Part shown: one piece after another, positions 1 through 64,000 of the stretch | Position numbering within the stretch: the first letter of the stretch is position 1 | Layout: each line of letters begins with the position of its first letter | Assembly (NCBI GenBank): GCA_049518795.1 | Contig: JBEKRK010000003.1 | Span: 99,854-163,853 of the forward strand | From: Sedimentisphaerales bacterium | GTDB lineage: Bacteria > Planctomycetota > Phycisphaerae > Sedimentisphaerales > UBA12454 | Direction: 5' to 3' | Length of the DNA: 64,000 nt | The notes under the pieces: generated by a model | What the model saw: only the letters and a program-made list of their open reading frames with translations | Told to the model about the DNA's origin: nothing | Database searches by the model: none | Translations under genes and position numbers: made by a program

Positions 1-319
1 AGCAATAATTTTTACCTTTGTTTATATAATCAGCATCTTCATAGGGGCTGTCAATGCCGGCGGCGATGCAGCGCATCTTGCAGGTATGGCAGTCGGCGCC
101 GGATATGTATATCTTTGGCCGAGATGGAAGAACAGGCAAAAAACTGTTTCAAACAGCGACGACTGGGAGAAAAAATTCAAGGCTTACAGCGAGCTTCAAA
201 AAGAAGTTGACAGGATTTTGGAAAAAGTGAACAGAGAGGGCATTTCGAGCCTGACCAAAAAAGAAAAAAAGATACTTGCCGAGGCTACGAAATTAGAACA
301 AATGAAAAGCCGGTTATAA
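1..319 (+). CDS. Rhomboid-family intramembrane serine protease, 3' part (5' end outside window)
   Basis: Frame 2 is open from nt 2. The translation AIIFTFVYIISIFIGAVNAGGDAAHLAGMAVGAGYVYLW has the rhomboid TM6 catalytic-His pattern inside a hydrophobic helix. The listed ORF 86..319 is only the tail. A terminator hairpin follows. Confidence 0.5.
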   Translation, partial: AIIFTFVYIISIFIGAVNAGGDAAHLAGMAVGAGYVYLWPRWKNRQKTVSNSDDWEKKFKAYSELQKEVDRILEKVNREGISSLTKKEKKILAEATKLEQMKSRL

Positions 320-321
320 AA

Positions 322-344
322 GCCCCTTCGATGAAGGGGCTTTT
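322..344. terminator. Bidirectional rho-independent terminator between convergent genes
   Basis: The hairpin GCCCCTTC-gat-GAAGGGGC (322-340) is preceded by an A-run and followed by TTTT (341-344). It lies between the stop at 319 (+) and the stop at 368 (-). Confidence 0.75.
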
Positions 345-367
345 AATTTATGGTTCTGGAGTTTTTT

Positions 368-1243
368 TTAATCCCAGTCGAACTGTCCGGACTGGTTAAT
401 CAGGTCATCCAAATGCTTTTTAATAAGCTCATCTTTGTTCTTTTTGTAATTTTCAAGTTCAGCCTGGCTGCTATTGACATTCTTTTGAAGCTCTTCAAGC
501 TTCTTTTTAAGCTCTTCATATTTGAGCTGCTTTTTCTGCAAAATCAGGTCGAACCTTTCGCTTGTTACTTCCTTCAACTGTGTCATTAGTTCCTTTTTTT
601 GTTTTGCGTCTGTGGCTGCTTTATATTTTTCGAGGAGTTCATTTCGTTTCTGTTTAAGACCGAGGTCCTTTTTGAGCAGCTCGGCCAATGCCGGATTTGT
701 TTGCTCGGCGTCAATAATCTCCCTGTATTTTTTCGTCTCGATAGACAATCTTCTCATATAAGCACGAGGGTCTTTTTCCTTCAAAGCGGCAAGTTCCTTT
801 GCTGTCTGAGGTTCATTTTTTTCGAGCCAGCTTATAAGTTCAGCTTCCATATTATGAAATCTGTCGCGGAGCATTTCTCTGCCTCTCATTGGTCCGCCTT
901 CCGTATCCTGCATAGGTCCTCCGCGATGAAACGGGCCGGGCTCAAGACCTTCCCTCGGTTCTTTATATTGCCAGGCGATTTTTCTCATTTCAACCTGGAA
1001 AAGCCGGGGGTTTTCCTGCCGCAGTTTCTCAAGTTTTTGGGCCTTGTTGGGGTCATCTGCTTTGACTTTTTCAAGAAGCTCTGCAATATAAGCTTCGTCA
1101 AATATAAATCCCAGTCTTTCCGGTGGTGCCGGTGCCTCTGTTATCGCTGGTTCAGCCTGATTGGCTTCCGCTGCATAAGCGAAAGTCGCTGCCAGAAAGA
1201 GGACAAGTATCAGCGGCAATGCCATTTTTTTGGTAACTTCCAT
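368..1243 (-). CDS. Secreted K/E-rich coiled-coil protein, function unknown (third gene of the ECF sigma module)
   Basis: The N-terminal signal peptide is MALPLILVLFLAATFAYAAEA. The remainder is charged and heptad-like. It lies 4 nt downstream of the anti-sigma candidate. The start may be the internal Met at 1225. Confidence 0.5.
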   Translation of the reverse strand: MEVTKKMALPLILVLFLAATFAYAAEANQAEPAITEAPAPPERLGFIFDEAYIAELLEKVKADDPNKAQKLEKLRQENPRLFQVEMRKIAWQYKEPREGLEPGPFHRGGPMQDTEGGPMRGREMLRDRFHNMEAELISWLEKNEPQTAKELAALKEKDPRAYMRRLSIETKKYREIIDAEQTNPALAELLKKDLGLKQKRNELLEKYKAATDAKQKKELMTQLKEVTSERFDLILQKKQLKYEELKKKLEELQKNVNSSQAELENYKKNKDELIKKHLDDLINQSGQFDWD

Positions 1244-1247
1244 TTTT

Positions 1248-1754
1248 TTATCCCTTCCAAAATGTATTTTCAGCTTCAGTTACTTCAATTTCTACCTGTT
1301 CGACCTGATCGGTAAGAATACCGTTTGTGCCGTTTCCTTCGCCATAATTTATGGCTGTCAGTTCATTTTTAAGCTGTTCTATTTCCGCCTCGAAAGATGA
1401 TATACTTGTGTCAGCGTTTTGCCACGGGGATGTTTGCTGTCCATTTTGTGCAGATTGGGTTGACCTGTTTCTGTTGAAATTCGACAATATAACAGCAGAG
1501 ACAATAATGATAATTGCTGCAACAGCCGCTGTTTTTAATAAAACCGTCGGCCAGTTTATTCGTTTTTGATTTTCGAGCTGATGCGCTATTTTTTGTTTTA
1601 TGTCTGCGAGTGTCTGATTAGTGGGAGCCGGCGCAGGAGATTTTTCAAAAAGCGCGTCTGCGGATGCGAAATCTTTCTTTATCTGTTCGGCCTGGTCGGG
1701 CGAAAAGAATTTTGATAAAAGCTCATCAATATTTTTGTTTTTAAATTCAGTCAT
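1248..1754 (-). CDS. Putative single-pass anti-sigma factor
   Basis: It overlaps the 3' end of the ECF sigma gene by 8 nt. It has one central TM helix (TVLLKTAAVAAIIIIVSAVILS) between a cytoplasmic N-terminus and an extracytoplasmic C-terminus. No named family was recognised. Confidence 0.45.
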   Translation of the reverse strand: MTEFKNKNIDELLSKFFSPDQAEQIKKDFASADALFEKSPAPAPTNQTLADIKQKIAHQLENQKRINWPTVLLKTAAVAAIIIIVSAVILSNFNRNRSTQSAQNGQQTSPWQNADTSISSFEAEIEQLKNELTAINYGEGNGTNGILTDQVEQVEIEVTEAENTFWKG

Positions 1755-2301
1755 TGCTATTTTCCATTAACTCTCGCAGTCTTTTTAGTCCGCGATGTAT
1801 CTTTGAAAGGCAGGTTCCGAGCGGTTCTTTTCGGATTTTTGCCAGTTCTTCAAAGCTCAGACCTGAATAATATCGCATAACGATAATTTCGGCTGTTTCA
1901 CCGTCGAGCCTTTGAAGTTGCCGAGTCAATTTGTCAGTCAAATAGCCGTCATTTGGTGAAAACGGCGTTTCAGTTTTAATCTCTTTTGCAGCCTGATTTA
2001 GCATTTTTTCCTGTCGTTTTTTAGCCCTGATGTAGTCCGTAAAGAGATTCGAGGCCGTTTTAAAGAGCCAGGCTTCGAAGGTTTCCGGCCGGCAGGTGCT
2101 GATTTTCTCAACTATTTTTAAAAAGAGCTCACTAAGCAGTTCATTTGAGTCGTCCCTATTGCCGGTTAATCTGTAAAAATAGCCGTATAAACGACCTGAG
2201 TAGCTGTCAACTAATTGTGAAAAACCATTTTTGTCGCCTTGCTGGCATAGTTTTACAAGTTGAATAACATCATTTGAACTACTCATTTTTTGCTTTTTCA
2301 T
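1747..2301 (-). CDS. ECF-type RNA polymerase sigma-70 factor
   Basis: A region 2-like segment (LYGYFYRLTGNRDDSNELLSELFLK) and a region 4 HTH (GLSFEELAKIRKEPLGTCLSKIHRGLKRLRE) are present. The 184-aa size is typical of ECF sigmas. Confidence 0.85.
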   Translation of the reverse strand: MKKQKMSSSNDVIQLVKLCQQGDKNGFSQLVDSYSGRLYGYFYRLTGNRDDSNELLSELFLKIVEKISTCRPETFEAWLFKTASNLFTDYIRAKKRQEKMLNQAAKEIKTETPFSPNDGYLTDKLTRQLQRLDGETAEIIVMRYYSGLSFEELAKIRKEPLGTCLSKIHRGLKRLRELMENSND

Positions 2302-2425
2302 TAGTTAAGACGCCCGGCAGAAGGGCTTTATTGCATAATATTGACGAAAGTTAATTATTATTATCGACTTTTTTGATGCAGAAATATTAAGGATTTATGG
2401 ACTCTGGAATTAAAAAACAATTTTC

Positions 2426-2454
2426 TTTACTTATATTAGCTTAGTTTCTATAAT
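2426..2454 (+). promoter_or_regulatory. Candidate sigma-70 promoter of rplU
   Basis: TATAAT lies at 2449-2454, with TTTACT at 2426-2431 (17-nt spacer). An AGGAG RBS sits about 10 nt before the ATG at 2504. Confidence 0.35.
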
Positions 2455-2503
2455 ACCTCGCTTTCAAAAAGTTCATTATTTTAATTTCAGGAGTTTAAAA
2501 CAG

Positions 2504-2833
2504 ATGTATGCTGTTATAGAGCAAGGCGGTAAGCAACATAAGGTTGCACAGGGCGACCGTTTACAAATCGAATTGACTGAAGTTGCCGATGATGCAAAGA
2601 CAATAGATATGAATAAGGTTTTGTTTGTTGCCGATGGCAAAGATTATAAAATTGGCACGCCTTACCTTGAAGGGGCGAAGGTAACGGGTAAATTTGCTGG
2701 GACAGCCGCCGAATCAATAGTAAAGGGCGAGAAATTATTTCCGACTCATTTCAGACGACGCAAAAACAGCAAAAAACGCACCGGCCATCGTCAGAAATAT
2801 ATGGAATTAACCATCGAAAAGATTACCGTCTAA
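2504..2833 (+). CDS. rplU: 50S ribosomal protein L21
   Basis: MYAVIEQGGKQHKVAQGDRLQIE... is the canonical L21 N-terminus. Length is 109 aa. Confidence 0.95.
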   Translation: MYAVIEQGGKQHKVAQGDRLQIELTEVADDAKTIDMNKVLFVADGKDYKIGTPYLEGAKVTGKFAGTAAESIVKGEKLFPTHFRRRKNSKKRTGHRQKYMELTIEKITV

Positions 2834-4686
2834 TCTTTTTTGTATCCCAGGTATATTTCCATTCCGCATTTTCCGCAAAGAAAGTGAACTTCATATTTCC
2901 TGTCGTCTTCATCCTGTAAAATCAGCGGCTCTGCAGGATTTTCAGAATCTGTCTGTCGGCAAAGGTTAAGCTCTTTCCTTAGGCAATACTTTGTTTTCAT
3001 AACCACTTTTCCGGTTAAATCCAAACCTGATTCCGCCGCCGGCTCAATAGTCTCAACACCGTGCCGATGAAAAAAATCCTCTGCCTTTTTATTCAGCACA
3101 TTGCCGGTAAAACACAAATGCTTTTGCGGGTAAGCAACATTGTTTTTTGAAATTTTTAAAGTCGAACGAGGACGATTAAACTCTCGCATTTCCAGTAGTT
3201 GCTTAATAAGCTGTCTTCTGGCATCATTTAATTGAGAAGCAGGCATAAAATACATATCCTGTGTCTCAAATTTCAAATCAGAACACTGGAAAATAGTATT
3301 TCCAAGTCTCGTAAGCTGATTGTGAAAAGCTTCTTTAGCCGTTTCTTTTTTCAGAGCTGGTTTTTTGCCGCTTTTTATTTCCACTTCTGCATTGTTCCCA
3401 TCTTCATCAGTGCCTGTCAATATCAAACCATTTTCTGTTTCTTTTATTATTAAAGAAATGCTGATTTTCCGTTCAGCAGGATTATTAGTGAGCTTATGGA
3501 CGAATTGGGAATCGTAATTTCGATAAATTTTTTGGCCTGCAAAAATATCTTCAATCTTTTGCGGATAAATCTTCTGTCCCTCGACACGGTTGACGGTTGT
3601 TCCAAGCAGATTTTGCTGATGGTCGAAAAAGCAAATCCCATCGCCATTATGTAATTCCTGTCTGCTATCGATTAAAAAGAAGGATTTTTCTGCTTTTTTT
3701 ACAATTCCTATAAATTCGCCAATAGATTTTGGCGTATCAATCGAGCCGAAACCGGATAATTTTCTCATAAGGCCGTAGTCGGTAAATCCGCGATTGAAGG
3801 TTTTTCCCAGATTCGGCTCGAAATTCAATTTTATCGAGCCGGAGGAGCTTTTCTGAAGTTTTTTCTTTTCGAGAATTCTATCAAGTAACTGGCGATAATA
3901 AGCTGTAGCATTGACGACATAAGGAATATCTTTTAATCGGCCTTCAATTTTGAATGCACTAACACCCGCGTCAATCAATTCTTCAAGATATTCGGAAAGA
4001 TTAAGGTCTTTAAGCGACAGCAGGTATCTGTCTTTAACAATGGTTTTGCCGTTTTTATCTTTAAGGCTGTAGAGCCTTCTGCACGGCTGGGCGCATTGTC
4101 CGCGGTTGCCGCTTCGTCCGCCGATAGCATAACTTAATAAGCAAAGTCCGCTTGCTCCAACGCATAATGCGCCGTGAATGAAACATTCCAGTTCGATGGT
4201 AGTTCGGCTGCGGATATGCTGAATCTCTTTAAGCGAAAGTTCTCGCGCCAATATTGCCCGGCTGAAACCAACGCCCTGCAGGAATTTGACTTTTTCGAGC
4301 GTGCAGTTATCCATCTGCGTGCTGGCAATGAGCGGTATAGGCGGCAAATCCAATTCTAATAAGCCGACATCCTGAATAATCAGCCCATCGATTCCTATTT
4401 TATATAGCTGTTTAATTATCTTCTCCGCTATCGGCAGCTCGTCATCATATAACAATATATTGAGCGTAACATAAACTTTTGTGTAATATTGATGTGCGAA
4501 TTCCGTAACTTTCTGAATGTCCTCTATTGTGTTTGACGTTGCCTGGCGGGCGCCGAATCTTTCAGCGCCGATATAAACGGCATCTGCTCCGGCTTGTATT
4601 GCTGTGATTGCTGTTGAGGCGTCTTTGGCGGGCGCTAATAATTCAATCTTTCTGGTCATTGATGTTTGTTGCGGCAGGGGATTCAA
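2830..4686 (-). CDS. Peptidase U32 family protein (YdcP/RlhA-like, long form)
   Basis: The N-terminus KIELLAPAKDASTAITAIQAGADAVYIGAERFGARQ, a TIM-barrel-like core and the Cys-rich segment GNRGQCAQPCR are typical of U32. Its stop overlaps the rplU stop. Confidence 0.85.
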   Translation of the reverse strand: MNPLPQQTSMTRKIELLAPAKDASTAITAIQAGADAVYIGAERFGARQATSNTIEDIQKVTEFAHQYYTKVYVTLNILLYDDELPIAEKIIKQLYKIGIDGLIIQDVGLLELDLPPIPLIASTQMDNCTLEKVKFLQGVGFSRAILARELSLKEIQHIRSRTTIELECFIHGALCVGASGLCLLSYAIGGRSGNRGQCAQPCRRLYSLKDKNGKTIVKDRYLLSLKDLNLSEYLEELIDAGVSAFKIEGRLKDIPYVVNATAYYRQLLDRILEKKKLQKSSSGSIKLNFEPNLGKTFNRGFTDYGLMRKLSGFGSIDTPKSIGEFIGIVKKAEKSFFLIDSRQELHNGDGICFFDHQQNLLGTTVNRVEGQKIYPQKIEDIFAGQKIYRNYDSQFVHKLTNNPAERKISISLIIKETENGLILTGTDEDGNNAEVEIKSGKKPALKKETAKEAFHNQLTRLGNTIFQCSDLKFETQDMYFMPASQLNDARRQLIKQLLEMREFNRPRSTLKISKNNVAYPQKHLCFTGNVLNKKAEDFFHRHGVETIEPAAESGLDLTGKVVMKTKYCLRKELNLCRQTDSENPAEPLILQDEDDRKYEVHFLCGKCGMEIYLGYKKD

Positions 4687-5302
4687 TTATTTTCCTGGCA
4701 TATTTACGCCAGTTTGCCGAACCGTTCTGAACAAAATAATCGAATGATACATCGCCGGCAAGTTCACCCAAAAGCGTTTTGCGTTCGGTTGCGTCCGACA
4801 CTTCTTCCATAATGTATTTTCGGATTGTTTCAAGCTCAGTCAGAAATTCGCCGTGCTTTTCGGTGAAGATGCCTTCGAGTTTTTGCCTGATATGTCCCGC
4901 ATAAGCCGGGCTGTATCCTTCAGTGCCGATTGCTATCTGTAGGTCGCCGCGTTTGACAACGGCCGGAACAAAAAAATCGCAAAGCTCAGGGTCATCCGCC
5001 ACGTTGCATAGCACCTCAAGCTGCTGGCAGTCTTTGTAAATCTGCTCATTTAGTTCTTCATCATTTGTCGCGGCAAAGGCAATTGCTGCGCCGGCGAGAT
5101 AGTCTTTTGAATATTTTGCCTCGACAAATTCAGTATCCGTATTTTTACATCTGGTTTTCAGGACCTCGTCAATCTGGTCGGCGACAACAACAACACGGGC
5201 CTGTGCGTCCAGGAGGCTCAATATTTTTCTTGCGGCGACGGAGCCTCCGCCGATGACTACTGCGCGTTTTGATTTCAGATTTAAAAAGATGGGGTATTTC
5301 AT
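4643..5302 (-). CDS. Precorrin-2 dehydrogenase / sirohydrochlorin ferrochelatase (SirC / CysG N-terminal domain type)
   Basis: PIFLNLKSKRAVVIGGGSVAARKILSLL shows the Rossmann motif of siroheme synthase N-domains. I moved the start to MKYPIF (5302); the ORF track extends to 5341. Confidence 0.8.
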   Translation of the reverse strand: MKYPIFLNLKSKRAVVIGGGSVAARKILSLLDAQARVVVVADQIDEVLKTRCKNTDTEFVEAKYSKDYLAGAAIAFAATNDEELNEQIYKDCQQLEVLCNVADDPELCDFFVPAVVKRGDLQIAIGTEGYSPAYAGHIRQKLEGIFTEKHGEFLTELETIRKYIMEEVSDATERKTLLGELAGDVSFDYFVQNGSANWRKYARKIIESPAATNINDQKD

Positions 5303-5413
5303 AGCGATGTATATAATAGCACTTTTCGGGCCTTGCAGCAACCAATTTTGATGTGCAAAAGACGCTTTTTTGTGTAAAATACGCTTATTAAGTTGATTTT
5401 ACCGGAAAATATT

Positions 5414-5947
5414 ATGAAGAAAATAATAACTCCTTTGACTGATGAAGTAATTCGCTCTCTTAAAGCCGGCGACGAAGTATCCATAAGCGGCGTCGTTTAC
5501 ACGGCACGCGATGCGGCGCATAAAAGACTTTGCGAACTTATTGAAAAAAAAGAAAAATTGCCGATACCTATTGAAGGTCAGATTTTTTATTTTGTTGGTC
5601 CCACGCCTGCCCGGCCGGGAAAGGTAATTGGTTCGGCAGGACCGACGACATCGGCAAGAATGGATAATTTCTCGCCCGTTCTTTTATCCGCAGGACTGAA
5701 GGGAATGATTGGCAAAGGCTATCGCTCCGATGCTGTAAAAGATGCGCTGAAAAAATATTGTGCGGTTCATTTTGCCGCGCTCGGCGGGGCAGGGGCGCTT
5801 TTAAGCCAATATATAATATCCGCACAAGTCGTCGCGTATGAGGATTTAGGCACGGAAGCCATAAGGAAACTCCAAATCAAAGATTTCCCGGCTGTTGTAG
5901 CTTATGATTCTTTCGGAAACAGCGTTTATAAGAAAGTTGGCCAATGA
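5414..5947 (+). CDS. Fe-S hydro-lyase beta subunit (class I fumarate hydratase / tartrate dehydratase beta type)
   Basis: ISGVVYTARDAAHKRL...FYFVGPTPARPGKVIGSAGPTTSARMD matches the FumA C-terminal/TtdB family pattern. I moved the start to MKKIITPL. Confidence 0.75.
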   Translation: MKKIITPLTDEVIRSLKAGDEVSISGVVYTARDAAHKRLCELIEKKEKLPIPIEGQIFYFVGPTPARPGKVIGSAGPTTSARMDNFSPVLLSAGLKGMIGKGYRSDAVKDALKKYCAVHFAALGGAGALLSQYIISAQVVAYEDLGTEAIRKLQIKDFPAVVAYDSFGNSVYKKVGQ

Positions 5948-6999
5948 AAGCGGCATTTCTCGGAATAATCGGTTCAGGCAAAAGCACATTGCTCGCAGCA
6001 GTCAGCGGCAAAAAGCTAAGTCATACCGGAGCGGCGCAGATTGAAGAAATAATTACCCCTGTGCCGGATGAAAGACTCGACTGGCTTTTTAACCACTATA
6101 AACCAAAAAAGAAAGTCAACGCAATGATAGATTGTCTTGATTTGCCGGGTCTGTCTTTTGCAGACGACCATACCAGAACTGCTGCAAAAAGACTGCTTGA
6201 CCAGGTGCGGACAAGCGAGCTTCTTGTGCTGGTTATAAGAGCGTTCGACACTGCCGGCATGAAAGCGGAGCCTTTAAAAGAGCTTTCGGATTTAATGACC
6301 GAATTGCTTCTTGCAGACCTTGGGCTTGTTGAGACACGAATTGACAAGCTCCAGAAACAGCTTCATAAGCCGACAAAAGATGTAGCAAAACAAAAAGAAG
6401 AACTATCGCTTCATTTAAAGTTAAAACAGACTATCGAATCTGAAAAACCATTAAAGACGGCAATCACAACTCCACAGGAGCTTGAACTTATAAAGCCGCT
6501 CGGCTTTCTGACGTTAAAACCGGTAGTTGTCGTTTTTAATACTGCGGAAAGTAATCCCGCGCAAGCCTTTGATACCGCCGGCATTATTGATTCGTCGATA
6601 CCGGTAATTTCTATCTGTGCGGAGATTGAATATGAGATAAGTCAGCTTGACGAGGCGAGCAAAGCGGAGTTTATGGAGGATTTAGGTCTGACTGAATCTG
6701 CTGCGAATAAATTTGTCCGAAGCTGTTATTCTTCACTTGGCCTGATTAACTTTTTCACAGTCGGCGATGACGAGACACGGGCCTGGCCGATAAAAGTCGG
6801 CACAACAGCGGTTGAAGCGGCAGGTAAAGTTCACAGTGATATAGCGCGCGGTTTTATACGAGCCGAGACGATGCACTTTGAGGATTTGAAAAGAATAGGC
6901 GACGAAAAAGCGGTTAAGGCCGCCGGCAAAATGCACCTTGAAGGCAAAAGCTACATCGTTCAGGACGGCGACATAATATGTTTCAGGTTTAATGTTTAA
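5944..6999 (+). CDS. ychF: YchF-like ribosome-binding ATPase/GTPase
   Basis: The P-loop is GIIGSGKSTLLAAVSG. The C-terminal TGS-like end KSYIVQDGDIICFRFNV is characteristic of YchF. An ATGA overlap links it to the upstream gene. Confidence 0.7.
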   Translation: MKAAFLGIIGSGKSTLLAAVSGKKLSHTGAAQIEEIITPVPDERLDWLFNHYKPKKKVNAMIDCLDLPGLSFADDHTRTAAKRLLDQVRTSELLVLVIRAFDTAGMKAEPLKELSDLMTELLLADLGLVETRIDKLQKQLHKPTKDVAKQKEELSLHLKLKQTIESEKPLKTAITTPQELELIKPLGFLTLKPVVVVFNTAESNPAQAFDTAGIIDSSIPVISICAEIEYEISQLDEASKAEFMEDLGLTESAANKFVRSCYSSLGLINFFTVGDDETRAWPIKVGTTAVEAAGKVHSDIARGFIRAETMHFEDLKRIGDEKAVKAAGKMHLEGKSYIVQDGDIICFRFNV

Positions 7000-7011
7000 G
7001 ATTAGTTTTAT

Positions 7012-8046
7012 ATGAAAGCATTAGCTTTAACAGGATTGAACCATCTCGAATTTATCGATGTTCCGGAGCCTCAGATAAAAAACGATACGGATGTGCTGCT
7101 TAAGCTCGCCGCTGCCGGGGTATGCGGCAGCGATGTCCATTATTACCAAACCGGCAGAGTAGGCGCACAGGTTGTTACTTTCCCCTATCGTATCGGACAC
7201 GAATGTTCCGCGATAGTTGCTCAAATCGGCAAAGCCGTCAAAAATGTAAAAGTCGGCGATAAAGTCGTAGTTGAACCTGCTGTCTCCTGTCATAATTGCG
7301 ACCAGTGCAATTTGGGCAGGGAAAATACCTGCCCAAATTTGAAATTTCTCGGCACTCCCGGCCAGGCCGACGGCTGCTTTTGCCAGTATATGGTTATGCC
7401 GCAGGAAAACTGCCTTGTAGTCGGCGATAAACTTACGCTTATTCAGGCCGCATTGTGCGAGCCTTTTACCATAGGCTTATATGCCGTAAAACAGGGACAA
7501 ACCTCTCATAATGATAAAATCGCGATTCTCGGCTCAGGGTCGATAGGTTTAAGCTGTATGATTGCGGCCAGGATAAAAGGTGCCGGTAAAATTTATATGA
7601 CCGATAAACTCGATTATCGTCTTGCTGTCGCTAAAAAATACGGTGCAGACTGGACAGGCAATCCCGACAAAAACGATATTGTCAGCCAGATTTGCAAAAT
7701 TGAATCTGGCGGAGTTGATGCGGTTTACGAATGCGCAGGAAAGCAGAGCACTATTGACGAGGCAATTGAAATTTTGCGTCCCGGCGGGAAACTCGTCCTT
7801 GTCGGTATCCCGCGGGAGGATAGAATTTCTTTCAGTATTGATAAAATCCGTAGGAAGGAAATTACGATTATAAATATCCGCAGGCAAAACCGGACTACTA
7901 AAGATTCGATTGAACTCCTCACGGCAAAAAAAGTGAATATTGATTTTTTAGTTACTCACAAATTTAAGTTTGCCGATTCGATAAAAGCTTTTGAAATTGT
8001 CGCCGGCTACAAAGACGGCGTCCTAAAAGCAATGATTGAATTTTGA
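7012..8046 (+). CDS. Zinc-dependent alcohol/polyol dehydrogenase (MDR family)
   Basis: It has the catalytic Zn motif GVCGSDVHYY...GHECSA, the structural Zn Cys cluster CHNCDQCNLGRENTC and the Rossmann motif ILGSGSIG. Confidence 0.85.
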   Translation: MKALALTGLNHLEFIDVPEPQIKNDTDVLLKLAAAGVCGSDVHYYQTGRVGAQVVTFPYRIGHECSAIVAQIGKAVKNVKVGDKVVVEPAVSCHNCDQCNLGRENTCPNLKFLGTPGQADGCFCQYMVMPQENCLVVGDKLTLIQAALCEPFTIGLYAVKQGQTSHNDKIAILGSGSIGLSCMIAARIKGAGKIYMTDKLDYRLAVAKKYGADWTGNPDKNDIVSQICKIESGGVDAVYECAGKQSTIDEAIEILRPGGKLVLVGIPREDRISFSIDKIRRKEITIINIRRQNRTTKDSIELLTAKKVNIDFLVTHKFKFADSIKAFEIVAGYKDGVLKAMIEF

Positions 8047-8049
8047 TAT

Positions 8050-9291
8050 ATGTCAAATGCTGCGATAATAAGTGTTGGAAACGAGCTTTTAAACGGCAAT
8101 ACTGTTGATACAAACAGTAACTGGCTTTGCAGCAGGCTGATTTCTGAATCAATCCCTGTTGTTTACAGTTGTGCCATTACTGATGATATTGAGGAGATTA
8201 AAAACGCCATTAAATACGCATCTGCCAAAGCGGATATCATTTTAATTACCGGCGGTTTAGGCCCAACGGATGATGATCTGACGAGAGATGGAATTGCGAA
8301 ATTTCTTGGTGTTGGACTTGAATATAAGCCGGAAATTTTTGAAAAAATTAAAAAGTTCTTTGCCGTCAGAAATTATCCGATGCCGGAAAGAAACAAAATT
8401 CAGGCATATTTTCCTGTGGGCACAAGCGAAATTGAAAATGATCTCGGCACCGCGCCGGGAATATTTTACAAGGATGGCAAAAAAATAATCGCATCGTTCC
8501 CTGGCGTGCCTTCTGAAATGAAACTTATGTTTGATAAGTCTGTTTTACCGAGGCTGAAAAAATTTGCAAGGGGTGACGTTTTAGTTGCAAGAAAAGTCAG
8601 ATGTGTCGGAGCCGGCGAATCAGCGATAGCTGAAATGCTCGGCGATTTAATGAGACGCGACCGTAATCCTCTGATTAACTGCACCGTGGCCGCTGGGATT
8701 ATTACTCTGCATATTATCGCACGGGCAAAGGACAAAGAAAAAGCTGCTGCATTAGCCCAGGATGATATTCAAAGGCTTCAAGGCATTCTCGGCAAACTTG
8801 TTTATGGGCTGGACGAGCAAAGTCTGGCTGAAGTTGTCGGTCAAAAACTCATAGAGGAAAACAGAACTCTCGTTGTAGCTGAATCCTGCACCGGCGGTCT
8901 AATCTCCAAAATAATTACCGATATTGCCGGTTCGAGCAGATATTTTCTCAACGGCTGGGTTACGTATAGCAATGAGTCTAAAGTATCAGAAATTGGCGTG
9001 CAAAAAGAATTGATTGAAAAATTCGGTGCGGTCAGCGGCGAGGTTGCAAAGGCAATGGCAATGGGAGCAAAGAGAAAAAGCGGCGCAGATTTCGCAATAG
9101 CCGTTACGGGAATAGCTGGCCCCGACGGCGGAACTGAACAAAAACCTGTTGGCTTGGTATATATTTCTGTAGCATACCCGGATGGTGCAATTGCGGAGAA
9201 ATTTTTATTTGGCACAAGGGATAGAGATTTTATCAGACTTAGAGCTTCACAAAATGCCCTTAATTTGCTTAGATTAAGGTTGGGTATTTGA
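8050..9291 (+). CDS. cinA: CinA family protein (MoCF-binding domain + nicotinamide-nucleotide amidase PncC domain)
   Basis: IISVGNELLNGNTVDTNSNWL at the N-terminus and ESCTGGLISKIITDIAGSS...VTGIAGPDGG at the C-terminus are both typical CinA signatures. Confidence 0.9.
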   Translation: MSNAAIISVGNELLNGNTVDTNSNWLCSRLISESIPVVYSCAITDDIEEIKNAIKYASAKADIILITGGLGPTDDDLTRDGIAKFLGVGLEYKPEIFEKIKKFFAVRNYPMPERNKIQAYFPVGTSEIENDLGTAPGIFYKDGKKIIASFPGVPSEMKLMFDKSVLPRLKKFARGDVLVARKVRCVGAGESAIAEMLGDLMRRDRNPLINCTVAAGIITLHIIARAKDKEKAAALAQDDIQRLQGILGKLVYGLDEQSLAEVVGQKLIEENRTLVVAESCTGGLISKIITDIAGSSRYFLNGWVTYSNESKVSEIGVQKELIEKFGAVSGEVAKAMAMGAKRKSGADFAIAVTGIAGPDGGTEQKPVGLVYISVAYPDGAIAEKFLFGTRDRDFIRLRASQNALNLLRLRLGI

Positions 9292-9351
9292 TTTATTAGG
9301 CCGATATGTTATATTAGGTAAATGCGCAGAAAATCTATTTAATAAAAGATT

Positions 9352-11064
9352 ATGGCAAAAAACCGGAGAAAATTAGGCGAAATACTCTATAAAAACGGCC
9401 TCGTCAGTAAAGAAGACATTATTGAGGCAATAAAGGAATCGCAAAAAACAAACAAAAGGCTTGGCCAGACGCTCATTGAGCACGGCAAAGTAACGGAAGA
9501 TGTTATAAGCAAAGCCATTGCCGACCAATTCGGTCTTGAGTATATTGACCTCGATAAACATAACATTCCGCAAAACATTTTAAATCTCGTCCCGCAGGAG
9601 ATTGTGCAGAAATACGGCGTTTTGCCTTTGAGTAAGGAAAACGGCAGATTAAAGCTTATTATCAGCGACCCCCTTGATTTGGATATGCTGGATACTCTGC
9701 GGTTTCGACTCAACAGCGAAATTGACTGCTGTATTGCAAGCCCCACAAAGATTCGCGCATTTATCGACCGCAGTGTTGATGAAGTGAGGAGCAGTATAGA
9801 CGCCACTGCCGCCGAGCTTGCTGCGGAAGGTCATACGATTGAAGCGGAAATTCGTAAGGCTGAAGCTGCCGGCGAAAGCGATGACGGCCCGATTATTCGG
9901 CTGGTAAATCTGATTATTGACGAGGCAGTTCATTTGAAGGCAAGCGATATCCATATTGAGCCGATGACCGACAGGGTAAGAGTCCGCTATCGTGTTGACG
10001 GTGTTTGTTCGCAGCGCGACAATATTCCCAAGAATATGCAGGCCTCGGTAACGGCTCGTCTGAAAATTCTTTCAGGTATGGATATATCTGAACGGCGTAT
10101 CCCGCAGGACGGCAGAATTCAGCGTGAAATCGACGGCAGAAAAATTGATTTTCGTGTTTCGGCTCTTCCCGGCTATCACGGCGAAAGCATCGTTCTTCGT
10201 ATTTTGGAGCCGGAGTCAATCAATATTGGTATTCAGGCGCTCGGTCTCGGCGACGATGATTATCAGAAATTTATGAAGATAATCAAGAGGCCGAACGGCA
10301 TATTTCTGGTAACAGGCCCAACAGGAAGCGGTAAAAGCACGACGCTTTATTCAGCTCTTAAAGAGCTTAACCGCCCGGACAAAAAGATTATTACGGCTGA
10401 AGACCCTGTCGAATACAACGTCGCGGGAATAAATCAATGTCAGGTTAAGGAGGATATAGAGTTTACATTTGCTAAAATACTGCGTTCTATGCTTCGTCAA
10501 GCTCCGAATGTGATTCTTGTCGGTGAAATTCGTGATGGTGAAGTTGCCGATATTGCAATACAGGCTGCGCTTACAGGCCATTTGGTTTTCAGCACTCTGC
10601 ACACAAATGACGCCACAAGCGCTATTACCCGTTTGATAGATATGGGCGTTAAACCGTTTTTGGTCGCCAGTTCGATACAAGCTATTATGGCTCAAAGACT
10701 TGTGCGAAAAATATGCCCGAACTGCAAGGTTATTGATGAGCATCCCGACCCGCATTATCTTCGGCTGTTGAATATTACGCCGGAGGATATAAAAATAAAT
10801 CCGGTGTATAAAGGCACCGGCTGCAGTAAATGCCGCAATATTGGCTACAAAGGTCGGCAGGGTATTTTTGAAGTACTTGAAATGAATAGTGAATTAAGAG
10901 AGCTTGCTTTTGCCAGGTCTTCGGCGTCAGAGCTTCGCAAGGCAGCTATTGCCAGCGGAATGAAGACATTACTTGAGGATGGCAGAGATAAGGTATTTAA
11001 AGGAATAACCACCCCGGCAGAGGTGGCGCAGCACTCTCAGGCGGAAGGTCTGGTTCTTTCATAA
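9352..11064 (+). CDS. GspE/PilB-type secretion/pilus assembly ATPase with canonical MshEN-type N-terminal domain
   Basis: Walker A is GPTGSGKSTT. The Asp/His boxes and the tetracysteine CPNC...CSKC are present. The N-terminus carries a tandem RLGxxLLxxGLLxxxxLxxxLxxQ-like motif (residues 7-59). Confidence 0.9.
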   Translation: MAKNRRKLGEILYKNGLVSKEDIIEAIKESQKTNKRLGQTLIEHGKVTEDVISKAIADQFGLEYIDLDKHNIPQNILNLVPQEIVQKYGVLPLSKENGRLKLIISDPLDLDMLDTLRFRLNSEIDCCIASPTKIRAFIDRSVDEVRSSIDATAAELAAEGHTIEAEIRKAEAAGESDDGPIIRLVNLIIDEAVHLKASDIHIEPMTDRVRVRYRVDGVCSQRDNIPKNMQASVTARLKILSGMDISERRIPQDGRIQREIDGRKIDFRVSALPGYHGESIVLRILEPESINIGIQALGLGDDDYQKFMKIIKRPNGIFLVTGPTGSGKSTTLYSALKELNRPDKKIITAEDPVEYNVAGINQCQVKEDIEFTFAKILRSMLRQAPNVILVGEIRDGEVADIAIQAALTGHLVFSTLHTNDATSAITRLIDMGVKPFLVASSIQAIMAQRLVRKICPNCKVIDEHPDPHYLRLLNITPEDIKINPVYKGTGCSKCRNIGYKGRQGIFEVLEMNSELRELAFARSSASELRKAAIASGMKTLLEDGRDKVFKGITTPAEVAQHSQAEGLVLS

Positions 11065-11089
11065 TTGTTTTTTTGATAGGGTTTAAAAA

Positions 11090-12226
11090 ATGGCTACGGT
11101 TCATATAGACAGGCTTCTTGAAGCCTGTATAAAGATGGGCGCTTCCGACCTTCATCTTACGGTTGGAAGACCGCCGACATTGAGAATACACGGCAGACTA
11201 AGGTCGCTCGAAACCAAAGTGCTTGAGCCTGACGATACAATCTCGCTTATGAAAAGTATCACGCCGGAGAAAAAACAGCAGGAATTGCAGGAAAGAGGCG
11301 GAACAGATTTTGGCTTTGCGTTCGGTGAACTGGCAAGGTTTAGAACTGCTGTTTTTAAACAAAAAGGCAATGTTACTCTCGTTTTGCGACTTATTCCCTA
11401 TCAATTGCTGACATTCGAAGAAATCGGTCTGCCGAAAATTTGTGCAGCTCTTTGCCGTATGCCGAGAGGGCTTTTTCTTGTAACCGGCCCAACCGGCAGC
11501 GGCAAAACAACGACACTTGCAAGTATGATTAACTATATAAATGAAAACCTCGACCGGCACATAGTTACTGTTGAAGAGCCGATTGAGTATTATCATCAAC
11601 ATAAAAAATCGATTATAAATCAGCGAGAGGTCGGCGTTGATGTGCCGACTTTCGCTGAGGCGCTGAAAAGGGTTCTGCGGCAGGACCCTGATGTGGTTCT
11701 GGTAGGCGAGATGCGAGACCTTGAAACAATGGATAACGCAATCAGGGCGGCAGAAACCGGACACCTTGTGTTCAGTACTGTTCATACCACCGGCTGTCAG
11801 GGCACGATTAACCGTATTATCGATGCTTTTCCGGTTGACCAGCAGGAACAGATTCGTGTCCAGATGAGCACTAATCTTATCGCGGTTTTAAGCCAGGCAC
11901 TCTGTCCATTGAAGGACGGCAAGGGCCGAGTGGCAGCTTATGAATTTATGGTCGTTACGCCTGCGATTGCAAACCTTATTCGTGAAAACAAGACCTTTAG
12001 GATTGAGTCAGCCATTCAAACAGGCAAGAAGCTTGGTATGCAGCTTTTGGATGACCATTTGTGGGAACTTTACGACGCTGAAAAAATCAGCCTTGAAGAA
12101 ATGATTGAAAAGGCCAGACAGCCAAATGCTCTGCTCGAAAAGGCAGAGAAAAAATCCGGCTATAGAACTGAAGAAATTCGTAAAGAACTTGACGATTTCG
12201 GTCCGGTTCTCGGCGCATCAAGTTAA
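11090..12226 (+). CDS. pilT: PilT-type pilus retraction ATPase
   Basis: ASDLHLTVGRPPTLRIHG, Walker A GPTGSGKTTT and AIANLIRENK match the PilT pattern. It lacks a GspE-type N-domain. Confidence 0.9.
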   Translation: MATVHIDRLLEACIKMGASDLHLTVGRPPTLRIHGRLRSLETKVLEPDDTISLMKSITPEKKQQELQERGGTDFGFAFGELARFRTAVFKQKGNVTLVLRLIPYQLLTFEEIGLPKICAALCRMPRGLFLVTGPTGSGKTTTLASMINYINENLDRHIVTVEEPIEYYHQHKKSIINQREVGVDVPTFAEALKRVLRQDPDVVLVGEMRDLETMDNAIRAAETGHLVFSTVHTTGCQGTINRIIDAFPVDQQEQIRVQMSTNLIAVLSQALCPLKDGKGRVAAYEFMVVTPAIANLIRENKTFRIESAIQTGKKLGMQLLDDHLWELYDAEKISLEEMIEKARQPNALLEKAEKKSGYRTEEIRKELDDFGPVLGASS

Positions 12227-12538
12227 AATTTTTATAAAAAGTCAAGGACATTATGTATTAAGCAGATATATTAAGTCTGCAAATATAAGCTTTGTTGTTA
12301 TCTTTTTTAAACCTGCGAAAATTTGGGGTTTATATTCAAAAGTTATATAATTAAGCTTCAGTATTATTGATTTTGAAGTATTTTTTATAGTGTAATAATA
12401 TACTCTAAATATATTATTTTTATCATAAACCAAATGTCATTTCCATAATTTTCTTGCTATTATGGTTTTATAGACATATACTAATAATGGATGAAGAAAT
12501 GAAATTGATTATTGTGTTCTTAGTTTTGGAGGTCTGAT

Positions 12539-14287
12539 ATGGCTAAAGACGTTCCAATAGAACAGTTGCGGAGCCGAACATTGGGTAGAATCCTTGTTAA
12601 AATGGGCATTTTAACAAGGGAAAAAGTCCACGAGTGTCTATCTGTAGCTAAGAAAAAAGAGGGCAAAATCTTACTCGGCCAAGTAATGCTTGAGCTTGGC
12701 GTAATCAATGACAAGCAGCTTCGCAAGGCATTGTCAGCTCAGCGGGGCATGGAGTTTGTGGAGCTGTCAGGTTCGGAATTGCCTCGCGAGGTCGTCGAAC
12801 TTATACCCGCTCAAATGGCCAATGCGTATCGTGTTGTGCCTTTGGAGTATGATAAGTCACAAAACAGTATGACCGTAGCGATTGACAGTCCGGATAATTT
12901 CAAAGCTACCGATGACTTGAGCACACTGATGGGCTTTAAAGTTATGGCAAAAGTTGCTTCACCTGCCGATATTGACGAGGTTCTCAAAAAATATTATTCG
13001 AAGGATGAGGAGAGTATTAATGACCTTATTGGTAAATTAGAGCAGGATGACTTTTTGACTGAATTCCAGGGCAGGGACCAGAGTATTGACCTCAGTGAGC
13101 TTAAAGAGCTTGCGGAATCGAACCCAGTCAAGAAACTTCTTAACCTTGTTCTTCTTCAGGCTATTAAGGACAAGGCTTCGGACATTCATTTTGAGCCGTT
13201 TGAGGATGAATTCAAGATGCGATACCGTATTGACGGTGTGCTTTATGAAATGGTTCCTCCTCCCAAGCATATTGCTGTGGCCTTAAGCTCCAGAATAAAG
13301 GTTATGGCTAATCTCGATATAGCGGAAAGACGGCTGCCGCAGGACGGCAGAATTCCGCTTACCGTAGCGGGCAATCCGATTGACCTTCGTGTCAGCATTC
13401 TGCCGACGATGTTCGGCGAAAGCGTAGTGCTTCGTGTTCTCGACAGGTCTCAGCTTGATTTGAAATTAGACAAGCTCGGAATGGATGCAGACGATTTGGA
13501 TATGATACACCAGTTGATAAAGAAGCCCAACGGAATATTGATTGTAACGGGGCCGACCGGCTGCGGCAAAACAACAACGCTGTATTCTGCTCTTAAAGAG
13601 CTTAATACAATCGACAGCAAGTTGATTACAACCGAAGACCCTGTCGAATACGATATTGACGGTATTATTCAGGTGCAGATGAAGCCGGACATTGGGCTTA
13701 CGTTTGCAAGCTGTTTGAGGTCTATTTTACGTCAGGACCCGGACATTATAATGGTCGGCGAAATTCGCGACCTTGAGACGGCACAAATTTCCGCACAGGC
13801 ATCTCTTACGGGACACCTTGTTTTTACGACACTTCACACTAACGATGCTCCCAGCGCAATAGCAAGACTTATGGACCTGGGGCTTGAACCGTTTTTGATT
13901 ACAGCGACTCTCGAAGGTATTATCGCGCAGCGGCTTGTTCGCGTGATTTGTAAAAACTGCAAGGAGGCTTATGAGCCGGCCGAAGAACAGCTGATGGAGC
14001 TTGATTTGACGCCGGAAATGATACACGGCAAGACACTTTATTATGGGCGGGGCTGCGACCGGTGCAACGGAACAGGCTACAGAGGCAGAATGGGAATATT
14101 CGAAATAATGATGTTTAATGATGAGATACGCGAAATGATAATGAACCATGCTTCTACGAATGTTTTGCGCAATGCCGCCAAAAAGGTAGGAATGAGAATG
14201 CTTCGCGAAAAAGGTCTGACGGCAATATATGACGGGCTGACAACTATTGAAGAAGTCGTCAAGGAAACGGTTATGGAAGAGCAGTAA
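12539..14287 (+). CDS. Second GspE/PilB-type ATPase (degenerate MshEN-like N-terminus)
   Basis: Walker A is GPTGCGKTTT and the tetracysteine is CKNC...CDRC. It is a paralog of the 9352 gene. A GGAGG RBS lies upstream. Confidence 0.9.
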   Translation: MAKDVPIEQLRSRTLGRILVKMGILTREKVHECLSVAKKKEGKILLGQVMLELGVINDKQLRKALSAQRGMEFVELSGSELPREVVELIPAQMANAYRVVPLEYDKSQNSMTVAIDSPDNFKATDDLSTLMGFKVMAKVASPADIDEVLKKYYSKDEESINDLIGKLEQDDFLTEFQGRDQSIDLSELKELAESNPVKKLLNLVLLQAIKDKASDIHFEPFEDEFKMRYRIDGVLYEMVPPPKHIAVALSSRIKVMANLDIAERRLPQDGRIPLTVAGNPIDLRVSILPTMFGESVVLRVLDRSQLDLKLDKLGMDADDLDMIHQLIKKPNGILIVTGPTGCGKTTTLYSALKELNTIDSKLITTEDPVEYDIDGIIQVQMKPDIGLTFASCLRSILRQDPDIIMVGEIRDLETAQISAQASLTGHLVFTTLHTNDAPSAIARLMDLGLEPFLITATLEGIIAQRLVRVICKNCKEAYEPAEEQLMELDLTPEMIHGKTLYYGRGCDRCNGTGYRGRMGIFEIMMFNDEIREMIMNHASTNVLRNAAKKVGMRMLREKGLTAIYDGLTTIEEVVKETVMEEQ

Positions 14288-14290
14288 AAG

Positions 14291-14452
14291 ATTGAACATT
14301 GAAAATTTAATATTGAAGATTTTGAATTGCGGTTTTGGTGTCGGTATCGGTAACGTCGCGTGTGTCGGTGTAAGTTTGGGTAACGTTACCGATAAACGAA
14401 AACGCCAACGAGACATTACCGTTACCTAAACCGATAAACGAAATACGAAATT
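14291..14452. repeat. Composite spacer: family D (AATATTGAA/AATTTAA words) followed by family E (GGTATCGGTAAC / ACCGATAAACGAAA words)
   Basis: It contains attgaacattgaaaatttaatattgaagattttgaatt, then ggtgtcggtatcggtaacgtcgcg..ggtaacgttaccgataaacgaaa..aaccgataaacgaaatacgaaa. Related E copies lie at 31081-31106, 32340-32367 and 37814-37855. Confidence 0.75.
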
Positions 14453-14467
14453 TTTAAAAGGTGATTT

Positions 14468-15715
14468 ATGCCGGTTTTTCAATATGAAGCTTTGGATTCG
14501 AAGGGCCAGGAAGTAAAAGGCCAGATTGAAGCGTTAAGCGGCGAAGAGGCGCTAAGCAAGATACGCAATATGGGATATTTCCCGACCAAGCCTCCCAAGC
14601 CGAAGGGCGGGGTTCGCGGCGAGAAAAAGGCAGAAGCTGCCAAGCCAAGGTCGCGGCGCGGCACAGGCGGCAGGGTAAAAATTAAGCAGCTTACGCAGTT
14701 CGCCCGGCAGCTTTCGACGCTTCAGGACGCAGGTCTGCCGATACTTCGTTCGCTCAGGATTCTCGAAGAGCAGCAGAAGCCCGGCACGTTTAAGCGTGTT
14801 ATTAAAGCTGTGGGCGACGATATCGAAGGCGGGGCGACCTTATCGGAGGCGCTCGGCAAATTTCCGCGTGCGTTCAATAGATTGTTTGTCAATATGGTTG
14901 CGGCAGGCGAAGTCGGCGGCGTGCTCGATGTGATTCTGGCAAGGCTTGCGGACTTTATGGAAAAGGCCGCACGGCTCAAAGCCAAAGTCAAAGGCGCTAT
15001 GGTGTATCCGGTTGTGGTTATGACTTTTGCGTTCGGTATGGTTTTGGTCTTGATGATAAAGGTTATTCCCAAGTTTACCGAGGTTTTGCGTGATATGACT
15101 GGCGGCGATCTGCCGGCGCTCACAAAAGGCATTATGGCTGTCAGTGACTGGATCGCGTTTCGATGGGGCTGGGCGATTATGATTGCGGTTCCAATCGCGT
15201 TTGTTTTTATATTGAAGTTTATAAAACAGTTCCCGCTCGGCAGGCTGATAGTCGATACCATTAATCTCAAAATGCCCATTGTCGGCAAACTTGTTTACAA
15301 AACGGCTGTGAGCCGCTGGACCAGAACTCTGGGAACTCTTATCAGCGCAGGCGTGCCGATACTTGAAGCTATAAACATAACTGCCGATACCGTCGGAAAT
15401 GAGGTTTATGCGAATATGCTCCGCAAGGTGCACGGCGCCATTCGGCAGGGCGATACGTTCGCGAACCCGCTCAAGCAATCCAAAACCACAGACAGCATGG
15501 TAGTTAATATGGTTGACGTCGGCGAGGAAACGGGCGATATGGACAAAATGCTTGTAAAAATAGCGAACAATTTTGATGAAGAGGTGGATGTTATGGTCGG
15601 CTCCCTGATGAGCCTGCTTGAGCCGGTGATGATTGTCTGTCTCGGTGCCGTCGTCGGAACGATTGTTTTGAGCATCTTTTTACCGATGATAAAAATTATT
15701 ACGTCATTGATGTAA
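14468..15715 (+). CDS. GspF/PilC-type inner-membrane platform protein
   Basis: MPVFQYEALDSKGQEVKGQIEA is the classic GspF/PilC N-terminus. The duplicated T2SSF domains have 3 TM helices. Confidence 0.9.
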   Translation: MPVFQYEALDSKGQEVKGQIEALSGEEALSKIRNMGYFPTKPPKPKGGVRGEKKAEAAKPRSRRGTGGRVKIKQLTQFARQLSTLQDAGLPILRSLRILEEQQKPGTFKRVIKAVGDDIEGGATLSEALGKFPRAFNRLFVNMVAAGEVGGVLDVILARLADFMEKAARLKAKVKGAMVYPVVVMTFAFGMVLVLMIKVIPKFTEVLRDMTGGDLPALTKGIMAVSDWIAFRWGWAIMIAVPIAFVFILKFIKQFPLGRLIVDTINLKMPIVGKLVYKTAVSRWTRTLGTLISAGVPILEAINITADTVGNEVYANMLRKVHGAIRQGDTFANPLKQSKTTDSMVVNMVDVGEETGDMDKMLVKIANNFDEEVDVMVGSLMSLLEPVMIVCLGAVVGTIVLSIFLPMIKIITSLM

Positions 15716-15751
15716 TTTAAAATTTAATATTGAAAATTTAAGATTTTTAAG
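15713..15751. repeat. Family D repeat beginning with the gspF stop codon
   Basis: taatttaaaatttaatattgaa is identical over 22 nt to 19911-19932. Other D copies lie at 14291-14328 and 32296-32335. Confidence 0.75.
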
Positions 15752-15835
15752 AATACCTCTTAATAAATATGAAAAATCTGTGGTAAATAAGTTTTTACCG
15801 GTGAATATAAAAAATAAATATAGGAGGAATTGATT

Positions 15836-16879
15836 ATGTTTAATGTATATCGAAAAATGTGGGCAGCGGCTGGCATTGTTCTTTGCCTGTTTAGCGCGGT
15901 TTTCGCCTATTCCGATGGAAACGGAACACCGGCCGACCCGTGTCAAATTAGGAATGTTTCCGATTGGCAGCATTTGATGAACACTCCAACAGACTGGAGT
16001 AAATATTTTATTATGACAGCAGACCTGAATCTTCAAGGCGTTACATTAACGCCTGTCGGCAATTCTACTACTACTTTTACCGGTGTCTTTGACGGCGATG
16101 GTTATGTCGTTTACAACGCGATTATAAATACACCCAGCAACACTTATGTCGGCTTGTTCGGCTGTGTCGGCAACGCCGGCCGGATTTCCTATTTAGGCGT
16201 AGAGGACGTTAATATAACCGCGCTTAGTTATGCCGGCGGTCTGGCAGGACGTAATTATGGCGGCATCGCTAAATGTTATGTTACCGGCACTGTTACCACA
16301 AGTGCTACTTATTCGGGCGGCATTGCGGGAAGGAATGATGGAAACATTATTGATTGTTATGCTACAGATTCTGTCAAAGGAAGCAGCGACGTCGGCGGCC
16401 TTGTCGGCAGCAATGGTTCATCTGTCAGCGATGTTAATACCAGCTATTCTACAGGCCTGGTAACCGGTAGCGGTTCGTATGTCGGAGGCCTTGTCGGATA
16501 TAATTACGGCGATGTTATTAATTCCTTCTGGGACGTCAACACTTCCGGCAAATCGACAAGCGCCGGCGGGACTGGAAAGACAACTGCCGAAATGCATGAT
16601 ATAAATACGTTTCTAAATGCCCATTGGGATTTTACGACGCCGATATGGAAAATAAGCAATGGAAATTATCCAAAATTAGATTGGCAGGGAATAACCGGCG
16701 ACTTTGTCAGTCCGGACGGCGTTGGCCCGGAAGACCTTGCCTTTTTTGTTCAGCGCTGGCTGGATACAAACTGCGCTGTAACTAACAATTGCAATGGAAC
16801 AGATTTAAATACAGACGGCACTGTGAACTTCCTTGACTTTGCGCTCTTTGCTAATAACTGGCTTGAAGGAAAAGACTAA
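15836..16879 (+). CDS. Secreted GLUG-motif repeat protein with C-terminal dockerin/EF-hand-like module
   Basis: It has a signal peptide and repeated G-G-L-(A/V)-G-x-N motifs (GGLAGRN, GGIAGRN, GGLVGSN, GGLVGYN). The C-terminus is DLNTDGTVNFLDFALFANNW. An AGGAGG RBS lies 8 nt before the ATG at 15836. Confidence 0.7.
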   Translation: MFNVYRKMWAAAGIVLCLFSAVFAYSDGNGTPADPCQIRNVSDWQHLMNTPTDWSKYFIMTADLNLQGVTLTPVGNSTTTFTGVFDGDGYVVYNAIINTPSNTYVGLFGCVGNAGRISYLGVEDVNITALSYAGGLAGRNYGGIAKCYVTGTVTTSATYSGGIAGRNDGNIIDCYATDSVKGSSDVGGLVGSNGSSVSDVNTSYSTGLVTGSGSYVGGLVGYNYGDVINSFWDVNTSGKSTSAGGTGKTTAEMHDINTFLNAHWDFTTPIWKISNGNYPKLDWQGITGDFVSPDGVGPEDLAFFVQRWLDTNCAVTNNCNGTDLNTDGTVNFLDFALFANNWLEGKD

Positions 16880-16952
16880 AAAATAAAAGAAATAATCGGT
16901 GAAATCCGTGAAATCAGTGGTTTAAAAATAGTTATTATTGAAAGGTCATAAG

Positions 16953-17957
16953 ATGAAAACGAAAAAAAGAAAATTTGGTTTTACAATCGTTGAGCTTCTG
17001 ACAGTAATGGCAATTATAGCACTTTTACTGACTATTCTCACGCCTGCCCTTCGAATGGTGCGCAGGATTGCCAAGGATACGGCTCAAAAAGCGCAGTTTC
17101 ACAGTATCGATGTTGCGCTGGAAACCTACTCCGGCGAAATGGAACAGTATCCCACTTCTACTGTTCAACCTTGGGATTCGATAAATAACGAATTGGGCAA
17201 TGCTCCTTATACCGTAGGCGCGCATCATTTGGCCGAAGCCCTTCTTGGCAGAGATATGCTCGGTTATGACCCGTGGTCAACCTGGGACTCAGAACAAGAT
17301 GACACAACAGGCCATTATCATGATATCTATGCCAGTAAAGATAAGGGTTCAGATGATACCCAGATTTCCAAAAGTCTTGACCGCAGAAAAGGCCCTTATT
17401 TAAGTCCGGATAGTGTTGAATCATATCAGATTGCTCAATTATATACCGATACTACTCCTGGAGTCGGTGATGTTTATCCCGGCAATCTTGACAAGACCGG
17501 AAACGTTGTTTCGGGGCATTCTCCTGCCCCTGTTCTTACAGATTCCTATCTGGTTAAGACAATATCCCTGCCGAACGGCAGGCAGGTAAAGGCCGGCTCG
17601 CCGATTCTTTATTACAAGGCAAATATTAATTCGAGGATTTTTGAGAACTCCAAAAATGGAACAACTGGATCTGCTCAAACTGTATCAGATGCGTGTTCTA
17701 TACAAGGTATCTACGACAGTTTTGATAATGAGGCATTGCTCAAGCTTGGCTCTGTAGCAGACCAGAGCAAAAGGCATCTTTTTGATAAGGATGAAGGCGG
17801 AGCATTAGTAGGACGAACCAAGTTTTATGATATGATAACGAATCCTACGATTACGACTCAGGTCCGGCCTTTCAACCAGACAAGCTACATTCTTATGTCG
17901 GCAGGTTACGACGGCATTTTCGGCACGCCGGACGATATTTATAACTTTAAGAACTAA
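16953..17957 (+). CDS. Prepilin-type pseudopilin, enlarged GspG-family paralog 1
   Basis: The leader and cleavage motif is KKRKFG|FTIVELLTVMAIIALL. The C-terminal GspG-like loop is SAGYDGIFGTPDDIYNF. I moved the start to the ATG at 16953. Confidence 0.8.
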   Translation: MKTKKRKFGFTIVELLTVMAIIALLLTILTPALRMVRRIAKDTAQKAQFHSIDVALETYSGEMEQYPTSTVQPWDSINNELGNAPYTVGAHHLAEALLGRDMLGYDPWSTWDSEQDDTTGHYHDIYASKDKGSDDTQISKSLDRRKGPYLSPDSVESYQIAQLYTDTTPGVGDVYPGNLDKTGNVVSGHSPAPVLTDSYLVKTISLPNGRQVKAGSPILYYKANINSRIFENSKNGTTGSAQTVSDACSIQGIYDSFDNEALLKLGSVADQSKRHLFDKDEGGALVGRTKFYDMITNPTITTQVRPFNQTSYILMSAGYDGIFGTPDDIYNFKN

Positions 17958-18065
17958 ACCGCGGATTACGCGGATTGCGCGGATTTAAAAAGATGTAAAG
18001 AAGTAAGGATGTAAGGAAATAAGGAACTATCTGCGTTAATCTGTGAAATCTGTGGCTGAAAATCG
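17958..18065. repeat. Spacer made of three consecutive stutter arrays (CGCGGATTN x3, GTAAGGAN x4, AATCTGTGN x3)
   Basis: It contains accgcggattacgcggattgcgcggattt, gatgtaaagaagtaaggatgtaaggaaataaggaac and ctgcgttaatctgtgaaatctgtggctgaaaatcg. Confidence 0.8.
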
Positions 18066-18077
18066 AAGGGTGAAAAT

Positions 18078-19070
18078 ATGAAGACCGAAACAAATAATAG
18101 CCGCAAAGACTCTGAATCGCTAAGAACAAGAAGTAATAATTTTAAAACTTCGTGTCTTGGTGTCTTAGTGGCTAAAAAGGGGTTCACTCTCGCCGAGCTT
18201 ATTACCGTAGTCGTGATAATCGCAATTCTGCTGGGGATTTTAATGCCGGCCCTGTCGCAGGTAAAAAAAATAGCGCTTGAAGCCAAACAAAAGGCCCAGA
18301 TTACCAGCATCGAAGTCGGCATAAATATGTATAGAAACGACTTCGGTGCATACCCGCCGTCTCACGGCACGCAGACGGCTACTGAGTCGGTTTACTACTA
18401 CTGCGGCGCCCAGACCCTTACAGAAGCTATGTTCGGCTGGGATTTGCTGGGTGTTCACCAGAACTCAATCTTCAGGGCGGATGGACAAGACAACTCAGGC
18501 AATAATCTTTATCCTCCAGGCCCTAATTCGACAGAACTCAATGCCAGAAAAGAGCCTTATCTTGACAGGACGAATATCGGCGTTTTTACGCCTCGCCAGA
18601 TTTTTAATCAAACCTCTTTTCCAGCTTTTCCCGGCGGTTTGGATGCGGACAGGTATGTTATTTGTGATGTTTTTTCTGCTGCAAGCAGAGAAATCAACGG
18701 AAAATCTTATAAGGTCGGCACACCCGTCCTCTATTTTCAGGCAAACCTTGCTCCTGTAAATACACAAGGGCTTATAATTGCTTCTGCACCGCCTGATAAT
18801 AAGAACAATATTTATAACTATATGGATAATAATTTTCTTATAGAACTGGGAAAAATGACTAACACAACAACAGCTCATCCGCTTTATACGCCTCCCCCTT
18901 ATACAGGTGAACCATTTTATAAATATATTGTTGACCCAATGATTCCTGCAGCGTCCGGAACTGTCGGAATGCCTGTTCGAAAAGATACGTTTCTTTTGAT
19001 TTCAGCGGGCTTCGATGGCCTATACGGCACAAAAGATGATATATGTAATTTTAATCCGAATGTACAGTAA
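18078..19070 (+). CDS. Prepilin-type pseudopilin, enlarged GspG-family paralog 2
   Basis: It has VAKKG|FTLAELITVVVIIAILL and SAGFDGLYGTKDDICNF. The likely true start is GTG 18168 inside a repeat element, giving the short leader MAKKG. ATG 18078 would give an atypical 35-aa leader. Confidence 0.75.
   Translation: MKTETNNSRKDSESLRTRSNNFKTSCLGVLVAKKGFTLAELITVVVIIAILLGILMPALSQVKKIALEAKQKAQITSIEVGINMYRNDFGAYPPSHGTQTATESVYYYCGAQTLTEAMFGWDLLGVHQNSIFRADGQDNSGNNLYPPGPNSTELNARKEPYLDRTNIGVFTPRQIFNQTSFPAFPGGLDADRYVICDVFSAASREINGKSYKVGTPVLYFQANLAPVNTQGLIIASAPPDNKNNIYNYMDNNFLIELGKMTNTTTAHPLYTPPPYTGEPFYKYIVDPMIPAASGTVGMPVRKDTFLLISAGFDGLYGTKDDICNFNPNVQ
18148..18175. repeat. Family A right-arm half copy overlapping the 5' end of a pseudopilin gene
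   Basis: The sequence is cttcgtgtcttggtgtcttagtggctaa. GTG at 18168 is in frame with the prepilin motif. Confidence 0.8.
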
Positions 19071-19079
19071 AAAGTAAAT

Positions 19080-19328
19080 GAAAATACGAAGCACGAAATC
19101 CGAAATTCGAAACAATATCAAATGTTCAAAATACAAAGGTTCGAAACAGTTTTGAATTTTGGTAATTCGTATTTTGAATTTGCTTGCCCTGTGAGATGCC
19201 GCTTCGGCTATCTCTCTGGGGTTTCGGATTTCGATACTTGTCCGCCACAGCCTCGGCGACGGCGGATTCGAATTTCGAATTTAAAAACAAATTTGTGTTT
19301 ATCTGTGTTTATTTGTGGCTAATTTACG
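19080..19328. repeat. Composite spacer: family F + P + Q + TGTGTTTA array
   Basis: The F copy (agcacgaaatccgaaattcgaaacaa..tcaaatgttcaaaa) recurs at 49754-49815. The P copy is at 19187-19221 and the Q copy at 19237-19266. These are followed by atttgtgtttatctgtgtttatttgtggctaa. Confidence 0.75.
19187..19221. repeat. Family P bulged hairpin repeat
   Basis: The sequence is ccctgtgagatgcc-gctt-cggctatctctctgggg. Confidence 0.7.
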
Positions 19329-19336
19329 GCGGAATT

Positions 19337-19906
19337 ATGTTGAAGATGACAAACAAAAACGGCCTGACTATCGTGGAGATTCTGGTCGCTGTTACGATAA
19401 TAGCGCTCCTTGCCGCAGGACTGTATTCCGTCAGCAATTATCTTGAAAAACAAGCCAAAATAAAACTTACCGAATCGACAATCGAAGCCCTTTCTGCCGC
19501 CATCGAGCAGTATCGCGATTTTAACGGACATTTTCCTTTTGTGACTGGCACAGGTTCTTATGGTCTAAGTCAGCTTCAAACAACTCTTAATGGAACCGTC
19601 GTAAATCCCACTGATTACAATGACATATATGCTTCAAGTGATGCTTTGTATTATATTTTAAATCAAGTCCCCGCAAGCAAGAAGATTATCGATAACCTGA
19701 ACCGTTCGCTGGTTACAAATAAAGACTATAAAGGCACAGAATATTTTATTCTTATCAACGGTGTGAATTATCCATTGATACATATTATTGACCCGTGGAA
19801 GTGTCCGTTGAGATATACGTATAAAGATAGCGATAATTTTCCGTTAATAGAGTCAACCGGGCCGGACAGGGATTTTAATACGCCTGACGATATCAGCAGC
19901 AGATGA
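19337..19906 (+). CDS. gspG: GspG-like major pseudopilin
   Basis: It has MLKMTNKNG|LTIVEILVAVTIIALL, then IIDPWKCPLRYTY (the GspG DPWG-x-PY motif) and a GPDRDFNTPDDI loop. The ORF-track extension back to 19184 consists of repeats. Confidence 0.8.
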   Translation: MLKMTNKNGLTIVEILVAVTIIALLAAGLYSVSNYLEKQAKIKLTESTIEALSAAIEQYRDFNGHFPFVTGTGSYGLSQLQTTLNGTVVNPTDYNDIYASSDALYYILNQVPASKKIIDNLNRSLVTNKDYKGTEYFILINGVNYPLIHIIDPWKCPLRYTYKDSDNFPLIESTGPDRDFNTPDDISSR

Positions 19907-19910
19907 TAAA

Positions 19911-20013
19911 TAATTTAAAATTTAATATTGAAGATTGAAAATTTAAAATATTTAAAACCGTGTAAATCCGTGTTAATCCGTGTCTCAAAAAGTCAGTGTT
20001 AGTCAGTGTCGAT
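19911..20013. repeat. Composite spacer: family D + AATCCGTGT array + AGTCAGTGT array
   Basis: It contains ccgtgtaaatccgtgttaatccgtgtctc and agtcagtgttagtcagtgtc. The same composite occurs in reverse orientation at 42556-42600. Confidence 0.75.
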
Positions 20014-20895
20014 ATGAAAAGAGCTTTTTCCATTATTGAATTGCTTGTTGTGATGGCGGTAATCGCGTTGCTTGTAGTGATTGCGATACCTGCGATAAAC
20101 GCGATGCAGAAGTCTTTCGATTCGACCGGCTCAGAATCGATGATTAGCACAGCCCTTGCCACCGCAAGAACATTAGCAATAAAAAACAACCATTACACCG
20201 GCGTCAGATTCCAAAAAGCATGGTATAAACCTTCTTCTGACCCTGCTGTTCCGCCTTACGATAACCTCAGCAAGGCCGACCAGTATATGATTTTTATAAC
20301 TTACAACAGCGATAAAACAGGTCTGGATTGCGGTTTTATTGCTATGGATGGTTATAAACCTATAAAACTTCCGGAAAATATCTGTGTAATAGATAAAATT
20401 GTAAGAAATTATACTGTTAGCGTGACTCCAAGAACCTGTGGTAATCCAATAGTTGAAACAGGTTTAAGCCCAAGCGATCTTGATGATGTTACAGCAAATC
20501 TCGACCCTGCTACTGAACCCTATCTTGAACATGACAACATACACATCAGGGATACTTCAACATTTTCGATTGTTTTTTCTCCCTCGGGAAAACTTGTTAC
20601 ATTGGAAGTTAGATGCAGAAATAATGATAAACAAAGCAGGCCCGCATTAAATGCAGCTTCCGGTTCCGATGATAAGGTTTTTAATAGTTATTATGATATT
20701 GCTACCGGCAACGGTCAGTTTTTGCAGGATGATTATGACGATTTCGGAGTGGGCGTAGAGAATAGTCGAACAAATTTTGTTATATATGACCGGGGAAAAT
20801 TTGAAAAGATGACGACAAGCACGCAGAAAATGGATTATCTAACTGGACTAAAGGCAATGAATATAAATCCCTATACCGGCGAGATTATTAAATAG
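20014..20895 (+). CDS. Minor pseudopilin (GspH-like by position)
   Basis: It starts MKRA|FSIIELLVVMAVIALL with a prepilin motif. It occupies the gene-order position of GspH. I moved the start to the ATG at 20014. Confidence 0.65.
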   Translation: MKRAFSIIELLVVMAVIALLVVIAIPAINAMQKSFDSTGSESMISTALATARTLAIKNNHYTGVRFQKAWYKPSSDPAVPPYDNLSKADQYMIFITYNSDKTGLDCGFIAMDGYKPIKLPENICVIDKIVRNYTVSVTPRTCGNPIVETGLSPSDLDDVTANLDPATEPYLEHDNIHIRDTSTFSIVFSPSGKLVTLEVRCRNNDKQSRPALNAASGSDDKVFNSYYDIATGNGQFLQDDYDDFGVGVENSRTNFVIYDRGKFEKMTTSTQKMDYLTGLKAMNINPYTGEIIK

Positions 20896-20927
20896 AATGT
20901 AGAATATAGAACATAGAATTTAGAATA
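20893..20927. repeat. Five tandem heptamers TAGAAYN starting with the gspH-like stop codon
   Basis: The units are tagaatg tagaata tagaaca tagaatt tagaata. The 7-nt period places TAG in all three frames. Confidence 0.85.
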
Positions 20928-20945
20928 AATTAAAATAAAAATTTT

Positions 20946-20973
20946 CTTTGTGTCTTGGTGTCTTAGTGGCTAA
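20946..20973. repeat. Family A right-arm half copy containing the start codon of the gspI-like gene
   Basis: The sequence is ctttgtgtcttggtgtcttagtggctaa, with TTG at 20948 and GTG at 20966. Confidence 0.8.
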
Positions 20974-21667
20974 GAAATTTAAACAAAGCGGTTTTTCTCT
21001 TACCGAGGTCTTGATGGCCGCAGGCATTCTTTCTATCGGTATGATGCTGGTAGCCACGATGTTTCCGGTCGCGATTTACCTGACAAGCATATCGGTCGAA
21101 AGGACAATGGCCGCTATTGTTGCTGATGAAGCATTCGCGAAAATTCAGCTTTACGGCATTGGCACGCCTATTCTCAATATCGGCGATTATAACGATATCC
21201 CCGGCCTGACAATTGACCCCTGCGAATTTTCGTATAATCCGACACAAGCTCTAACAAATCCCCAATATTACTGGTCAGCCGTTTACAGAAAATTGAGCCC
21301 GGTGGACCCGAATTATCAGATGACGGTCTTTGTCGCCAGAAAAACAAATCCGGGACTGACGTATCCCAACCCTGGCGGTCCGTCTTATGATAGACCAAAA
21401 CTTATTATGATTCAGAGTATAGTGCAACCTGATCCGAATTTCCTGGTCGTTACGGTTTATCCGCAATATGTTAATCCGCCGACAGCGATACTCGATAATG
21501 CTACCGGTAAAATATACCGCGTTATTGACAGGCAGAATACTAAGGTGAAACTTGACAGAGGCTGGGAAGATTCGACCGGCCCAGCTAATATTTGGCTTAT
21601 TCCTCCGCCCGTAACCGGCGGACGAAATGCGGATATCGAAGTTTATCAGAGAATAATAAGATTTTAA
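20948..21667 (+). CDS. Minor pseudopilin (GspI/PilV-like by position)
   Basis: It has KQSG|FSLTEVLMAAGILSIG. There is no in-frame ATG upstream. The start must be TTG 20948 or GTG 20966, and both lie inside a repeat element. Confidence 0.65.
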   Translation: MCLGVLVAKKFKQSGFSLTEVLMAAGILSIGMMLVATMFPVAIYLTSISVERTMAAIVADEAFAKIQLYGIGTPILNIGDYNDIPGLTIDPCEFSYNPTQALTNPQYYWSAVYRKLSPVDPNYQMTVFVARKTNPGLTYPNPGGPSYDRPKLIMIQSIVQPDPNFLVVTVYPQYVNPPTAILDNATGKIYRVIDRQNTKVKLDRGWEDSTGPANIWLIPPPVTGGRNADIEVYQRIIRF

Positions 21668-21670
21668 GGA

Positions 21671-21743
21671 TAGCCACAAAGGCACAAAGACACGAATAAA
21701 AATAATATATAAAAAACTTAGTGCCTTGGTGTCTTAGTGGCTA
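21671..21743. repeat. Family A inverted stutter element (TAGCCAC...GTGGCTA), full copy
   Basis: The left arm is tagccacaaaggcacaaagacacgaa, the centre is AT-rich (20 nt) and the right arm is cttagtgccttggtgtcttagtggcta. The arms are built from the 8-nt word CTTNGTGN. Confidence 0.85.
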
Positions 21744-21749
21744 ATTGAT

Positions 21750-22496
21750 ATGAAAAAAGGCTTTACTATTATCGAATTATTAGTTGCGATGGGTTTGTTT
21801 GCGGCCGTCATCGCGGCGGCGGGTATGATTTTTAATTATTCAATCGAGTCCCAGAGAACCGCCGCGGCCACTGCCGAGATTATGCGAACCCTCCGCGCAA
21901 TTACCGACCAGATTGATATTGATTTCCAGAGTCTGCGAACAGATGGATATTTAATTTTATATTCAGAGCAGGTCGGCAGCGATAATTATGATGCCCTTTA
22001 CTATTTCAGCACAGGCGATTATCAGTCGTGGGCAGATACTTCGACAAGATCCAACATTGCCCGAATCTTTTTAGGACACAGTCAATCGACTTATACCGGC
22101 AAAATATTGCCCGGCGATTTGGCAAGAGATATTCTTCTTTTAGTTCCGGGTTATACAGGAACGGGCAATGATGTGAAAAATATAAGTTTTGCTGAGTGTC
22201 AGGCAGCTATTACTAATCTCGAAAATCCTAATACCGCGTTTTTTACTACTGGCAGGCCGCCCGCTGGCTCCACGAATATCGGAAGTCTTTTTGCTCAAAA
22301 AGTTGGCAGTTTTAGAATTGAATGGACTAATGGAATCAGCGGAAATCGAATAAATTGGTCTTCGACAGCGATTACCTGCACGCCGACAAGTTCGAACTGG
22401 CCGAAGGCTCTTAAATTTACGTTCACGCTTTATGATTCCAAAAGGATTCTCAAAGGCGGCAGAACGTTTGAACATATAGTTTATATAGGACCGTAG
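21750..22496 (+). CDS. Minor pseudopilin (GspJ/PulJ-like)
   Basis: It has MKKG|FTIIELLVAMGLFAAV followed by a long N-terminal helix. It sits before the GspK-like gene. Its stop TAG is the first triplet of a repeat element. Confidence 0.65.
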   Translation: MKKGFTIIELLVAMGLFAAVIAAAGMIFNYSIESQRTAAATAEIMRTLRAITDQIDIDFQSLRTDGYLILYSEQVGSDNYDALYYFSTGDYQSWADTSTRSNIARIFLGHSQSTYTGKILPGDLARDILLLVPGYTGTGNDVKNISFAECQAAITNLENPNTAFFTTGRPPAGSTNIGSLFAQKVGSFRIEWTNGISGNRINWSSTAITCTPTSSNWPKALKFTFTLYDSKRILKGGRTFEHIVYIGP

Positions 22497-22569
22497 CCAC
22501 AAAGACACAAAGGCACTAAGAAAAGGTGATATATATTAAAAAACTTCGTGTCTTGGTGCCTTCGTGGCG
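22494..22569. repeat. Family A element, full copy; its first TAG is the stop of the gspJ-like gene
   Basis: The sequence is tagccacaaagacacaaaggcactaag / aaaaggtgatatatattaaaaaa / cttcgtgtcttggtgccttcgtggcg. Confidence 0.85.
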
Positions 22570-22591
22570 CCCTTTAAAGGAGGGCAGAAAA

Positions 22592-25195
22592 ATGATAAAA
22601 AAGATGATAAAACAATTTGAATATGACAGGCTGGGTTCTGCGTTAATTATGACCATTGTCCTGACGATAATGCTCGCTGTAATAGCCGTGATGTTTGTGG
22701 CTATTGCAAGGATGGATAGCGCAGCCACAAGCAATATTGCCGATAATAAAACCCTCGATTTAGCTGCCAAGTCAATTATAGAGCTTATCAATGGCCAACT
22801 TGTTAGCGATACACCGCCAATTGGAGGCACTTATTATGATTATCCAGATTCTCAGCATCCCTGGCTCGCAAGCAATGAGCCGTATCAAGACCCGACAGTT
22901 CCAACTAAATATTATTGGCGGCAAATAAGCGATGTGACGAATTATCTGCATCAACACTTCTATCTTACAAATAATATAGATACTGATTATCCAGGCGTCA
23001 GAGATGTAATATTAGATTATCCAGTTATAACTCTTGATGGCAGCGGTAACTTACAGGACAATTTGGCCGATGCTGATGGCGATGGTATCCTTGATTCAAA
23101 ATGGATTGAACTTACGGATTTGCGAACTTCAAAAGGAAAGAAAATTTACGCCGCCGTCAGGGTAATTGACAATAGCGGAATGGTCAATGTCAATACCGCG
23201 TATCAGTTTGACCCTACCAGCGGCAGTCAAGCGAGAATTGACGGTTCAACCCAAATGCAGATAAATCTCAAAGGTCTCTTGAAGTCCAGCGATGATATTG
23301 GTAGCTTGCAAGCTGCTCGTTTAGGCTCTGCGACACTCCCCCAAAGCTGGGCTGATTATCAAAAAAAGATTATCTGGCAATACGGCCTGCCTGCGGACGG
23401 CAATTATCGTCCCTTTGATATTTCCGATGAGCTTGAATTAAGATACAGATATTGTATTGACAGTAAATTTGAAAGCCGCTTGGAAAAGGTGCTGCCTCAA
23501 ACTTCTGATGCAGGCATAAACGCCGGAAGCCTTTATGATGCAGCTGGTAGCGGCCGGGGACTTGAAGAATGGCAGGCCAGAATTACAGAAACCAACAGCA
23601 TAGGCATTCGCAGGCATTATTTGACAACTCTGAATCTTGACAGGATTATTGCCCCTGACGGCAATAAAATGACCAATATAAATGATGCTAATGTGAATGA
23701 ATTATACAATGCCATTCTCAATAGCGGCGTTGACGCTAATACGGCCGCCCAAATGGCGGTCAATATAATTGATTATCGGGATAGCGATTCGAATGTTACT
23801 GCTTTTAATGTGGGTTCTACCACTTATTATGGTTTCGAGACCCCCTGCATTTACATTTCCGAATTAGCTTACAATAAAAGTGGCAGCAATATGTCTTACG
23901 CAATCGAACTTTATAAGCCTTATTCCGGTGATTTAGATCCTGTTGGATGGAAACTTCATAGTGACCTCACAGGCAATTATTATAATATTAACTGGTCGGG
24001 GACAAAGCAGTTTTATGTTATAAAGTGGGAGAGCCCCGGAGTTTCATTTGTTATAGATCCTTGCGCTTCAACCCAAGATGGAGGTGCTCCGGGTTCTGGC
24101 ATTTTCAGTGCCGGCACTACGATTTCATTAATACGCACAGTTAAGGTTGGAGCTGCTGATATTGATATTACAGTTGATTCTTTTATTGTTCCTGTTGGTT
24201 GGTCGCCTTCAGGCAATGGTATTTATAGTCTTCAAAGAGATATTGCATCTGCAAAATGTATAAGGTGGTCGGGGATGGCGGGTATTCGGGGTTTGTGGGG
24301 CGGGATGGTCAGTGGTTCTCAAACTCTGGGATTGATTAATACCGCTATACCTCCTGATGATGGCAAATATATCCAAGCTCATCCAAAAAATGCCGCCTTC
24401 ACAAATATCGGTGAGATTGGAATGATTTTCCGCAAACCGGCTTATTATCCTTATATAGGTAGCAGCGCACCTGCCGGTACAATTGGTTATGATAGCACTG
24501 CTGATGAGGAATCTGAAGTTTTTGTCGATTTGTCCCAAACGACTTATCAGCAGATTTTTAAATATCTTACCGTTATCGACCCTTATAACGCTGTTGATCG
24601 GTTAAATCCAAATCCGGCTTATTTAAATGAAACAAGAATTAAAGGCAGGATAAATATCAACACCGCCCCTGCGTATGTGTTGGCTCAATTGCCGTGGGTT
24701 TCGCTAAGAAATGACCCCGTCGGCTACAACAATGCCAATCTTGCCAATGCGATAGTTGCTTATAGAGATAAACAAAACCTTTCTCCTTCCGGCCCTGATT
24801 ATAGAAGTTCAGACCCTTGTGGTTTTAGAACTATTGGCCAGCTAATGAATGTCCGTTACCCGCCTCAGGATTACCGGATTGATTATTATAGTCGTGTTTT
24901 AACTGGAGACCAGCCGGGATTTCCTGATTTAAGCGGCGGCGATGGCGCTCCGGATGATTATGAAGAGCGGGATTTAATTTTCACCCGAATCAGCGACCTT
25001 GTAACGGTTCGCAGCGATGTCTTTACCGCTTATATTTTAGTGCGTGTCTGCACAAATGTTAAAAGTGATGGGACAATTGAAGGCCCGCAGAAAAGATACA
25101 TCGCAATTCTCGACAGAAGCCAAGTGGGAGACTCTCGATTTCCGGGTAATAAGGTTATAATAAGAGCCTTTCAGGTTGTGCCGGAAGCACGTTAG
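22592..25195 (+). CDS. Giant GspK-like minor pseudopilin (about 867 aa)
   Basis: It has the non-canonical hydrophobic N-terminus LGSALIMTIVLTIMLAVIAVMFVAIA. The C-terminal motif RIKGRININTAPAYVLAQLPWVS is GspK-type. DADGDGILD is Ca-site-like. An AAAGGAGGG RBS lies before the ATG at 22592. Confidence 0.7.
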   Translation: MIKKMIKQFEYDRLGSALIMTIVLTIMLAVIAVMFVAIARMDSAATSNIADNKTLDLAAKSIIELINGQLVSDTPPIGGTYYDYPDSQHPWLASNEPYQDPTVPTKYYWRQISDVTNYLHQHFYLTNNIDTDYPGVRDVILDYPVITLDGSGNLQDNLADADGDGILDSKWIELTDLRTSKGKKIYAAVRVIDNSGMVNVNTAYQFDPTSGSQARIDGSTQMQINLKGLLKSSDDIGSLQAARLGSATLPQSWADYQKKIIWQYGLPADGNYRPFDISDELELRYRYCIDSKFESRLEKVLPQTSDAGINAGSLYDAAGSGRGLEEWQARITETNSIGIRRHYLTTLNLDRIIAPDGNKMTNINDANVNELYNAILNSGVDANTAAQMAVNIIDYRDSDSNVTAFNVGSTTYYGFETPCIYISELAYNKSGSNMSYAIELYKPYSGDLDPVGWKLHSDLTGNYYNINWSGTKQFYVIKWESPGVSFVIDPCASTQDGGAPGSGIFSAGTTISLIRTVKVGAADIDITVDSFIVPVGWSPSGNGIYSLQRDIASAKCIRWSGMAGIRGLWGGMVSGSQTLGLINTAIPPDDGKYIQAHPKNAAFTNIGEIGMIFRKPAYYPYIGSSAPAGTIGYDSTADEESEVFVDLSQTTYQQIFKYLTVIDPYNAVDRLNPNPAYLNETRIKGRININTAPAYVLAQLPWVSLRNDPVGYNNANLANAIVAYRDKQNLSPSGPDYRSSDPCGFRTIGQLMNVRYPPQDYRIDYYSRVLTGDQPGFPDLSGGDGAPDDYEERDLIFTRISDLVTVRSDVFTAYILVRVCTNVKSDGTIEGPQKRYIAILDRSQVGDSRFPGNKVIIRAFQVVPEAR

Positions 25196-25294
25196 CCACG
25201 AAGGCACAAAGACACGAAATATATAATTAAAAAACTTAGTGCCTTGGCTTGTCCCGCCATAGCCTTTTGGCGACGGCGGATGTCTTAGTGGCTA
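25193..25294. repeat. Family A element, full copy, filling the whole spacer between two convergent genes; both terminal TAGs are the stop codons
   Basis: The left arm spans 25193-25218. The right arm (25235-25247 plus 25281-25295) is interrupted by a 33-nt insert. TAG at 25193 ends the gspK-like gene. The reverse complement of CTA at 25292-25294 ends the minus-strand gene. Confidence 0.85.
25248..25280. mobile_element. 33-nt family Q mini-element precisely inserted into a family A arm
   Basis: Removing cttgtcccgccatagccttttggcgacggcgga restores cttagtgccttggtgtcttagtggctaa. That sequence is identical to the right arm at 21717-21744. Related copies lie at 19237-19266 and 41354-41386 (reverse complement), with shorter forms at 32983-33008 and 33063-33082. 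Confidence 0.6.
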
Positions 25295-25633
25295 ATTTTT
25301 GAGCAGTAGTTGATGCACTATCGCGGCTATAAGCCAGGCCGCGAATGAAAAAGCCACTGTCGGCAGGATTGAAATCTGCTTTTTAAAGCACAAAAAAGCG
25401 ACAATAAAGAAAAATACGGTGGGAATTATTCCCCATAAAACGCCTCTTGTGAAATCGGTCATCAGTTTAAAATCGCCGGGCCTGTCAGACCACAGCCAAA
25501 GAAGGACTATCAGCGTTGTTATCGGCGCTGTCGCTATCAGGCCCGCAAGAGCAGGCGCCTTTTTGCCGATTTGGGAGCAGAAAGTAATTATCGCAATCGT
25601 TATCAAAAGCTTGATAAGAAACTTTGTATCCAT
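25292..25633 (-). CDS. Small 4-TM membrane protein, unknown function
   Basis: It is 113 aa with four hydrophobic helices. Its stop codon is the terminal TAG of the repeat element at 25193-25294. Confidence 0.5.
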   Translation of the reverse strand: MDTKFLIKLLITIAIITFCSQIGKKAPALAGLIATAPITTLIVLLWLWSDRPGDFKLMTDFTRGVLWGIIPTVFFFIVAFLCFKKQISILPTVAFSFAAWLIAAIVHQLLLKN

Positions 25634-25740
25634 TCGTTTTCCCTTTAGAAAAAGAATCGCTGATTACGCTGATTTCACAGAAGTAATTTAGAAATAATAT
25701 AATCAACGAAATCCGTGTAATCTGTGATTAAAAAAAGAAT

Positions 25741-26790
25741 TTAGTTTAGCTTTGCCCTTAACGTTTCTGCCCTCAGGATATCTCTTTGTTCGGCGTCAAG
25801 GTTTTGGCCTTTGTTTATCTGCAGATGGGCCGGCTGGGTAAGCAGGAACAATTCGTTTATTGTATCGATTGAAATTTCCTTTATTCTGCCCATATTTACG
25901 CCCATTCGCAGGTTGCTCAGAAGGAACATTGCCTCGTGCGAGCTGATTAGTCTTGCACTTTTCAGAACGGCAAGTGCACGTGAAATTTTATCGTCGAGGA
26001 TATTGACGTCTTTTACTAATAATCTGTCGCGGGCGAGTCTTTCGTATTCGACGATTTTCGGGATTATAAGGGTTTGGAAATCTTCAACAGTTTTCTCTTC
26101 GCTTATGCCTAAGGTAACCTGGTTTGAAATCTGGAAGAAGTCGCCGACCGCTTCTGTCCCTTCGCCAAACAGGCCGCGGATAGCGAGGTTCATATCCTTT
26201 GCAGCCTCAAAAAGTTTTTTAAGCTGGTCGGTCAGTTTAAGGCCGGGCAGGTGGAGCATTACTGAAACCCTGATGCCGGTGCCGAGGTTTGTCGGGCAGG
26301 CAGTCAAAAACCCAAGCTTTGGATTAAAAGCATATTCGATTTTTTTGCTGATGGCGTCGTCGATGTCGTTAATTCTCTGCCAGCATTTATCCACATTAAG
26401 ACCCGCCGACAAAACAGCCAGTCTCAGATGGTCTTCTTCGTTTATCTGGGCTGCGAAAAGCTCATTTTGGGCGATTACAACGCCTCTTGGCCCTTTGCCT
26501 GCCGCCAGATGCCTGCTGATAAGCTGTCTTTCGATGAGCAAATCTCTTTCAAGTCCGCTGCCGTGTTCGATATCGATGAAGAATATATCGCCGAGCTGGT
26601 CAAGAGAAAGGATAGCCTCTTTCAGGCTCTGCAGAATCTCCTGTTTTTCTAAATTATCGCAGCGTGAAATAAATTTATGGCCGGCAAGATTACGGGCCAG
26701 TCTTATCCGTGACGATATCACAATATCAGACAGCGGTGCCTCGGAGCTGAACCATTGTGACAGTTTACTGCTTAATTCGTCTAATCTCAT
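25741..26790 (-). CDS. mcsB: Protein arginine kinase McsB (ATP:guanido phosphotransferase family)
   Basis: VISSRIRLARNLAGHKF, NEEDHLR and CPTNLGTGIRVSVMLHLPGL are signature segments of the phosphagen-kinase domain. Confidence 0.9.
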   Translation of the reverse strand: MRLDELSSKLSQWFSSEAPLSDIVISSRIRLARNLAGHKFISRCDNLEKQEILQSLKEAILSLDQLGDIFFIDIEHGSGLERDLLIERQLISRHLAAGKGPRGVVIAQNELFAAQINEEDHLRLAVLSAGLNVDKCWQRINDIDDAISKKIEYAFNPKLGFLTACPTNLGTGIRVSVMLHLPGLKLTDQLKKLFEAAKDMNLAIRGLFGEGTEAVGDFFQISNQVTLGISEEKTVEDFQTLIIPKIVEYERLARDRLLVKDVNILDDKISRALAVLKSARLISSHEAMFLLSNLRMGVNMGRIKEISIDTINELFLLTQPAHLQINKGQNLDAEQRDILRAETLRAKLN

Positions 26791-27323
26791 TGCAGCGCCT
26801 TTAACTGGTCCCGCAATTTCGCGGCAAGCTCATAATCTTCGTCCCGCACTGCCTGCTCAAGCTGCTTTTTTATATCTTCGACCCGATTTTCTTTTTCAGT
26901 TTTTATTTCTTTTACTTCTTTGGATGTCCTGCCGTCGGAAATTTTCTGCGGCACAAAACCCTGTGGAGTTTTGCCTTTATGAATCACTTTGCCGTCCTGT
27001 GCCTTTTCGATAATTGGCAGCAGGCTGTCTTCAAAAATTTCATAATCTTTCGGACAGCCCAGCAGCGCCTGTTTGCGAAACATTTCCATAGTCATACCGC
27101 AAACAGGGCAGCTTTTTTCGGTTATGTCCCGGCCTTGTTCATCTGCCTGCTGATGCGCAGCAATCAGCGAGCCTAAAAGCTCATTAAGTGAAAGCTGATT
27201 CTTTATTGTTATGCCTTCTTTTTGAGCGCAGCTTTGGCACAAATGGCTTTCTGAACGTTGCCCATCGACAATTTCTGTCAGGTGGACCGTTGCCGTCTTG
27301 ATTTTACAAATCTCACAAAGCAT
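26787..27323 (-). CDS. mcsA: McsA-like activator (zinc-finger + UVR motif protein)
   Basis: It has MLCEICKIKTATVHL...HLCQSCA and a second CPVCG...GCP pair. The C-terminal UVR-like helix is DEDYELAAKLRDQLKAL. It overlaps mcsB by 4 nt. Confidence 0.8.
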   Translation of the reverse strand: MLCEICKIKTATVHLTEIVDGQRSESHLCQSCAQKEGITIKNQLSLNELLGSLIAAHQQADEQGRDITEKSCPVCGMTMEMFRKQALLGCPKDYEIFEDSLLPIIEKAQDGKVIHKGKTPQGFVPQKISDGRTSKEVKEIKTEKENRVEDIKKQLEQAVRDEDYELAAKLRDQLKALQ

Positions 27324-27400
27324 AAGTCTTTATTTATCAATAGGTTATAATAAACTGTTTTCAGTCTGTCCTTTATTATATCGGCTATAAAATAAGTGGG

Positions 27401-27775
27401 CTAAACCGCCGGTTTTTCATCATATTTTGCCCGGCAGCCCGGCGTTTCTGTTACTTCTACGTATAGCAGGCTGATTCGTTTAGGCAATAGGGTTTTTACT
27501 CTATCATATATATATTTGGCGACATTCTCGGCTGAAGTATTTGTCCCTTCGAAGCATTTTAAATCTTCAAGTTTTCGACCGTCAAATTTGCAGACTATAT
27601 TTTCCAAAATCTTTTTTAATTTATTAAAGTCGAAAAGCAATCCATTTTCATCGAGACCTTGTCCGCTGACAGCGGCTTCAACTATCCAGTCGTGGATATG
27701 ATAGGGTTCGGTGATTGAAGCGGCTGTGATTTGATGTCCCGCTCGAAAATTTGTTGTTACGGTTATTCTATACAA
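27401..27775 (-). CDS. queD: 6-carboxy-5,6,7,8-tetrahydropterin synthase
   Basis: FRAGHQI...HIHDW matches the PTPS/QueD His pattern. Length is 124 aa. Confidence 0.85.
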   Translation of the reverse strand: MYRITVTTNFRAGHQITAASITEPYHIHDWIVEAAVSGQGLDENGLLFDFNKLKKILENIVCKFDGRKLEDLKCFEGTNTSAENVAKYIYDRVKTLLPKRISLLYVEVTETPGCRAKYDEKPAV

Positions 27776-28287
27776 TTATCTCGTTCCTGTTTTATGCCTA
27801 TTTCTGTAAGACGCTTTTGAAGTTTTTCATAAACCTCCTGTGGTATCAGATTTGATATGTTCCCTCCAAGTCTGGCAATTTCTCTAATCATCGTTGAGCT
27901 TGTGAAGCCGTATTGTTCGCTGGTCATAACGAAAACCGTCTCGATGCCCGCGACCGCGCGGTTGGTCATAGCAAGTTGGAATTCGTATTGAACGTCTGTC
28001 AGGTTTCGCAGGCCTCGCAGCATTGCTGTTGCTCCGACACTTGCCGCATATTCGACAGTCAGGCAGTCATAACTTTGAACGCTCACGCCCGGTATATCCG
28101 CAACCAGCGGCTTTATCATTTCGACTCGCTCATCGAGAGTAAAAAGCTGGTCTTTCAATGGACTTTTGCCGACGGCCACAATCAGCTCGTCGAAAAGTTT
28201 TATACCGCGATTGATTACGTCAAGATGGCCGTTGGTTATCGGGTCGAATGAGCCGGGAAAAACCGCTCGGACGAATTTCTTTGCCAT
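27763..28287 (-). CDS. coaD: Phosphopantetheine adenylyltransferase
   Basis: AVFPGSFDPITNGHLDVINRG is the canonical CoaD N-terminus. Confidence 0.95.
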   Translation of the reverse strand: MAKKFVRAVFPGSFDPITNGHLDVINRGIKLFDELIVAVGKSPLKDQLFTLDERVEMIKPLVADIPGVSVQSYDCLTVEYAASVGATAMLRGLRNLTDVQYEFQLAMTNRAVAGIETVFVMTSEQYGFTSSTMIREIARLGGNISNLIPQEVYEKLQKRLTEIGIKQERDNCIE

Positions 28288-28340
28288 ACTTTGCCTTTCA
28301 GTTAGATTTATTAGAGATTATAACCGAAACAAACCCTGCG

Positions 28341-29057
28341 TCAATTATTGGCTTCGCCGCAACGGCAGAGCGCGATTATCTTATCGTAGTTTAACAGTCG
28401 CCGCCGCGGCGACGAATCTTTAATTTTTGTTTCACACCGCTTTATTACTTTCCCGACAAGTTTAAGTGCCTCTTTGGCACTTGCTGCGGAAACAAACAAA
28501 CCATGCTTTTCTAAAAATAATATTTGCGGCAGTCGCCGGTATTTTTTTCGATATCCAATAGTCAATTTTGCAATTTTTTTCGCAAGCGCATATCCCGGAT
28601 TTGCGTAAGGAACCCACAAAGGCGCCGGCCTTTCTCTGGCAAATAATTTTTTTAATTCAGCTTTTCCGTTTTTAGTGATTAAAAATGCGCAAACCATAAT
28701 CGGATGAAGATGAATAACGTATTTGTCAAGAAAGGCGTGCAGGTTGCTTTCTATGGAAGGTTGATTTTTCTTGTCTTCACAGGCTGCGATTAATCGCTCG
28801 GCAATTTCTATTTCTCTTTTTTTCGGCGACAGTTTGGCAATTTTTTTATCGCCGATTTTTCGAACTTTTTGCAGACTTACTTTACACCAGCCTCTTTTTG
28901 TGTTCATATCTTTCAGGGCTGTTCCGCTTGTTTTTACGAACATAAATTTGCCGTTTTGTGTTTTTACGCTCGTATTTCCGCTGCTGCCCTGTGTCAAACA
29001 GTGGTCTTTACCCACCTTGCGGCTGATATAAATAAGTTCTGCAAGTGATTTATTCAT
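28341..29057 (-). CDS. Class II aldolase/adducin-domain protein (rhamnulose/fuculose-phosphate aldolase-like, stand-alone)
   Basis: TQGSSGNTSVKT...FMFVKTSGTALKDM resembles the N-terminal aldolase domain of bifunctional aldolase/SDR proteins. Confidence 0.55.
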   Translation of the reverse strand: MNKSLAELIYISRKVGKDHCLTQGSSGNTSVKTQNGKFMFVKTSGTALKDMNTKRGWCKVSLQKVRKIGDKKIAKLSPKKREIEIAERLIAACEDKKNQPSIESNLHAFLDKYVIHLHPIMVCAFLITKNGKAELKKLFARERPAPLWVPYANPGYALAKKIAKLTIGYRKKYRRLPQILFLEKHGLFVSAASAKEALKLVGKVIKRCETKIKDSSPRRRLLNYDKIIALCRCGEANN

Positions 29058-29173
29058 CCCGCACTTTCTTTTTATTCCATTTTTTTTAAATCTATCTTAA
29101 TTATACACCCTTTCGATTCTTAAAAAAATATATAAGATTCACTTGATATTTTAGAAGGTACGGGATTTACTTT

Positions 29174-29226
29174 ATGTTCTTTATTCGATGTTCAATGTTC
29201 GACTGTTCGATATTGGATGTTCAATT
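29174..29226. repeat. TGTTCRA stutter array
   Basis: The sequence is atgttctttattcgatgttcaatgttcgactgttcgatattggatgttcaatt. Confidence 0.7.
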
Positions 29227-29284
29227 AAATTTTTTTATGATAAATTTTTTCTCTGCATTCTCGGCATTCTCTGTGGTGAACGTC

Positions 29285-30967
29285 CTAACCTCCGATAATA
29301 CTCACTAACGGTTTTGGCCTGTCAACGCCCTCGATAAATGCCGGTCTTTTCGCCCACGGCGTCAAACCCACAACACCGGTAATATCCATCCAGTGTTCCA
29401 ATCGCGCCGCCGGCAGATTCCATATCATATGCAGATGGTTCGCCGGCGCGTATTGTTTATACTCGACCATACTCGCGTATTTCGGCACAACAAAAGTATG
29501 CGGCCAGGTTGCATCTGTAAGATTGCACATAGTTTTTTCAAGTTTCGCCGGCACTGCGACCGTTTCCGCTTCGTCCCAGATGAAGCTGAATTTATTATTT
29601 TTTGAGCAGTAAGCCATTCGTCCTGCGATGCCTTCGATGCCTGCTGGCGTCATAAATGTTATTGAATTTCCGCCGCCGGGGAAATAATCTTCGTTTGCCA
29701 ACGGCATAGAAATTCCAGCCATAATTTTCTTTATATCCGTCCCCGGCTTTGCCGCCCAATTGAACGATGCGCTGCCGCTGTTATTACCATCGACCAATCC
29801 CTTTTTAAGCCATATTGCGCCTTTCGGCAGGTTTCTTAACCCGATTTTCGCTGCCAGAGTCTTAATTTCCCACGCCTCCCATATTTTTCTTAAGTCCATA
29901 AACAGCGGGGGGTTACCGCCGCTCAGCCACGTCATAAAAAGCATTGTTAAAAGAGCTTGGCTATCTGCTTCCGTAGCGTAAGGTATAGCTTCTTTTGGCC
30001 CGTTATGGTCGAAAGTGCTATTGAAAAGCGATTCCATTACATCTGCGACCGGCAGGGGGATTCCTCGTTTATCGCTGCCCCATTCTAATTGGCTCATAAA
30101 TCCGCCGCCGACAGCGTTCAGTTCTGCCATTAAATCGCGGACTATCAAATACATAGCAAGTGATTGATTGAAACGCCTGTCGTCATCATCATTTCTCAGT
30201 TCAAGTCTTTTACCGATATGTTTATTAATCCAGTGCCGAAGTGTTTGCAGTTCAGCTTTGTTATAAGCGCCTTTTTTGAGCATATCAGCCAGCAGTTTCA
30301 TATCTAATCTTGTAATTTCAATACCGAATGTCCTTCTCGTCGGTATAATATGCACCAGTGCCGTTTCCATTCCCATCGAATCATGCCCGAACAATACAAT
30401 TCTTCTGCCGGCAAGGGCGACAGAAGTTACAGCGGCATAACACCAGTCGATTAAATTCTTTGCCGTCGCCGCACTCATTTTTGGATTAAGACCCGTATCA
30501 GCCCAGTTACCGACATTCAAAGCCGCTAATCTTCCATATTGGGCCAGCGCTCCGCTTAATGCGTGAGCGTAAACAACGCCCGGCTTTGACCCGCTGTTGC
30601 CGCAGGTGATATTTATTGGCGTTTGAACAGGAAATTGCTGCAATAATGAAATGGCCGTAAGCTGCGGAAATGCCCATGTATCAGGCGCGCAAATAAGGAT
30701 ATTAACACCTGCTTTCCTGAACTGCGCCGCTACAATATCGGCCTGCGTTTCACTGTCCACAAGCACCTGTGAATAAACGACTTGCACAGACTGGCCGTTT
30801 GGCAAAACTACCGCTCCGCTTAAACAATCGGCAACCATAGCGATAATGTTTTGTGCCCGTTTTCTGCTCACCGCGTCGATTCGCGGGTCGCAGGGAGCAA
30901 ATACGCCGATCACAGCACTTCTCGGCTCGGCTTTTTTAATGTCCTCAAGACAAATAGCTTTTTTCAT
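29285..30967 (-). CDS. L-fucose isomerase family protein
   Basis: At 560 aa it is collinear by eye with FucI. Matching segments include FMSQLEWGSD..., STFDHNGPKEAIPYATEADSQALLTM and TWPHTFVVPKY. Confidence 0.65.
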   Translation of the reverse strand: MKKAICLEDIKKAEPRSAVIGVFAPCDPRIDAVSRKRAQNIIAMVADCLSGAVVLPNGQSVQVVYSQVLVDSETQADIVAAQFRKAGVNILICAPDTWAFPQLTAISLLQQFPVQTPINITCGNSGSKPGVVYAHALSGALAQYGRLAALNVGNWADTGLNPKMSAATAKNLIDWCYAAVTSVALAGRRIVLFGHDSMGMETALVHIIPTRRTFGIEITRLDMKLLADMLKKGAYNKAELQTLRHWINKHIGKRLELRNDDDDRRFNQSLAMYLIVRDLMAELNAVGGGFMSQLEWGSDKRGIPLPVADVMESLFNSTFDHNGPKEAIPYATEADSQALLTMLFMTWLSGGNPPLFMDLRKIWEAWEIKTLAAKIGLRNLPKGAIWLKKGLVDGNNSGSASFNWAAKPGTDIKKIMAGISMPLANEDYFPGGGNSITFMTPAGIEGIAGRMAYCSKNNKFSFIWDEAETVAVPAKLEKTMCNLTDATWPHTFVVPKYASMVEYKQYAPANHLHMIWNLPAARLEHWMDITGVVGLTPWAKRPAFIEGVDRPKPLVSIIGG

Positions 30968-31110
30968 TTTAATTCCCTCCGGCTAAATTTAATTAAAGAG
31001 TTGATATAAGTTATGCCTGAAAAACTGTTTTTGCAAGAAAAATGACCTTGTTTAAACTCTCATTGGGATATTTAAAAATTGGTATGGGTGTCAGTATCGG
31101 TAAGGGTTCC

Positions 31111-31139
31111 GTCTTCGCACATTCGTGCTGCGAACAGAC
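31111..31139. repeat. Family R hairpin (shared 17-mer cttcgcacattcgtgct)
   Basis: The same 17-mer occurs at 31113-31129 and 49696-49712, each closed by a different outer stem (gtc..gac versus tccacc..ggtgga). Confidence 0.65.
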
Positions 31140-31183
31140 AAGTCGCCGCGACGCTGCGCGAAGGCAAAAGGAAAACCCCACAC

Positions 31184-31642
31184 CTATTTTCCAATTCTGA
31201 TTTGGGCGGGGGATTCGAGGACAATTTCCGGGCGGCCTTGATAGGCAGTTATAAAGCCGGTGATTTCCACGTTCTTTCCTGTGAACTGGTTCGGATTGGG
31301 GAATTTAGAAGCGTTTGAACCGAAAATTACAGCGCCAAACGGACAAGTTCTATAATCGGGGCAGAAATTTAAAAATATAGTGCCTGTTCGAGAAGTATAA
31401 GTATGGTCCACTATCCCTGTTACACAAGCGTATTTGCCGGTATAATTCGGCGCTTCAGTGAAACTTATGCGCAAGGAAGCCGGCTGCACCGGCTGGGCTG
31501 GTTTAGATGATTGTTCTCTTTCGGGGGCAGCGGGCACAGCGGCAGAAGGCGGTTTGCGGGAGAGCCAGATTGAGGCGGCAATTATTAACGCTGCAGCGAT
31601 AATGGTTATGGATGTTTTGTTTTTCTCAAGTAAATCTTTCAT
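31184..31642 (-). CDS. Membrane-anchored protein with putative OB-fold domain
   Basis: It has an N-terminal TM anchor and a Pro/Ala linker. The C-terminal segment YACVTGIVDHTYTSRTGTIFLNF...VEITGFITAYQGRPEIVL resembles OB folds found on nucleases and ComEC. Confidence 0.4.
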   Translation of the reverse strand: MKDLLEKNKTSITIIAAALIIAASIWLSRKPPSAAVPAAPEREQSSKPAQPVQPASLRISFTEAPNYTGKYACVTGIVDHTYTSRTGTIFLNFCPDYRTCPFGAVIFGSNASKFPNPNQFTGKNVEITGFITAYQGRPEIVLESPAQIRIGK

Positions 31643-31753
31643 AAAATTCTCCTTTTCTTATATGTAAGGAAATTATATGCCGGAAACGGGGCGGAAAACA
31701 ATTAAAAAATAGGGTATAGAGTTTAGGGAATAGATTATCAGCGGCGTAGCTTG

Positions 31754-31809
31754 CCCCGTTAGATGCGCAAGTTAGCTACTTGGAAATGCTGTTGGCTATC
31801 TAACTGGGG
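31754..31809. repeat. Family P hairpin repeat (long-loop variant); half copy at 31816-31838
   Basis: The sequence is ccccgttagatg...ctatctaactgggg. The G-to-T change in the left arm is matched by a C-to-A change in the right arm. Confidence 0.65.
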
Positions 31810-32049
31810 TGTTTTCCCAGAAGACTATCTCATCGGGGTGTTTTGTTTCAACAAAGGCTGATTTTCAGCCTGTGGACAAAGCAAAACGGCTGGCACAGAA
31901 ATCGCAATTTCGAGCATAGCCTTTGCTTTGAACACAAATTCCCGATTTATCGGGATTGTTGAAACAAACAGTGTTAATCCGTGTCTAAAAATAATCAATG
32001 AAATCAGCGCAATCTGCGATAAAACTTTGTGCCTTCGTGTCGAGGTTTA

Positions 32050-32092
32050 CCCCGTGAGATGTCCGCCCGCAGGCGAGACTATCTCATCGGGG
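32050..32092. repeat. Family P hairpin repeat
   Basis: The sequence is ccccgtgagatgtc-cgcccgcaggc-gagactatctcatcgggg. Confidence 0.75.
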
Positions 32093-32373
32093 TGGCTATT
32101 TTTCAAGCTGGACAAGCTGGGGGTTCAATGTCCAATATTGGTCGAAAGCGCGCAGGAAAAAACTTGCGCGCTTGAAAAAAATAATAAAATTTTTCTCCTT
32201 ATCCCGCAACGACTTACAAAATCGCATTGGTCGATTTTTGGTCGAAATTCGGCCAAAACGCGCAAGTTTTCGCCTATATATGGAGGGACATATATATTGA
32301 AAATTGAATATTTAAGATTGAAAATTTCGAGAATTATTACTGATAACCGATAACTGATAACGGAAAAATTACT

Positions 32374-32982
32374 GTGACAAAATTTTACTTACCAATTCCA
32401 ATCCCGAAAATTATCGAAACCATCTTCGTTTATTTCCTTCTGCGATACAGGAAGAAAACCCACGGCTATCCGTTCCGCAAAATTAAACTCACAAAAGGTA
32501 AGTTCGCAAAAGTTGACCCGGAAGATTATCACAAATTAGCCCAATACGATTGGCACCTTGAAGAAAGCAAAAACAGAAAAAATTGCTATGCTGTCCAATA
32601 CGAAGACAGCAGATACGTGAAAATGCACAGAGTTATTATGAACGCTCCTGCCGGCAAAATCGTTGACCATATAAACGGCGATGGCCTCGATAATACTAAA
32701 CGCAATTTGCGAATCGCTACCTATGCTCAAAACTCTTATAATAAAAGACTAAAAAAGAAAGGCACCTCAAAATACAAAGGTGTATATTTTTATAAACAAA
32801 CGAATAAATGGGCATCGCATATAAATTATAATAATAAGAGATTACATTTAGGTTATTTTGATAACGAACAAGACGCCGCAAGGGCTTACGACAATGCCGC
32901 GAAAATTTATCACGGCGACTTTGCAGTGCTTAATTTTCCCGATGACTCGCAAATCCAAAACTATTTAGCCCCTCGGCCTTAA
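32374..32982 (+). CDS. HNH endonuclease + AP2 DNA-binding domain protein (homing-endonuclease-like)
   Basis: MHRVIMNAPAGKIVDHINGDGLDNTKRNLR is the HNH_3 pattern. YKGVYFYKQTNKWASHINYNNKRLHLGYFDNEQDAARAYDNAAKIYHGDFAVLNF is AP2. It has a GTG start and a hydrophobic N-terminus. Confidence 0.7.
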   Translation: MTKFYLPIPIPKIIETIFVYFLLRYRKKTHGYPFRKIKLTKGKFAKVDPEDYHKLAQYDWHLEESKNRKNCYAVQYEDSRYVKMHRVIMNAPAGKIVDHINGDGLDNTKRNLRIATYAQNSYNKRLKKKGTSKYKGVYFYKQTNKWASHINYNNKRLHLGYFDNEQDAARAYDNAAKIYHGDFAVLNFPDDSQIQNYLAPRP

Positions 32983-33279
32983 TCCGACGAAGCTTTAGCG
33001 AAGGCGGATGCCGAGAGGTTCGTTTATTGTGCGGGGTTCGTCAAAATCCTAAAGCCCCCAAGCTTGTCCGCCTTCGGCGGATTTATATTGGGGGTTCTCT
33101 CCACTAAAAGACCGCCTTATAAGAATATCGGTTTTTTCGGAGAAAATTGGTTGAGTTTGAAAAGAAGTTTCCTTCGACCCTGCTCAGGATGAACCATTGA
33201 CAAAGAGATAAGAATGGTAGAAAATGGGGGAAATTTATCTGGAAAAAATCGCAAAAACGTTAAGAATTAATAAAGAACA

Positions 33280-34188
33280 ATGATAGCAACCAGAGAAAAG
33301 CAGATTATAGCTAAACCATTTCTCAAATGGGCTGGAGGGAAAACACAGCTTCTTGATGAAATTGAAAAACGCTTACCTAATGGTCTTTCGACAGGAGAGA
33401 TTACAACTTATATTGAACCTTTTGTTGGCGGAGGAGCTGCATTTTTTTATATTGCACAAAATTACACAAAAATAAAAAAGTTTTATCTTTACGACATTAA
33501 TAACGACCTTGTTAATTGTTATAAGACGGTTCAAACGGATGTTAACTCTCTTATCAAGTCTCTTGGGAAACTAGAAGCGGAATTTTTGCCATTAAATCAC
33601 AATGATAGAAAAAAGTTTTATTTGAAAATCCGCAAAGAATTTAATCAGGATAAATGCGAAAATCATAATCCTGAAACTATGGCTAAATTGATCTTTTTAA
33701 ATAAAACCTGTTTCAATGGGCTTTACAGGGTAAACAGCAAAAACGAGTTTAACGTTCCTTTCGGTGATTATAAAAATCCTAAAATTTGTGACGGAAAGAA
33801 TTTGTTGGCCGTTTCGGAAGTCCTGCAAAAGGCCGAAATAATTTGCGGAGATTTTACAAAAAGCAGGAAAAATATAAGTAAAAATTCTTTTATTTATTTA
33901 GACCCGCCATACAGACCACTGAATGGCACGGCGAGTTTTACCGCATATTCGAAGGACAGCTTTTCTGAAGAAGACCAGATTAGACTGGCAGAATTTTGCA
34001 AAGAAATTAAACAAATTGGAGCAAAATTTCTTTTAAGCAATTCCGATCCTAAAAATGAAAATCCAGAAGACCATTTCTTTGAAGACAATTTCAGAGGCTT
34101 CGATATTCAAAAAGTAAAGGCAAGTAGAGTTATTAACTGCAAGGCAGTTGGGCGAGGTCAAATTAGTGAACTTCTAATTACGAATTGA
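33280..34188 (+). CDS. Dam-type N6-adenine DNA methyltransferase (probable GATC)
   Basis: It has PFLKWAGGKTQLL, EPFVGGGA and the catalytic YLDPPYRP. The region is AT-rich. Confidence 0.9.
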   Translation: MIATREKQIIAKPFLKWAGGKTQLLDEIEKRLPNGLSTGEITTYIEPFVGGGAAFFYIAQNYTKIKKFYLYDINNDLVNCYKTVQTDVNSLIKSLGKLEAEFLPLNHNDRKKFYLKIRKEFNQDKCENHNPETMAKLIFLNKTCFNGLYRVNSKNEFNVPFGDYKNPKICDGKNLLAVSEVLQKAEIICGDFTKSRKNISKNSFIYLDPPYRPLNGTASFTAYSKDSFSEEDQIRLAEFCKEIKQIGAKFLLSNSDPKNENPEDHFFEDNFRGFDIQKVKASRVINCKAVGRGQISELLITN

Positions 34189-34207
34189 ACGGAGTGTTTT
34201 TGTAAGC

Positions 34208-34831
34208 ATGAAAAGACAGGAAGCAGTCAAGAGGATTCAAAAACTTATTGGGCAAGACTTGCGAAAGTTGGCAGATACATACGAAGTTACGGTTTTTCGC
34301 AATGGCAAAAAAAATAAAGGATGGGCGGGTCATGTAATAGAGAGATGTTTAGGGTTGCCGATCAATTCCTCACAATCACCCAATTTTGGGTCTTGGGAAC
34401 TAAAAACTATTCCACTAAAATACTTAAAAAATGGAGAACTAACAGTAAAAGAAACAATGGCAATCACGATGATTGACCCATACAACGTAGAGCATACTGA
34501 ATTTGAAAACAGTCATTTGTTGGCGAAACTAAAAAAGGCTGTTGTTGCGGCTCGTATCTGGATTAGTCAGAAAGAAGAAAGTTCTGTTTTATATAAAGTA
34601 ACAACATTTGATTTGGACAACAGAGAGCTCTATGAACAGATAAAAGAGGATTATAATACTGTTCGTGATGCAATAATAAATAAAGGATTTAAGTCTTTGA
34701 CCGGTAAAATGGGAGTATATGTTCAACCTCGGACAAAGGGAGCAGGTCATGGAAGCACATCTCGGGCGTTTTATGCTAGGACCGGTTTCCTTAAAAAATT
34801 TATATTTCCAGAGTTTCACATATCCAAATGA
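34208..34831 (+). CDS. MutH/Sau3AI-family restriction endonuclease (probable GATC)
   Basis: KGWAGHVIERCLGLPINSSQSPNFGSWELKTIPLK aligns by eye with E. coli MutH [36 protein letters not shown]. The C-terminal YVQPRTKGAG...FYARTGFLKKF aligns with MutH YLQIRPKAAN...FYLKKNF. Confidence 0.8.
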   Translation: MKRQEAVKRIQKLIGQDLRKLADTYEVTVFRNGKKNKGWAGHVIERCLGLPINSSQSPNFGSWELKTIPLKYLKNGELTVKETMAITMIDPYNVEHTEFENSHLLAKLKKAVVAARIWISQKEESSVLYKVTTFDLDNRELYEQIKEDYNTVRDAIINKGFKSLTGKMGVYVQPRTKGAGHGSTSRAFYARTGFLKKFIFPEFHISK

Positions 34832-35613
34832 GCAAAACTAAAAGCATAGAGTATTCACCAGAGTTTACCACAGTCTGGTCTTTCCCAGAAAGAGGAAACT
34901 GGGCGACTCATAATCCGCAGTACCGCGGGAATTTTGCACCGCAGATTGCAAGAAATATCATCGAAATGTACTCAAAAAGAGGCGAAACAGTCCTTGATCC
35001 TATGGTCGGCGGCGGAACAACCATTATCGAAGCCAAGTTGCTTGTCAGGAATGCAATAGGTCTTGATATAAACCCGAAAGCGATAGAAGTAACGAAACAG
35101 GCATTAAAATTCAATCATCATCCAGCAAGCAAACAGATTGTCAAAACTGGTGATGCAAGAGATTTATCTTTTATCAAAGGCGACAGTATCGATTTAATTC
35201 TTACACATCCACCCTATATGAATATTATCAAATATTCGGACGGTCAATTTCACGGCGACCTGTCAAATATCGGCAGTATGCCAATATTCTGCGATGAAAT
35301 CGAAAAAATAGCAAAAGAACTTCATAGAGTTCTAAAACCTGATAAATATTGTGCAATACTCATAGGTGATACACGTAAGAGCAGGCATTTTGTGCCGTTA
35401 GCATATAATGTTATGCAGCGGTTTTTAAAAGTTGGTTTTATTTTAAAAGAAGATGTAGTTAAAGTTCAGCATAATTGCTCATCTACAGGCCGATGGGCGC
35501 AAAAAGCACAGAATGATAAATTTTATCTTATTATGCACGAACATTTATTTGTTTTTCGCAAGGCGAAAAAAGATGAAAATTTAGGAAAAATAAAATATTC
35601 AAGTAAAATATAA
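34828..35613 (+). CDS. Second DNA methyltransferase (N6A/N4C class, THPPY motif)
   Basis: It has the SAM motif VLDPMVGGGTTIIEA and the catalytic LILTHPPYMN. An ATGA overlap links it to the nuclease gene. Confidence 0.75.
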   Translation: MSKTKSIEYSPEFTTVWSFPERGNWATHNPQYRGNFAPQIARNIIEMYSKRGETVLDPMVGGGTTIIEAKLLVRNAIGLDINPKAIEVTKQALKFNHHPASKQIVKTGDARDLSFIKGDSIDLILTHPPYMNIIKYSDGQFHGDLSNIGSMPIFCDEIEKIAKELHRVLKPDKYCAILIGDTRKSRHFVPLAYNVMQRFLKVGFILKEDVVKVQHNCSSTGRWAQKAQNDKFYLIMHEHLFVFRKAKKDENLGKIKYSSKI

Positions 35614-35628
35614 AATAGAAGAGGGAAA

Positions 35629-35706
35629 ATGAAAGCTTTATATAAGCATAAAAAGAGCGGGGATATATTCGCAATCGAGATAGACATTAGTAGTTCAAAT
35701 TATTAA
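35629..35706 (+). other. 25-codon orphan ORF (possible remnant at the right edge of the R-M cassette)
   Basis: A GAGGGAAA RBS-like sequence precedes the ATG at 35629. The product is MKALYKHKKSGDIFAIEIDISSSNY. It is too short to assign. Confidence 0.2.
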
Positions 35707-35722
35707 CACAAAGGAACGACTT

Positions 35723-37084
35723 ATGAGAATATCGGTTGAAGAGGTTTTTGAGACGGTAAGGATGACCATCGAACAGAATTTCGATATCAGGACTGTTACG
35801 CTCGGCGTCAATCTTAAAGACTGTGTCGACAGGAACCTTGCCGCTTTTAACAAAAGAATATTCAAACGGATTTCGGAGATGGGCAAACGTCTCAATAAAT
35901 GTGCAGACCAGCTCGAACAAAAATACGGCATACCCATTACCAACAGGCGAATAAGTGTAACGCCGGTTGCGCTGCTTATCGAGCCGCTGCCGAGAAAAAT
36001 CGCGACAGCCGTATCAGTTGCCAAAACGCTCGACAAGGCCGCGAGGTCGGCGAAAATCGACTTTATCGGCGGCTTCGGCGCGCTTGTTCATAAAGGTATG
36101 ACCGCTGCGGATGAGCTTTTGATAGATTCTATTCCGCAGGCCATATCGCAGACGCAAAGATTGTGTAGTTTTTTAAATCTCGCTTCGAGCAGGGCGGGTA
36201 TGAATATGACAGCCATTGAAAAGGTTGGTCATATCATTAAGGCTCTTGCCGCGAAAAGTAAAAATGGTATCGGCTGCGCCAAGCTTGCCGTTTTTGCCAA
36301 TGTGCCGGAGGACAATCCTTTTATGGCTGGCGCCCATCACGGGATTGGCGAGGCGGATTTTTCATTGAATATCGGAATTTCAGGCCCCGGCGTAGTCAGG
36401 AATGTGGTTGCCAATAATCCGAAATGTGATTTGACGGCTTTGTCGGAGGTCATAAAGAGGACTGTTTTTAAGATTACGCGGGCAGGCGAGCTTATTGGCA
36501 GGGAGATTGCGAAGATGATGGATGTTGATTTTGGCATTGTTGATATTTCGCTTGCTTCGACGCCGAAAAGAGGAGATTCCGTAGCTGAAATTATTGAAGC
36601 TATGGGTGTTTCGCGGATGGGCAGGCCGGGTTCTACTGCGGCTTTAGCGATGTTGATGGACGCAGTAAAAAAAGGCGGCGGTTTTGCCTCTGGCAATGTA
36701 GGCGGATTATCGGGGACGTTTATTCCGGTAAGTGAAGATGCAGGGATGATTCGTGCAGTGCGGACGGGAGCGCTTAGTCTCGAAAAGCTCGAAGCCCTGA
36801 CCAGCGTTTGCTCCGTCGGTCTTGATATGTTTGCGATTCCCGGCGACACGCCAGCAGACGTTATTAGCGCAATAATAGCAGATGAACTTGCAATCGGAGT
36901 CGTTAATAATAAGACAACCAGCGTGCGCGTTATACCAATTCCGGGCAAAAAAGCGGGGCAAATTGTCCACTTCGGAGGCCTTTTAGGGTCGGCACCAATT
37001 ATGAAAATCCCGAAAAAAGCATCACCAAATTTCGTAAAACGCAAAGGTCGAATACCAGCACAAATACAGGCATTGAGAAATTAA
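35723..37084 (+). CDS. UPF0210 (DUF711, PFL-like) family protein
   Basis: VFETVRMTIEQNFDIRTVTLGVNLKDC is the characteristic UPF0210 N-terminus. It is 453 aa with core-like GC content. Confidence 0.85.
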   Translation: MRISVEEVFETVRMTIEQNFDIRTVTLGVNLKDCVDRNLAAFNKRIFKRISEMGKRLNKCADQLEQKYGIPITNRRISVTPVALLIEPLPRKIATAVSVAKTLDKAARSAKIDFIGGFGALVHKGMTAADELLIDSIPQAISQTQRLCSFLNLASSRAGMNMTAIEKVGHIIKALAAKSKNGIGCAKLAVFANVPEDNPFMAGAHHGIGEADFSLNIGISGPGVVRNVVANNPKCDLTALSEVIKRTVFKITRAGELIGREIAKMMDVDFGIVDISLASTPKRGDSVAEIIEAMGVSRMGRPGSTAALAMLMDAVKKGGGFASGNVGGLSGTFIPVSEDAGMIRAVRTGALSLEKLEALTSVCSVGLDMFAIPGDTPADVISAIIADELAIGVVNNKTTSVRVIPIPGKKAGQIVHFGGLLGSAPIMKIPKKASPNFVKRKGRIPAQIQALRN

Positions 37085-37153
37085 ATTTTAGGGTACAGAA
37101 TGTAGGGTATAGTATGACTGTCGCAGAGGCGACTAAATAGTGACGAGTAATTT

Positions 37154-37732
37154 ATGTGGAATATTTTTGAATATCCGTTTGCCGGGATTGGGGCGGCGAT
37201 TATCGTTTTTATCGCCTTGTGGATTTTCCGAGCGGTTTGCCCCGATAAAAAACGCTGGTGGCAACTATTTATACCACTTCTAATAGTTATCGCTGCCGTC
37301 GCGGTCGCGTATTTTGTCGAAACCGATAAAGAAAAAATCCAAGGTGCAATAAACAAAGGAATCAAGGCTTTCGAACAACAAAAAATCGAGCCTATAAAAG
37401 AAATTGTCGCTGACGATTATACAGACCCATACCACAGCTCAAAAGACATAATCATCGCATACTGCCAGGCCCTCTTCCAAACGGCAACCGTCGAAAAAAT
37501 AAGCATATTCAGCCGACAAATTGAAATCCAGGACGATAAAGCGACTTTTACAGTTGAAGGACTTGTAAAATTTACCGAACAAAGCGAAATTGCAAAGATG
37601 GGCAAGCCGTTTATGATTGTCAAGGCGAGATTTTATTTCCGTAAGACCATTCAAAAAAAATGGTTAATAAACAGCAGCGAAATTCTGGAGCTTGACAGAC
37701 AAGCAGTAAACTGGGGGCAAATGCGCAATTAA
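37154..37732 (+). CDS. Two-TM membrane protein with small soluble C-terminal domain, unknown function
   Basis: It has two N-terminal hydrophobic helices. No family was recognised. Confidence 0.45.
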   Translation: MWNIFEYPFAGIGAAIIVFIALWIFRAVCPDKKRWWQLFIPLLIVIAAVAVAYFVETDKEKIQGAINKGIKAFEQQKIEPIKEIVADDYTDPYHSSKDIIIAYCQALFQTATVEKISIFSRQIEIQDDKATFTVEGLVKFTEQSEIAKMGKPFMIVKARFYFRKTIQKKWLINSSEILELDRQAVNWGQMRN

Positions 37733-37737
37733 AATTC

Positions 37738-37765
37738 TTAGCCACTAAGACACGAAGACACAAAG
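37738..37765. repeat. Family A left-arm half copy
   Basis: The sequence is ttagccactaagacacgaagacacaaag. Its TAG (37739-37741) lies in frame two codons after the TAA of the 37154 gene. Confidence 0.75.
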
Positions 37766-38076
37766 AAAAGAAGTAAGGAGATAAGGAGGCAGGGAAGTGA
37801 GGATATGTGTTATGGTGTGGGTATCGGTAACGTCACGATATCGGTAAAGGTAAAAATAGTTAAACGGTTTTAACGAACCCTGCCAAGGTATTGGCAGGGC
37901 TAACCCCCCGCCCACGGGTGGCAGGGCTAAACAGAACCATAAAATTTTATTGTTGAGTTTGAAAAGAAAAAGAGTAGAATTTTAGTAAAGCAACGAGGAG
38001 TTGCAACATAGAGACTGTAATAAAAAATAGATGATTACCTCTACCTATATTCAAAAAGAAAGAGAATAATACTGCC

Positions 38077-39690
38077 ATGATTAAAAAAATATTTATTCAA
38101 AACTATAAAATCTTTGATCGCTTCGATCTAGAGTTGAATAGTGACTTAAATATCGTTGTTGGTGATAATGAAGTTGGGAAATCAACTATTCTTGAGGCCA
38201 TCAATCTTGCCTTGACAAAAAGACTTAATGGAAAATCGATTGAGTATGAAATAACACCCTATCTGTTTAATAAAATATGTGCTAATGAATGGCTCAAGTC
38301 TATAAAAGATAGTAAGCCAATAGAATTGCCGGAAATTATTATTGAACTTTATCTAGAGGATGTCCCTAAATTGGCATCATTACGAGGAAGAATGAACTCA
38401 AAAAGGGAAGATTGTATTGGCGTGAAATTAGAAATTGTATTCGATGAAGATTATACGGAAGACTATCAAACCCTGATCGCAGACCCGTCTAAAGTACAAT
38501 TAATTCCTGCAGAATTTTATAAGGTTCAATGGTATTCTTTTGCTAATAATGCAATTTCTATAAGAGGTTTACCCATTCGCTTATCGTATATTGACGCTAC
38601 GACAATACGATTGCAAAGTGGTACGGATTATTATCTTCAAGATATTATTAAAACTGATCTCGACGCAAAAGAACGAGTGGGGCTCAACATTGCCTATAGG
38701 GAGTTGAAAGAACATTTTTCTAAGGAAGCTTCTATTAAGGGGATCAATGACAGACTACAAACCAAGAAGGGTGCTATTACAAATAAGAATCTTTCTATCT
38801 CAATTGATATCTCTCAGAGGTCAAATTGGGAGACAAACCTTGTGCCTCACCTGGATGATTTACCTTTTCAGCTTATTGGCAAAGGAGAACAAAATGCTCT
38901 TAAAATAATGCTTGCGCTAGAACGTAAAGGTGTTGAGTCAAATATCATTCTTATTGAAGAGCCAGAAAATCATTTGTCATTTTCTTCAATGAACACGCTG
39001 ATTTCAAAAATTAAAGATAAATGTGCGGGAAAGCAAATAATTATTGCGACTCACAGTACTTATGTACTTAACAAGCTAGGGCTTGAGAGTCTGATTCTAC
39101 TTCACGATAATGAAAAAGATAAAAAGATTGAGACGGCATCTTTAAGAAACCTTCCAGATGATACGCAGGATTATTTCAGAAAGTTGTCTGGTTATGATAC
39201 GTTAAGGCTTGTTCTCGCGAAAAAAGCTATTTTGGTTGAGGGGCCATCAGATGAGCTTGTTGTGCAGAAAGTATATTCACAGAAACACAAAAAGCTCCCC
39301 ATTGAAAAAGGGATAGATGTAATAAATGTCCGAGGATTATCATTTTCTAGATTTCTAGATATTGCAAAGGAATTGAAAAATAATGTGGTTGTAGTAACTG
39401 ATAACGATGGTGATTATGCAAATAAAGTTGATGCAAAATATAAGGACTATAAAAGCCTTGCGAATATCAAAATTTGTCGGTCAGAAGATAATTCGGCACC
39501 AACGCTTGAGCCGCAACTTGTAAAGTGCAACGAATTAAAGGTTTTAAATAAGATTTTAGATAAAAATTTTACGGATAAAGGAACAATAAAAGATTATATG
39601 GAAAAGAACAAAACAGAATGTGCTTTGAAAATTTTTGAAACTAAAGAAAACATTTTATTTCCTAGTTATCTCGAAGATGCAATTAAGTAA
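38077..39690 (+). CDS. OLD-family ATP-dependent nuclease (ABC-type ATPase + Toprim), GajA-like
   Basis: It has Walker A VVGDNEVGKSTILEAI, the signature-like IGKGEQNALKIMLAL and Walker B IILIEEPENHLS. The Toprim segments are AILVEGPSDELVVQ and VVVVTDNDGD. The region is AT-rich. Confidence 0.8.
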   Translation: MIKKIFIQNYKIFDRFDLELNSDLNIVVGDNEVGKSTILEAINLALTKRLNGKSIEYEITPYLFNKICANEWLKSIKDSKPIELPEIIIELYLEDVPKLASLRGRMNSKREDCIGVKLEIVFDEDYTEDYQTLIADPSKVQLIPAEFYKVQWYSFANNAISIRGLPIRLSYIDATTIRLQSGTDYYLQDIIKTDLDAKERVGLNIAYRELKEHFSKEASIKGINDRLQTKKGAITNKNLSISIDISQRSNWETNLVPHLDDLPFQLIGKGEQNALKIMLALERKGVESNIILIEEPENHLSFSSMNTLISKIKDKCAGKQIIIATHSTYVLNKLGLESLILLHDNEKDKKIETASLRNLPDDTQDYFRKLSGYDTLRLVLAKKAILVEGPSDELVVQKVYSQKHKKLPIEKGIDVINVRGLSFSRFLDIAKELKNNVVVVTDNDGDYANKVDAKYKDYKSLANIKICRSEDNSAPTLEPQLVKCNELKVLNKILDKNFTDKGTIKDYMEKNKTECALKIFETKENILFPSYLEDAIK

Positions 39691-40732
39691 AAACAAAATA
39701 ATTATAGCCTGTGCTGGTTCTGGCAAGACAACTTATATTGTTGAAGAAGCTTTAAAGTTGAAAGACAAAAAAGTTTTAGTTATAACTTATACAAATGAAA
39801 ATTTGGATCAGATTAGATCGTTTTTTATTGATAAATCTGGATACATTCCGGCAAACATAACTGTTCAGTCATGGTTTAGTTGTTTATTGCAAGAAGGCGT
39901 AAGACCATATCAAAACTACAAAACAGAAAGAAAACGGATTCGGTCAATTTACTATTTTAAAAAAGAAGATGCTGAATTAATAAAAAAATTGAGATATATA
40001 AAAGAAGAAAATGATAGTCATTATCTGACAAAGAATAATTATTTATATGAAGATAAAGTGTCTCAGTTTTTTTATAAGTGTAATGAATTATCCAAAGGTT
40101 TAGTTTTAAAAAGGTTGGGAAAAATTTATGATTATTTATTTATAGATGAGGCGCAAGATTTGGAAGGTTGGGATTATGATTTAATTGGCAATTTATTTGA
40201 TTCTTCACTATCTATTGTTTTAGTAGGTGACCCAAGACAGAAAATATTGAAAACTCATCGACATTTAAAAAACAAAGGATTTGATACGGTTTTCGATTGG
40301 TTAGATAAAAAAAAGAAGAATAATTATATTTGTGAGATAAATAATGCATCATTCAGATGCAATCAATGCATATGCGATTTTGCTGACAAGTTATTCCCTC
40401 ATTTGCCAAAAACGGTTTCTAAAAATTTGAGCATAACAGGACACGATGGGATTTTTTACATTTTAGATAATGAAATAGATATCTATATGAAAACGCACCA
40501 TCCAGTAATTCTTAGGTACAACAAAAAAGCGGACACCTTGGATTTTTCTGGAATTAATATTGGGATAGCTAAAGGAAGAACTTATGACAGAGTTTTAATT
40601 TTTCCTACAAATCCAATGCTTGAGTATTTAAAAACGAAAGATATATCAAAAGCTGGTGATAAGTTTAAGCTATATGTTGCTATTACGAGAGCAAGATATA
40701 GTGTGGCTTTTGTTGTAAGCGAAAATATCTGA
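39677..40732 (+). CDS. Compact UvrD-like SF1 helicase (351 aa), GajB-like
   Basis: It has IIIACAGSGKTT (motif I), VITYTN (Ia), FIDEAQDL (II), LVGDPRQK (III) and YVAITRARYSV (VI). The ATG at 39677 overlaps the upstream gene by 14 nt. Confidence 0.75.
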   Translation: MQLSKNKIIIACAGSGKTTYIVEEALKLKDKKVLVITYTNENLDQIRSFFIDKSGYIPANITVQSWFSCLLQEGVRPYQNYKTERKRIRSIYYFKKEDAELIKKLRYIKEENDSHYLTKNNYLYEDKVSQFFYKCNELSKGLVLKRLGKIYDYLFIDEAQDLEGWDYDLIGNLFDSSLSIVLVGDPRQKILKTHRHLKNKGFDTVFDWLDKKKKNNYICEINNASFRCNQCICDFADKLFPHLPKTVSKNLSITGHDGIFYILDNEIDIYMKTHHPVILRYNKKADTLDFSGINIGIAKGRTYDRVLIFPTNPMLEYLKTKDISKAGDKFKLYVAITRARYSVAFVVSENI

Positions 40733-40748
40733 TTAAGAGATTTTGGAT

Positions 40749-41312
40749 ATGCCAGATAGAGACGTTAAGACAATTAAGGATTTAATCTTTTATCAATACG
40801 CCAAGATTATTGCGCGCAGGGCATTTTCTGCGGCGGATGGGAAAGAGGCGAAGAAATATAATTACGGGTTTGTGAAAAATACGTTTCGGGAACTGCAAAG
40901 CGGGGTCAAACAGTGGTCGGAAATAACGCGGGAGGACTGGCAACTTGTCGAGGCAGAGAAAAAATGCGCTTACTGCGGCAGTTCGGAAAATATAGTCAAA
41001 GAACATATTGTGCCAAAGTCTTTGAGAATAAAGCCGGAGTGTGAAAGCTGCGATACGATACAGGGGATACATAATCAGGTGTGGGCGTGCGGCAACTGCA
41101 ATAGTTTGAAAAAAACAAAAGGATTATATGAGTTTTTCAAAGGGAAATACCCGAATGAAAAGAAATTCTACGATATGATACCGACATTGTTAGAGAAGAA
41201 ATACCTTAAGACGATATTTAACTGCCACCAGTGCGCTGAAACACTCGATAAAGGCAATTTGAAAGACGAGGAAATTAACGTGCTCGATATTGATTTTATT
41301 CTTCATGGTTAG
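40749..41312 (+). CDS. HNH nuclease (third gene of the OLD/UvrD module)
   Basis: It has CAYCGSSENIVKEHIVPKS and VWACGNCNSLKKTKG (HNH with Cys pairs). It starts 17 nt after the helicase gene, on the same strand and with the same AT-rich composition. Confidence 0.75.
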   Translation: MPDRDVKTIKDLIFYQYAKIIARRAFSAADGKEAKKYNYGFVKNTFRELQSGVKQWSEITREDWQLVEAEKKCAYCGSSENIVKEHIVPKSLRIKPECESCDTIQGIHNQVWACGNCNSLKKTKGLYEFFKGKYPNEKKFYDMIPTLLEKKYLKTIFNCHQCAETLDKGNLKDEEINVLDIDFILHG

Positions 41313-41400
41313 GAACCCTCAATCCCCGACCGGAGAACAATAACCCCATAACATCCGCCTTCGCCAAAAGGCTTCGTCGAGACAAGTAAAGTTAGGGGCT

Positions 41401-42108
41401 TTAGGATTTCATCAGGTTGTTGAAATAAGACGGGGTTTGGGATTCAAAGGTCATTAGTTTGCCGGTGGCTGGGTGCTTAAAAGAAATAGACCTGGCGTGA
41501 AGGGCAAGTCTTTTTAGGCCATCGTCAGCATTTCCATATTTTCTGTCGCCTGCAAGAGGATGGCATAAATCAGCAAAATGGACTCTTATCTGATTCTTCC
41601 TGCCGGTAAGAAGATTAACCTCTATCAGACTAAAATGCTTTGTCTCCTTTAGAACCTTGTAAGCGGTATGCGAGAGTTTGCCTTTGGCGGGGTCTTTCGT
41701 GGAATAAACAACAAAAGCTTTGTTCTCGGCCAAGTAAGAGGAAATAATTCCTTCTTTCTGCGATAGGCGGCCGTGGACTACAGCAATATATTTTTTTTGA
41801 ATATCCTTCCACTGCTCCTGCAGGCGCATTTTAATTTCCTCGCTTTTTGCGAAGATAAGAACGCCGGAAGTCCACTGGTCAAGCCTGTGAACTATAAAAA
41901 TTCTGTTTTTGGATTTCGGATTGCCTTTCCTGACATAATCGGTGAGGATGTAATAAGCAGTTTTTGTCTTGTTTGTTTCGGTGCCGACGGTTAATAAGCC
42001 TGCGGGTTTATCGACGACGATAATATCATCATCTTCATAAAGAATTTCCAGATTTCTGGGCAACTTGCGGTAATTTAAGTGTTTTTTATGAGCCATAATC
42101 CTATACAT
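41401..42108 (-). CDS. RluA-family pseudouridine synthase
   Basis: DDIIVVDKPAGLL and the catalytic HRLDQWTSGVLIFAKS are present. Confidence 0.9.
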   Translation of the reverse strand: MYRIMAHKKHLNYRKLPRNLEILYEDDDIIVVDKPAGLLTVGTETNKTKTAYYILTDYVRKGNPKSKNRIFIVHRLDQWTSGVLIFAKSEEIKMRLQEQWKDIQKKYIAVVHGRLSQKEGIISSYLAENKAFVVYSTKDPAKGKLSHTAYKVLKETKHFSLIEVNLLTGRKNQIRVHFADLCHPLAGDRKYGNADDGLKRLALHARSISFKHPATGKLMTFESQTPSYFNNLMKS

Positions 42109-42144
42109 TTAACCGAACATCTTCGTTATTTCACGTATAATTTA

Positions 42145-42253
42145 AAGGAAGTAAAGAGGTAAAGAGGCAAGGAAGTAAGGAAATAACTACTCCCTAATGG
42201 TCGCGGCTGGGACGTCCTTATTTCCTTAATTCTTTACTTCCTTACATCCTTTT
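42145..42253. repeat. Inverted pair of GTAAGGAA-type stutter arrays in a divergent promoter region
   Basis: The left array aaggaagtaaagaggtaaagaggcaaggaagtaaggaaataac (42145-42187) faces gtccttatttccttaattctttacttccttacatcctttt (42214-42253). Confidence 0.75.
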
Positions 42254-42255
42254 AG

Positions 42256-42283
42256 TATAATTTCTGATTATTTAAATAATCAG
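42256..42283 (+). promoter_or_regulatory. TATAAT box plus perfect 20-bp palindrome (candidate operator) upstream of the nfu-like gene
   Basis: TATAAT lies at 42256-42261. CTGATTATTTAAATAATCAG at 42264-42283 is its own reverse complement and abuts the AGGAG RBS. Confidence 0.4.
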
Positions 42284-42293
42284 GAGTAAGAAA

Positions 42294-42554
42294 ATGTGTG
42301 AAAATTGCGGATGTAACAGTGAAAAGAGCCTTAAAGACAAGGTTTCGGAAGTAATCGACGGAATCCGTCCGATGCTGCAAAATGACGGCGGCGATATAGA
42401 GCTTATAGAAATAGATGCAAATAACGCTGTAAAGGTCCGGCTTCAAGGGGCCTGCAGAGGCTGCCCGGGGGCACAAATGACGCTAAAAATGGGCGTGGAA
42501 AGACTCCTTAAGGAAAGAGTGCCGGAAGTCAAAGAAGTCATCGCTGTCAAATAA
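42294..42554 (+). CDS. NifU C-terminal-domain (Nfu-type) Fe-S cluster protein
   Basis: IRPMLQNDGGDIELIEID...VKVRLQGACRGCPGAQMTLK contains the CxxC Nfu motif. Confidence 0.85.
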   Translation: MCENCGCNSEKSLKDKVSEVIDGIRPMLQNDGGDIELIEIDANNAVKVRLQGACRGCPGAQMTLKMGVERLLKERVPEVKEVIAVK

Positions 42555-42621
42555 ACGCTGATTGACACTGACTAAAACACGGACGGACACAGACTAAAGG
42601 CTTTTTTATTTTTATCAACTC

Positions 42622-44400
42622 TTATTTCTTTTCATAGAGCAGACGATAAACATATATGTACCGTCTTTCATTAGCTTTTAACTGCGTGATAAACTGATAA
42701 GGGCCAACATCGCGACCTGCGGCAAGGGGAGCAAGATTTTGCATCTTCCAGATTTTATAATAATCATCCTGCGGCACAAGCCCTATTCTCGAATCCCAGG
42801 CAACGTAAGTAATATTTTTTCTGTAACATTCCTGGACAAATTCAGCAGGCGAGTTTACATCACGAAAGCGGTCTATCGGAATAAAATAATCGGTATATTG
42901 CGGGGCCATTGACTCAAGAAGATTGGCCATTGTGCATACGAGTTTTTCGCCACTTTTGGCGTTTTGAATATACCAATCGGCGAGAAATTTAAATTCGATA
43001 TCGCCTTGGCCGTTGCCCAATAAAGGCGCAACAACAAACTGATTGGAGACGATAATCAGAATCATCAGCATCAGAACAGTGACTTTTTTTAATACGTTGT
43101 TTTTATGCGCAAGAAAACAGGCGGTAAGAACAGCCAAAACAACCAATATCGAAACATACGGCAAGGATGTGCTTGCTTTGCTCATTGGGGCCAATCTCGA
43201 TAAGTAACCGGACAACGCAAAAGCCCATATAAAAGCTATCATCAACAGGACGGATTGCAATAAAATTATAATGCCCTGGGGGATTTTTAAATTCTCGTTT
43301 ATTAAATTCCAGAAACTCTGCAGGCCGTAAATGCAGATGAGCAAAACTATCCCAAATATCGTCGCGTAATAGCGAGGCACAAGAAACGGATATTTCGCGT
43401 GAAGCCAGAAATACGGCACAATAAACAAAAGCAGAACCAGTATCTTCCATTGGCGTTTTAAAAGGCCATATACAGAACCAAACAGGAAACTGACAAGAAC
43501 AAAGAATTTGCTTAAATTCATAAGCGATTGAGCAGTATCCTGACCTGTTCCGGGAGAGGGCAAAAATAACTGATAGAACCCGACCTGCCAGAGCAAATCG
43601 GCGTTTTTTATAAAGCCGGTCTTGGCGGCAACATCGCCGACGAACTGCTGTTTGTATTCTTTTGTAAAAAACTTAAAATAATGAGTCGTCCCCATTCCCT
43701 TTTCAAGAAAAACAGTTCCCGCAAGCCACAATAAAAGCGGCGCCGAAGCAACGGCAGCAAAAATAAAAGACTGGATTCGTTCTTTTTTATCTTTCGCTTC
43801 AATCATATCCAGAACAAAGGCGCAAAGGATAAGGGCAGCTCCCTCATAGCGAACCATCGAGGTCAGAGCGGCAAGTAAATAAGCCCATTTTGACCTTATG
43901 AAGATAAGATATAATGTAGCCCAGATGAAAAACAACAGAGTCGTTTCGGCGATGGCCTCGGTCAAAAGCTGCAGGCCCCAGGGATTGATTATCGCAATAA
44001 TGGCAAACCAGATTGCGGCGCGGCCGATGATTTTGCGGCCGACGAGCCATAATAAAACGGCAGTTAAAGAATGAGCGATCGAATTGAGCAGCCAGGCGCC
44101 TGTAAAATCGGGGTTTGGGCCGCCGGTGATTTTGCCGAGAGATATCTGCAATATTCCCAGCAGCGGCACTCTTTTAAAATCGGCAGGCATCTGGAAAGAG
44201 AGAATCTGCCTGCCAATCGCGGTAAAACCTGTAAAATCAGGATGCGGCACAACCTTATGCCCCCAATAAATAACAGCCTGATAGACGCCGAACGCCAGGA
44301 GCAGGAAGAATAAAAAAATCTCGGTCTGTTTTTGTTTTTTATCGTCCTGCGGTAAAATTTGGGCTATAACTTGTGCGTTTTTTTGTTTTTTCTGCTTCAT
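42622..44400 (-). CDS. Polytopic membrane protein, probable GT-C (ArnT/PMT-like) glycosyltransferase
   Basis: It has roughly 12 or more TM helices followed by a soluble C-terminal domain. The assignment rests on architecture only. Confidence 0.4.
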   Translation of the reverse strand: MKQKKQKNAQVIAQILPQDDKKQKQTEIFLFFLLLAFGVYQAVIYWGHKVVPHPDFTGFTAIGRQILSFQMPADFKRVPLLGILQISLGKITGGPNPDFTGAWLLNSIAHSLTAVLLWLVGRKIIGRAAIWFAIIAIINPWGLQLLTEAIAETTLLFFIWATLYLIFIRSKWAYLLAALTSMVRYEGAALILCAFVLDMIEAKDKKERIQSFIFAAVASAPLLLWLAGTVFLEKGMGTTHYFKFFTKEYKQQFVGDVAAKTGFIKNADLLWQVGFYQLFLPSPGTGQDTAQSLMNLSKFFVLVSFLFGSVYGLLKRQWKILVLLLFIVPYFWLHAKYPFLVPRYYATIFGIVLLICIYGLQSFWNLINENLKIPQGIIILLQSVLLMIAFIWAFALSGYLSRLAPMSKASTSLPYVSILVVLAVLTACFLAHKNNVLKKVTVLMLMILIIVSNQFVVAPLLGNGQGDIEFKFLADWYIQNAKSGEKLVCTMANLLESMAPQYTDYFIPIDRFRDVNSPAEFVQECYRKNITYVAWDSRIGLVPQDDYYKIWKMQNLAPLAAGRDVGPYQFITQLKANERRYIYVYRLLYEKK

Positions 44401-44403
44401 AAT

Positions 44404-45468
44404 TTATTGTCCGAAAAGTGTTCTGATTTTTTCTTCATTCGGCTGCTCAATAATACCAAATTCGGTAATAATTGCGGTTATATTTTCGGCCTCAGTTACA
44501 TCGAAAGCGGGATTATAAACATTCACATCCTTTGGGGCAGTCTGGACATTCATAAAATTGGATACTTCATCAGACTGCCTTTGTTCAATAGGGATTTGAC
44601 GGCCGGTTTTTAATTTTAAATCAAATGTGCTCGAAGGCGCAGCAACATAGAAAGGTATTTTGTGCGCTTTTGCCAGAACGCTTAAAGAATAAGTCCCGAT
44701 TTTGTTGGCGGTATCGCCATTGGCTGCGATTCTGTCTGCGCCGACAAAACAGGCATTTATTTTGCCTTCCTTCATCAAAGCTCCCGCCATATTGTCGCAG
44801 ATAAGCGTAACATCAATGCCGGCCTGCATAAGCTCCCAGGCGGTAAGTCTTGCACCCTGCAGAAGCGGCCTTGTCTCATCAACGTAAACTTTAAACTTTT
44901 TTCCTTTTCTCTGTGCTTCAAATATCGCTGCAAGAGCAGTGCCGTCCCCAGCCGTTGCCAAAGCGCCTGCATTACAATGAGTAAGAACCGCTCCATTATC
45001 AGGAATAAATATTTCGCCATTTAGACCGATTTTACGGCACATTTGGACATCCTCGTCATAAATTTTCTGCGATTCATTGAGCAGACGTTTTTTCAAATTC
45101 TCAACTGACTCGCCGGGGCTGTGCTTTGCGAAACTGCGGGCGATATTCTTCATTCTCTCTATTGCCCAGGAAAGATTGACGGCTGTTGGTCTTGATTTTG
45201 ACAGGAAATCAGCTTTTTTTTCAATAAGGCCGACCGCATCGGAAAGTTTTAAACCATCGGTCTGCTGTGCCGCGAGGCAAACACCAAACGCGGCGGCTAC
45301 GCCTATCGCAGGAGCCCCTCGGACAGCGAGAGTTTTTATTGCTTCATATAACTGTTCAACAGATTTACACTGTATTATGACAAATTCTGCAGGTAATCTC
45401 TTCTGGTCTATCAGTTCCAGATATCCATCTGCATCGCCAATCCATTGAAGTGTCTTAAAGGTCTTCAA
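44404..45468 (-). CDS. mtnA: S-methyl-5-thioribose-1-phosphate isomerase
   Basis: LELIDQKRLP...TLAVRGAPAIGVAAAFG and the GADRIAANGDTANKIGTY pattern are present. Confidence 0.9.
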   Translation of the reverse strand: MKTFKTLQWIGDADGYLELIDQKRLPAEFVIIQCKSVEQLYEAIKTLAVRGAPAIGVAAAFGVCLAAQQTDGLKLSDAVGLIEKKADFLSKSRPTAVNLSWAIERMKNIARSFAKHSPGESVENLKKRLLNESQKIYDEDVQMCRKIGLNGEIFIPDNGAVLTHCNAGALATAGDGTALAAIFEAQRKGKKFKVYVDETRPLLQGARLTAWELMQAGIDVTLICDNMAGALMKEGKINACFVGADRIAANGDTANKIGTYSLSVLAKAHKIPFYVAAPSSTFDLKLKTGRQIPIEQRQSDEVSNFMNVQTAPKDVNVYNPAFDVTEAENITAIITEFGIIEQPNEEKIRTLFGQ

Positions 45469-45470
45469 AT

Positions 45471-48323
45471 TTATTCCTTGTTCTTTTTGCCGTTCAGATA
45501 TTTTTTAAGATACCGGGCAGTGTAACTTTTTTCAACCTTAATAACTTCCTCGGGCGTTCCAGCGGCGATAATCTGCCCGCCAGCCTGGCCGCCTTCGGGG
45601 CCAAGGTCGATAATGTAATCAGCAAGCTTGATTACATCAAGATTGTGCTCAATTACAATCACGGTATTGCCTAAATCGCTCAATCTCTGCAAAACGTTGA
45701 GCAGGTTATGTATATCGGCAAAATGCAGGCCCGTAGTCGGCTCATCAAGCAGATACAGCGTATGGCCTGTCGAGCTTTTGCCGAGCTCAGCGGCAAGTTT
45801 GACTCTCTGGGCCTCGCCGCCTGACAGAGTTGTCGAAGACTGGCCAAGCTGCATATAACCAAGACCAACGTCGCTCAAAGTCTTGAGCAGTTCGACAATT
45901 TTCGGGAAGCTAGCAAAAAATTTCAATGCCTCTTCGACCCGCATATCGAGAACATCTGCAATATTTTTCCCTTTATAAGTAATCTGCAAAGTCTCTGAAT
46001 TATATCTTTTTCCCTTGCACTGCTGGCAGATGACGTAAACATCGGGCAGGAAGTGCATTTCGATTTTCTTTGTGCCCTGGCCCTGACAGTCTTCGCACCT
46101 GCCGCCTTTGATATTAAAACTGAATCTGCCGGGGCTGTAACCCCTGATTCTTGCTTCGCGGGTTTTCGCAAACAATTGCCTTATCAGGTCAAACAGGCCT
46201 GTATAAGTAACAGGATTGCTGCGAGGAGTTTTACCGATTGGCGACTGGTCGATTTCGATAACTTTGTCAATCTGACTTGTGCCGAGAATGTTTTTGTGCT
46301 TACCGGGCTTTAGACCGGCGTTATATAATCTTCTTTTCAGACCTTTTAAAAGAATTTCGGTAATAAGCGTGCTTTTCCCTGAGCCGGAAACACCCGTTAT
46401 ACAAGTAAAAGTGCCGAGCGGAAATTTAACATCTATGTTTTTTAAATTATTTTCCGCCGCTCCTTTTACTTCGAGGCAATAATTCATCCTGACTTTTCGC
46501 CTTTTAACCGGCAGCTCAATTTTTTTTCTGCCTGAAAGGTAATCGCCTGTCAGCGACTGTGGACAATTGCATATATCTTCAATACCGCCCTGCGCCACGA
46601 GACGGCCGCCGTTGTCGCCTGCGGCAGGTCCAATATCAATTATATGGTCGGCGTTTTTTATAACATCCTCATCATGCTCGACAACAATGACCGTATTGCC
46701 AATGTCGGTTAGTTTCCTTAATATGCCCAGCAGCCTTTGATTGTCCCTCCTGTGCAGGCCGATAGTCGGCTCATCAAGAACATAACAGCAGCCGACAAGG
46801 CCGCTGCCGACCTGAGTGGCAAGTCTTATTCTTTGGGCTTCGCCGCCGCTTAATGTGCCGCTCCTGCGGTCGAGGGTCAGATAACCCAGGCCGACGTCAA
46901 CAAGAAATTTCAATCTCGCTTTTATCTCCTTCAAAGGCTGAACAGCTATTAAGGTTTTTTCGCCGTCGAATTTAAGATTATCAAAAAAGACCTGCGCTTC
47001 CTCGACGCTCATTTGAGCGACATCGCTGATGTTTTTGTTTCCTATCGTTACAGCAATTGCTTCCCTGCGAAGCCTTGCACCGTTACAAGTCCTACACGGC
47101 TGTTCAGACAAATAGCTATGCAGCCTTGCCTTGACATACTCGCTTGAAGTGTTCTGCCATCTTTTATCGAGATTCGGAATAACGCCTTCAAAGTAAACAC
47201 CGAATTTTTTCTCGTCTTCCGGAGTTGTGCCGTGCATCAGGATTTTTGCTATTTGCGGCGGGATTTTTGAAAAAGGCATTGCCTTGTTTATCCCGAAATC
47301 CCTGCAGAACTGCACAATCATCCTGCTATAAAAGATATTCATTCTCTTGCCGCCCTTGCGCCAGGCATCAATGGCGCCGTTTTCAAGAGACAAATTCCTG
47401 TCAGGCACAATCAGGTCTTCATCAAATTCAAGTATCGTTCCCAGGCCGTCGCAGCTTCCGCAGGCCCCATAAGGGCTGTTAAAGCTGAATAGTCTCGGCG
47501 AAAGCTCTTCAAGAGAGGCCTGCGGATGCTCATCGCAGGCGAATTTTTCGCTGTAAATAATGTCTTTCCATTGACCATTGCCGCCGGTTTTCTTATCAAC
47601 GCCGGACTCCTGAACCATAACAAGCACAACACTATCGCCGAACTTCAGAGTAGCTTCAATTGAATCCGCAAGCCTGATTCGCACCGTGTCTTTTATGATT
47701 AATCTGTCCACAACCGCGGCAATATCGTGTTTTTTATTCTTGTCCAGCTTAGGTAAATTTTTGATGTCGTAAATCGTTCCATCGACGCGCGCCCGCACAA
47801 AACCCTGACTTTGAATTCCTGCAAAAATATCCCTGTGCTCGCCTTTCTGGCCGCGAATTAAAGGCGCACAAATCTGAATTTTCGTTTCCGCCGGCATCGA
47901 CATAATATTGTCAACAATCTGTGTGGCGTGCTGACTTGAGATTTCCTTGCCACAAATCCAGCAATGCGGTGTCCCCGCCCTTGCGAAAAGCACCCTGCAA
48001 TAATCATAAATTTCCGTCGTCGTCGCCACAGTAGAACGCGGATTGCTTGCTGCGCTTCGCTGCTCAATCGCAATTGTCGGAGGAAGACCCTCAATATTCT
48101 CCACATCGGGCTTCTGCATCTGCTCAAGAAACTGCCGGGCATACGCGCTTAGCGACTCAACATATTTTCGCTGCCCTTCGGCGTATATAGTATCAAAAGC
48201 AAGCGAACTTTTTCCTGAGCCGCTGATGCCTGTGATTACGACAAATTTGTCGCGCGGAATCTCGACGTTTATATTCTTGAGATTGTGCTGACAGGCTCCG
48301 GTTATTTTTATTGATTTTTGCAT
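45471..48323 (-). CDS. uvrA: Excinuclease ABC subunit A
   Basis: [44 protein letters not shown], the two ABC modules and the zinc fingers are present. I moved the start to the ATG at 48323. The TTG at 48344 lies inside a repeat. Confidence 0.97.
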
Positions 48324-48333
48324 TACTTTTCCC

Positions 48334-48449
48334 TTAGCCACCAAGACACCCCGATGAGATAGTCAAAGACATCTCACAGGGTAAACTCCGGCATGAAGTT
48401 TTTTAATTATATATATTATTCTTAGTGTCTTAGCGCCTTTGTGGCTATC
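48334..48449. repeat. Family A element (left arm interrupted by a family P hairpin) in the uvrA/nfi divergent spacer
   Basis: It consists of ttagccaccaagacac (48334-48349), the P copy 48349-48381, an AT-rich centre and cttagtgtcttagcgcctttgtggcta (48421-48447). Confidence 0.7.
48349..48381. repeat. Family P hairpin repeat (opposite orientation)
   Basis: The sequence is ccccgatgagatagtc-aaa-gacatctcacaggg. Confidence 0.75.
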
Positions 48450-48560
48450 AACTTACTATTTGTATCTGCTGGCCGAAAGTTCACAATAAGCCAATTTGGC
48501 TATTGTATCATAAAGGCTCAAGAAGTAAAATACATTTATTAGGGCATTTTTTATAAGTCT

Positions 48561-49253
48561 ATGAAAACAAAGAACTTGCATAGCTGGAATATTATCCCAA
48601 AACAGGCCGTTGAGCTGCAAAAAAGCCTTGCAGGACGACTGCAGGTTCGGCCATTTACTAAAAAATTAAAAACAATCGGCGGCCTTGATTGCGCATTCAC
48701 CGATGACAAGAAAAATATTATTGCCTGCGTAATAGTTATGTCGGCAAAGACTTTTGAGATTATTGAAACCTCTTATACGGTGCAGCCGGTTAATTTTCCT
48801 TACATACCCGGCCTTTTGTCATTTCGTGAAGCACCGGCCTGTCTTGCGGCTATTGAAAAATTAAAAACGACGCCTGATTGTTTTATAGTCGATGGTCAAG
48901 GAATTGCCCATCCGAGAAGGCTGGGAATCGCAAGTCATTTGGGTCTTTTTCTCGATGTCCCGACTATGGGCTGCGCTAAAAGCAGACTCATCGGAGATTT
49001 TACTCCGCCATCGTTCCGCAAAGGTTCAACAAGTCTGTTGTTGGATAAAGGAGAAATTATTGGTTCAGTTGTCCGAACCCGCAACAATGTTAAACCAGTT
49101 TTCGTTTCTGTTGGCAATAAATGCAGACTTGTGGATGCCATTAGAATTGTTCTTGACTGCTGCGTGAAATATCGACTGCCGGAGCCGAGCAGACTTGCGC
49201 ATCAAATTGTTACAAGATTGAAAGTTGACCATAGAGGAAATTATAGTATTTAA
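48561..49253 (+). CDS. nfi: Endonuclease V
   Basis: IGGLDCAF, YIPGLLSFREAP and FIVDGQGIAHPRRLGIASHLG are present. Confidence 0.9.
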   Translation: MKTKNLHSWNIIPKQAVELQKSLAGRLQVRPFTKKLKTIGGLDCAFTDDKKNIIACVIVMSAKTFEIIETSYTVQPVNFPYIPGLLSFREAPACLAAIEKLKTTPDCFIVDGQGIAHPRRLGIASHLGLFLDVPTMGCAKSRLIGDFTPPSFRKGSTSLLLDKGEIIGSVVRTRNNVKPVFVSVGNKCRLVDAIRIVLDCCVKYRLPEPSRLAHQIVTRLKVDHRGNYSI

Positions 49254-49618
49254 GATTTGGTATTCTGCAGGATTCTCAGCTCGCTCTGAAGAATAAATTT
49301 CGTTCATTGTTCTGTGATTGTCGCAAGTCCTTTATTTTGATTTTCGAAATTTGACGTAAGTCCTTATTTTCCATTTTGAATTTATTAAAAATCTGTAAGT
49401 GATGCTCAGGCAATAACTTATATAAAAAACTCAATAAAAATTTCATTTTCCGAATCTATAAAGCGAGATTTCGTATCGGGGGGTAGTTTGATACCCCCTA
49501 AATCAAAATTTCTTGCGTTTTGACCGGTCTCGGAAACATTCAAAATTTGAGTAAAAAAGAAGGTTCGGGTTTTTAGAGCATTTTTTTCCTAGCAGTGCAG
49601 CAAAAAGCAAAATTAAAT

Positions 49619-49666
49619 GCCGAGCGGGCTTGCGCATCAGATAGTAACGAAATTGAAAAATGAAAA
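49619..49666 (+). pseudogene. Degenerate second copy of the nfi 3' end
   Basis: The segment gccgagcgggcttgcgcatcagatagtaacgaaattgaaaa matches 49184-49230 of nfi at about 36 of 45 positions. It would encode PSGLAHQIVTKLK, compared with PSRLAHQIVTRLK in nfi. Confidence 0.45.
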
Positions 49667-49691
49667 TTTATTTTTTAGCCACAGAGACCAT

Positions 49692-49719
49692 CCACCTTCG
49701 CACATTCGTGCTACGGTGG
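49692..49719. repeat. Family R hairpin, second copy, sitting inside a degenerate family A arm
   Basis: ccaccttcgcacattcgtgctacggtgg is flanked by tagccacagagac and aggcagagaacacagag. Confidence 0.6.
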
Positions 49720-49964
49720 ACAGGCAGAGAACACAGAGATATATAAAAAATCCAAAGCACTAAATCCGAAATACGAAACAAATTCAAAATTACAATTTTC
49801 AAATGTTCAAAACGGATAAAATTTATGGCCAAATGTTTTTGGGGTTCCGCACAATCTGGGTCACAGATTTGACCATAAAATCGATTCCGGCTGCAAAACC
49901 GGAAAAATCCTAATGCCTGAAATCAGCAGTATTTATCGGCCATTACTGGAATTATTCGTTAGCA

Positions 49965-50564
49965 TTAAGGATACGTCGGCTCTTCATCGAATTTGTCGAT
50001 CAGCCCCTGAGCTTTCTTAATGTGCCACCAAAGTATAAATATGCCAAAGCCAACTGCAACAACTATACATATTATAGAGCGATAGCCAAGTGATACCTTT
50101 GGTAGTTTACTCGTGAGTAGTAGATACAACCCAACTCCAACTGATATAGCGAATAGTAACGAAAAGTAGCACACTGTGTAATTGTAGTGTTTAAAGCGGC
50201 GGTGTGGGTCATTTTTATCATGTATGCGACTTTCCCATTCTAGAGGTTTGTCAGCAAATTCTTCAACCGCTGCTAGTTTTTTTTCAATGTACCAATTATA
50301 GTGGCTTGCGCGGCGCACCCTATGAGTCTCCGCCAGCCAGATATTAAGCACATATAAAGCTGTGACAGGAAGAACAACGAGAAAAACTAATATTGCAAAC
50401 TCGGAATGTGAATAATTTAATGATGTGACCCCAGCACCAACAAGTACACCCACAGATGTAAGACCGTAAGAAATTATCGTAATTCGACGCTCCAAGCACA
50501 ACAATATTTCGGCTCGAATGGCTTTATATTCCTCCAAGATTATCTGTTCTCGCGATAAAGTCAT
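49965..50564 (-). CDS. Orphan 4-TM membrane protein, unknown function
   Basis: It is 199 aa, with an amphipathic N-terminal helix (EQIILEEYKAIRAEILL) and then 4 TM helices. Long repeat-filled non-coding stretches flank it. Its GC content is lower than its neighbours. Confidence 0.5.
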   Translation of the reverse strand: MTLSREQIILEEYKAIRAEILLCLERRITIISYGLTSVGVLVGAGVTSLNYSHSEFAILVFLVVLPVTALYVLNIWLAETHRVRRASHYNWYIEKKLAAVEEFADKPLEWESRIHDKNDPHRRFKHYNYTVCYFSLLFAISVGVGLYLLLTSKLPKVSLGYRSIICIVVAVGFGIFILWWHIKKAQGLIDKFDEEPTYP

Positions 50565-50711
50565 TATTTCACCTTCTTTCTAATTCGCTCTTCTTAATAC
50601 CCAAACTTATGACTATACGGTTTCAGACAAAATTGTTTTTTCAGCGGACATCCTATCCTGCCTACCGGAGCACGTCAAATGGAATCTTCGGGCTGTGGCA
50701 GGCTGAATATT

Positions 50712-50736
50712 AAAAAAACATCGGCCTTTAGCCGAT
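50712..50736 (-). terminator. Rho-independent terminator after the lpx-cluster oxidoreductase gene
   Basis: On the minus strand the hairpin ATCGGC-taaag-GCCGAT is followed by a 7-T run (plus-strand A-run 50712-50718). It lies about 40 nt after the stop at 50776. Confidence 0.7.
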
Positions 50737-50775
50737 TCCACAATTTTGACTTTTAAATTTTGATTTTTAAATTTC

Positions 50776-51792
50776 TTAATCCCATTTGTGTTCTTTGACG
50801 GATTTTAGAATTTCCTCAGCGCATTTAAGAGCGGCCAAACCTTCGGCGGCGGTTACTTCGGGACGATTATTCTTATCGGCGACGGCATTTAAAAACGCCT
50901 CCTGCTCAACTCGCAAAGGCTCCCTGTCATCTATATCAAGCTGCTCAATATGGAGCAGGTCAGGCCAGTTTATGCCGGCAAAATCAAAGTTGCCTTCCTG
51001 CTGTTTTTGCTTGACCCATTGGACAACATCTTTATTGGGGTCGGTTTTTATAACAATTCCTTCTTTTTTAAGGAAATCAAGACTTAAATATGCCTGCCTG
51101 CTGAAGACGCGGATTTTTCTTGTTGTCTTAAGGGCAAGTCTTGAGGCTGTAACATTGGCGATACAGCCATTTTCAAAGGTAATCCTTGCGTTGCAGATAT
51201 CCTCGTGGTCTGCGACGACATTTACGCCGACGGCCTCAACTTTTTTCACAGGACTTTGGGCAAGGGCCAAAATAATATCGATATCGTGAATCATCACATC
51301 AAGGACAACGCCAATATCGGTTGAGCGGAACGGATAGGGACTAATTCTGACGGCTTCGATAAATTTAGGCTCAATTTTGAGCCGTTTCATCGCCTGAACG
51401 ACAGGATTACATCTCTCCGAATGCCCGACTGCGACAACCACATTGTATTTTTGTGAAAGCGAAACTATTTTTTCGCCTTGCTCGGCGCTTGCGGCAAGAG
51501 GTTTTTCAATAAGTATAGGAATATTATTGCTTATGAAAAGCTCGGCAAGGTCAAGATGACTTTTTGTCGGGGCGGAAATAGTTACAGCATCGACTTTTCC
51601 CAATAATTCTTTTGCATCTGCGAAAGCTGCGCATTTATATTCTTTGGCAAGTTTTTTCGCTTTTTCCTGCTGAATATCGACAATGCCGACAAGGCTGCTT
51701 TGAGGCAGTTTGCTTAAGACTTTAGCGTGAATCTGTCCCATTTTGCCGGCGCCGACTACCGCGGTTCTAAGTTTGTTTGTTGGTGCGGCCAT
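50776..51792 (-). CDS. Gfo/Idh/MocA-family NAD-dependent oxidoreductase (GnnA-like by context)
   Basis: LRTAVVGAGKMGQIHAKVL is the Rossmann N-terminus. EKPLA and the VGHSERCNP pattern are present. A TAATG overlap links it to lpxA. Confidence 0.85.
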   Translation of the reverse strand: MAAPTNKLRTAVVGAGKMGQIHAKVLSKLPQSSLVGIVDIQQEKAKKLAKEYKCAAFADAKELLGKVDAVTISAPTKSHLDLAELFISNNIPILIEKPLAASAEQGEKIVSLSQKYNVVVAVGHSERCNPVVQAMKRLKIEPKFIEAVRISPYPFRSTDIGVVLDVMIHDIDIILALAQSPVKKVEAVGVNVVADHEDICNARITFENGCIANVTASRLALKTTRKIRVFSRQAYLSLDFLKKEGIVIKTDPNKDVVQWVKQKQQEGNFDFAGINWPDLLHIEQLDIDDREPLRVEQEAFLNAVADKNNRPEVTAAEGLAALKCAEEILKSVKEHKWD

Positions 51793-52607
51793 TAGCGGTC
51801 TTTTCTTCTAAGCGTTTCAAGGTATCTGCCGAATCGATGCTGGCTGCTTTTGATCAGTGAATCAACCATAGCCTGCACATTTTCATCGAGACCGCCTTTT
51901 GCGGCAAGTTCTTTAGCGTTTTCAAGAACCGGAGTTTTGCTCTTATACAAAAATTTAAAAGCGTCTAAAACCGCTTGCTGCTGCTGTTCATTGAGGCCTG
52001 CCCGTATCATTCCTCTTTCATTTACCAATCTGACTTCCGGCGGGTAATGGCCGCTTATAGTCACAAAAGGCGTTACATCGTGATTAAGGCCGGCCATTGC
52101 GGTTGCATAACTCCATCTGCCGACTGTAGTGAACTGATGAATTAAGACGGAGGCGCTTAGCCAGACTCCTGTTTCTATTTTACAGTGTCCGCTTACCTGA
52201 GTCATATTGCTGATAACAGTCTGGTCCTCAACCACACAATCGTGCCCTAGGTGTGCGCCCACCATGATCATATTATTATTTCCTATTCTTGTTGAGCTGT
52301 CCGCGTATATGCTCGGATGTATGGTTACTAATTCCCGGATAAGGTTTTCATCTCCAATTTCAAGCAAACCGGAATAGCTGTCGGGCTTTGCGCCAAGCAT
52401 CTGAGGGTTTTTCCCGATGACGCAATTGGGATAAAAGATGTTCTTTTTCCCGATTTTAATATTTTCGCCAATTACAACATTGGCATCGAGGACGGTTTCA
52501 TCGCCTATTTCTGCTCCGGCCTCGACATAGCAATGTGGCCCGATTGAAACATCTTTTCCTATTTTGGCTTTTGAATCAATTACCGCCGACGGATGTATTT
52601 TACTCAT
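51792..52607 (-). CDS. lpxA: Acyl-ACP--UDP-N-acetylglucosamine O-acyltransferase
   Basis: IHPSAVIDSKAKIGKDVSIGPHCYV hexapeptide repeats and the GHDCVVED pattern are present. Confidence 0.9.
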   Translation of the reverse strand: MSKIHPSAVIDSKAKIGKDVSIGPHCYVEAGAEIGDETVLDANVVIGENIKIGKKNIFYPNCVIGKNPQMLGAKPDSYSGLLEIGDENLIRELVTIHPSIYADSSTRIGNNNMIMVGAHLGHDCVVEDQTVISNMTQVSGHCKIETGVWLSASVLIHQFTTVGRWSYATAMAGLNHDVTPFVTISGHYPPEVRLVNERGMIRAGLNEQQQQAVLDAFKFLYKSKTPVLENAKELAAKGGLDENVQAMVDSLIKSSQHRFGRYLETLRRKDR

Positions 52608-52647
52608 TGTTTTAATTCCTGAAAATTTGTAATAAATTTATAATTAC

Positions 52648-53958
52648 CTATACCGCTTCTTCATCAACAAGCATAAATTTGATTTCAGCTTCTGCAACCT
52701 TTGCTCCTGCAACAATCGCCTCACATTTACATACGGCGATTTTACTGCGAATCTTTACAGCCTCAGCGGTAAGAATCAACTGGTCGCCGGGCACAACAGC
52801 CTTTCTCATTTTTACATCATCCATTCCCAGCATCAAAGCGAGCTTGCCGGTATGCTCCAGCTTCTGCGCGAAAAGCAAACCGCAAACCTGCGCCATCGCT
52901 TCAAGGACAAGCACACCGGGCATAATGGGCGTTCCGGGAAAATGACCCTGGAAAAATACTTCATTGAACGTTACGTTTTTGACGCCTCTGATAAATCTGT
53001 CGCCGTCAATTTCAATGACCTTGTCCACCAGCAGAAACGGATAGCGATGAGGCAGAATCTTTTGAATCCTTCGAATATCAAGCAGGGCATCCGTGCCGAC
53101 TTTCGCTATCCTGTCGAACTGCTGGGCCTGCTCAAAGAGTTTTCTGGCAAGCTGCTGATTGAGGCTGTGGCCGCTTTTGTAAGCCACTATCCTGCCAGTA
53201 AGCCTTCTGCCGACAAGTGCGATATCGCCGATTAAATCGACAATTTTATGCCTGACACATTCATCAGGAAATCGGAAACTGTTCTTAATAGGCCCATCCG
53301 AACTGATAACCAGAATATCACGCGGACTCAAATGCGTGCCTATTCCGCGGGATTGAAACTGTTTTGCTTCAGCTTCAAGCAGAAACGTCCTTGCCGGAGC
53401 AAGATTTGCTTCAAAATATTCAGTATTCAGCGTGCAGCTAAGCATTTGCCTGCCTACGCCGGTATGCTTTGTATAATCCATATCGTAAGTAATTTCGAGA
53501 GTTTCGCCGTCGCTGGGCAGAGCATAAATTGAAGCTCCGGCCTCACTAAGACTTATCTCCTGTGAAACGGCAAATTCTTTTCTCGGCTTTGACTGCTCCG
53601 CAAAGCCGCAATCTTTTAATGCTTTGAAATATTCACCGCTGCTGCCGTCGAAGCCAGGCATTTCAGGAGCGTTTACCTCGATAAAAATATTATCAATCTC
53701 CAGTGCATTTATTGCAGCCATACAATGTTCAATCATCTCAATGGAAACCTGACCTTTCCTGATTGCAGTTCTGCGGCTGCGCTCGGCTACACTGCGAACA
53801 GTAGCTTCTATTTTGACAGGCTCATCGAGGTCTGTCCTGATAAAGACAACGCCCGTATCGACATCGGCGGGAGCAAATCTCACTTTCGCTTCCGCTCCGC
53901 TGAACATACCTCTTCCGGCAAGTTTAGCTTCTTGTGCTATTGTCTTTTGCGGCTTCAA
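52648..53958 (-). CDS. lpxC: Bifunctional UDP-3-O-acyl-GlcNAc deacetylase / 3-hydroxyacyl-ACP dehydratase (LpxC-FabZ fusion)
   Basis: The N-terminal LpxC part has [18 protein letters not shown] and HKIVDLIGD. The C-terminal FabZ part has [13 protein letters not shown] and [16 protein letters not shown]. Confidence 0.9.
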
Positions 53959-54985
53959 TTTGTTCGATTCTCTTTACAAGCTGTTTTAACTGTTTATTCA
54001 TTTCAGGCAGTTTCTGTTTCAAAAGCACCTGTCGGAAGAATTCCTTGACGTCTATAGCCGGCGAACCGACAACCTGTTTATTCGGCCCGATATCGTTCAT
54101 AACGCCGGCCTGGGCGCCTATCTGAGTGCCATCGCCGATTGTTGCGTGGTCCTTGATTCCAACCTGCCCGGCAAGAACAACACCGTTGCCCAGTTTGGTG
54201 CTGCCGGAAATACCTACCTGCGCGACAATCAGACAACATTTGCCGATTATGACATTGTGGGCAATCTGGACGAGATTATCTATTTTTGTTCCGGCGCCGA
54301 TTACGGTGTTTCCGAATTTCGCCCTGTCGATGCAGCTATTTGCGCCGATTTCAACGCAATCTTCAATAATCACCCCGCCCGTATGCGGTATTTGCTGATG
54401 CTGACCATCAATAAAATAATATCCGAATCCCGTTGCTCCGATTGTGGAGTTGGCGCCGATTATACAGTTATTTCCAATACTGCAATTATGATAAATCACA
54501 ACATTGTCCTCGATTCGGCAATTTGAGCCGATTATTGAATTTTCGCCGATTTTGCAGCCTGCTCCAATAACTGTCCCTGCACTGATTTTCGCTCCTTTTC
54601 TGATACAAACAAGAGGGCCTATCGAAGCAGTTTTGTCTATCGAAGCGCCTTCGTCCACGACTGCGCTTTTATGCACACCTGCTGATGGCTTATCAAGCTG
54701 CGGCATAAATTCCCGAAGCACCTTAATCAATGCCCGTTCTACATTATCAACTACAAGCAGCGGAACTTTTGAATCAGCTTTTTTACCAACGATTACGGCA
54801 GCAGCTTTACAATCGCCCATTTTTTCGAGAAGTTTTTCCTCTGCGGCAAAGGTAACGCTGTCGGGTCCGGCGGAATCAAAAGGCGCAACCCGGCAAACCT
54901 TTACATCTCCGCTGCCGATAAGCCGGGCGTTTGCTATTTTTGCAAGTTGAGCGACAGTGAATTCTTTTTGTATTTTTTCAATCAT
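53924..54985 (-). CDS. lpxD: UDP-3-O-acylglucosamine N-acyltransferase
   Basis: It has [19 protein letters not shown] and then a long hexapeptide-repeat domain. I moved the start to the ATG at 54985; the ORF track extends to 55054. Confidence 0.9.
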
Positions 54986-55004
54986 CTTCTTAGACAACTC
55001 ATTG

Positions 55005-55628
55005 CTAATTGCTTGGTTTATTGACCTCGCTAACCACGCTTGCTGTAATATCAAAACCTGGATTATAATAAAGTAATTTATGCGTTTTAGTTGTCAAAAT
55101 GAAATCTTCAGGGCTCTGAGCGCTAACCGATGAATCGGGTGCATTAAGATAATTATCGTCCCTATTCAGAATTAAATCGAGTCCTTTTTCTTTCGCTACT
55201 GACGCGATAACTTCGAGAATTTTCCTGTAGATTTTCTCTTTTTCCTGCATTTCCTTTACAGATAATTGGCGCTGATAAAATTCCTTTTGCGTATCAAGCT
55301 GCGATTGCTTCAGCATCAAAGCCTGCAGCATTTCCATATAATCCTGACTGTATTCCTTTCGTTTGCTTAAAGCCGCCTTATCGGCATCTATGGTCTCTTC
55401 AAGTTTTTTCAGCTCGGCAAATCTCTTTTCTCCCTCGGCAGCCAGTGTTTTTTCAACATCAGCCTTCATCGGGCAATTCTCAAAGACTTCCTTGACGCTT
55501 ACAATGCCGATTTTTGGAGACGATGATGCTTTTTCCTTTGCCGCCTGGGAATATTCAAACGCGATAAATAACAAACCAATCACAGCTACAATTGTTACAG
55601 CGATAAAACTTTTTGTCTTCATAATCAT
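55005..55628 (-). CDS. skp: OmpH/Skp-family periplasmic chaperone
   Basis: It has a signal/anchor sequence and a K/E-rich coiled coil. It occupies the canonical position between bamA and lpxD. Confidence 0.7.
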
Positions 55629-55641
55629 CCTTTCCTATCAA

Positions 55642-58098
55642 CTAAAATAGTGCGCCGACAGAGAAACTGAAAATCTGTGTCTCGTCTTCGCTACTTTTAA
55701 AGAACGGAGCCGCCAGCTCAAACCTCATAGGCACCGGCCCAAACCACTGAGGTATCATAATCTGAATACCTATGCCTGCTGAAGCCCTGATGCCGCCGCT
55801 CTCAATCATACCGGTATCAACAAAGAAAAGGGCGGAAAGCGCCTCGCTCGTCAGCGGCACGGAAACCTCTCCGCTGGCGGTTGCTAACCACCTGCTTCCA
55901 ATTGGGTCACGGTCGCCGCCGCCGCGAGGACTTATGCCGCGATACTTGAAACCCCTGATGCTTCCTATGCCGCCGGCATAAAACTTTTCAAACACAGGGG
56001 CATCGCCCACAGTGCTCCCCGCAAATAATTTCGTCTCCAGCACGGTTTTTCTTCTTGCGATGTCTTCATGCAGCGTTTTATACCATCGGAATGTTCCGTC
56101 AACAATACCGAAATTATGGCTGCCGGTCACCTGTTCATAGTTCAATTCGTAATTTACGCCTTTTGTAGGTGAAAAGCGGCTGTCTGTCGTATCTCTGCCG
56201 AAACCAAGTTTAACGCCGGCCAGAAGGTTATTTCCCTTCACATCTTTAACTTCTTTCGGTGCATCATCCTTAACACTCTTTACAGCCACATTCTCGAACC
56301 GCAAGGCCAGGGTTCTATACCATCCGTTTTTCAATCTATGAATAAAACCCAGGGATGCTTTTTCTCTCTGCTCATCATAACTTTCCCGTTGCCGCTCCCA
56401 GACTGAGCCTGCAAGAGTCATAGATATGGGTTTATCTTTCAGATAAGGTTCTGTCCAGCTGATTGAAAATCTGCTCACTTGTGTGCCGGGTTCAAGCTCG
56501 ATTCTTAATCGCTGCCCGGCGCCTTTGAAGGCATCCTCCGAGAAGAATTTTCGCCAGTCTTTCGGCCATTTTTTAATATCAAAATTCCTCTGCTCATATA
56601 TAATCTGGCCTATTAAGCCATCGTTGCTGCTTACGCCGGCGCCAAACATAATCGAACCAGTTTTGCCTTCCTTAATTCTAACTTCAGCGTCTCTTTTATT
56701 TGGTTCGTTCACATCCACCGGCGTAATAGTAGCGCTTTCTGTATAAACATTGGTTTTTATATCTTTTTCAAGCTGTCCTTCGCCGGTTCCCCTCGCAATA
56801 TCGGCGTTATACCACTCGCCGGGCTTGAATTCCTTTTCGTCAAGCACGCGCCGGACAACCTTGTCCTGCACAGTTTTATTGCCGGAGATGTTGACTTTTC
56901 CTATGCTGAACCGGCCGTCTTCCTTTATATCGAAATGAGCTATTATTTTATTATTTGGCGTAAAATGCCTGACCGACTCGACATCAACATTTATAAATCC
57001 CGCCTCTTTATAAATTCTGATTATTTCGTCCCTGTCGAATTCAGCTTTTTCATTGCTGTAAAATTTGCCTACTTTTAGCCTGAATGTTCCGGTGAGATTG
57101 GCATCGCCGAAAAATTCATTTCCCGCAAGCTCTATTTTTTCAACATCATACTGCTTGCCTTCCTCTATGGCATAAACGATTTCAACGCCTTTATTGTTAT
57201 TTATATAATTTGTTTTAGCGGCGATTTTAGTATCAAGAAACCCTCGCCTGTCGTAAGCCTTTTGCAGAGCAACTATGTCGTCATCGAGGACATCCTGTTT
57301 GAAATAATTCTGAAAGACGCCGAGATTTCTCGGTTTGCTTTTGATTACATTTTTAAGCTCTCTGCTTTTAATAGCGGTATTTCCCTTGAACCCGACCTTT
57401 TTAATTTTAACTCTCTGCCCGCTACTGACCGTATAATGAAGCTGGCCTTTTTCAATGCCGGAATCGTCAAAATCGACTTTCACTAATGGGTATCCGCTTT
57501 TGTGGTAAAACTCAGTTAATTTTTCAGCGCCGGCTTTGGCCGTAAATTTATCGAGATAATCGCCTCTGCTGAAGCCTAACTGGTCGATAAGTTTTTTGTC
57601 GTCGTATTTTTTGTCGCCGCTGAAGGTTATCTGCCGAATAACGGTTTTTTCCTTTACCACAAAAATAAGCTTAACTTTTTCGCCGACCGGCTCAACGCTG
57701 TAATAAGCGAATTCAACACCTCTTAGTTCTGCAATTCTTTTTGCATCTTCCTCGGCCTCGGAGACGCTGAACAATTGTCCAGCCCTGCTCCGGGCCGTAG
57801 AAAAGATTTTTTCATTGCTGATATAGACATTGCCTCTCGTCTCTACACTATCAATTGTTTTTTCCTTTTCTGTTTCGTCAACTGCTGCGTTAACATTTGT
57901 TACGTTAACATCTGTTACATTAACGTCCGCTGCATTAACATCTGTTACGTTAGCATCTGATATATTAACGTCTATTGTATTGGTGTCCGTCATATTGATA
58001 TCACCTGTCTGTGCAAAACAGCAAAATACAAAAATCAGCAAATAAGAGAAAAATGAAATTTGCGGCCACTTCCAGTGCTTAAAACAACTAATCCGCAT
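55642..58098 (-). CDS. bamA: Outer membrane protein assembly factor BamA
   Basis: POTRA repeats are followed by a C-terminal beta-barrel ending in FSFSVGALF (terminal aromatic residue). The N-terminal region contains a pentapeptide tandem array. Confidence 0.9.
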   Translation of the reverse strand: MRISCFKHWKWPQISFFSYLLIFVFCCFAQTGDINMTDTNTIDVNISDANVTDVNAADVNVTDVNVTNVNAAVDETEKEKTIDSVETRGNVYISNEKIFSTARSRAGQLFSVSEAEEDAKRIAELRGVEFAYYSVEPVGEKVKLIFVVKEKTVIRQITFSGDKKYDDKKLIDQLGFSRGDYLDKFTAKAGAEKLTEFYHKSGYPLVKVDFDDSGIEKGQLHYTVSSGQRVKIKKVGFKGNTAIKSRELKNVIKSKPRNLGVFQNYFKQDVLDDDIVALQKAYDRRGFLDTKIAAKTNYINNNKGVEIVYAIEEGKQYDVEKIELAGNEFFGDANLTGTFRLKVGKFYSNEKAEFDRDEIIRIYKEAGFINVDVESVRHFTPNNKIIAHFDIKEDGRFSIGKVNISGNKTVQDKVVRRVLDEKEFKPGEWYNADIARGTGEGQLEKDIKTNVYTESATITPVDVNEPNKRDAEVRIKEGKTGSIMFGAGVSSNDGLIGQIIYEQRNFDIKKWPKDWRKFFSEDAFKGAGQRLRIELEPGTQVSRFSISWTEPYLKDKPISMTLAGSVWERQRESYDEQREKASLGFIHRLKNGWYRTLALRFENVAVKSVKDDAPKEVKDVKGNNLLAGVKLGFGRDTTDSRFSPTKGVNYELNYEQVTGSHNFGIVDGTFRWYKTLHEDIARRKTVLETKLFAGSTVGDAPVFEKFYAGGIGSIRGFKYRGISPRGGGDRDPIGSRWLATASGEVSVPLTSEALSALFFVDTGMIESGGIRASAGIGIQIMIPQWFGPVPMRFELAAPFFKSSEDETQIFSFSVGALF
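57889..58008 (-). repeat. Eight tandem 15-nt units inside bamA (pentapeptide repeats x-x-D-x-N)
   Basis: The units are gttaacatttgttac / gttaacatctgttac / attaacgtccgctgc / attaacatctgttac / gttagcatctgatat / attaacgtctattgt / attggtgtccgtcat / attgatatcacctgt. The encoded peptide is TDTNTIDVNISDANVTDVNAADVNVTDVNVTNVNA. Confidence 0.85.
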
Positions 58099-58149
58099 AA
58101 AATCCCTTTCCCAAAAAAATCCTTTTACATTCCCTGCAACCTGGCCGTC

Positions 58150-59550
58150 TTAGAATGGTTCCTGCGCTCTGGATAGCGTATTAAACCGTGTAAACTGACT
58201 GTTAAAGTTCAGTTTTACGGTTCCTGTCGGGCCATTTCGCTGCTTTGCGATAATTATTTCCGCAACATTATCTTCTTTGTTCTGGCCGCTTTCATCTTCA
58301 TGCCGGTAATAATCCTCACGATGAAGCAGCATTACAACATCGGCATCCTGTTCGATACTGCCGCTTTCGCGCAGGTCGCTCATTCTTGGCCGATGGTCTT
58401 CTCTTCCTTCAGGAGCGCGATTAAGCTGGCTCAAAACGACAACAGGAACTTCAAGCTCCCTTGCAAGAGCCTTTAAATACCTGCTCATTTCGCTTACTTC
58501 CTGCTGGCGGGACTCAACCCTTGTGCCAAGACTCATAAGCTGCAAATAATCTATAACGATACATCTAATGCCGGGATGAGCCCGCAGTCTTCTTGCCTTG
58601 CCGCGAAGCTCCAGCGGAGTAATCCCCGGCGTATCATCTATAAATATAGGTTTATTATTCATATCGTCTGCTGCGTCTTTAAGCGCCTGGAACTGCTCAT
58701 CGCTTAAAAAGCCTTTCCTGACGACCTGCGAATCCACCGTCGCCCTGCTGCACAGCATACGTTCAACAAGCTGCTGCTTGCTCATTTCAAGAGAAAATAT
58801 CGCGACCGGCATATCATTATCGGCGCCGATATGTTCGACGATATTCATAGCGAAACTTGTTTTGCCCATACTCGGTCTGCCTGCGATAATAATCATTTCG
58901 CCGTTTTGCAGGCCGCAAGTGTACTCATCAAGCTCTGCAAAACCTGTGGCAAGCCCCGTAACGTGATGCCCCTCTCGTTTTTCTATGCTTTCAAACGCCT
59001 GCACAAGAAGGTCTTTGATAATGACCGCTGTGCCGGTGATTTTTTTCTGTGTTACGCCGAATATTTTCTGTTCAGCCCTGTCGAGTTTGTCGCCAACGTC
59101 TCCGCCTGTGTCAAATGCATCGGTCATAACCTCGCCTGCAGCGGCGATAAGCTCTCTGAGCATCTGTTTTTCTTTTACAATCTGGACATAATGCTCAAAA
59201 TTTGCGCTTGACGGCACAGATTCAGCAATTTTTGCAAGATATTCCGGCCCGCCGACCTCTTCGAGCTGATTACGCTTTTTCAGCTCATCGCGAAGAAGCA
59301 CGATGTCGAAATTGCTGCCGTTTTTCTCCCATAAGGCGATAATCGCGTCAAACATCATCTGATGTTCGAGCCGATAAAACGCCTCCGTCCTGATTTTTTG
59401 AACAACGTCTCCTATACATTCAGGGTCAAGCATCATCGACCCGAGAACTGCCGCTTCGGCTTCGAGCGATTCAGGCATTGTTCTGCCCACAAGGTCGGCC
59501 TTATTGTTCTTTGGTTGTCTGTCCTTCTGAGCCATCGGCTGTTTGTGCAC
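58150..59550 (-). CDS. dnaB: Replicative DNA helicase
   Basis: It has SLEAEAAVLGSMM, GRPSMGKTSFAMN and the SGSIEQDADVVM pattern. The start is uncertain (59550, 59535 or 59478) because of an apparent overlap with rplI. Confidence 0.95.
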   Translation of the reverse strand: MHKQPMAQKDRQPKNNKADLVGRTMPESLEAEAAVLGSMMLDPECIGDVVQKIRTEAFYRLEHQMMFDAIIALWEKNGSNFDIVLLRDELKKRNQLEEVGGPEYLAKIAESVPSSANFEHYVQIVKEKQMLRELIAAAGEVMTDAFDTGGDVGDKLDRAEQKIFGVTQKKITGTAVIIKDLLVQAFESIEKREGHHVTGLATGFAELDEYTCGLQNGEMIIIAGRPSMGKTSFAMNIVEHIGADNDMPVAIFSLEMSKQQLVERMLCSRATVDSQVVRKGFLSDEQFQALKDAADDMNNKPIFIDDTPGITPLELRGKARRLRAHPGIRCIVIDYLQLMSLGTRVESRQQEVSEMSRYLKALARELEVPVVVLSQLNRAPEGREDHRPRMSDLRESGSIEQDADVVMLLHREDYYRHEDESGQNKEDNVAEIIIAKQRNGPTGTVKLNFNSQFTRFNTLSRAQEPF

Positions 59551-59998
59551 CTTGTCCTTCCGGTACTATCGTAACTTTTATTTTAGCAGTTACATTAGCC
59601 GTAAATTTCAATTTAACAGAGAATTGACCAACTTCCTTAATATGCTCATCAATCTGCACAACCTTATCGACTATTTCAAATCCCTGCTGTCGCAGGTTTT
59701 CAGCAATCTGGTTTTCCGTAATAGAGCCGAACAAATGTCCCTGCTCATTGGCTTTTGCCGCAAGGACAACTTCGGCGCCCTCGACTGCCTGTGCGGCCTT
59801 TTGCATTCTTTCTTCGTCAAGATTTCTCTGCACAGTCCTTTTGGCCTTTTCCTCGGCCATAGCCTTCATTTTATGCTCTGTCGGAACTGTCGCCAGTCTT
59901 TGCGGCAGCAGGAAATTTCTCGCGTAGCTTTCGTTAACTTCAACTACATCGCCATACCAGCCGAGCTTTTCAACGTCTTCACACAGTAAAACCTTCAT
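59501..59998 (-). CDS. rplI: 50S ribosomal protein L9
   Basis: It starts MKVLLCEDVEKLGWYGDVVEVNESYARNFLLPQRLA. I moved the start to the ATG at 59998. Confidence 0.9.
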   Translation of the reverse strand: MKVLLCEDVEKLGWYGDVVEVNESYARNFLLPQRLATVPTEHKMKAMAEEKAKRTVQRNLDEERMQKAAQAVEGAEVVLAAKANEQGHLFGSITENQIAENLRQQGFEIVDKVVQIDEHIKEVGQFSVKLKFTANVTAKIKVTIVPEGQGAQTADGSEGQTTKEQ

Positions 59999-60074
59999 AT
60001 CCAGTGTCTCCAATAAAATCAGCTATAGCGAACAGTTACAGTCTATAAACTGTTCACTATAAACTTTTAATTCA

Positions 60075-60347
60075 TTAACTTGTAAACGGCAGCAGCGCCA
60101 TAAAACGTGCCCGCTTTATCGCCAGTTTGACCTTTCGCTGGCAGCTTGCGCAGTTTCCGCTGCGTCTGCGGGAGAAAATCTTGCCGCGGTGAGTGAGCAG
60201 CTTGCTCAACACATCCAGGTCCTTATAGTCGATGTATTTCACTTTCGACCTGCAAAATCTGCATTGATTCTGCTCTTTGACATTATCTCTGCGTTTTCTT
60301 TTTTTTGTTTGGTCTGTCTTTTTTCTTTTAAAACCTTGAGCTCTCAC
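60075..60347 (-). CDS. rpsR: 30S ribosomal protein S18 (four-Cys form)
   Basis: It has CRFCRSKVKYIDYKDLDVLSKLLTHRGKI...CASCQRKVKLAIKRARFMALLPF. Confidence 0.9.
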   Translation of the reverse strand: MRAQGFKRKKTDQTKKRKRRDNVKEQNQCRFCRSKVKYIDYKDLDVLSKLLTHRGKIFSRRRSGNCASCQRKVKLAIKRARFMALLPFTS

Positions 60348-60388
60348 TTAAATTTACTCCTAAATATATCTTTATCTATATTTATATA

Positions 60389-60832
60389 CTAAAACGGAAT
60401 ATCGTCTTTGCTGTTATTTTGGACATCGTTCGCCGTTCCTGCGTCTTCGGCAGGCATTTGAGAACCATCATCAGCAGGGGCGCTTTGCTCGGCAGTTCTG
60501 CCGCCGGCAGGCAGGAATTGGAAAGATTCAACTGTAACTCTATGCTTACTTCGTTTCTGTCCGTCTTGTCCTGTCCATTGGTCTAAAGTCAATCTGCCTT
60601 CAATCATCAGCGGCCTTCCTTTTTTACAGTATTTATTTATTGTTTCAGCAGGCTTGCCGAACGCCCTGCAGTCAACAAAGCAGACTTCATCTCGCTGCTG
60701 ACCGTCTTGGCCTGTCCATCGGCGATTTACCGCGATTCCGAAATCCACCACGGCCGTCTGGCTTGGCAAATAAGACAACTGCGGGTCCCTGGTAAGATTG
60801 CCCATCAAAATAACCTTATTAAAATTCGCCAT
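60389..60832 (-). CDS. ssb: Single-stranded DNA-binding protein
   Basis: It has MANFNKVILMGNLTRDPQL and the acidic tail DDIPF. Confidence 0.95.
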   Translation of the reverse strand: MANFNKVILMGNLTRDPQLSYLPSQTAVVDFGIAVNRRWTGQDGQQRDEVCFVDCRAFGKPAETINKYCKKGRPLMIEGRLTLDQWTGQDGQKRSKHRVTVESFQFLPAGGRTAEQSAPADDGSQMPAEDAGTANDVQNNSKDDIPF

Positions 60833-60853
60833 ATTCGTTCCTTCCCTCTTAAC

Positions 60854-61339
60854 TTAAACCGTCTTTTCCGGCTCATCAACGTCTTCATCTTCAACTTCTA
60901 CTTCTTCCAGACTGCTTATGGGCGGCACTTCCTCCAGACTGCTTATGGGAGGCACTTCTACGACAACTTCTGCCGGCTTATGAACAGGTCGAGAGGCCAT
61001 CATAGCAGGAGTTTCCTTTTCCATATCTTCCTTTGTTACGTGGTCGGCACGAAGAATAATTTCTCTGAGAATCCTTTCTGAAAGCTGCGAATCCCTTTCG
61101 ATTGAGGAAATCTTGTCCGTCTGACTATTAAAGTAAATAAGAATATATGTGCCTCTGTTTTTACCCCTTATCATATAAGCCAAAGGCCGCTCATCCCATT
61201 TGCGCATACTGACTATTTCAGCGCCGTTGCGCTCAAAGATTTTCTTTATATGGTCATTTATGCCGTTCCAGTCGGCGGCAGCCTCTGCCGAATCTATAAG
61301 AAATAGCGCCTCATACAATCTTTTCGTTACTGTTTCCAA
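60854..61339 (-). CDS. rpsF: 30S ribosomal protein S6 (with extended acidic, internally duplicated C-terminus)
   Basis: It has YEALFLIDS and the RKWDERPLAY pattern. It sits in the canonical rpsF-ssb-rpsR-rplI order. Confidence 0.9.
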   Translation of the reverse strand: METVTKRLYEALFLIDSAEAAADWNGINDHIKKIFERNGAEIVSMRKWDERPLAYMIRGKNRGTYILIYFNSQTDKISSIERDSQLSERILREIILRADHVTKEDMEKETPAMMASRPVHKPAEVVVEVPPISSLEEVPPISSLEEVEVEDEDVDEPEKTV

Positions 61340-61378
61340 ATCTACATCTCCTTAATAAAATTCTTATTAAGCAATTTT

Positions 61379-61981
61379 TTATTTTTCTGATTCTTCATTT
61401 TTATCAGCCGGCAATTTGCGGTTAAATCTGCTCATCGCCGATTCAATTCCTTCACTTATCCAGACCATCACAGCTTCCGTTGCTTCAGCTATAGCCTTAT
61501 CTATTAACTTTCTTTCCGTCTCGTCAGGTCTTGAAAGCACATAGTCCCTGCCCGTCATTTCGTTTCTGATGCCTATGCCGACTCTAAGCCTGTTAAACTG
61601 GTCTGTGCCGAGTTTTTCGATAATATCGGCAAGTCCGTTATGCCCGCCGGCGGAGCCTGATGCCCTTAGCCGAATCATTCCCGGCTCAAGAGCCATATCA
61701 TCCGCTATAACCAGTATCTTGCCCGCGGCTATCTTGTAAAAATTCGCAGCAGTTGCAACGACCTGGCCGCTATTATTCATAAATAAAAGCGGCTTTAACA
61801 ATATTAACTTTTTATCTTCAAATTCCGCCTGGCCGAAAGCCGCTGAAAATTTTTCCTTGTTCAGCTTTATCTTCAGCCGTTTGGCCAGCAGGTCTATTGC
61901 TTCAAATCCGACATTATGCCGGGTTCCCTCGTATTCCAATCCTATATTGCCAAGACCTGCTATTAATCTTTCGTCCATCAA
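61379..61981 (-). CDS. pth: Peptidyl-tRNA hydrolase
   Basis: It has LIAGLGNIGLEYEGTRHNVGF and GSAGGHNGL. Confidence 0.95.
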   Translation of the reverse strand: MMDERLIAGLGNIGLEYEGTRHNVGFEAIDLLAKRLKIKLNKEKFSAAFGQAEFEDKKLILLKPLLFMNNSGQVVATAANFYKIAAGKILVIADDMALEPGMIRLRASGSAGGHNGLADIIEKLGTDQFNRLRVGIGIRNEMTGRDYVLSRPDETERKLIDKAIAEATEAVMVWISEGIESAMSRFNRKLPADKNEESEK

Positions 61982-62010
61982 AAAATTTCCGGAATACCGA
62001 CAGCCAAAAT

Positions 62011-62682
62011 TTACTTCTTTTCTTTTTCTTCTTCTGTTGCTTCTTCCTCACCTTCCTTAGGTTTCCGTTCTGTAATAACTTCAGGAGCGGCTGGCTCTTC
62101 AACACCGGGAACCGCTGCTTCTTCAACAGGTGCAACAGGCAGATGGCAGGCAATAAGAAGCGCATCCGGGACGGTTATAAGTTTAACTCCCGCAGGCAGG
62201 GCAACATCGCGGGCGTGAAGCGTATCGCCGACTTTAAGACCCTTAACTGAAACATCGATTGATTCCGGAATATCCGTAACCGCGCACTCAACTTCAATAT
62301 GGTCAAGATGCTCTTCCAATAGTCCGCCTTCCGTTGCTCCAACGGGTGTTCCTTTAAAGGCAAGCCGGACCTGAACCTTGACTTTCTCGCTGAGGTCAAC
62401 CCTGATTAAATCCGCATGAATTATCTTTTTGCCCAGATAATCATACTGGACATCCTTGACTAAAAGTTTTTCTCTTTTTCCATCCAGCTCAACGTCAAAA
62501 AGCCTGTGGCCGTGATGAATCCCTTCCGTAAAATCGTGTTCACCAAGCACAATAGGCTGTGGTTTTTGGCCGTGTCCGTAAATAATAGCAGGAATATTTC
62601 CTGTCAGCCGCAGTTTCGCTGCTCGTTTTGAACCAAGCTCTTTTCTCGCCTGGGCCTTGAGAACAAATTCTTTCGATGCCAT
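62011..62682 (-). CDS. rplY: 50S ribosomal protein L25 (Ctc form)
   Basis: It has RLTGNIPAIIYGHGQKPQPI and a long C-terminal domain with a charged tail. Confidence 0.9.
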   Translation of the reverse strand: MASKEFVLKAQARKELGSKRAAKLRLTGNIPAIIYGHGQKPQPIVLGEHDFTEGIHHGHRLFDVELDGKREKLLVKDVQYDYLGKKIIHADLIRVDLSEKVKVQVRLAFKGTPVGATEGGLLEEHLDHIEVECAVTDIPESIDVSVKGLKVGDTLHARDVALPAGVKLITVPDALLIACHLPVAPVEEAAVPGVEEPAAPEVITERKPKEGEEEATEEEKEKK

Positions 62683-62707
62683 ACTTTACCTCATTTAAAG
62701 ATATATT

Positions 62708-63655
62708 TTAATGAAACATTGCACTTATTGATTCGTTCCTGTGAATGCGTTTTATCGCTTCGCCAAGAATTTCACTGACCGTCAGCACTTTGAGATTTTT
62801 AAGCTTTTTCACTTCGTCCTTCAGGGCGATAGTATCTGTAACAACTATTTCGTCAATCGGCGAATCTGCGATATTTTTAACCGCTTCATCGCAGAACACG
62901 GCGTGAGTTGCGCCGATGAAAATTTTATTTGCGCCCTGTTCCTTGACTAATTTCGCAGCGGAGCACATTGTGCCAGCGGTTGAAATCATATCATCGCACA
63001 TCAGGACGTTTCTTCCCTCGACGGTGCCGATGATTTCGCCGCATTGAACGTCTCTGCCGTTTATTCGTCTTTTATGTATAATTGCCAAATCGCCGTTGAG
63101 ATGCTGGACATATCTTGCAGCCCGTTTCATATTTCCCACGTCCGGCGAAACAATCGTTAATTTTTCAATTTTTTTGCTCTGAAAATATCCGCTCAGCACC
63201 GGCTCTGCAAAAAGATGGTCAACCGGAATATCGAAAAAGCCCTGCAATTGTGCAGCGTGAAGGTCCATAGCGAGAACTCTGTCTGCCCCGGCTGTCGTAA
63301 TCAGGTTTGCGACTAATTTTGCCGTAATAGGCACTCTGCCTTCGTCTTTTCTGTCCTGCCTTGCGTAACCGAAATAAGGAATTACGGCAGTTACTCTGCT
63401 TGCACTTGCGCGTCTGAGGCAATCGAGAAAAATCAGCAATTCAATAATATTAGCATCAACCGGTTCGCTGCTGGATTGCACAATGAAACAGTCCTTGCCC
63501 CGCACATCATCCTCGCATTTTATTATTTTTTCGCCGTCCGGAAAACGTTCAATCTTGGCCCCGCCCATCGGAACTCCCAGATACTTACATATCTTTGATG
63601 TAAGTTCCGGATTGCTCGAACCGCTGAAAATCTTTATGTTTTCGCTTAGAAACAT
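62708..63655 (-). CDS. prs: Ribose-phosphate pyrophosphokinase
   Basis: It has IKIFSGSSNPELT, YARQDRK and the DLHAAQLQGFF pattern. Confidence 0.95.
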   Translation of the reverse strand: MFLSENIKIFSGSSNPELTSKICKYLGVPMGGAKIERFPDGEKIIKCEDDVRGKDCFIVQSSSEPVDANIIELLIFLDCLRRASASRVTAVIPYFGYARQDRKDEGRVPITAKLVANLITTAGADRVLAMDLHAAQLQGFFDIPVDHLFAEPVLSGYFQSKKIEKLTIVSPDVGNMKRAARYVQHLNGDLAIIHKRRINGRDVQCGEIIGTVEGRNVLMCDDMISTAGTMCSAAKLVKEQGANKIFIGATHAVFCDEAVKNIADSPIDEIVVTDTIALKDEVKKLKNLKVLTVSEILGEAIKRIHRNESISAMFH

Positions 63656-63656
63656 T

Positions 63657-64000
63657 TTAATTCCTTTTCTCTTTTTTAACCGAGTCCCTTACTTCCGTGA
63701 AAACTCCCAGAACTGTATTGTCCGCCAGAACGGCGTTGTCGCGAAGGTAAGCGAACGGTCCAATTCTGCATTTGCTTCCTATCTTTACCTGTCCGTGGAT
63801 ATATGTAAACGGCTCAATTATAGTATCCTGTCCGATTTGAGCGCGGGCGTCAATCCACGTATTCGGCGGGTCAACAATCGTTACGCCGTTCTTCATAAAT
63901 TCTTCCTGAATTCTGCGCTGCATTATTTTTCCGGTTTCGCTTAGCTGCTGTCTGCTGTTAATACTTATCGCATCTTTGGGCGATACCGCCGTTACAGCTA
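63657..64000 (-). CDS. glmU: GlmU-like UDP-GlcNAc pyrophosphorylase, 3' part (5' end outside window); acetyltransferase domain appears truncated
   Basis: The frame is open to the window edge. INSRQQLSETGKIMQRRIQEEFMKNGVTIVDP matches the GlmU linker and the start of the left-handed beta-helix (LbH). The protein ends about 75 aa later, 1 nt before prs. Confidence 0.75.
   Translation of the reverse strand, partial: AVTAVSPKDAISINSRQQLSETGKIMQRRIQEEFMKNGVTIVDPPNTWIDARAQIGQDTIIEPFTYIHGQVKIGSKCRIGPFAYLRDNAVLADNTVLGVFTEVRDSVKKEKRN

Follow-up and report, generated by a model that had tools for sequence, protein, structure and literature searches.

Tandem runs of short words between genes belong to a class that is already known, including heptamer-dominated long simple-sequence repeats, the cyanobacterial STRR and the TAACTGA repeats of Beggiatoaceae. 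The bias towards heptamers is general in bacterial long simple-sequence repeats and, in the passages of PMC4679880 and PMC4692102 that refer to Mrazek 2007, is attributed to polymerase slippage. Other heptamer repeats have positional habits like those presented here (PMC4679880, PMC4692102), and MacGregor proposed that proteins bind to the word runs of the TAACTGA repeats. The DNA analysed, a stretch of 64,000 nt (hereafter the window), comes from a Sedimentisphaerales (Planctomycetota) genome, and its modules are dispersed, fast-turning-over intergenic repeats of Sedimentisphaerales genomes and some phage contigs.

A TRF census of the window (period 6-16, at least 2.5 copies) found 17 intergenic arrays (524 nt) in 5.56 kb, compared with 0.84 on average and at most 4 in any of 100 dinucleotide shuffles of intergenic DNA, and 10 arrays in 58 kb of coding DNA. 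These densities (3.06/kb intergenic vs 0.17/kb coding) result from a census of the kind that the preliminary description had proposed, and they bear out its claim that the arrays are real and intergenic. For each of the families it listed, adjacent word pairs reach intergenic densities 4 to about 180 times those of coding DNA. Its eight families become fewer once both strands are taken into account: CGCGGATT, read on the other strand, is AATCCGCG and hence a member of the AATC(C/T/A)G(T/C)G family, and the words at 32340 belong to the TAAC(C/T)GA family. The pattern CACNAAGR x3 has 6 matches vs 0.00 expected. That nearly every spacer carries arrays is true of the operon (7/7 spacers of 14288-20973) but not of the whole window, where 13 of the 39 spacers of at least 25 nt bear them by TRF and about half by eye; the intergenic density is about 10.7 arrays/kb in 14288-25300 and 1.6/kb outside the operon. 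Period 7 dominates (114/180 arrays). TRF called arrays at 14291, 15714, 16894, 17960, 17995, 19094, 19912, 19953, 20892, 29174, 32296, 32342, 42145/42215 and 50742; those at 18031, 25655, 25707, 31081, 31712, 37088, 37766, 37814, 42556 and 49754 were confirmed by eye in their spacers, and that at 31972 by reading the sequence. The same word families are present in close relatives, fading in distant high-GC ones, and arrays were found again in dozens of MAGs from different pipelines; moreover, a Logan assembly contig (SRR7028477), which may come from the same sample, is 100% identical to window 13733-18173, so that an assembly artefact, the alternative raised earlier, is excluded.

The locus of 14288-20973 is a type II secretion/pseudopilin operon, with a sigma-70-like promoter upstream of gspE that is conserved in 9 genomes and with no canonical terminator in its spacers. 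Its modules, compared with their orthologous sites in the relative L083 and including those that follow up to 25299, are these (all on the plus strand):

14288-14324: ATTGAAN/AATTTAA heptamers, 4.4 copies, 3 nt past the gspE stop (TRF); about 2.5 copies only in L083.
14325-14455: foldback of ~135 nt, G/T-rich arm (GGTATCGGTAAC words) with A/C-rich arm (TTACCGATAAAC words) (fold; 14320-14460, -41.9 kcal/mol, z -2.1); missing in L083 (30-nt spacer), with a related element at the same site in L007.
15713-15746: AATTTAA/ATTGAAA heptamers, 4.7 copies, overlapping the gspF stop and starting 2 nt inside the ORF end (TRF).
16894-16925: AATCNGTG x3 with terminal GTGGTTTAAAAA, upstream of the first pseudopilin RBS (TRF); no partner and no fold (z -0.6); an unrelated GAGTTNT/AAAACTC hairpin in L083.
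17958-18059: foldback, 5' arm CGCGGATT x3, 3' arm AATCTGYG x3 + GTGGCTGAAAA (fold; 17955-18080, -32.4 kcal/mol, z -4.3); its loop is a GTAAGGAA x4 array (17989-18026), replaced in L083.
18097-18175: CAC/GTG foldback copy with degenerate 5' arm (nhmmer, 42.7 bits); minus-strand 18148-18170 matches CACNAAGR x3 exactly; by a prepilin N-terminus scan, the pilin may in truth start with the GTG of the foldback's GTGGCTAA end (18165), giving MAKKGFTLAEL.
19072-19282: three successive hairpins (fold, and pattern for H1 and H2; 19068-19345, -81.9 kcal/mol, z -4.9), namely a foldback of A-rich/U-rich words with CGAAAT words (19072-19185), the GC-rich hairpin H2 (19187-19221) and the GC-rich hairpin H1 (19237-19266) enclosed by CGGATTTCG/TTCGAATTTCGAA arms; 44 nt and array-free in L083.
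19294-19320: TGTGTTTATC x2.4 with terminal GTGGCTAA, upstream of the third pseudopilin start (TRF).
19912-20009: three lone arrays joined, AATTTAA/ATTGAAG x5.4, TAAATCCGTG x3.1 and AGTCAGTGTT x1.9 (TRF); no fold (z +0.4).
20892-20927: TAGAATN x5, the first word being the gene's TAG stop (TRF); in L083, TAGAACT and then CAGAACN x4, which indicates concerted change.
20940-20974: lone GTG arm, TCTTNGTG x3 + GCTAA, overlapping a pilin start (nhmmer half hit, exact pattern match), GTG GCT AAG giving MAKKFKQSG|FSLTEV; arranged alike in L083.
21669-21746: full CAC/GTG foldback between two pseudopilin genes (nhmmer, 69.5 bits; fold, -25.2 kcal/mol, z -4.9), laid out as TAGCCAC(NAAGRCAC)n, AT-rich loop and (GTGYCTTN)nGTGGCTA, with one mismatch per 8-nt word.
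22492-22575: full CAC/GTG foldback (nhmmer, 73.5 bits; spacer sequence), whose TAGCCAC opens with the TAG stop of the upstream gene; SD and ATG follow the 3' arm.
25191-25299: CAC/GTG foldback with a stop codon within the 5' arm and the GC-rich hairpin H1 (25248-25280) nested in the 3' arm (nhmmer, 54 bits; fold, -36.2 kcal/mol, z -4.1).

The rest of the window adds the following:

29174-29271, minus strand: GAACATCGAAC-type heptamers x5.4 + GAGAATGCC x2.6, downstream of a minus-strand gene (TRF).
32296-32361, plus strand: ATTGAAA x4.4, then TAAC(C/T)GA x2.9, the next ORF lying 16 nt downstream (TRF, pattern scan, sequence).
37739-37853, plus strand: joined modules, a CAC arm (TAGCCACTAAGACACGAAGACACAAAGA), GTAAGGAG-type words and GGTATCGGTAAC words (TRF, spacer sequence, nhmmer half hit).
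42145-42251, no strand given: foldback AAGGAAGT x5.2 ... TCCTTACT x4.6 in a divergent spacer (fold, -47.4 kcal/mol, z -5.6).
48334-48449, minus strand: CAC/GTG foldback with its GTG arm adjoining the start of uvrA, a gene named from its UvrA domains (nhmmer, 39.7 bits); the H2 hairpin is nested at 48349-48381 (pattern).
50742-50774, minus strand: AAATTTAAAAATCAAAA heptamers 1 nt past the stop of a minus-strand gene, in the orientation of that gene (TRF).

A module consists of a word of 7-10 nt, mostly of 7 nt, in 2.5 to 6 imperfect copies, and about a dozen word families recur, each in two complementary forms. One form usually starts at the stop codon, or a few bases from it, and the complementary form ends 5-25 nt ahead of the next start, often closing with GTGG(C/T)T(A/G)A and then an A-rich linker. 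The tie to stop codons that had been noticed earlier holds, since 61 of the 142 arrays have their start no more than 10 nt from the upstream stop vs 32.4 expected under uniform placement (about twice chance, a count that 0/20000 simulations reached), and the last 10 nt before the start are avoided (19 vs 32 expected). The median length of co-directional gaps is 113 nt with arrays vs 28.5 nt without them. The closing motif, GTGG[CT]T[AG]A, has a density of 1.12/kb in intergenic vs 0.058/kb in coding DNA, and 40 of its 45 occurrences face a same-strand gene at its 5' end.

Whenever a spacer contains both forms, they stand in the order X...X' (13/13 host loci and 24/24 viral contig pairs), and the paired forms fold into a stem of 20-45 bp with roughly one mismatch per word, a complementary pairing into spacer-spanning hairpins that the preliminary description overlooked. 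A z below -2 is found in 29/60 array-bearing vs 15/61 array-free spacers, with individual stems between -4 and -5.6. Among the 29 spacers that fold well, the widest stem opens, in medians, 4 nt past the stop, closes 18 nt before the start and spans 81% of the spacer, leaving about 22 nt unpaired, near the median of the array-free gaps. Because the stems extend from immediately past the stop almost to the ribosome-binding site, and because array-bearing spacers fold better than array-free ones, we prefer a signal at the mRNA level: the modules would be born by slippage and retained as intercistronic RNA hairpins that serve translational coupling or mRNA processing, a reading to which we assign a probability of roughly 0.45. 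Among the functions suggested earlier, mRNA-level signals fit the anatomy best, and protein-binding arrays may also apply; the analysis turned up nothing relevant to insulators or recombination substrates. Significant folding is missing in about half of the array-bearing spacers, the arrays at 16894, 19912-20009 and 20892 of the pseudopilin operon being unstructured; many arrays are lone ones; a Watson-Crick inverted partner beyond all shuffles was found for only about 14% of the arrays; about half of the copies have mismatches at the variable word positions; neither compensatory changes nor covariation were found in the stems, whose overall pairing is no better than in shuffled controls; and the advantage of sense over antisense folding is not specific to arrays.

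The fixed polarity and the defined termini (TAGCCAC...GTGGCTA), as from one founder, would also suit selfish, non-autonomous mobile foldback elements (cf. MITEs and Drosophila foldback) with inverted arms made of tandem words, inserting into spacers and with no host function, whose decayed halves would be the lone arrays. Filled and empty sites in close relatives, modules swapped wholesale, dispersed copies (at least 7 in the window) and other small hairpins nested at a fixed spot inside the foldbacks point the same way. We nevertheless regard such an origin as unlikely: target-site duplications are not consistent, the termini vary (GCCAC, ACCAC, CGCCAC / GTGGC, GTGGT, GTGGCG), no transposase family appeared among the ORFs scanned against Pfam (most between 12.5 and 59.5 kb), the placement relative to stop and start codons is precise, and the 8-nt core is conserved over contigs that range from 44 to 67% GC, and also in phage contigs, which hold up to 5 copies per 5 kb.

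One orthologous copy is, in addition, conserved far beyond neutral sites, which argues against mobility without function. The foldback at 21668/21669 is 81% identical to its L083 ortholog and the 5' arm at 17958 is 87% identical, vs 53% at fourfold-degenerate sites, and the pilin proteins flanking them share 62-67% identity between the same genomes. The 81% could, however, reflect homogenisation toward the family consensus rather than purifying selection, as paralogs within the window are just as similar. In a relative whose GspF is 90% identical, the orthologous spacers are array-free or hold unrelated arrays, and the length of the gspE-gspF gap varies between 27 and 180 nt across genomes; individual copies are therefore dispensable. 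This high turnover, the heptamer bias said to be general in the passages mentioned above, and stop-incorporating arrays that look like local duplications (20892, and TAGTTCA arrays in relatives) would all be compatible with arrays that arise neutrally, by replication slippage in DNA free of constraint, and are neither functional nor mobile. Such a neutral origin is quite improbable in view of the recurrence of the same word families at numerous loci, in different genera and in phage contigs, of invariant core positions beside fully degenerate ones, and of the fixed polarity, the strand asymmetry of lone arrays and the conservation above neutral sites.

The core positions bear on a further possibility, in which the word runs would be binding-site arrays for RNA- or single-strand-binding proteins that steer translation initiation or mRNA fate, the hairpins being secondary. 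The logo of the CAC word reads C-A-C-N(1.9 bits)-A-A-G-R (92 words, 14 genomes), so the fixed mutating positions reported earlier exist at the level of the family; they are not significant within single arrays (5/66 at p<0.05 vs 3.3 expected). A core with degenerate spacers, as in CAC-N-AAG-R, UAG-NNNN x5 (20892) and the AAGGA words, resembles the target arrays of TRAP, HutP and CsrA. Lone arrays are strand-specific (A-rich/CAC form after the stop in 39 cases vs 8 in the mirror arrangement), TAAC(T/C)GA arrays lie in forward orientation 16-23 nt upstream of starts in 7/7 cases, and of the 18 GTGGYTRA motifs at most 15 nt away from an ATG, 16 lack an SD-like tetramer in the interval. On the other hand, a dozen unrelated families would need many binders or a very promiscuous one, and families swap at orthologous spacers without visible consequence. 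The CAC/GTG foldback also occurs between genes of contigs with phage tail-tube, capsid and Mu-like protease genes, where an ORF-opening ATG lies 5-30 nt past the end of the GTG array 82 times vs 48 for random positions; an SD-like tetramer follows the array at 32 of these 82 starts, and the arrays are thus not a general SD replacement. We consider binding sites doubtful as the main role; candidate binders would be ribosomal protein S1, Csp, CsrA or TRAP/HutP-like multimers.

Under the preferred reading, intercistronic hairpins, the word runs would be created and resized by slipped-strand duplication and template switching, with only imperfect copies persisting because perfect repeats would be unstable, and modules would be swapped or replaced between spacers. 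Transcribed in a polycistronic mRNA, presumably from the sigma-70-like promoter upstream of gspE, the stems would act as RNA hairpins: on terminating at the base of a stem, a ribosome would melt it and expose the initiation region of the next cistron, so that the translation of the two genes would be coupled. The mismatched stem, of 20-25 bp, could also be a site of RNase III-type processing or stabilise the mRNA, as in the polycistronic mRNAs of phage T7. Lone arrays would be half-elements or newly born runs.

As had been stated previously, and as our analysis upholds, the arrays are unlike REP/BIME, ERIC, Correia and CRISPR organisation. Their membership in the known heptamer-repeat class had been overlooked: one family of the window, TAAC(T/C)GA, is the published TAACTGA repeat, and its distance from starts is that seen in Beggiatoaceae (PMC4679880). 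The Sedimentisphaerales arrays are, all in all, a many-family version of the intergenic heptamer repeats of cyanobacteria, Xanthomonas and Beggiatoaceae.

The arrays of short words between genes are a genuine, non-random and lineage-wide feature. When arrays are called with TRF (period 6-16, at least 2.5 copies) and dinucleotide shuffles serve as the control, the 5.56 kb of intergenic DNA in the window hold 17 arrays, against a shuffle mean of 0.84 and a maximum of 4, so that the arrays of the preliminary description are real and an account based only on composition fails. Their density is 3.06/kb in intergenic and 0.17/kb in coding DNA, and two neighbouring words of a family, whichever of the listed families is taken, are 4 to about 180 times denser between genes than within them. 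That nearly every spacer is tiled, as had been claimed, holds for 14288-20973 (7 of 7 spacers) and is too broad for the window, in which 13 of 39 spacers carry arrays by TRF and about half by eye; there are 10.7 arrays per intergenic kb within the operon and 1.6 outside it. The search in relatives that had been proposed finds the arrays across some 80 related loci from species-representative genomes (1.43/kb intergenic, 0.11/kb coding), which, with the window, gives an intergenic-to-coding ratio of about 13-18 fold. They are densest in close relatives of 42-46% GC (2-12 arrays/kb) and almost absent from those above 52% GC. A Logan contig from SRR7028477, possibly the same sample as the window, is 100% identical to 13733-18173, and all the assemblies compared for copy-number polymorphism between strains are identical to the window. 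Repeats of this kind fragment short-read assemblies: the Logan contig SRR7028477_296333 breaks inside the foldback at 21669-21746, around 21712 and 38 nt upstream of the gene at 21750.

The window forms part of a metagenome contig of 303 kb (ENA ERZ27250059 k141_510208). The array-rich stretch lies within a type II secretion / type IV pilus-like operon, whose GspF/PilC is 80-85% identical to proteins of MAGs named Sedimentisphaerales, Anaerohalosphaeraceae or Phycisphaerae, which places the host in the Sedimentisphaerales (Planctomycetota).

Genes of the operon (window positions)
12539-14287: GspE
14468-15715: GspF
GLUG/dockerin protein
six proteins with prepilin N-methylation motifs
889-aa protein, ending at 25195

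Upstream of the single GspF gene, three T2SSE/PilB-type ATPase paralogs (570, 378 and 582 aa) stand in a row at 9352-14287. The gspE leader (12390-12538) is free of arrays and its core is invariant across nine genomes (AAACCA.ATGTC...ATAATTTTCTTGC...GTATA.T). A sigma-70-like element upstream of gspE, TTGCTA-17-TATACT at 12454-12482, has a core unchanged in nine genomes and is probably the operon promoter; we infer a single transcript through the array-bearing spacers, which fits with this promoter. Intrinsic terminators were considered and rejected for the arrays, given that a scan for terminators left the plus strand of the operon spacers without a single site; overall it gave 20 sites, mostly inside genes, vs 13.6 expected, and the sequence downstream of the foldbacks is A-rich, not T-rich. 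In some relatives, an A-rich array, a GC hairpin and a T-rich array make up an arrangement of terminator-like look.

Outside the operon the genes are those of an ordinary chromosome (McsA/McsB, fucose isomerase, UvrA, endonuclease V, LpxC-FabZ, LpxA, BamA, DnaB), with a restriction-modification system among them. The defence-type genes at 32374-35613 and 38077-40732 are an HNH-AP2 endonuclease-like ORF; a MutH/Sau3AI-like nuclease together with a Dam-type and an N6/N4 methylase; and, in a low-GC island (31-34% GC), an OLD-family ATPase-TOPRIM and UvrD-like helicase pair, Gabija-like in appearance. Two in-frame repeats are unrelated to the word arrays: 45-nt units with a 15-nt sub-period in the N-terminal part of the BamA-like gene (57884-57972), and 27-nt tandem units in a small minus-strand ORF (60900-60958). 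The Pfam search gave no match for the ORFs at 25292-25633 (minus strand, 113 aa) and 31928-32353 (plus strand, 141 aa), and since the latter is made largely of repeat modules, 31643-32373 is probably one 730-nt repeat-filled noncoding stretch.

The eight word families initially proposed are recurrent words, and become fewer once both strands are counted (CGCGGATT, for example, is the complement of AATCCGCG).

Word families that recur in many genomes (each form with its complement where both are given)
CACNAAGR/YCTTNGTG
AAGGAAGT/ACTTCCTT
CRCNGATT/AATCNGYG
GTTATCRG/CYGATAAC
ATTGAAGA/TCTTCAAT
AAAATCA/TGATTTT
YAGAAYN
CTCTGTG

A further family, TAGTTCR/YGAACTA, is found in more distant relatives. 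The family logos have one or two fully degenerate columns; in the CAC word (92 words, 14 genomes) the columns are C, A, C, N (1.9 bits), A, A, G (90%) and R. The idea that words mutate at fixed positions thus survives at the level of the family, not within single arrays, in which the concentration of mismatches in fixed columns is not significant.

The placement of the arrays follows the genes closely. Of 142 arrays, 61 start within 10 nt of the stop codon upstream (32 expected), which bears out the suspected link to stop codons, and several arrays open with the stop codon as their first word (TAGAATG TAGAATA at 20892, TAGCCAC at 22494 and 25193), while the last 10 nt ahead of the next start are avoided. 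When complementary forms share a spacer, a word form X comes first and its complement X' second in 13 of 13 host spacers. This order reads alike on both strands, so it reflects an intrinsic polarity of the element and not its orientation to transcription; the idea that CAC-first, GTG-second order is locked to transcription was rejected on the same ground. A true strand asymmetry is seen in lone arrays, with A-rich or CAC forms after the stop in 39 cases and the mirror arrangement in 8. Several spacers are predicted to fold stably.

Predicted folds of array-bearing stretches (window positions)
17955-18080: -32.4 kcal/mol, z -4.3
19068-19345: -81.9 kcal/mol, z -4.9, three hairpins in succession
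21665-21752: -25.2 kcal/mol, z -4.9
42130-42265: -47.4 kcal/mol, z -5.6

In the first of these, an arm of three CGCGGATT words pairs with three AATCTGYG words and holds an array of GTAAGGAA in the loop. Among co-directional spacers of close relatives, z lies below -2 in 29 of 60 with arrays and in 15 of 61 without, and in the 29 that fold well the widest stem begins a median 4 nt past the stop and closes a median 18 nt short of the called start, with 81% of the spacer inside it. The median gap is 113 nt with arrays vs 28.5 nt without them, and because the stems enclose most of the array-bearing gaps, the unpaired gap shrinks to about its normal length.

The reading that we prefer, at a probability of roughly 45%, is that slippage would generate the word runs and that these would persist as intercistronic RNA stems which, spanning from the stop codon to the initiation region that follows, may serve to couple translation, to stabilise the mRNA or as RNase III-type processing sites; geometry, folding, conservation and phage context point to it. 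Against it stand the lack of covariation and the large number of lone arrays without structure. In a 12-copy alignment of the CAC/GTG foldback (CACNAAGR and YCTTNGTG arms), no compensatory changes were found, pairing does not exceed that of shuffles, and about half of the copies leave the variable positions unpaired. For only 26 of 180 arrays does a Watson-Crick partner outdo every one of 30 shuffles, and the arrays at 16894, 19912-20009 and 20892 show no folding. The better folding of the sense than of the antisense strand, compared by way of G-U wobble for signs of selection on the RNA, is not particular to arrays: it is larger in array-free spacers (-5.1 vs -2.8 kcal/mol), and spacers with at least two arrays show no such bias (14 vs 11). 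The strand asymmetry of lone arrays would suit a reading of the arrays as platforms to which proteins bind, in which hairpins would be secondary and which we regard as unlikely. Convergent spacers hold 0.79 arrays/kb vs 3.16 (per spacer, 4 of 22 vs 102 of 308; p=0.17), a depletion that is not significant and in which two "convergent" spacers of the window hinge on doubtful ORFs.

One recurrent element is the CAC/GTG foldback, for which a profile built from six sequences gave 74 nhmmer matches, with 7 or more inside the window; an AT-rich loop is also common to its copies.

Copies of the CAC/GTG foldback in the window (nhmmer profile)
18097-18175: full copy
20940-20974: half copy
21669-21746: full copy
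22492-22575: full copy
25191-25299: full copy
37735-37766: half copy
48334-48449, minus strand: full copy

The motif at its end, GTGG(C/T)T(A/G)A, has a density of 1.12 per kb in noncoding and 0.058 per kb in coding DNA, and 40 of its 45 instances are directed toward the 5' end of a gene that lies on the same strand. An ATG that opens an ORF follows within 15 nt in 18 instances (for example GTGGCTAAAAAAATGAAAAAAGC, encoding MKKAFT), 16 of which have no SD-like tetramer in between. For two or more genes of the window (20963 and probably 18165), the GTG of the motif is likely the start codon, giving MAK...G|F(S/T)L.E. As regards the pilin called at 21014 (stretch 20948-21013), the start set by the metagenome gene caller falls downstream of the GFSLTEV prepilin cleavage motif, and the likely real start lies inside the GTG array, at GTG 20963 or TTG 20948. 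The ORF called at 18078 (stretch 18078-18175) may truly start at GTG 18165, because its 29-residue N-terminal extension is translated CAC/GTG foldback. Two general roles were rejected: that of sigma-70 promoters, the conserved gspE promoter being dissimilar and the distance from motif to ATG varying from 1 to more than 40 nt, and that of replacements for the SD, which is true of some pilin genes only.

The foldback is also present in phage contigs. Three consecutive CACNAAGR words occur in at least 120 stretches of IMG/VR contigs; among the matches listed are contigs that carry tail-tube, capsid and Mu-like protease genes, with up to five copies per 5 kb, and in the same matches the CAC/GTG pairs run X...X' in 24 of 24. 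The 3' arm usually stops some 10-20 nt ahead of an SD and an ATG; among the matches listed, 82 ATGs lie 5-30 nt past the array end, vs 48 at random positions, and of the 82 starts within 25 nt, 32 have an SD-like tetramer. Triplets of AATCYGTG and of GTAARGA are found in 17 viral stretches each, and a 37-kb viral contig (3300009285_002914) carries CAC and AATCYGTG arrays together. In two other viral contigs, IMGVR_UViG_3300031885_000054 (2841-3014, 4566-5574 and 6368-6832) and L353, noncoding stretches are crowded with modules of the forms AATCCGTG...GTGGTTAA and CTCTGTG...GTGGCTA, as many as 8 or more in a single stretch, with every module on one strand.

Are the foldbacks then a dedicated expression signal, common to hosts and phages and read by a conserved factor or the ribosome at the handover from stop to next start? 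This seems quite unlikely to us, and its main candidates would be the CAC/GTG element that ends in GTGGYTAA and the TAAC(T/C)GA arrays, the next start being often SD-less. If true, it would be a distinct mode of translational coupling or initiation, and would explain why TAACTGA repeats stand in the same orientation before starts in Beggiatoaceae, Cyanobacteria, Bacteroidetes and now Planctomycetota.

The comparison of the window with L083, a locus with the same operon and 90% GspF identity, gives an idea of how fast the spacers change. Ribosome-binding sites are conserved, and most arrays are replaced or missing: the gspE-gspF gap is 180 nt in the window and 30 nt in L083, the 269-nt spacer at 19071 measures 44 nt in L083, and the 16880 spacer has three copies of AATCNGTG in the window vs an unrelated GAGTTNT/AAAACTC hairpin in L083. 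Orthologous elements keep their copy number, and the TAGAAY array shows concerted change. The foldback at 21668 and the arm at 17958 are 81% and 87% identical to those of L083, vs 53% at fourfold-degenerate sites and 62-67% for the flanking pilin proteins, which implies constraint or homogenisation toward the family consensus. It is very unlikely, in our judgement, that the arrays are merely neutral products of slippage that come and go, as most of them do between these loci; at least one copy is conserved well beyond neutral sites.

Other hairpins accompany the word arrays. The one at 14325-14455 belongs to a family of foldbacks of 90-135 nt with G/T-rich vs A/C-rich arms (CGGTAACG ... ACGATAAACGAAAC), with further copies in two related loci, L007 (9890-9985, 12446-12533 and 13428-13551) and L003 (1560-1660), the latter nested within the loop of a AAGGAAGT foldback. 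In the gspE-gspF spacer it is present in the window and L007, and absent from the closer relatives L083, L003 and L017. Two families of GC-rich hairpins, which come nearer to REP in form than the word arrays do, are nested in turn. The first, H1 (CTTGTCCGCC...GGCGGA; 19237-19266, 25248-25280, 49691-49724 on the minus strand, and 12355-12435 and 13520-13600 of the related locus L020), nests in GTG arms between ...TTGG and TGTCTT..., or in CGAAAT arms, and is similar to the short dispersed repeats found within heptamer arrays of cyanobacteria. The second, H2 (CCCYGTGAGAT...ATCTCAYCGGGG), is found at 19187-19221, 32050-32092, 48349-48381 (minus strand) and 8478-8512 of the related locus L004. Three of its four copies (32050, 48349, L004) sit inside the end of a CAC/GTG arm, just within the terminal TAGCCA/TGGCTA and in the same relative orientation, which suggests a small, site-specific mobile hairpin; the copy at 19187 has another context.

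This lineage is thus an unusually rich case, with many families per genome, stems that loop out a whole spacer and sharing with phage contigs. Its positional grammar is clear (one form at the stop, its complement before the start, polarity fixed), which makes coupling, RNase III processing and protein-binding platforms concretely testable hypotheses. In practical terms, the arrays mislead gene callers, which set pilin starts downstream of the prepilin cleavage motif and call repeat stretches as ORFs.

Full-text searches found no published description of these repeats in Phycisphaerae or Sedimentisphaerales, and Rfam gave no match at gathering score in the whole window and, with E allowed up to 1 over 14000-26000, only chance-level ones. 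The preliminary separation from REP/BIME and CRISPR stands, since the arrays are contiguous, degenerate 7-10-nt tandem words, neither single tagged palindromes nor long repeats with spacers. Phage T7 intercistronic RNase III hairpins and the stabilising REP hairpins of E. coli are imperfect stems between cistrons, and the stems described here resemble them in being imperfect, about 20-25 bp long, just upstream of the next ribosome-binding site, repeated along a polycistronic unit and present in phage contigs; unlike them, they have arms made of tandem words and show no sequence similarity, and the stem geometry (at least about 20 bp between cistrons) comes with no covariation.

A likeness to MITEs and FB elements, whose arms in the case of FB are also short tandem repeats, lies in the small size, dispersal, inverted arms and filled and empty sites among relatives. 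The CAC/GTG foldback has terminal inverted repeats and is multicopy. However, the elements are placed precisely with respect to the stops and starts of genes, and genomes that are very divergent have the core in common. Membership among MITEs fails on the target-site duplication, of which the flanks of the aligned full copies show no consistent instance, the TA at some ends being part of the palindrome and missing at others. No transposase family was matched by Pfam in the ORFs scanned (most of those between 12.5 and 59.5 kb). We consider it doubtful that the arrays are selfish foldback elements.

Knowledge of heptamer repeats between genes goes back to 1990 (STRR), with a survey in 2007 (LSSR), and their origin and function are unsettled. 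STRR, ascribed to Mazel and colleagues (1990, as cited in PMC4692102) in Calothrix and Anabaena, reportedly comprise heptanucleotide families in intergenic and intercistronic operon regions, in which other small repeats nest. The arrays share with them several tandem heptamer families between operon genes and the nested small repeats, and differ in word sequence and phylum. The STRR words CCCCAGT, TTGGTCA and CAACAGT are absent from the 180 array consensus units, and the host belongs to Sedimentisphaerales, not to heterocystous cyanobacteria. LSSR are tandem units of 5-11 nt, most commonly 7, mostly intergenic and of unsettled function (Mrazek et al. 2007, as summarised in PMC4679880), and the Xanthomonas GGGAATC and Nostoc GGGGA(C/T)T repeats lie nearer the end of the upstream ORF and vary among close relatives (Rehm et al. 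2015, PMC4692102). The arrays likewise consist of head-to-tail units in excess of composition, lie nearer the upstream than the downstream ORF and vary in length and sequence between close relatives; heptamers predominate among the intergenic arrays (period 7 in 114 of 180, 8 in 30, 9 in 19, 10 in 14), and the arrays keep largely to noncoding DNA, as do LSSR units that are not a multiple of 3. Unlike LSSR, they form a dozen families per genome, their copies are 75-90% identical with fixed degenerate positions (TRF matches of 73-94%, below the near-perfect copies of LSSR), and complementary forms at the stop and start sides pair into spacer-spanning stems. No quadruplex is expected, because the words are not G-rich.

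A direct correspondence is with the TAACTGA repeats of marine Beggiatoaceae, Cyanobacteria and Bacteroidetes, which stand forward just upstream of starts, mostly without a ribosome-binding site and at a modal distance of about 1 nt, in phyla that as reported did not include Planctomycetota (MacGregor 2015, PMC4679880). The CTGATAAC/GTTATCAG family is a rotation of the heptamer TAAC(T/C)GA, of which at least two copies stand at 32344-32357 of the window and at 8 sites in three related loci (L010, L011 and L017), all intergenic and with up to 8 copies. All 7 forward arrays with a downstream gene, including that at 32340-32361, point at it from 16-23 nt upstream, farther than the published mode, and the pilin genes downstream of arrays in the three loci have no SD-like tetramer. 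Unlike the published repeats, this is one family of many, and a reverse-complement array usually lies just past the preceding stop, so that the two form a hairpin. Being a rotation of that heptamer in the same orientation ahead of starts, this one family is therefore a member of the published repeat, and the TAACTGA puzzle extends to a further phylum. Taken as a whole, we judge the arrays to be a many-family, imperfect and position-specific variant of the intergenic heptamer-repeat class, with one conserved foldback member that, by its sequence, is common to host genomes and phage contigs.

Follow-up and report, generated by a model that had tools for sequence, protein, structure and literature searches.

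Inverted TAGCCAC...GTGGCTA elements sit on gene boundaries in this planctomycete contig, which raises the question of whether they are dedicated to supplying stop and start codons, as a preliminary description of the DNA suggested, or whether the codons come incidentally from repeats of another origin. The window, the whole 64,000-nt stretch of DNA that we analysed, contains about ten copies of an imperfect palindromic repeat of about 74 bases (Table 1). These elements are real. TAGCCAC was observed 15 times against 4.1 expected, and the arm pattern CACNAAGNCACNAAG, allowing at most one mismatch, was found 19 times against 0.16 expected. An independent Logan assembly was 100% identical across 21712-25433.

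Anatomy and distribution of the repeat family

The elements are non-coding, with a median length of 74 nt, and consist of inverted 27-nt arms around an AT-rich centre (about 20 nt, A+T 83%). The tip of each arm is a GC clamp, GCCAC / GTGGC, which is usually longer in Planctomycetota (TAGCCAC / GTGGCTA), and inward of the clamp lie two or three tandem 8-nt words (NAAGNCAC). In positions left free by the search pattern, AAG N CAC N AAG was read at 78-98%. The CAC/AAG triplets are near-invariant across the family, and the window copies all differ at the N positions while sharing invariant triplet blocks. Our family scans covered viral contigs, genomes and metagenomes, and full hairpins came from at least seven phyla as well as from viral contigs. 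The Rfam 15 covariance models gave no match at the gathering threshold over the window, and at E<=5 the sole match within 18000-25400 was CRISPR-DR37 (E=4.7), which is unrelated. No description matching this repeat family was found in the literature searched, and the family itself appears to be undescribed.

The three copies originally listed as full (21671, 22494 and 25193) were confirmed, with predicted hairpins of -25 to -38 kcal/mol and z-scores of -2.7 to -5.8, and the 25193 copy does occupy the spacer of two convergent genes. Other entries changed on reanalysis. The supposed half copy at 18148-18175 is the right arm of a complete copy, and the elements at 32025 and 48334, listed as half or degenerate, are copies interrupted by a nested GC-rich hairpin, which in both is of a second kind. 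A third kind of insert, a nested 33-nt GC hairpin (25248-25280), interrupts the 25193 copy. The element at 49676-49738 uses different words (CACAGAGA), a related word family but a separate one; arms with the partner words of this type, TCTCTGTG...GTGGCT, are present in L230 and L232. Many other short-word tandem arrays occupy spacers of the window.

Table 1. Repeat copies and related arrays in the window
Position	Strand	Feature	Context
18098..18174	+	Complete degenerate copy TAGCCGC...GTGGCTA, 77 nt	Inside leader-peptide codons of prepilin gene 18078-19070, in frame
19291..19321	+	Right-arm-like array, ATTTGTGTTT words, GTGGCTA end	Last part of a 250-nt composite made up of several stutter and nested hairpins
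20946..20972	+	Solo right arm CTTTGTGTCTTGGTGTCTTAGTGGCTA	GTG 20966 is the start of the gspI-like prepilin 20966-21667
21671..21743	.	Full copy, gspI-like / gspJ-like spacer	dG -25.2, z -5.8; TAG one codon past the real TAA
22494..22566	.	Full copy	TAG 22494 is the stop of the gspJ-like gene 21750-22496
25193..25294	.	Full copy filling convergent spacer	TAG is the stop of 22593-25195 (+) and 25292-25633 (-)
32025..32098	+	Right arm CTTTGTGCCTTCGTGTC ... GGTGGCTA	Split by nested CCCCGTGAGAT...ATCTCATCGGGG hairpin
37739..37765	+	Solo left arm	Two codons past the TAA of gene 37154-37732; then AAGGAGAT-type stutter array
48335..48447	.	Full copy, divergent spacer upstream of uvrA	Nested CCCGATGAGAT... 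hairpin from 48350
49676..49738	+	TAGCCAC clamp, then CACAGAGA-type words and nested GC hairpin	Related but separate word family

Gene-boundary placement and stop codons

The placement of the elements on gene boundaries was borne out. In our censuses upstream stops clustered 0-14 nt ahead of the element and the next ATG normally lay 10-40 nt past it, while the flanks were 80-90% A+T and position -1 before TAGCCAC was T in 63%, A in 25% and G in 9%. The loop showed no preferred orientation on the sense strand (A-rich 29 versus T-rich 23), and no spacer class was enriched in a set of 112 metagenome hairpins (41/13/8 versus a background of 201/68/43). Thirty of these 112 copies adjoin a contig end or lack a called gene to one side. 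Contig L229 terminates within the 21671 copy.

The terminal TAG is the actual stop of three ORFs in the window (Table 1). Protein P0001 (248 aa; NCBI and Prodigal) ends at the TAG of the 22494 copy, an 867-aa gene call ends at that of the 25193 copy, and the L232 orthologue of the gspJ-like gene likewise takes its stop from the TAG of a TAGCCAC left arm. A TAG was also observed in frame one codon past TAA 21665 and two codons past TAA 37730, and the reported pattern of five in frame out of five holds within the window. It did not hold elsewhere: in two censuses (209 element ends having an upstream gene), where the stop lay upstream of the element, phases were random at 26/22/25 and 23/33/28. 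The TAG was itself the stop at 32 of the 209 ends (15%), an offset about five times commoner than the adjacent ones, while the remaining 85% supplied no stop codon. The orthologous copies of 21671 in L227 and L228 lack the left TA and therefore have no TAG. Random phase together with a lack of boundary enrichment had been named as the outcome that would speak against codon donation; the phase was about one third in frame, yet boundary enrichment was strong.

Start codons

One of three proposed start codons survived comparison with orthologues. The gspI-like prepilin can start only at the outward GTG 20966, with no alternative in-frame start ahead of G/FSLTE, and this codon is conserved among orthologues as the GTG in GTGGCTAA, in frame in the window, L232, L228 and L227. 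The codons GTG GCT AAR are in frame in the first three, while L227 has GTG GCG, and in L232 the gene caller picks the element GTG as the start. The other two proposals failed. GTG 18168 is unneeded as a prepilin start, the conserved ATG 18078 giving MKTE... as in the orthologues of L228 and L227. The 5' extension of uvrA is not conserved; protein comparison with L155, which retains only the uvrA-proximal arm of the 48335 copy, placed the start at ATG 48323 (minus strand), outside the element. Relative to downstream ORFs, the phase of the GTG was random in both censuses (56/54/54 and 37/33/38). As a side observation, Prodigal truncated the gspI-like orthologue in L228 and shifted the start of the 18078 orthologue in L232.

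Pairing between arms

Every fourth arm base avoids Watson-Crick pairing with the partner arm. Among 156 non-redundant hairpins, Watson-Crick pairs at the five variable levels were about half of the shuffled expectation (22/41.8, 40/66.5, 22/42.6, 30/65.9 and 24/45.8; p<=0.0002), and no compensatory Watson-Crick covariation was observed at variable stem positions. The avoidance of perfect pairing is statistically robust. G.T and A.C were in excess at N8 (90 versus 64 expected, and 94 versus 61), with both N8 levels switched between G.T and A.C in the window versus L227, and G.U versus A.C showed no sense-strand bias (13 versus 16). Partner arms also paired worse than random pairs of arms from the same locus (-28.5 versus -31.3 kcal/mol, p=0.005).

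Gain, loss and conservation among relatives

The window prepilin at 18078 reads MKTETNN, then 26 extra residues, then KKG/FTLAEL, and its orthologues without the insert read MKTEKNKG/FTLAEL (L228) and MKTKKIKG/FTLPEI (L227), the alignment showing an 81-column insertion. The insert (18098-18174) is 77 nt and keeps the reading frame only when one TA is subtracted, leaving 75 nt, or 25 codons. A discrete insertion was also observed into an ATGA gene overlap. Orthologous sites were polymorphic for presence and absence: L014 is filled while L184, L219 and L169 are empty, the filled site of L108 is bounded on each side by TA where the empty site of L278 has a single TA, and L171/L178 and L261/L300 are additional filled/empty pairs. 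In the window TA stands ahead of 10 of 11 arm ends, and in many viral copies one end or both lack TA; since TA is self-complementary, it may merely extend the stem.

L227 and L228 carry the gspI-gspJ hairpin in the corresponding spacer, where column identity is 87%, the differences being limited to N positions and the loop. The orthologous copy keeps every triplet block while the flanking protein is 57% identical, a pattern more suggestive of purifying selection than of selfish DNA in decay. Five pairs of a left arm followed by a right arm 400-4000 nt away were observed in about 230 loci. No transposase was found in the two arm-bounded pairs examined, which contain a phage terminase-like ORF and an HNH-AP2 ORF.

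Origin of the elements

On balance, we think it somewhat probable that the elements belong to a family of short non-coding repeats, imperfect palindromes of the bacterial MITE or REP kind, with codon supply as a by-product. Each copy would have entered an AT-rich site at the end of a gene, probably a TA that becomes duplicated. They would survive only where genes are undamaged and would therefore be found packed against stop and start codons. With TA+G as the entering end, a copy inserting at the TA within a TAA or TAG stop would leave an in-frame TAG, and the leaving end, GTG-GCT-AA, has been adopted as M-A-K by one gene family. Codon supply would then follow from the end sequences and the tight packing at boundaries. 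Resident copies would be transcribed with the operon and most likely persist as deliberately imperfect intercistronic stem-loops, with a putative RNA role and putative selection against perfect pairing. Against the MITE or REP reading, the window copies are not near-identical and so give no sign of a recent master copy, TA is missing from the left end in L227 and L228 and from one or both ends of many viral copies, no transposase turned up in the arm-bounded pairs examined, and stutter hairpins of varied words in operon spacers (five distinct relatives) also fit growth in place by slippage.

A possible, though doubtful, alternative is that the elements are host-selected, non-mobile intercistronic RNA stem-loops, grown in place by short-word slippage, which punctuate the mRNA by serving as processing sites, barriers to decay or insulators between cistrons. 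In the window, L225, L227, L228, L230 and L232, stutter-armed hairpins occupy nearly all spacers of the pseudopilin operon, with word sets that differ between them (GTTATCAG, AAATCCGAA, AAAATGAAAA and TCTCTGTG). The kept blocks of orthologous copies, partner arms that are always of complementary word families, and the N8 excess and switches of G.T and A.C also agree with such stem-loops. However, neither the G.U versus A.C counts nor loop orientation shows a strand bias, partner arms pair below random same-locus pairs, and no spacer class is enriched. Slippage also explains poorly the same words in at least seven phyla and the insertions into a coding leader and an ATGA overlap.

It is unlikely, but still conceivable, that the arms (CACNAAGN)n / (NCTTNGTG)n are a cis-element shared across phyla and recognised by a conserved factor of host or phage, or a helix requiring a non-Watson-Crick (wobble-type) juxtaposition at each fourth position. 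In either case gene boundaries in the transcripts of Planctomycetota, Bacteroidota, Acidobacteriota, Desulfobacterota and their phages would be marked by a new class of gene punctuation that is absent from Rfam and is not selfish DNA.

We consider it improbable that the arms belong to the gene they bracket, with the right arm in its 5' UTR pairing with the left arm in its 3' UTR (a panhandle after cleavage at the AU-rich centre), or with the gene as a cassette having its own terminal inverted repeats. Arms bracketing a gene in the window are Watson-Crick at 8 of 15 variable positions versus 0 of 15 within hairpins, and family-wide Watson-Crick pairing at N8 is 53% and 46% across the gene versus 25% and 12% within the hairpin. 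Compared with non-adjacent arms of the same locus, however, the differences are not significant (p=0.22 and 0.06; pairing energies -32.5 versus -31.3, p=0.24), and the real signal is the depletion within hairpins. Bidirectional Rho-independent terminators are slightly less probable again: the stable hairpins directly past stop codons and the copy filling a convergent spacer would suit them, but there is no U-tract, a terminator scan called nothing at the elements, the genes on either side of most copies are co-directional members of one operon, and convergent spacers are not enriched (4/44 and 13/62 versus a background of 20-22%). Least probable of all are dedicated codon donors placed in phase, a model that the two censuses largely refute through random TAG and GTG phases and the 85% of ends giving no codon, along with the TAG-less copies in L227 and L228 and the two failed starts, despite three genuine TAG stops, one conserved GTG start and the fivefold excess of the TAG-as-stop offset.

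Relation to known repeats

REP and MITE families do not normally extend beyond one genus, but here a single arm sequence is shared by at least seven phyla and by viral contigs. Should a shared factor or a required helix geometry underlie the pattern, the repeat would be a widespread and testable part of operon expression in phyla that have been little studied; should horizontal spread underlie it, the repeat would be a useful marker of gene flow between phage and host. In practice, gene callers will mis-set starts and stops where the repeats overlap ORF ends in Sedimentisphaerales and related MAGs, and assemblies break inside the repeats.

The codon-donating geometry, at first thought to be undescribed, has published precedents. 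The ends of GTAG REPs frequently give flanking ORFs their TAG stop, and some REPs are located within ORFs (Di Nocera et al. 2013; PMC3733652). Delihas (2008; PMC2229807) describes bacterial MITEs whose termini are 5'-TA-3', which show TA duplications and can occur in frame within genes, among them Correia/NEMIS in Neisseria, ERIC/IRU/RU-1 in enterobacteria and RUP in S. pneumoniae, mobilised by IS630-Spn1; a further precedent for the MITE or REP reading is given in PMC2759123. By analogy, codon supply from the repeat tips is best regarded as a side effect known for these repeats. Like TA-ended MITEs, the elements are short and non-coding, with terminal inverted repeats, a long imperfect stem-loop and, typically in Planctomycetota, TA at both ends, and are multi-copy, in both orientations and mainly intergenic with an occasional in-frame intragenic copy. 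Unlike them, the arms are made up of 8-nt words in tandem whose fourth positions are free, copies fall short of near-identity, the arm-bounded pairs examined among about 230 loci held no cognate transposase, several phyla and viral contigs are involved instead of one genus, and TA ends are typical of the Planctomycetota copies only. The elements share with GTAG REP/REPIN sequences the form of extragenic palindromes packed against ORFs, but have 27-nt arms versus 10-15 nt and no conserved GTAG/CGTC tag, the G at position -1 being rare and GTAG occurring in the window only at 22494.

Two other repeat types invite comparison. Rickettsia palindromic elements (Ogata et al. 2000), as summarised in a review (PMC2229807), are 105-146 bp long and of one genus. 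As far as that summary goes, they resemble the 18098-18174 copy, a palindromic repeat that interrupts a conserved protein gene without shifting its frame and is probably translated as part of the prepilin leader, but ours is a single such case and the sequences are unrelated. Arrays of STRR heptamers in cyanobacteria and other intergenic simple repeats of 6-9 nt (PMC4692102) are likewise intergenic short tandem words with a period of 7-9 nt, whereas the words described here form inverted pairs around an AT-rich centre, held at the gene boundary by a GC clamp.

Palindromic elements in the window

Palindromes with TAGCCAC and GTGGCTA ends, whose arms are tandem 8-nt words behind a GC clamp, GCCAC(NAAGNCAC)n, were over-represented in the window. 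For the TAGCCAC heptamer the window has 15 occurrences where 4.1 were expected (sd 1.7; the highest shuffled count was 9). Allowing up to one mismatch, the two-word arm CACNAAGNCACNAAG matched at 19 sites where 0.16 were expected. RNA folding gave the four full copies -25.2, -24.9, -38.3 and -31.3 kcal/mol (z -5.8, -2.7, -4.8 and -3.3). A contig from a separate Logan assembly (L229) was 100% identical to window 21712-25433, so the elements are not assembly artefacts. The observation of them in the preliminary description is real. The genes around them make up a pseudopilin operon; six ORFs match Pfam N_methyl.

Coordinates of GCCAC-family elements, other repeats and associated genes in the window and in compared loci (L numbers)
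Feature	Locus	Coordinates
Full hairpin	Window	21671-21743
Full hairpin	Window	22494-22566
Full hairpin	Window	25193-25294
Full copy with nested insert	Window	48335-48447
Solo arm	Window	20946-20972
Solo arm	Window	37739-37765
Right arm, interrupted	Window	32025-32098
Stutter hairpin with AAGGAAGT / ACTTCCTT words	Window	42143-42251
Tandem word arrays (TRF)	Window	14288-14451, 16870-16919, 17960-18054, 19076-19325, 19912-19983, 20892-20927, 29174-29271, 32296-32367, 37764-37854, 49646-49812, 50742-50774
CCC(C)NGTGAGAT repeat	Window	~19187-19224, 32046-32090, 48350-48392
CCC(C)NGTGAGAT repeat	L232	~22-60
GTCC(C)GCC...GGCGACGGCGGA repeat	Window	~19233-19266, 25248-25280, 49690-49725
GTCC(C)GCC...GGCGACGGCGGA repeat	L232	spacer 1720-1832
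Palindrome ACCCCCACACCAATTTATATTGTGGGCGGG	L232	15-261
Palindrome ACCCCCACACCAATTTATATTGTGGGCGGG	L231	3422-3500
23S_rRNA_IVP gene	L224	1097-1396
23S_rRNA_IVP gene	L225	2915-3214
23S_rRNA_IVP gene	L226	131-430
23S_rRNA_IVP gene	L231	3074-3421
253-aa ORF between arms	L108	1382-2186

Stop and start codons at element ends

The preliminary description held that the elements sit on gene boundaries and donate in-frame TAG stop and GTG start codons. Within the window its account of the stops was correct: element TAGs terminate the gspJ-like ORF 21750-22496 (TAG 22494, concordant with the 248-aa NCBI protein P0001), the 867-aa gene 22593-25195 (TAG 25193, concordant with the Prodigal call in L229) and, on the opposite strand, the gene at 25292-25633, and TAGs 21671 and 37739 lie in frame one and two codons past genuine TAA stops. 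Beyond the window the supply of in-phase TAGs did not hold. Stretches were fetched from viral contigs by a TA-flanked (48) and a generic (85) arm pattern, and two censuses counted element ends preceded by an ORF of at least 100 codons in the same direction. TAG itself was the stop at 16 of 100 ends in the first census and 16 of 109 in the second (approximately 15%, about five times as many as at adjacent offsets). Stops lying upstream were distributed by phase as 26/22/25 and 23/33/28, with 11 and 9 ORFs reading into the element, and neither census showed a TAG phase preference beyond the class in which TAG is the stop. The orthologous 21671 copy in two relatives (L227 and L228) reads TAA GGA GCCAC, without the TAG, and the two window TAGs in frame after a TAA are a matter of chance.

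Across the family, the GTG of GTGGC fell in the three phases of the downstream ORF in counts of 56/54/54 and 37/33/38, and the first ATG downstream of an element was usually 10-40 nt further along. A GTG start at 20966 for the gspI-like prepilin was supported: the window, L232 and L228 have GTG GCT AAR in the reading frame, and L227 has GTG GCG there; in three of these four no alternative in-frame start precedes G/FSLTE, and in L232 the gene caller chose the element GTG. The two other proposed starts were not upheld. For the prepilin gene at 18078 a short leader from GTG 18168 had been suggested; orthologues begin MKTEKNKG/F (L228) and MKTKKIKG/F (L227), and the window product reads MKTETNN, 26 extra residues, then KKG/F. 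Because the orthologues lack these residues and the extra DNA is a complete element with a degenerate left arm (18098-18174), ATG 18078 is the conserved start and the element an in-frame insertion. The uvrA gene starts at ATG 48323, as in locus L155, and the upstream stretch read as its in-frame 5' extension is not conserved. The codon-donor interpretation was half right: at some boundaries an element does provide a codon, as a by-product and without phase selection.

A separate palindrome, ACCCCCACACCAATTTATATTGTGGGCGGG, was observed in L232 and L231; in L232 it interrupts the leader of the 18078 orthologue, whose start the gene caller then shifted downstream. Insertions appear to land in this prepilin leader repeatedly.

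Structure and pairing of the arms

The full TA...TA hairpin pattern matched at least 119 metagenome stretches, 112 of those listed being non-redundant. The median length of these 112 hairpins was 74 nt, and positions left free by the pattern still read AAG-N-CAC-N-AAG at 78-98%, with AT-rich sequence beyond. The free fourth position of the arm words (N4) took any base, and the eighth (N8) was a purine in 93% (a pyrimidine on the opposite arm). Watson-Crick pairing at the five variable levels was counted in 156 non-redundant hairpins of three words, giving 22, 40, 22, 30 and 24 pairs against 41.8, 66.5, 42.6, 65.9 and 45.8 after shuffling (p<=0.0002). This is about half of what shuffling predicts, and these positions showed no helix-like covariation. 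Juxtapositions in excess at N8 were G.T (90 against 64 expected) and A.C (94 against 61), and between the window and L227 the two were swapped at both N8 levels. Pairing was also weaker between partner arms than between arms at one locus that are not partners (-28.5 versus -31.3 kcal/mol, p=0.005).

Of 15 variable positions, 8 formed Watson-Crick pairs between arms that bracket a gene (20970/21672, 21741/22495, 22568/25194), compared with 0 of 15 between the two arms of the window's single hairpins. A 5'-3' panhandle or gene cassette was nevertheless rejected, as complementarity across genes exceeded that within hairpins but did not significantly exceed the same-locus control. A sense-strand-specific RNA hairpin was rejected for lack of strand bias (N8 G.U 13 versus A.C 16; loops A-rich 29 versus T-rich 23).

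Distribution, gain and loss

Full hairpins were found in MAGs labelled Planctomycetota, Bacteroidota, Acidobacteriota, Desulfobacterota/Thermodesulfobacteriota, Nitrospinota, WOR-3 and Chloroflexota, and in the isolates Flavobacterium soyae SCIV07 and Fulvivirgaceae JP3-4. Many viral contigs have them too, some in almost every spacer. Chance alone would give about 280 matches to a 16-base pattern in 596 Gb, so single arms lacking a third word or a partner were not taken as evidence. The TA-flanked arm pattern matched at least 119 genome stretches, and a clear partner arm was present in 36 of 119 among the matches listed. In the isolate Flavobacterium stagni WWJ-16 (L109, minus strand from 2947 and 5631), TAGCCAC arms occur as same-strand tandem copies about 100 nt apart with CTTAAACC / CTTGAAAC words between them, an arrangement other than a simple hairpin.

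Five distinct relatives with spacer data (L225, L227, L228, L230, L232; 50-66% protein identity) were compared; in a sixth locus (L231) the key spacers carry masked gaps. In the orthologous operon nearly every spacer held a stutter-armed hairpin, with word sets that differed: GTTATCAG/CTGATAAC in L225, AAATCCGAA-type in L227, AAAATGAAAA-type in L228 and TCTCTGTG in L230 and L232. Many of these arms terminate in GTGGCT. The GCCAC hairpin of the gspI-gspJ spacer, common to the window, L227 and L228, had 87% column identity, with changes confined to N positions and loop, and the flanking protein was only 57-58% identical.

Comparison of orthologous spacers for presence or absence, as the preliminary description had proposed, revealed discrete gains. 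Besides the in-frame element in the 18078 leader, a phage lineage had one filled (L014, element at 8743-8831) and three empty loci (L184, L219, L169). The L014 hairpin splits an ATGA stop/start overlap, and besides the hairpin the filled allele has ATGAA in duplicate and a new ribosome-binding site, AGGAG, leaving both genes intact. L108 was filled (TA...TA) with L278 empty (a single TA), and two more filled/empty pairs were found. No transposase or autonomous element bounded by arms was found among the loci checked. L224, L225 and L226 (>99.8% identical) had no indels and gave no information on strain-level polymorphism. Insertion of the 25193 copy into an overlapping TTAA stop pair was an attractive idea but was rejected for want of support from L227 and L228, whose spacers are 40-55 nt, with synteny broken in L227.

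Spacer context and affinities

Hairpins of a mixed-source set lay in tandem, divergent and convergent spacers in numbers of 31/9/4 against a background of 379/95/115, with convergent spacers under-represented, and the 112 metagenome hairpins matched background (tandem/convergent/divergent 41/13/8 against 201/68/43). This distribution over spacers is not what terminators or promoters would give, and consensus scans found neither at the elements. The A+T content of element flanks was 80-90%, and position -1 was T in 63%. A sigma-70 promoter in the AT-rich centre was rejected because the scan found no consistent site, and an intrinsic terminator because there is no U-tract, convergent spacers are not enriched and the terminator scan was empty at elements. 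No known RNA family matched in Rfam, distant blastn of the consensus hairpin matched none of 50,697 phage records (GenBank), and across the full text of 8 million papers the only match to six arm strings was an unrelated fish eDNA primer.

The codon-donating geometry, for which the preliminary description knew of no described repeat family, has precedents. GTAG REP termini often give flanking ORFs their TAG stop, and REPs can sit inside ORFs (Di Nocera et al. 2013, PMC3733652); RPE and RU-1 have in-frame intragenic copies, and Correia/NEMIS, ERIC and RUP have TIRs, target duplications and 5'-TA-3' termini (Delihas 2008, PMC2229807). Given these precedents, the geometry is known behaviour of such elements, which are best filed as MITE/REP-like imperfect palindromes, be they selfish, domesticated or host-built. 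We could find no described family to match the 8-nt word construction, the triplet invariance with Watson-Crick avoidance at every fourth position, or the spread over phyla and phages. The enforced mismatches and cross-phylum conservation are the aspects most worth pursuing.

Other repeats and nested genes

In the window, most spacers between genes are made up of tandem arrays of short words (period 6-10 nt) from a variety of word families, often as inverted pairs, and the GCCAC family is just one among them. The window's most stable hairpin (-46.1 kcal/mol, z -6.6) belongs to a different stutter type with 5 words per arm. Two small GC-rich hairpin repeats were also observed: CCC(C)NGTGAGAT...ATCTC...GGGG, approximately 35-45 nt and nested in stutter-hairpin arms or loops, and GTCC(C)GCC...GGCGACGGCGGA, nested within stutter hairpins, which divides the right arm of 25193-25294 between CTTGG and TGTCTT. 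In some relatives, GTTATCAG / CTGATAAC stutter words flank a 23S_rRNA_IVP gene (PF05635, 99-115 aa) that separates the gspI-like gene from the gspJ-like one and looks like a small gene borne in a hairpin's centre. The 253-aa ORF of L108 occupies the loop position between left and right GCCAC-family arms, and its translation, judged by eye, has HNH-like and AP2-like motifs.

Follow-up and report, generated by a model that had tools for sequence, protein, structure and literature searches.

The multiplication of REP-like repeats is a long-standing open question, and for tag-bearing REP families that lack a RAYT we know of no enzyme. Two further groups of small palindromes are pertinent here. RPE-1, reportedly described by Ogata and colleagues in 2000, is said to be a selfish palindromic element of 100-150 nt that is confined to Rickettsia and tolerated in frame in conserved protein genes. 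The SDRs of cyanobacteria, hairpin repeats of 21-27 nt whose mobility Elhai and co-workers reportedly inferred from filled and empty sites in 2008, are said to nest in one another, to go together with short tandem heptamers, and to be restricted to (filamentous) cyanobacteria; to our knowledge they have neither a target duplication nor an enzyme assigned to them. REPs occur inside genes and other palindromes, and those with a CGTC or TGTC tag lack a dedicated transposase (PMC3733652). The CGTC/TGTC-tagged super-family includes dRS3 of Neisseria and RPE-4 and RPE-6 of Rickettsia (Di Nocera et al. 2013). REPs as described are species-specific, their hairpins are cut and rejoined by HUH/Y1 enzymes, and atypical hairpins in high copy number flank the class-3 TnpA(Y1) genes of Planctomycetes, Acidobacteria, and Proteobacteria (PMC6006769).

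The whole stretch of DNA analysed here (64 kb, hereafter the window) belongs to a Sedimentisphaerales (Planctomycetota) MAG. At 25.2 kb, the 3' arm of one octamer-repeat hairpin (family A) is interrupted by a 33-nt segment. This segment is probably a secondary insertion of a mobile palindromic element of the REP/RPE/SDR kind, here called Q, which would have moved as a hairpin. The arrangement of the interrupted copy and of its uninterrupted counterpart is as follows.

21671-21744, plus strand: uninterrupted family-A hairpin, whose right arm (21717-21744) serves as the empty-site reference
25192-25218, plus strand: left (5') arm of the interrupted family-A hairpin, TTAGCCAC GAAGGCAC AAAGACAC GAA
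25219-25234, plus strand: AT-rich loop of this hairpin
25235-25247, plus strand: proximal part of its right (3') arm, CTTAGTGCCTTGG, same as 21717-21729
25248-25280, plus strand: Q element, the inserted segment of 33 nt (covariance match 25248-25281, 51.9 bits, E 8e-16)
25281-25295, plus strand: distal part of the right arm, TGTCTTAGTGGCTAA, same as 21730-21744, 18161-18175, and 20959-20973

The stretch 25235-25295 reads cttagtgccttgg[cttgtcccgccatagccttttggcgacggcgga]tgtcttagtggctaa, with the insert in the middle bracket. Once 25248-25280 is removed, as in the artificial empty allele CTTAGTGCCTTGGTGTCTTAGTGGCTAA, the 28-mer of 21717-21744 is regained exactly, which bears out the preliminary description of this locus. 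The boundaries of the insert are unambiguous (a shared 13-nt prefix and a shared 15-nt suffix add up to 28), and no target-site duplication is present at 25247/25281, again as first described. In a scan of every 20-60 nt deletion at each window position (~2.6 million trials), 25248-25280 was the sole deletion that yielded a 13+15-mer found elsewhere in the window. An independent assembly matches base for base: the Logan assembly of run SRR7028477 (contig L001) shows 100% identity across 21712-25433, insert included. The left arm, which lacks any counterpart of Q, begins within the final bases of an 867-aa gene (gene end 25195), the last gene of a pilus/T2SS-like operon; the encoded protein has no relative above 57% identity and is the sole member of its 90% cluster. 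The right arm ends at 25295. The composite of A and Q folds into a three-way junction (-38.3 kcal/mol, z = -4.3). It has TGTCTTAG directly after Q and is itself followed by TTTTT, and the consensus terminator scan makes no call here because the loop is long.

Q is 30-34 nt long and extends from 5'-CTTGTC to GGCGGA-3'. The stem GTCCGCC/GGCGGAT is broken by a 3x3 internal loop, and a 3' tail is absent or variable. The copy at 25248-25280 consists of a CTTG tail, an outer stem of 6-7 bp with one bulged C, the 3x3 loop (ATA/GAC), an inner stem of 3 bp, and a UUUU apical loop; CUUG/UUCG-type tetraloops occur at the apex of other copies. Across 62 aligned members the TGTC tag is invariant, and 97.7% of the cells of the 10 base pairs are paired. 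The structure rests on this pairing rather than on covariation, as compensatory changes are few in a family of such conserved sequence whose 3' half was fixed by the search pattern. The two sides of the internal loop, which is RNA-like and GA-rich, co-vary (G.A with GAA, A.C with GAC). In copies not chosen by the search pattern the base following GGCGGA is T, C, or A, and the same ends of Q recur in such independent contexts as the A arm (33 nt), a TTCGAATT-type octamer array (30 nt), and the CTP synthase gene pyrG (30 nt). A search of the whole window against Rfam 15 at E<=1 returned a single match (E 0.53), and the best matches of a local scan of 121 nt were miRNA models and P26, at 16-17 bits compared with gathering scores of 36-99.

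With REP/REPIN elements (RAYT, TnpA-REP, HUH-Y1) Q shares a GC-rich imperfect hairpin of 20-40 nt with a short conserved 5' tail, and dispersed copies that lie mostly at convergent or co-directional intergenic junctions, sometimes in genes or palindromes, without target duplication (PMC3733652, PMC6006769). It also agrees with the REP definition, which asks for a GC-rich imperfect palindrome of about 20-65 nt that is dispersed in many copies; Q has seven in 64 kb. However, REPs possess a GT[AG]G guide 0-2 nt 5' of the hairpin foot and flank a cognate tnpA-REP gene (REPtron), whereas the 5' tail of Q is CTTG and its tag TGTC in all copies; GT[AG]G is not found 5' of the foot, and the only place where GTAG appears is the internal loop, in some variants. 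REPs frequently form inverted doublets (REPIN/BIME), whereas all window copies of Q are singletons, and no RAYT gene lies near Q in the window ORFs examined and the added flanks. Moreover, REP sequences are described as specific to a species (PMC6006769) or genus, whereas the sequence of Q is kept in more than 10 phyla including CPR. Like the CGTC/TGTC-tagged REPs (tag CGTC or TGTC/CCTC), Q carries TGTC directly 5' of its stem, occurs in several phyla and within ORFs, and has no known dedicated transposase. Its 5' half, TGTC-CGCC-GAAG, resembles what we take to be the CGTC-1 hairpin of dRS3-type sequences. In contrast to Q, the stem of CGTC-tagged REPs starts with two near-invariable A-T pairs and is continuous over 8-9 bp with a loop of 4-5 nt, where Q has 6-7 bp, the 3x3 loop, and 3 bp; Q also lacks their unpaired CCA tail and their head-to-head dimers. 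The supplements of Di Nocera 2013 contain none of five Q-derived strings (FAKA, GEGG, GGCGGA, TCCGCC, TGTCC), neither they nor those of Quentin 2018 hold Q or Q peptides, and in the literature the sequence strings of Q and family A matched only unrelated text (16S fragments, primers).

RPE-1 and Q are both palindromes found in frame within genes, but Q is much shorter than RPE-1 and is distributed across phyla. SDRs likewise are tiny nesting hairpins that accompany tandem repeats (heptamers in SDRs, octamers for Q), with no target duplication and no known enzyme; however, the sequences are unrelated, and Q is slightly longer with a conserved internal loop. Non-autonomy and the formation of structure are what Q shares with MITEs and IS200/IS605-derived PATEs, and IS200/IS605 derivatives enter single-stranded DNA without target duplication. 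MITEs, which derive from an IS, have terminal inverted repeats, target duplications, and a length of at least 70 nt, and PATEs require distinct left and right hairpins near their ends and insert 3' of a fixed tetra- or pentanucleotide, whereas Q is one 33-nt hairpin with no target consensus. The kind of element is already known; its unusual parts are the conservation of sequence across phyla and the mobilising machinery, for which the ORFs examined gave no enzyme.

A covariance model built on the Q family was run over the window, the four best copies belonging to its training alignment. It finds seven copies, each in a different context, with the seventh scoring 22.2 bits and the next window match 10.6 bits (E 0.46). 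Besides the copy at 25248-25280, these copies and the associated hairpins of a second family, P, are the following.

19187-19221: P copy just upstream of the next Q copy
19237-19266, plus strand: Q copy of 30 nt (covariance match to 19267, 48.8 bits) between units of a TTCGAATT-type octamer array
31107-31142, minus strand: newly listed R-like Q copy (22.2 bits, E 3e-5) with the inner hairpin GCACGAATGTGC as in 'R'
32050-32092, plus strand: P hairpin in an A-type right arm, CTTCGTGTCGAGGTTTA[P]TGGCTA
32978-33009, plus strand: diverged Q copy (26.3 bits) in the loop of CCTCGGC/GCCGAGAGG
33063-33082, plus strand: short Q form, CTTGTCCGCC TTC GGCGGAT (22.5 bits), between CCCCCAAG and TTGGGGG
41354-41386, minus strand: Q copy of 33 nt (covariance match from 41353, 45.6 bits) between CCCCATAAC and GTTAGGGG, within a small local palindrome
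48334-48447, minus strand: family-A hairpin whose GTGGCTAA-side arm is broken by a P hairpin at 48350-48381
49691-49724, minus strand: Q variant ('R'), CCTGTCCACC..GGTGGA (covariance match from 49690, 37.1 bits), with compensatory stem changes

All four additional Q copies of the preliminary description (19237-19266, 41354-41386, 32983-33008, 33063-33082) were recovered by the model, and the P hairpin placed there within a family-A arm at 48349-48381 is confirmed within an A-type arm, at 48350-48381. The hairpin at 49689-49721, taken at first for a separate family R within a family-A arm, does lie within an A-type octamer array, but it is a variant of Q, because GTCCACC...GGTGGAT matches Q with compensatory changes in the stem. 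Its host is a CTCTGTG-type octamer array (49675-49740) ending in GTGGCTAA; the flanks read contain no partner arm for this single octamer array ending in TTAGCCAC, so that the supposed two-armed host did not stand. The R-like copy at 31107-31142 is situated at the edge of a CGGTAxCG-type octamer array, the diverged copy at 32978-33009 spans the stop codon of an HNH-AP2 gene (gene end 32982), and the loop of the P hairpin at 32050-32092 contains another small GC hairpin. Neither tRNA nor tmRNA was found in the window.

Q, P, and A, initially treated as features of one genome, are all found well beyond it. A scan of GTDB species genomes gave about 100 true Q hairpins among at least 120 matches listed. 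A hairpin was counted as true if its unconstrained middle was equal to the complementary half of the hairpin; the search pattern fixed 19 positions, and conservation there is partly by construction. According to record titles, the carriers among the matches listed come from more than 10 phyla and have the same 31-nt consensus. They include Verrucomicrobiota, Acidobacteriota, Planctomycetota, Lentisphaerota, Kiritimatiellota, Bacteroidota, and Armatimonadota, and further Patescibacteria, Alphaproteobacteria, Desulfobacterota, Nitrospirota, Dependentiae, and Hydrogenedentes. Isolate genomes with Q are those of Niastella populi, Bradyrhizobium frederickii, and Pontiella sulfatireligans. The copy in another Phycisphaerae MAG (L036) is one loop base apart from that at 25248-25280. 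Nine true copies occur on IMG/VR contigs, none in 7.3 Gb of plasmids or in 2.3 Gb of cultured-phage genomes, and Q is rare in cultured replicons.

Nesting of Q takes several forms. Q lies within Q in L056 and L088 and in tandem in L030, and in L059 it separates the units of a GTAG REP dimer; outside the window, too, copies form direct tandems and nests rather than inverted pairs. Adjacent flank stems of at least 8 bp accompany 9% of 87 Q copies as opposed to 1.3% in controls. The idea that a local hairpin always holds Q in its loop was rejected: an adjacent stem of 7-8 bp or more accompanies just 9-13% of copies, though this is 4-7x the control. The preliminary description had allowed for the case that no other pairs of filled and empty sites exist. 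They do exist: hairpins of Q/R and P break other A-type arms in the window, other metagenomes have small GC hairpins that break A arms at almost identical points (L060, L189, L229, L248), and CTP synthase genes offer a series of empty, intact, and decayed alleles. Uninterrupted hairpins are the common form of family A in the window and in the 119 metagenome loci listed. Only a handful of the 78 paired-up A hairpins from these two sources carry a GC hairpin in an arm, and the nested hairpins belong to different families (Q, P, CCTGCC-type). A position of family A just upstream of start codons, which several pilin genes of the window fit, was discarded as a rule, as the metagenome value is 0.40 and the random one 0.35.

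No target consensus emerges from the base 5' of Q, which is G in 40, C in 23, T in 22, and A in 20 cases (n=105). Nor is there a recurrent gene neighbour, as the 129 Q-flanking ORFs matched 132 Pfam families of at most 3 members each; the 25 of these families that were listed include no transposase. Consistent with the original remark that the window has no transposase gene, neither a transposase-type Pfam domain nor a PF01797-type (tnpA-REP) match was detected in the window ORFs examined and the called genes of about 16 kb of added flank.

Low-GC CPR genomes carry Q in frame within CTP synthase (PyrG), LeuRS, and ATP synthase alpha, and Q also occurs within the ORF of an ABC ATPase; these cases concern family members of other genomes, not the window copy. 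The commonest form of Q is free of stop codons in all six frames, and therefore survives inside genes; variants have one. The extra segment of CPR CTP synthase faces a gap of 11 residues in 3nva, the best PDB match. By alignment, the segment comprises 30 nt, that is 10 codons (SAVAKALADK), plus a separate 3-residue indel, or alternatively one undivided insertion of 13 residues. The closest 120 PyrG homologs divide into 59 empty, 25 Q-like, and 36 decayed ones, and a NJ tree of these requires at least 26 state changes. Direct reading of the DNA yields an orthologous series with empty (L151), intact (L068, L153), and decayed (L154) alleles, besides drifting ones (L278, L279). The Q stem is kept in PyrG of a 37%-GC genome, and in some lineages the in-frame copies in PyrG, LeuRS, AtpA, and the ABC ATPase have decayed to AT-rich codons. 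Two PyrG orthologs share the same 31-nt Q between flanks only 70% identical. Like the conservation of Q across phyla, this exceeds what would be predicted for an insertion that is purely parasitic and decays, and there is a hint of homogenisation or of selection acting on the hairpin.

From these evolutionary comparisons we infer that Q is or was mobile, in support of the preliminary description. The event at 25.2 kb was an insertion rather than a deletion, because uninterrupted A hairpins are common, the left arm lacks Q, and the contexts of Q are unrelated, with at least seven of them in the window in addition to the roughly 100 true copies from the genome scan. Q might instead be ancestral to the hairpin, and 21717-21744 and the other uninterrupted arms precise deletion derivatives. 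Against this stand the small number of arm-nested hairpins among the 78 and their different families, a partner arm with no matching segment, and the many non-A contexts of Q; precise loss is needed at some rate if the patchy PyrG pattern partly reflects losses, but such an origin of the empty arms is very improbable. Hardly more credible is a local de novo origin of the 33 nt, through a template switch or a repair primed by a hairpin while the A palindrome was being replicated, with a convergent likeness to Q. Palindromes are hot spots of template switching, and Q starts with CTTG like the preceding octamer unit CTTGG. However, the A hairpin has no sequence in common with the insert that could have been used as a template, the insert reaches its 51.9 bits with the family model (being among the training sequences) and has its near-identical relative in L036, and this membership in the Q family already contradicts a local origin. 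An assembly artefact or chance resemblance can practically be dismissed: some Logan contigs do start at repeats, but the two assemblies are identical across the junctions, the exhaustive deletion scan gives a single case, and isolate genomes carry Q.

A weightier alternative, although still an unlikely one, regards Q as a selected structural module, either an RNA or ssDNA hairpin bound by a conserved host factor or a stem that stabilises or terminates transcripts. Such a module would be copied by recombination or gene conversion instead of transposition, and the copy in the A arm would be retained for a stronger 3'-end structure of the operon. The conservation across phyla, which extends to the non-canonical co-varying 3x3 loop and the tetraloops, fits this explanation, as do the identical DNA in the divergent PyrG orthologs, the stem kept at 37% GC, the TTTTT after the composite at a convergent gene junction, and the sense orientation of 4/4 informative window copies to neighbouring genes. 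Elsewhere, however, orientation is mixed, with 7 co-oriented and 13 anti-oriented copies according to crude ORF calling in high-GC MAGs, and neither a shared gene neighbourhood nor an Rfam family is found. In addition, half of the close PyrG orthologs lack Q, in-frame copies decay, and the Q-in-Q and tandem arrangements look parasitic rather than functional.

According to the preferred reading, secondary insertion of a mobile hairpin, Q would be a non-coding miniature palindromic element and its host a pre-existing octamer-repeat hairpin at a convergent operon end. Q would multiply within genomes and appears to have spread among very distant bacteria. The moving unit may be a single-stranded hairpin, cut and rejoined at the foot of the stem by a trans-acting enzyme, for which an HUH/Y1 protein of the RAYT or class-3 TnpA(Y1) type would be the best guess. 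As targets it might use extruded hairpins or DNA in a transiently single-stranded state; integration of Q is seen with neither a target duplication nor a recognisable target sequence, and inside other palindromes above expectation. Once inserted, Q would add a very stable GC-rich branch to a three-way junction in the transcript or in single-stranded DNA, and for the operon mRNA it would most likely be neutral or stabilise the 3' end mildly. A broader and more tentative possibility is that Q represents an undescribed, horizontally spreading mobile hairpin of ~30 nt, near-constant in more than 10 phyla, which enters hairpins and essential genes by means of a putative, widely shared machinery that would be a promiscuous HUH-type enzyme or else a conserved function of the host. 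Along with P, CCTGCC-type, and octamer-repeat hairpins, it might then form a layered 'hairpin-in-hairpin' intergenic ecosystem of uncultivated bacteria.

As an object for studying how such repeats multiply, Q offers unambiguous ends (one hairpin, CTTGTC...GGCGGA, and no target duplication) and a clean series of filled, empty, and decayed alleles in an essential gene. Its carriers are very different hosts, such as Bradyrhizobium, Niastella, Pontiella, and CPR, and owing to this breadth comparative genomics (gene co-occurrence) and simple ssDNA biochemistry are feasible. The annotation and alignment of MAGs are affected as well, as the hairpins give rise to spurious or extended ORFs (peptides SAFAKASADK, SLGEGG), insert 10-13 residues into conserved proteins, and coincide with some short-read contig ends. 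Some Logan contigs break at repeats: L001 begins within the 21.7-kb hairpin and L275 at a short Q.

The right arm of a family-A hairpin at 25192-25295 of the window is interrupted by a copy of the Q repeat.

Left arm of the 25192-25295 hairpin: TTAGCCAC GAAGGCAC AAAGACAC GAA
Loop: AT-rich, 16 nt
Right arm: CTTAGTGCCTTGG / TGTCTTAGTGGCTAA, the halves parted by 33 nt
25248-25280: Q insert, 33 nt, CTTGTCCCGCCATAGCCTTTTGGCGACGGCGGA

Deletion of 25248-25280 leaves 28 nt that match, base for base, the right arm of the uninterrupted hairpin at 21671-21744. Because this 28-mer is fully accounted for by a 13-nt prefix and a 15-nt suffix, the boundaries of the insert are unique and there is no duplication. 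As a chance control, every deletion of 20-60 nt was tried at each position of the window, and a single one, that of 25248-25280, yields a 13+15-mer found elsewhere in the window. An assembly error is excluded for the insert, because a Logan assembly made from run SRR7028477 matches the window at every base across 21712-25433. The 33 nt are a pre-existing repeat that was inserted into a pre-existing hairpin. The preliminary description, which had proposed a clean insertion leaving the arm at 21717-21744 once removed and no target-site duplication, is thus confirmed, and its interpretation as insertion of one repeat family into another is supported by the many unrelated sites at which Q was inserted.

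The predicted fold of the composite is a three-way junction in which the outer stem (TTAGCCAC/GTGGCTAA) leads to a Q branch and a shortened A branch, with folding energies of -38.3 kcal/mol as RNA (z -4.3) and -19.5 kcal/mol as DNA; the intact A hairpin reaches -25.2 kcal/mol. At this site the insertion is most likely almost harmless, and the 3'-terminal structure of the adjoining operon's transcript may be stiffened by it. The sole non-miRNA near-match in Rfam, at 25241-25293, is the Pseudomonas sRNA P26 (16.1 bits, E 0.21), whose 5-bp stem, 3x3 purine-rich loop, 2-bp stem, and tetraloop are arranged as in this segment; this resemblance probably is a coincidence. The neighboring genes are as follows.

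9352-25195: T2SS/type-IV-pilus-like operon (three T2SSE ATPases, one T2SSF protein, several N_methyl pseudopilins, and an 867-aa protein)
25741-26790, minus strand: McsB-type ATP:guanido phosphotransferase, among genes after 25195 that are oppositely directed

Since the genes next to the operon run in the opposite direction, the A+Q hairpin, with TTTTT following it, lies at a convergent junction. The 867-aa protein ending at 25195 (NCBI ABSE89_08205) has relatives with a ComEA-like annotation, and there is no close strain for comparison because its closest homolog is only 57% identical. ENA contig ERZ27250059:k141_510208 (302,916 bp) includes the window. The window ORFs examined and the genes called in 16 kb of added flank yielded no Pfam domain of a transposase type, in agreement with the earlier statement that the window lacks a transposase gene.

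A covariance model of 62 family members finds seven Q copies in the window at E<1e-4, the further copies already reported among them, and the next match follows at E 0.46. Its training set took in the four best window copies; the weaker three (32978, 33063, and 31107) were outside it.

19237, 30 nt: Q copy in an TTCGAATT-type octamer array
31107-31142, minus strand: Q copy, sibling of the hairpin termed R, with the same inner hairpin as 49691-49724
49691-49724, minus strand: hairpin termed R, CCTGTCCACCGTAGCACGAATGTGCGAAGGTGGA, with two compensated stem changes

R had been regarded as a family of its own; it is a Q variant instead. The second small GC hairpin, P (CCCYGTGAGATG...CTATCTCATCGGGG), occurs in the window at 19187, 31754, 32050, and 48350, with two conserved bulged A's and a compensatory change in the 31754 copy. 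Four A-type arms are interrupted by small hairpins, namely Q at 25248, P at 32050, and, as previously noticed, P at 48350 and R at 49691. All four hairpins lie on the GTG-strand arm, are oriented as the arm, and are directly followed by its TG; exactly 7 nt separate the hairpin from the terminal GTGGCTAA in three of them (25248, 48350, and 49691).

Family A follows the formula (TTA)GCCAC-(NAAGRCAC)n ... (GTGYCTTN)n-GTGGC(TAA). Arrays with an 8-nt period occupy most of the longer intergenic regions read. In many of them two complementary arms flank an AT-rich loop, small GC-rich hairpins are embedded in the arrays, and other units in the window are TTCGAATT, AAGGAWGT, ATTGAAAA, CGGTAACG, CCGTGAAAT, CTCTGTGN, CGCGGATT, ATCTGTGN, ATAGAAYN, TAGGGTAY, and CTGACTAA.

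Octamer-array regions: 12227-12538, 14288-14467, 15716-15829, 16880-16937, 17958-18175, 19071-19339, 19907-19995, 20896-20973, 25634-25740, 37060-37153, 37733-37860, 42109-42293, 42555-42621

To our knowledge, octamer-periodic hairpins of this kind have not been described, and family A matched no Rfam family and no literature by sequence string. A search of JGI/ENA metagenome contigs with the arm pattern CTTNGTGYCTTNGTGGCTAA retrieved at least 119 loci (L155-L273) on contigs of 0.30 to 0.70 GC; as the loci span this range, the arm sequence, like Q, is conserved over very different organisms. The metagenome hairpins read GCCAC-NAAGRCAC...GTGYCTTN-GTGGCTAA (for example L162, L182, L201, and L233). 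Among 78 A hairpins that could be paired up in the metagenome loci listed and the window, most are uninterrupted, and a few hold small GC hairpins in the GTG-strand arm. Interrupted GTG-strand arms in other genomes and metagenomes are:

L248: P copy, laid out as at 48350 and 32050 of the window
L189 and L229: CCTGCC(C/T)GCC...GGC(G/A)GG hairpins after CTTNGTG
L060: Q copy, CTCTCTG[Q]TGTCCTCTGTGGCTGAA

At two pseudopilin genes (18165-18200 and 20966-21010) the terminal GTGGCTAA of a hairpin gives the likely GTG start and the first prepilin-leader codons (GTG GCT AAA AAG GGG TTC ACT, MAKKG|FT; GTG GCT AAG AAA ... GGT TTT TCT). Elsewhere (21737-21752 and 19315-19342) it stops 5-25 nt ahead of an ATG, and a crude test in the metagenome sample saw no general link between A hairpins and start codons (0.40 vs 0.35).

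Nesting extends to other palindromes. In Pedosphaera and Opitutaceae MAGs an inner Q enters an outer Q at a fixed internal-loop point, between ..CCGCC(R)(W) and AGCC.. (L056, 396-450; L088, 5438-5530). Remnants of such nesting occur in L067, L108, and L112, and an Acidobacteriota MAG has three direct tandem Qs 33 nt apart (L030, 6517-6615). In an Opitutaceae MAG (L059, ~3028-3058) Q lies exactly between the inverted units of a GTAG REP doublet, GTAGGTCGGGGTTTATCCCCGAC [Q] GTCGGGCGTGAAGCCCGACCTAC, a miniature repeat family nested in a classical REPIN. A flanking stem of at least 8 bp adjoins 9% of 87 Q copies vs 1.3% in shuffled flank pairs; the preference for other palindromes is real but modest and concerns a minority of copies. 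P is also widespread beyond this genome. A 13-kb viral contig of IMG/VR (L150, IMGVR_UViG_3300031369_000089) has seven copies at positions 443-6990, arranged as CCCCGTGAGATGG-[GC hairpin]-CCTATCTCAYGGGGT with TTTTA before each. On the opposite strand, in three near-identical copies, P precedes AAGGAG and an ATG by a few bases, and here it looks like a 5'-UTR or intercistronic element.

The most interesting addition to the original observation is that Q is a pan-bacterial mini-element. A scan of GTDB, one genome per species, with the pattern CTTGTC-N(10-17)-GGCGAMGGCGGAT matched at least 120 loci, and in ~100 of the 120 listed the free middle reads C(C)GCC-RWA-GCC-loop and so completes the hairpin with its complementary half. 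By record title, the carriers include many Verrucomicrobiota (among them Opitutaceae, Pedosphaera, and Akkermansiaceae), Acidobacteriota, Armatimonadota, Planctomycetota (including Phycisphaerae and a second Sedimentisphaerales MAG), Lentisphaerota/Victivallales, Kiritimatiellota (Pontiella sulfatireligans F21), Bacteroidota (Niastella populi), Patescibacteria (Roizmanbacteria and Paceibacterota), Alphaproteobacteria (several Bradyrhizobium), 'Deltaproteobacteria'/Desulfatiglans, Nitrospiraceae, Babeliales, Hydrogenedentes, Fermentibacteria, and one Thermoleophilia MAG; a few matches carry Klebsiella or Bifidobacterium MAG labels, possibly through mis-binning of contigs. True Q hairpins make up 9 of 25 IMG/VR matches, whereas plasmids (7.3 Gb) and cultured phages (2.3 Gb) had none. 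Canonical Q is rare in the family-A metagenome loci listed, at 5 copies in 744 kb vs 7 in the 64-kb window. The consensus of the GTDB loci listed is CTTGTCCGCCGWAGCCTTGGCGAAGGCGGA, where conservation at the 19 positions fixed by the search pattern arises partly by construction; relaxed local searches retained the same architecture. Variants have an optional bulged base after TC and loops of the CUUG/CUCG/UUCG type, and the sides of the internal loop change jointly (GWA with GAA, AWA with GAC). Pairing reaches 97.7%, compensatory changes are few, and the family is conserved as sequence, beyond the fold alone. Q can persist at an orthologous site across species, because two different MAGs share near-identical flanks (L004 and L087). 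Near-identical flanks within one MAG (L077/L094 and L093/L101) look like duplicated segments, and L027/L062, also from a single MAG, have identical flanks.

Q also resides inside genes. At four loci of 35-45% GC the GC-rich Q is located within long ORFs, and the frame always reads (E/K/Q)SAFAKA(S/T)ADK.

L068: CTP synthase
L026: LeuRS (Roizmanbacteria)
L084: ATP synthase alpha
L005: ABC-type ATPase of the isolate Niastella populi

None of the six frames of Q in its GAA form contains a stop codon, and the GTA and ATA forms have one. The best PDB match to the CTP synthase (3nva) shows an 11-residue gap precisely at the Q segment, and the 120 closest CPR homologs divide into 59 without the segment, 25 with a Q-like peptide, and 36 with a diverged peptide. 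These states are interleaved: P0122 (88% identical) is empty, and P0123 and P0125 (81% identical) are filled. A neighbor-joining tree requires at least 26 state changes vs ~40 with random labels, a rough figure as the tree is shallow. Between L068 and L153 the 31-nt Q is identical (35/36 nt with flanking codons), whereas identity is 70% over the adjoining 81 nt on each side. In L278 the outer stem persists with synonymous-site drift (30/36), L279 is an internal-loop variant, in L154 Q has decayed into AT-rich codons (ETAIQKALLEKK), and L151 is an empty allele. Our alignment places the extra codons, SAVAKALADK, on TCC...AAG, which reads CTTGTC...GGCGGA on the other strand, so that the insert has the ends of the 33-nt Q in the A arm and of the 30-nt Q in the TTCGAATT-type array at 19237. 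Alternatively, the PyrG insert could be one undivided 13-residue insertion; the Q family was demonstrably inserted elsewhere too. Filled and empty sites, whose comparison the preliminary description had proposed, thus exist outside the window as GC hairpins in other A arms and as filled, decayed, and empty PyrG alleles. Besides Q, these conserved genes hold further inserts derived from repeats: the AtpA (L084:1206-2882, GC 0.38) has a ~60-residue RLRGDDRGS... block between two PDB-aligned domains and the LeuRS (L026:6784-7998) a second SAKASAGK segment close to its N-terminus; several hairpin families seem to be tolerated within essential proteins of low-GC genomes.

Elements of this kind are already known as REP/BIME/REPIN, tagged REPs, RPEs, and SDRs. 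Rickettsia RPEs occur inside genes, and the cyanobacterial SDRs of Elhai (2008), 21-27 nt long, are reportedly nested. Nothing Q-like was found in Rfam, and Q was not found in the REP catalogues examined or by sequence strings in the literature. Unlike RAYT-type REPs, Q lacks a GTAG guide and doublets and is not species-specific, and it matches the CGTC super-family in the TGTC tag alone. The CGTC/TGTC-tagged REPs, to which dRS3 and RPE-4/6 belong, lack a dedicated transposase (PMC3733652).

Across many lineages, members of the Q family were inserted at numerous unrelated sites, always with constant ends and no target duplication; no target consensus was found, and the flanking ORFs revealed no association with a gene family. 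Q probably moves as a single-stranded hairpin acted on by a trans-acting enzyme, for which HUH/Y1 is the closest documented chemistry. RAYTs cleave REP hairpins and join them again at a guide tetranucleotide located at the stem foot, and the little-studied class 3 proteins, mainly of Planctomycetes, Acidobacteria, and Proteobacteria, are encoded by genes flanked by atypical hairpins with up to ~600 copies (PMC6006769). No class 3 gene was found in the window ORFs examined and the 16-kb flank, nor any link to Q. As the main alternative, Q may be a selected hairpin, or be homogenized between copies, rather than an inert parasite. This would account better for its constancy across phyla, the co-varying non-canonical loop, and the perfect identity in two diverged pyrG genes, but it is unlikely overall: a dedicated function is opposed by the decay series and many empty orthologs of pyrG, the Q-in-Q nesting, the lack of any common gene neighborhood, and the mixed orientation in other genomes (a crude analysis). 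By analogy with REPs, which are both mobile and exploited, a mobile and a selected hairpin are not mutually exclusive.

Some Logan contigs of this organism break inside repeats, L001 at 21712, in the A hairpin at 21.7 kb (within its loop), and L275 at 33062, the first base of a short Q; Q/A repeats may thus fragment assemblies. A 202-aa ORF at 32374-32982 with HNH_3 and AP2 domains is homing-endonuclease-like and lies between a P hairpin on its upstream side (32050-32092) and two Q copies starting within its last codons (32978-33082). A low-GC stretch (0.33-0.38) harbors two apparent defence modules. The module at 33280-35613 is a restriction-modification-like cluster of a D12-class methyltransferase, a MutH/MvaI-like endonuclease, and an N6_N4 methyltransferase; the other, at 38077-40732, combines an OLD-family AAA_15/TOPRIM ATPase with a UvrD-type helicase downstream of it, a pair that may be Gabija-like.
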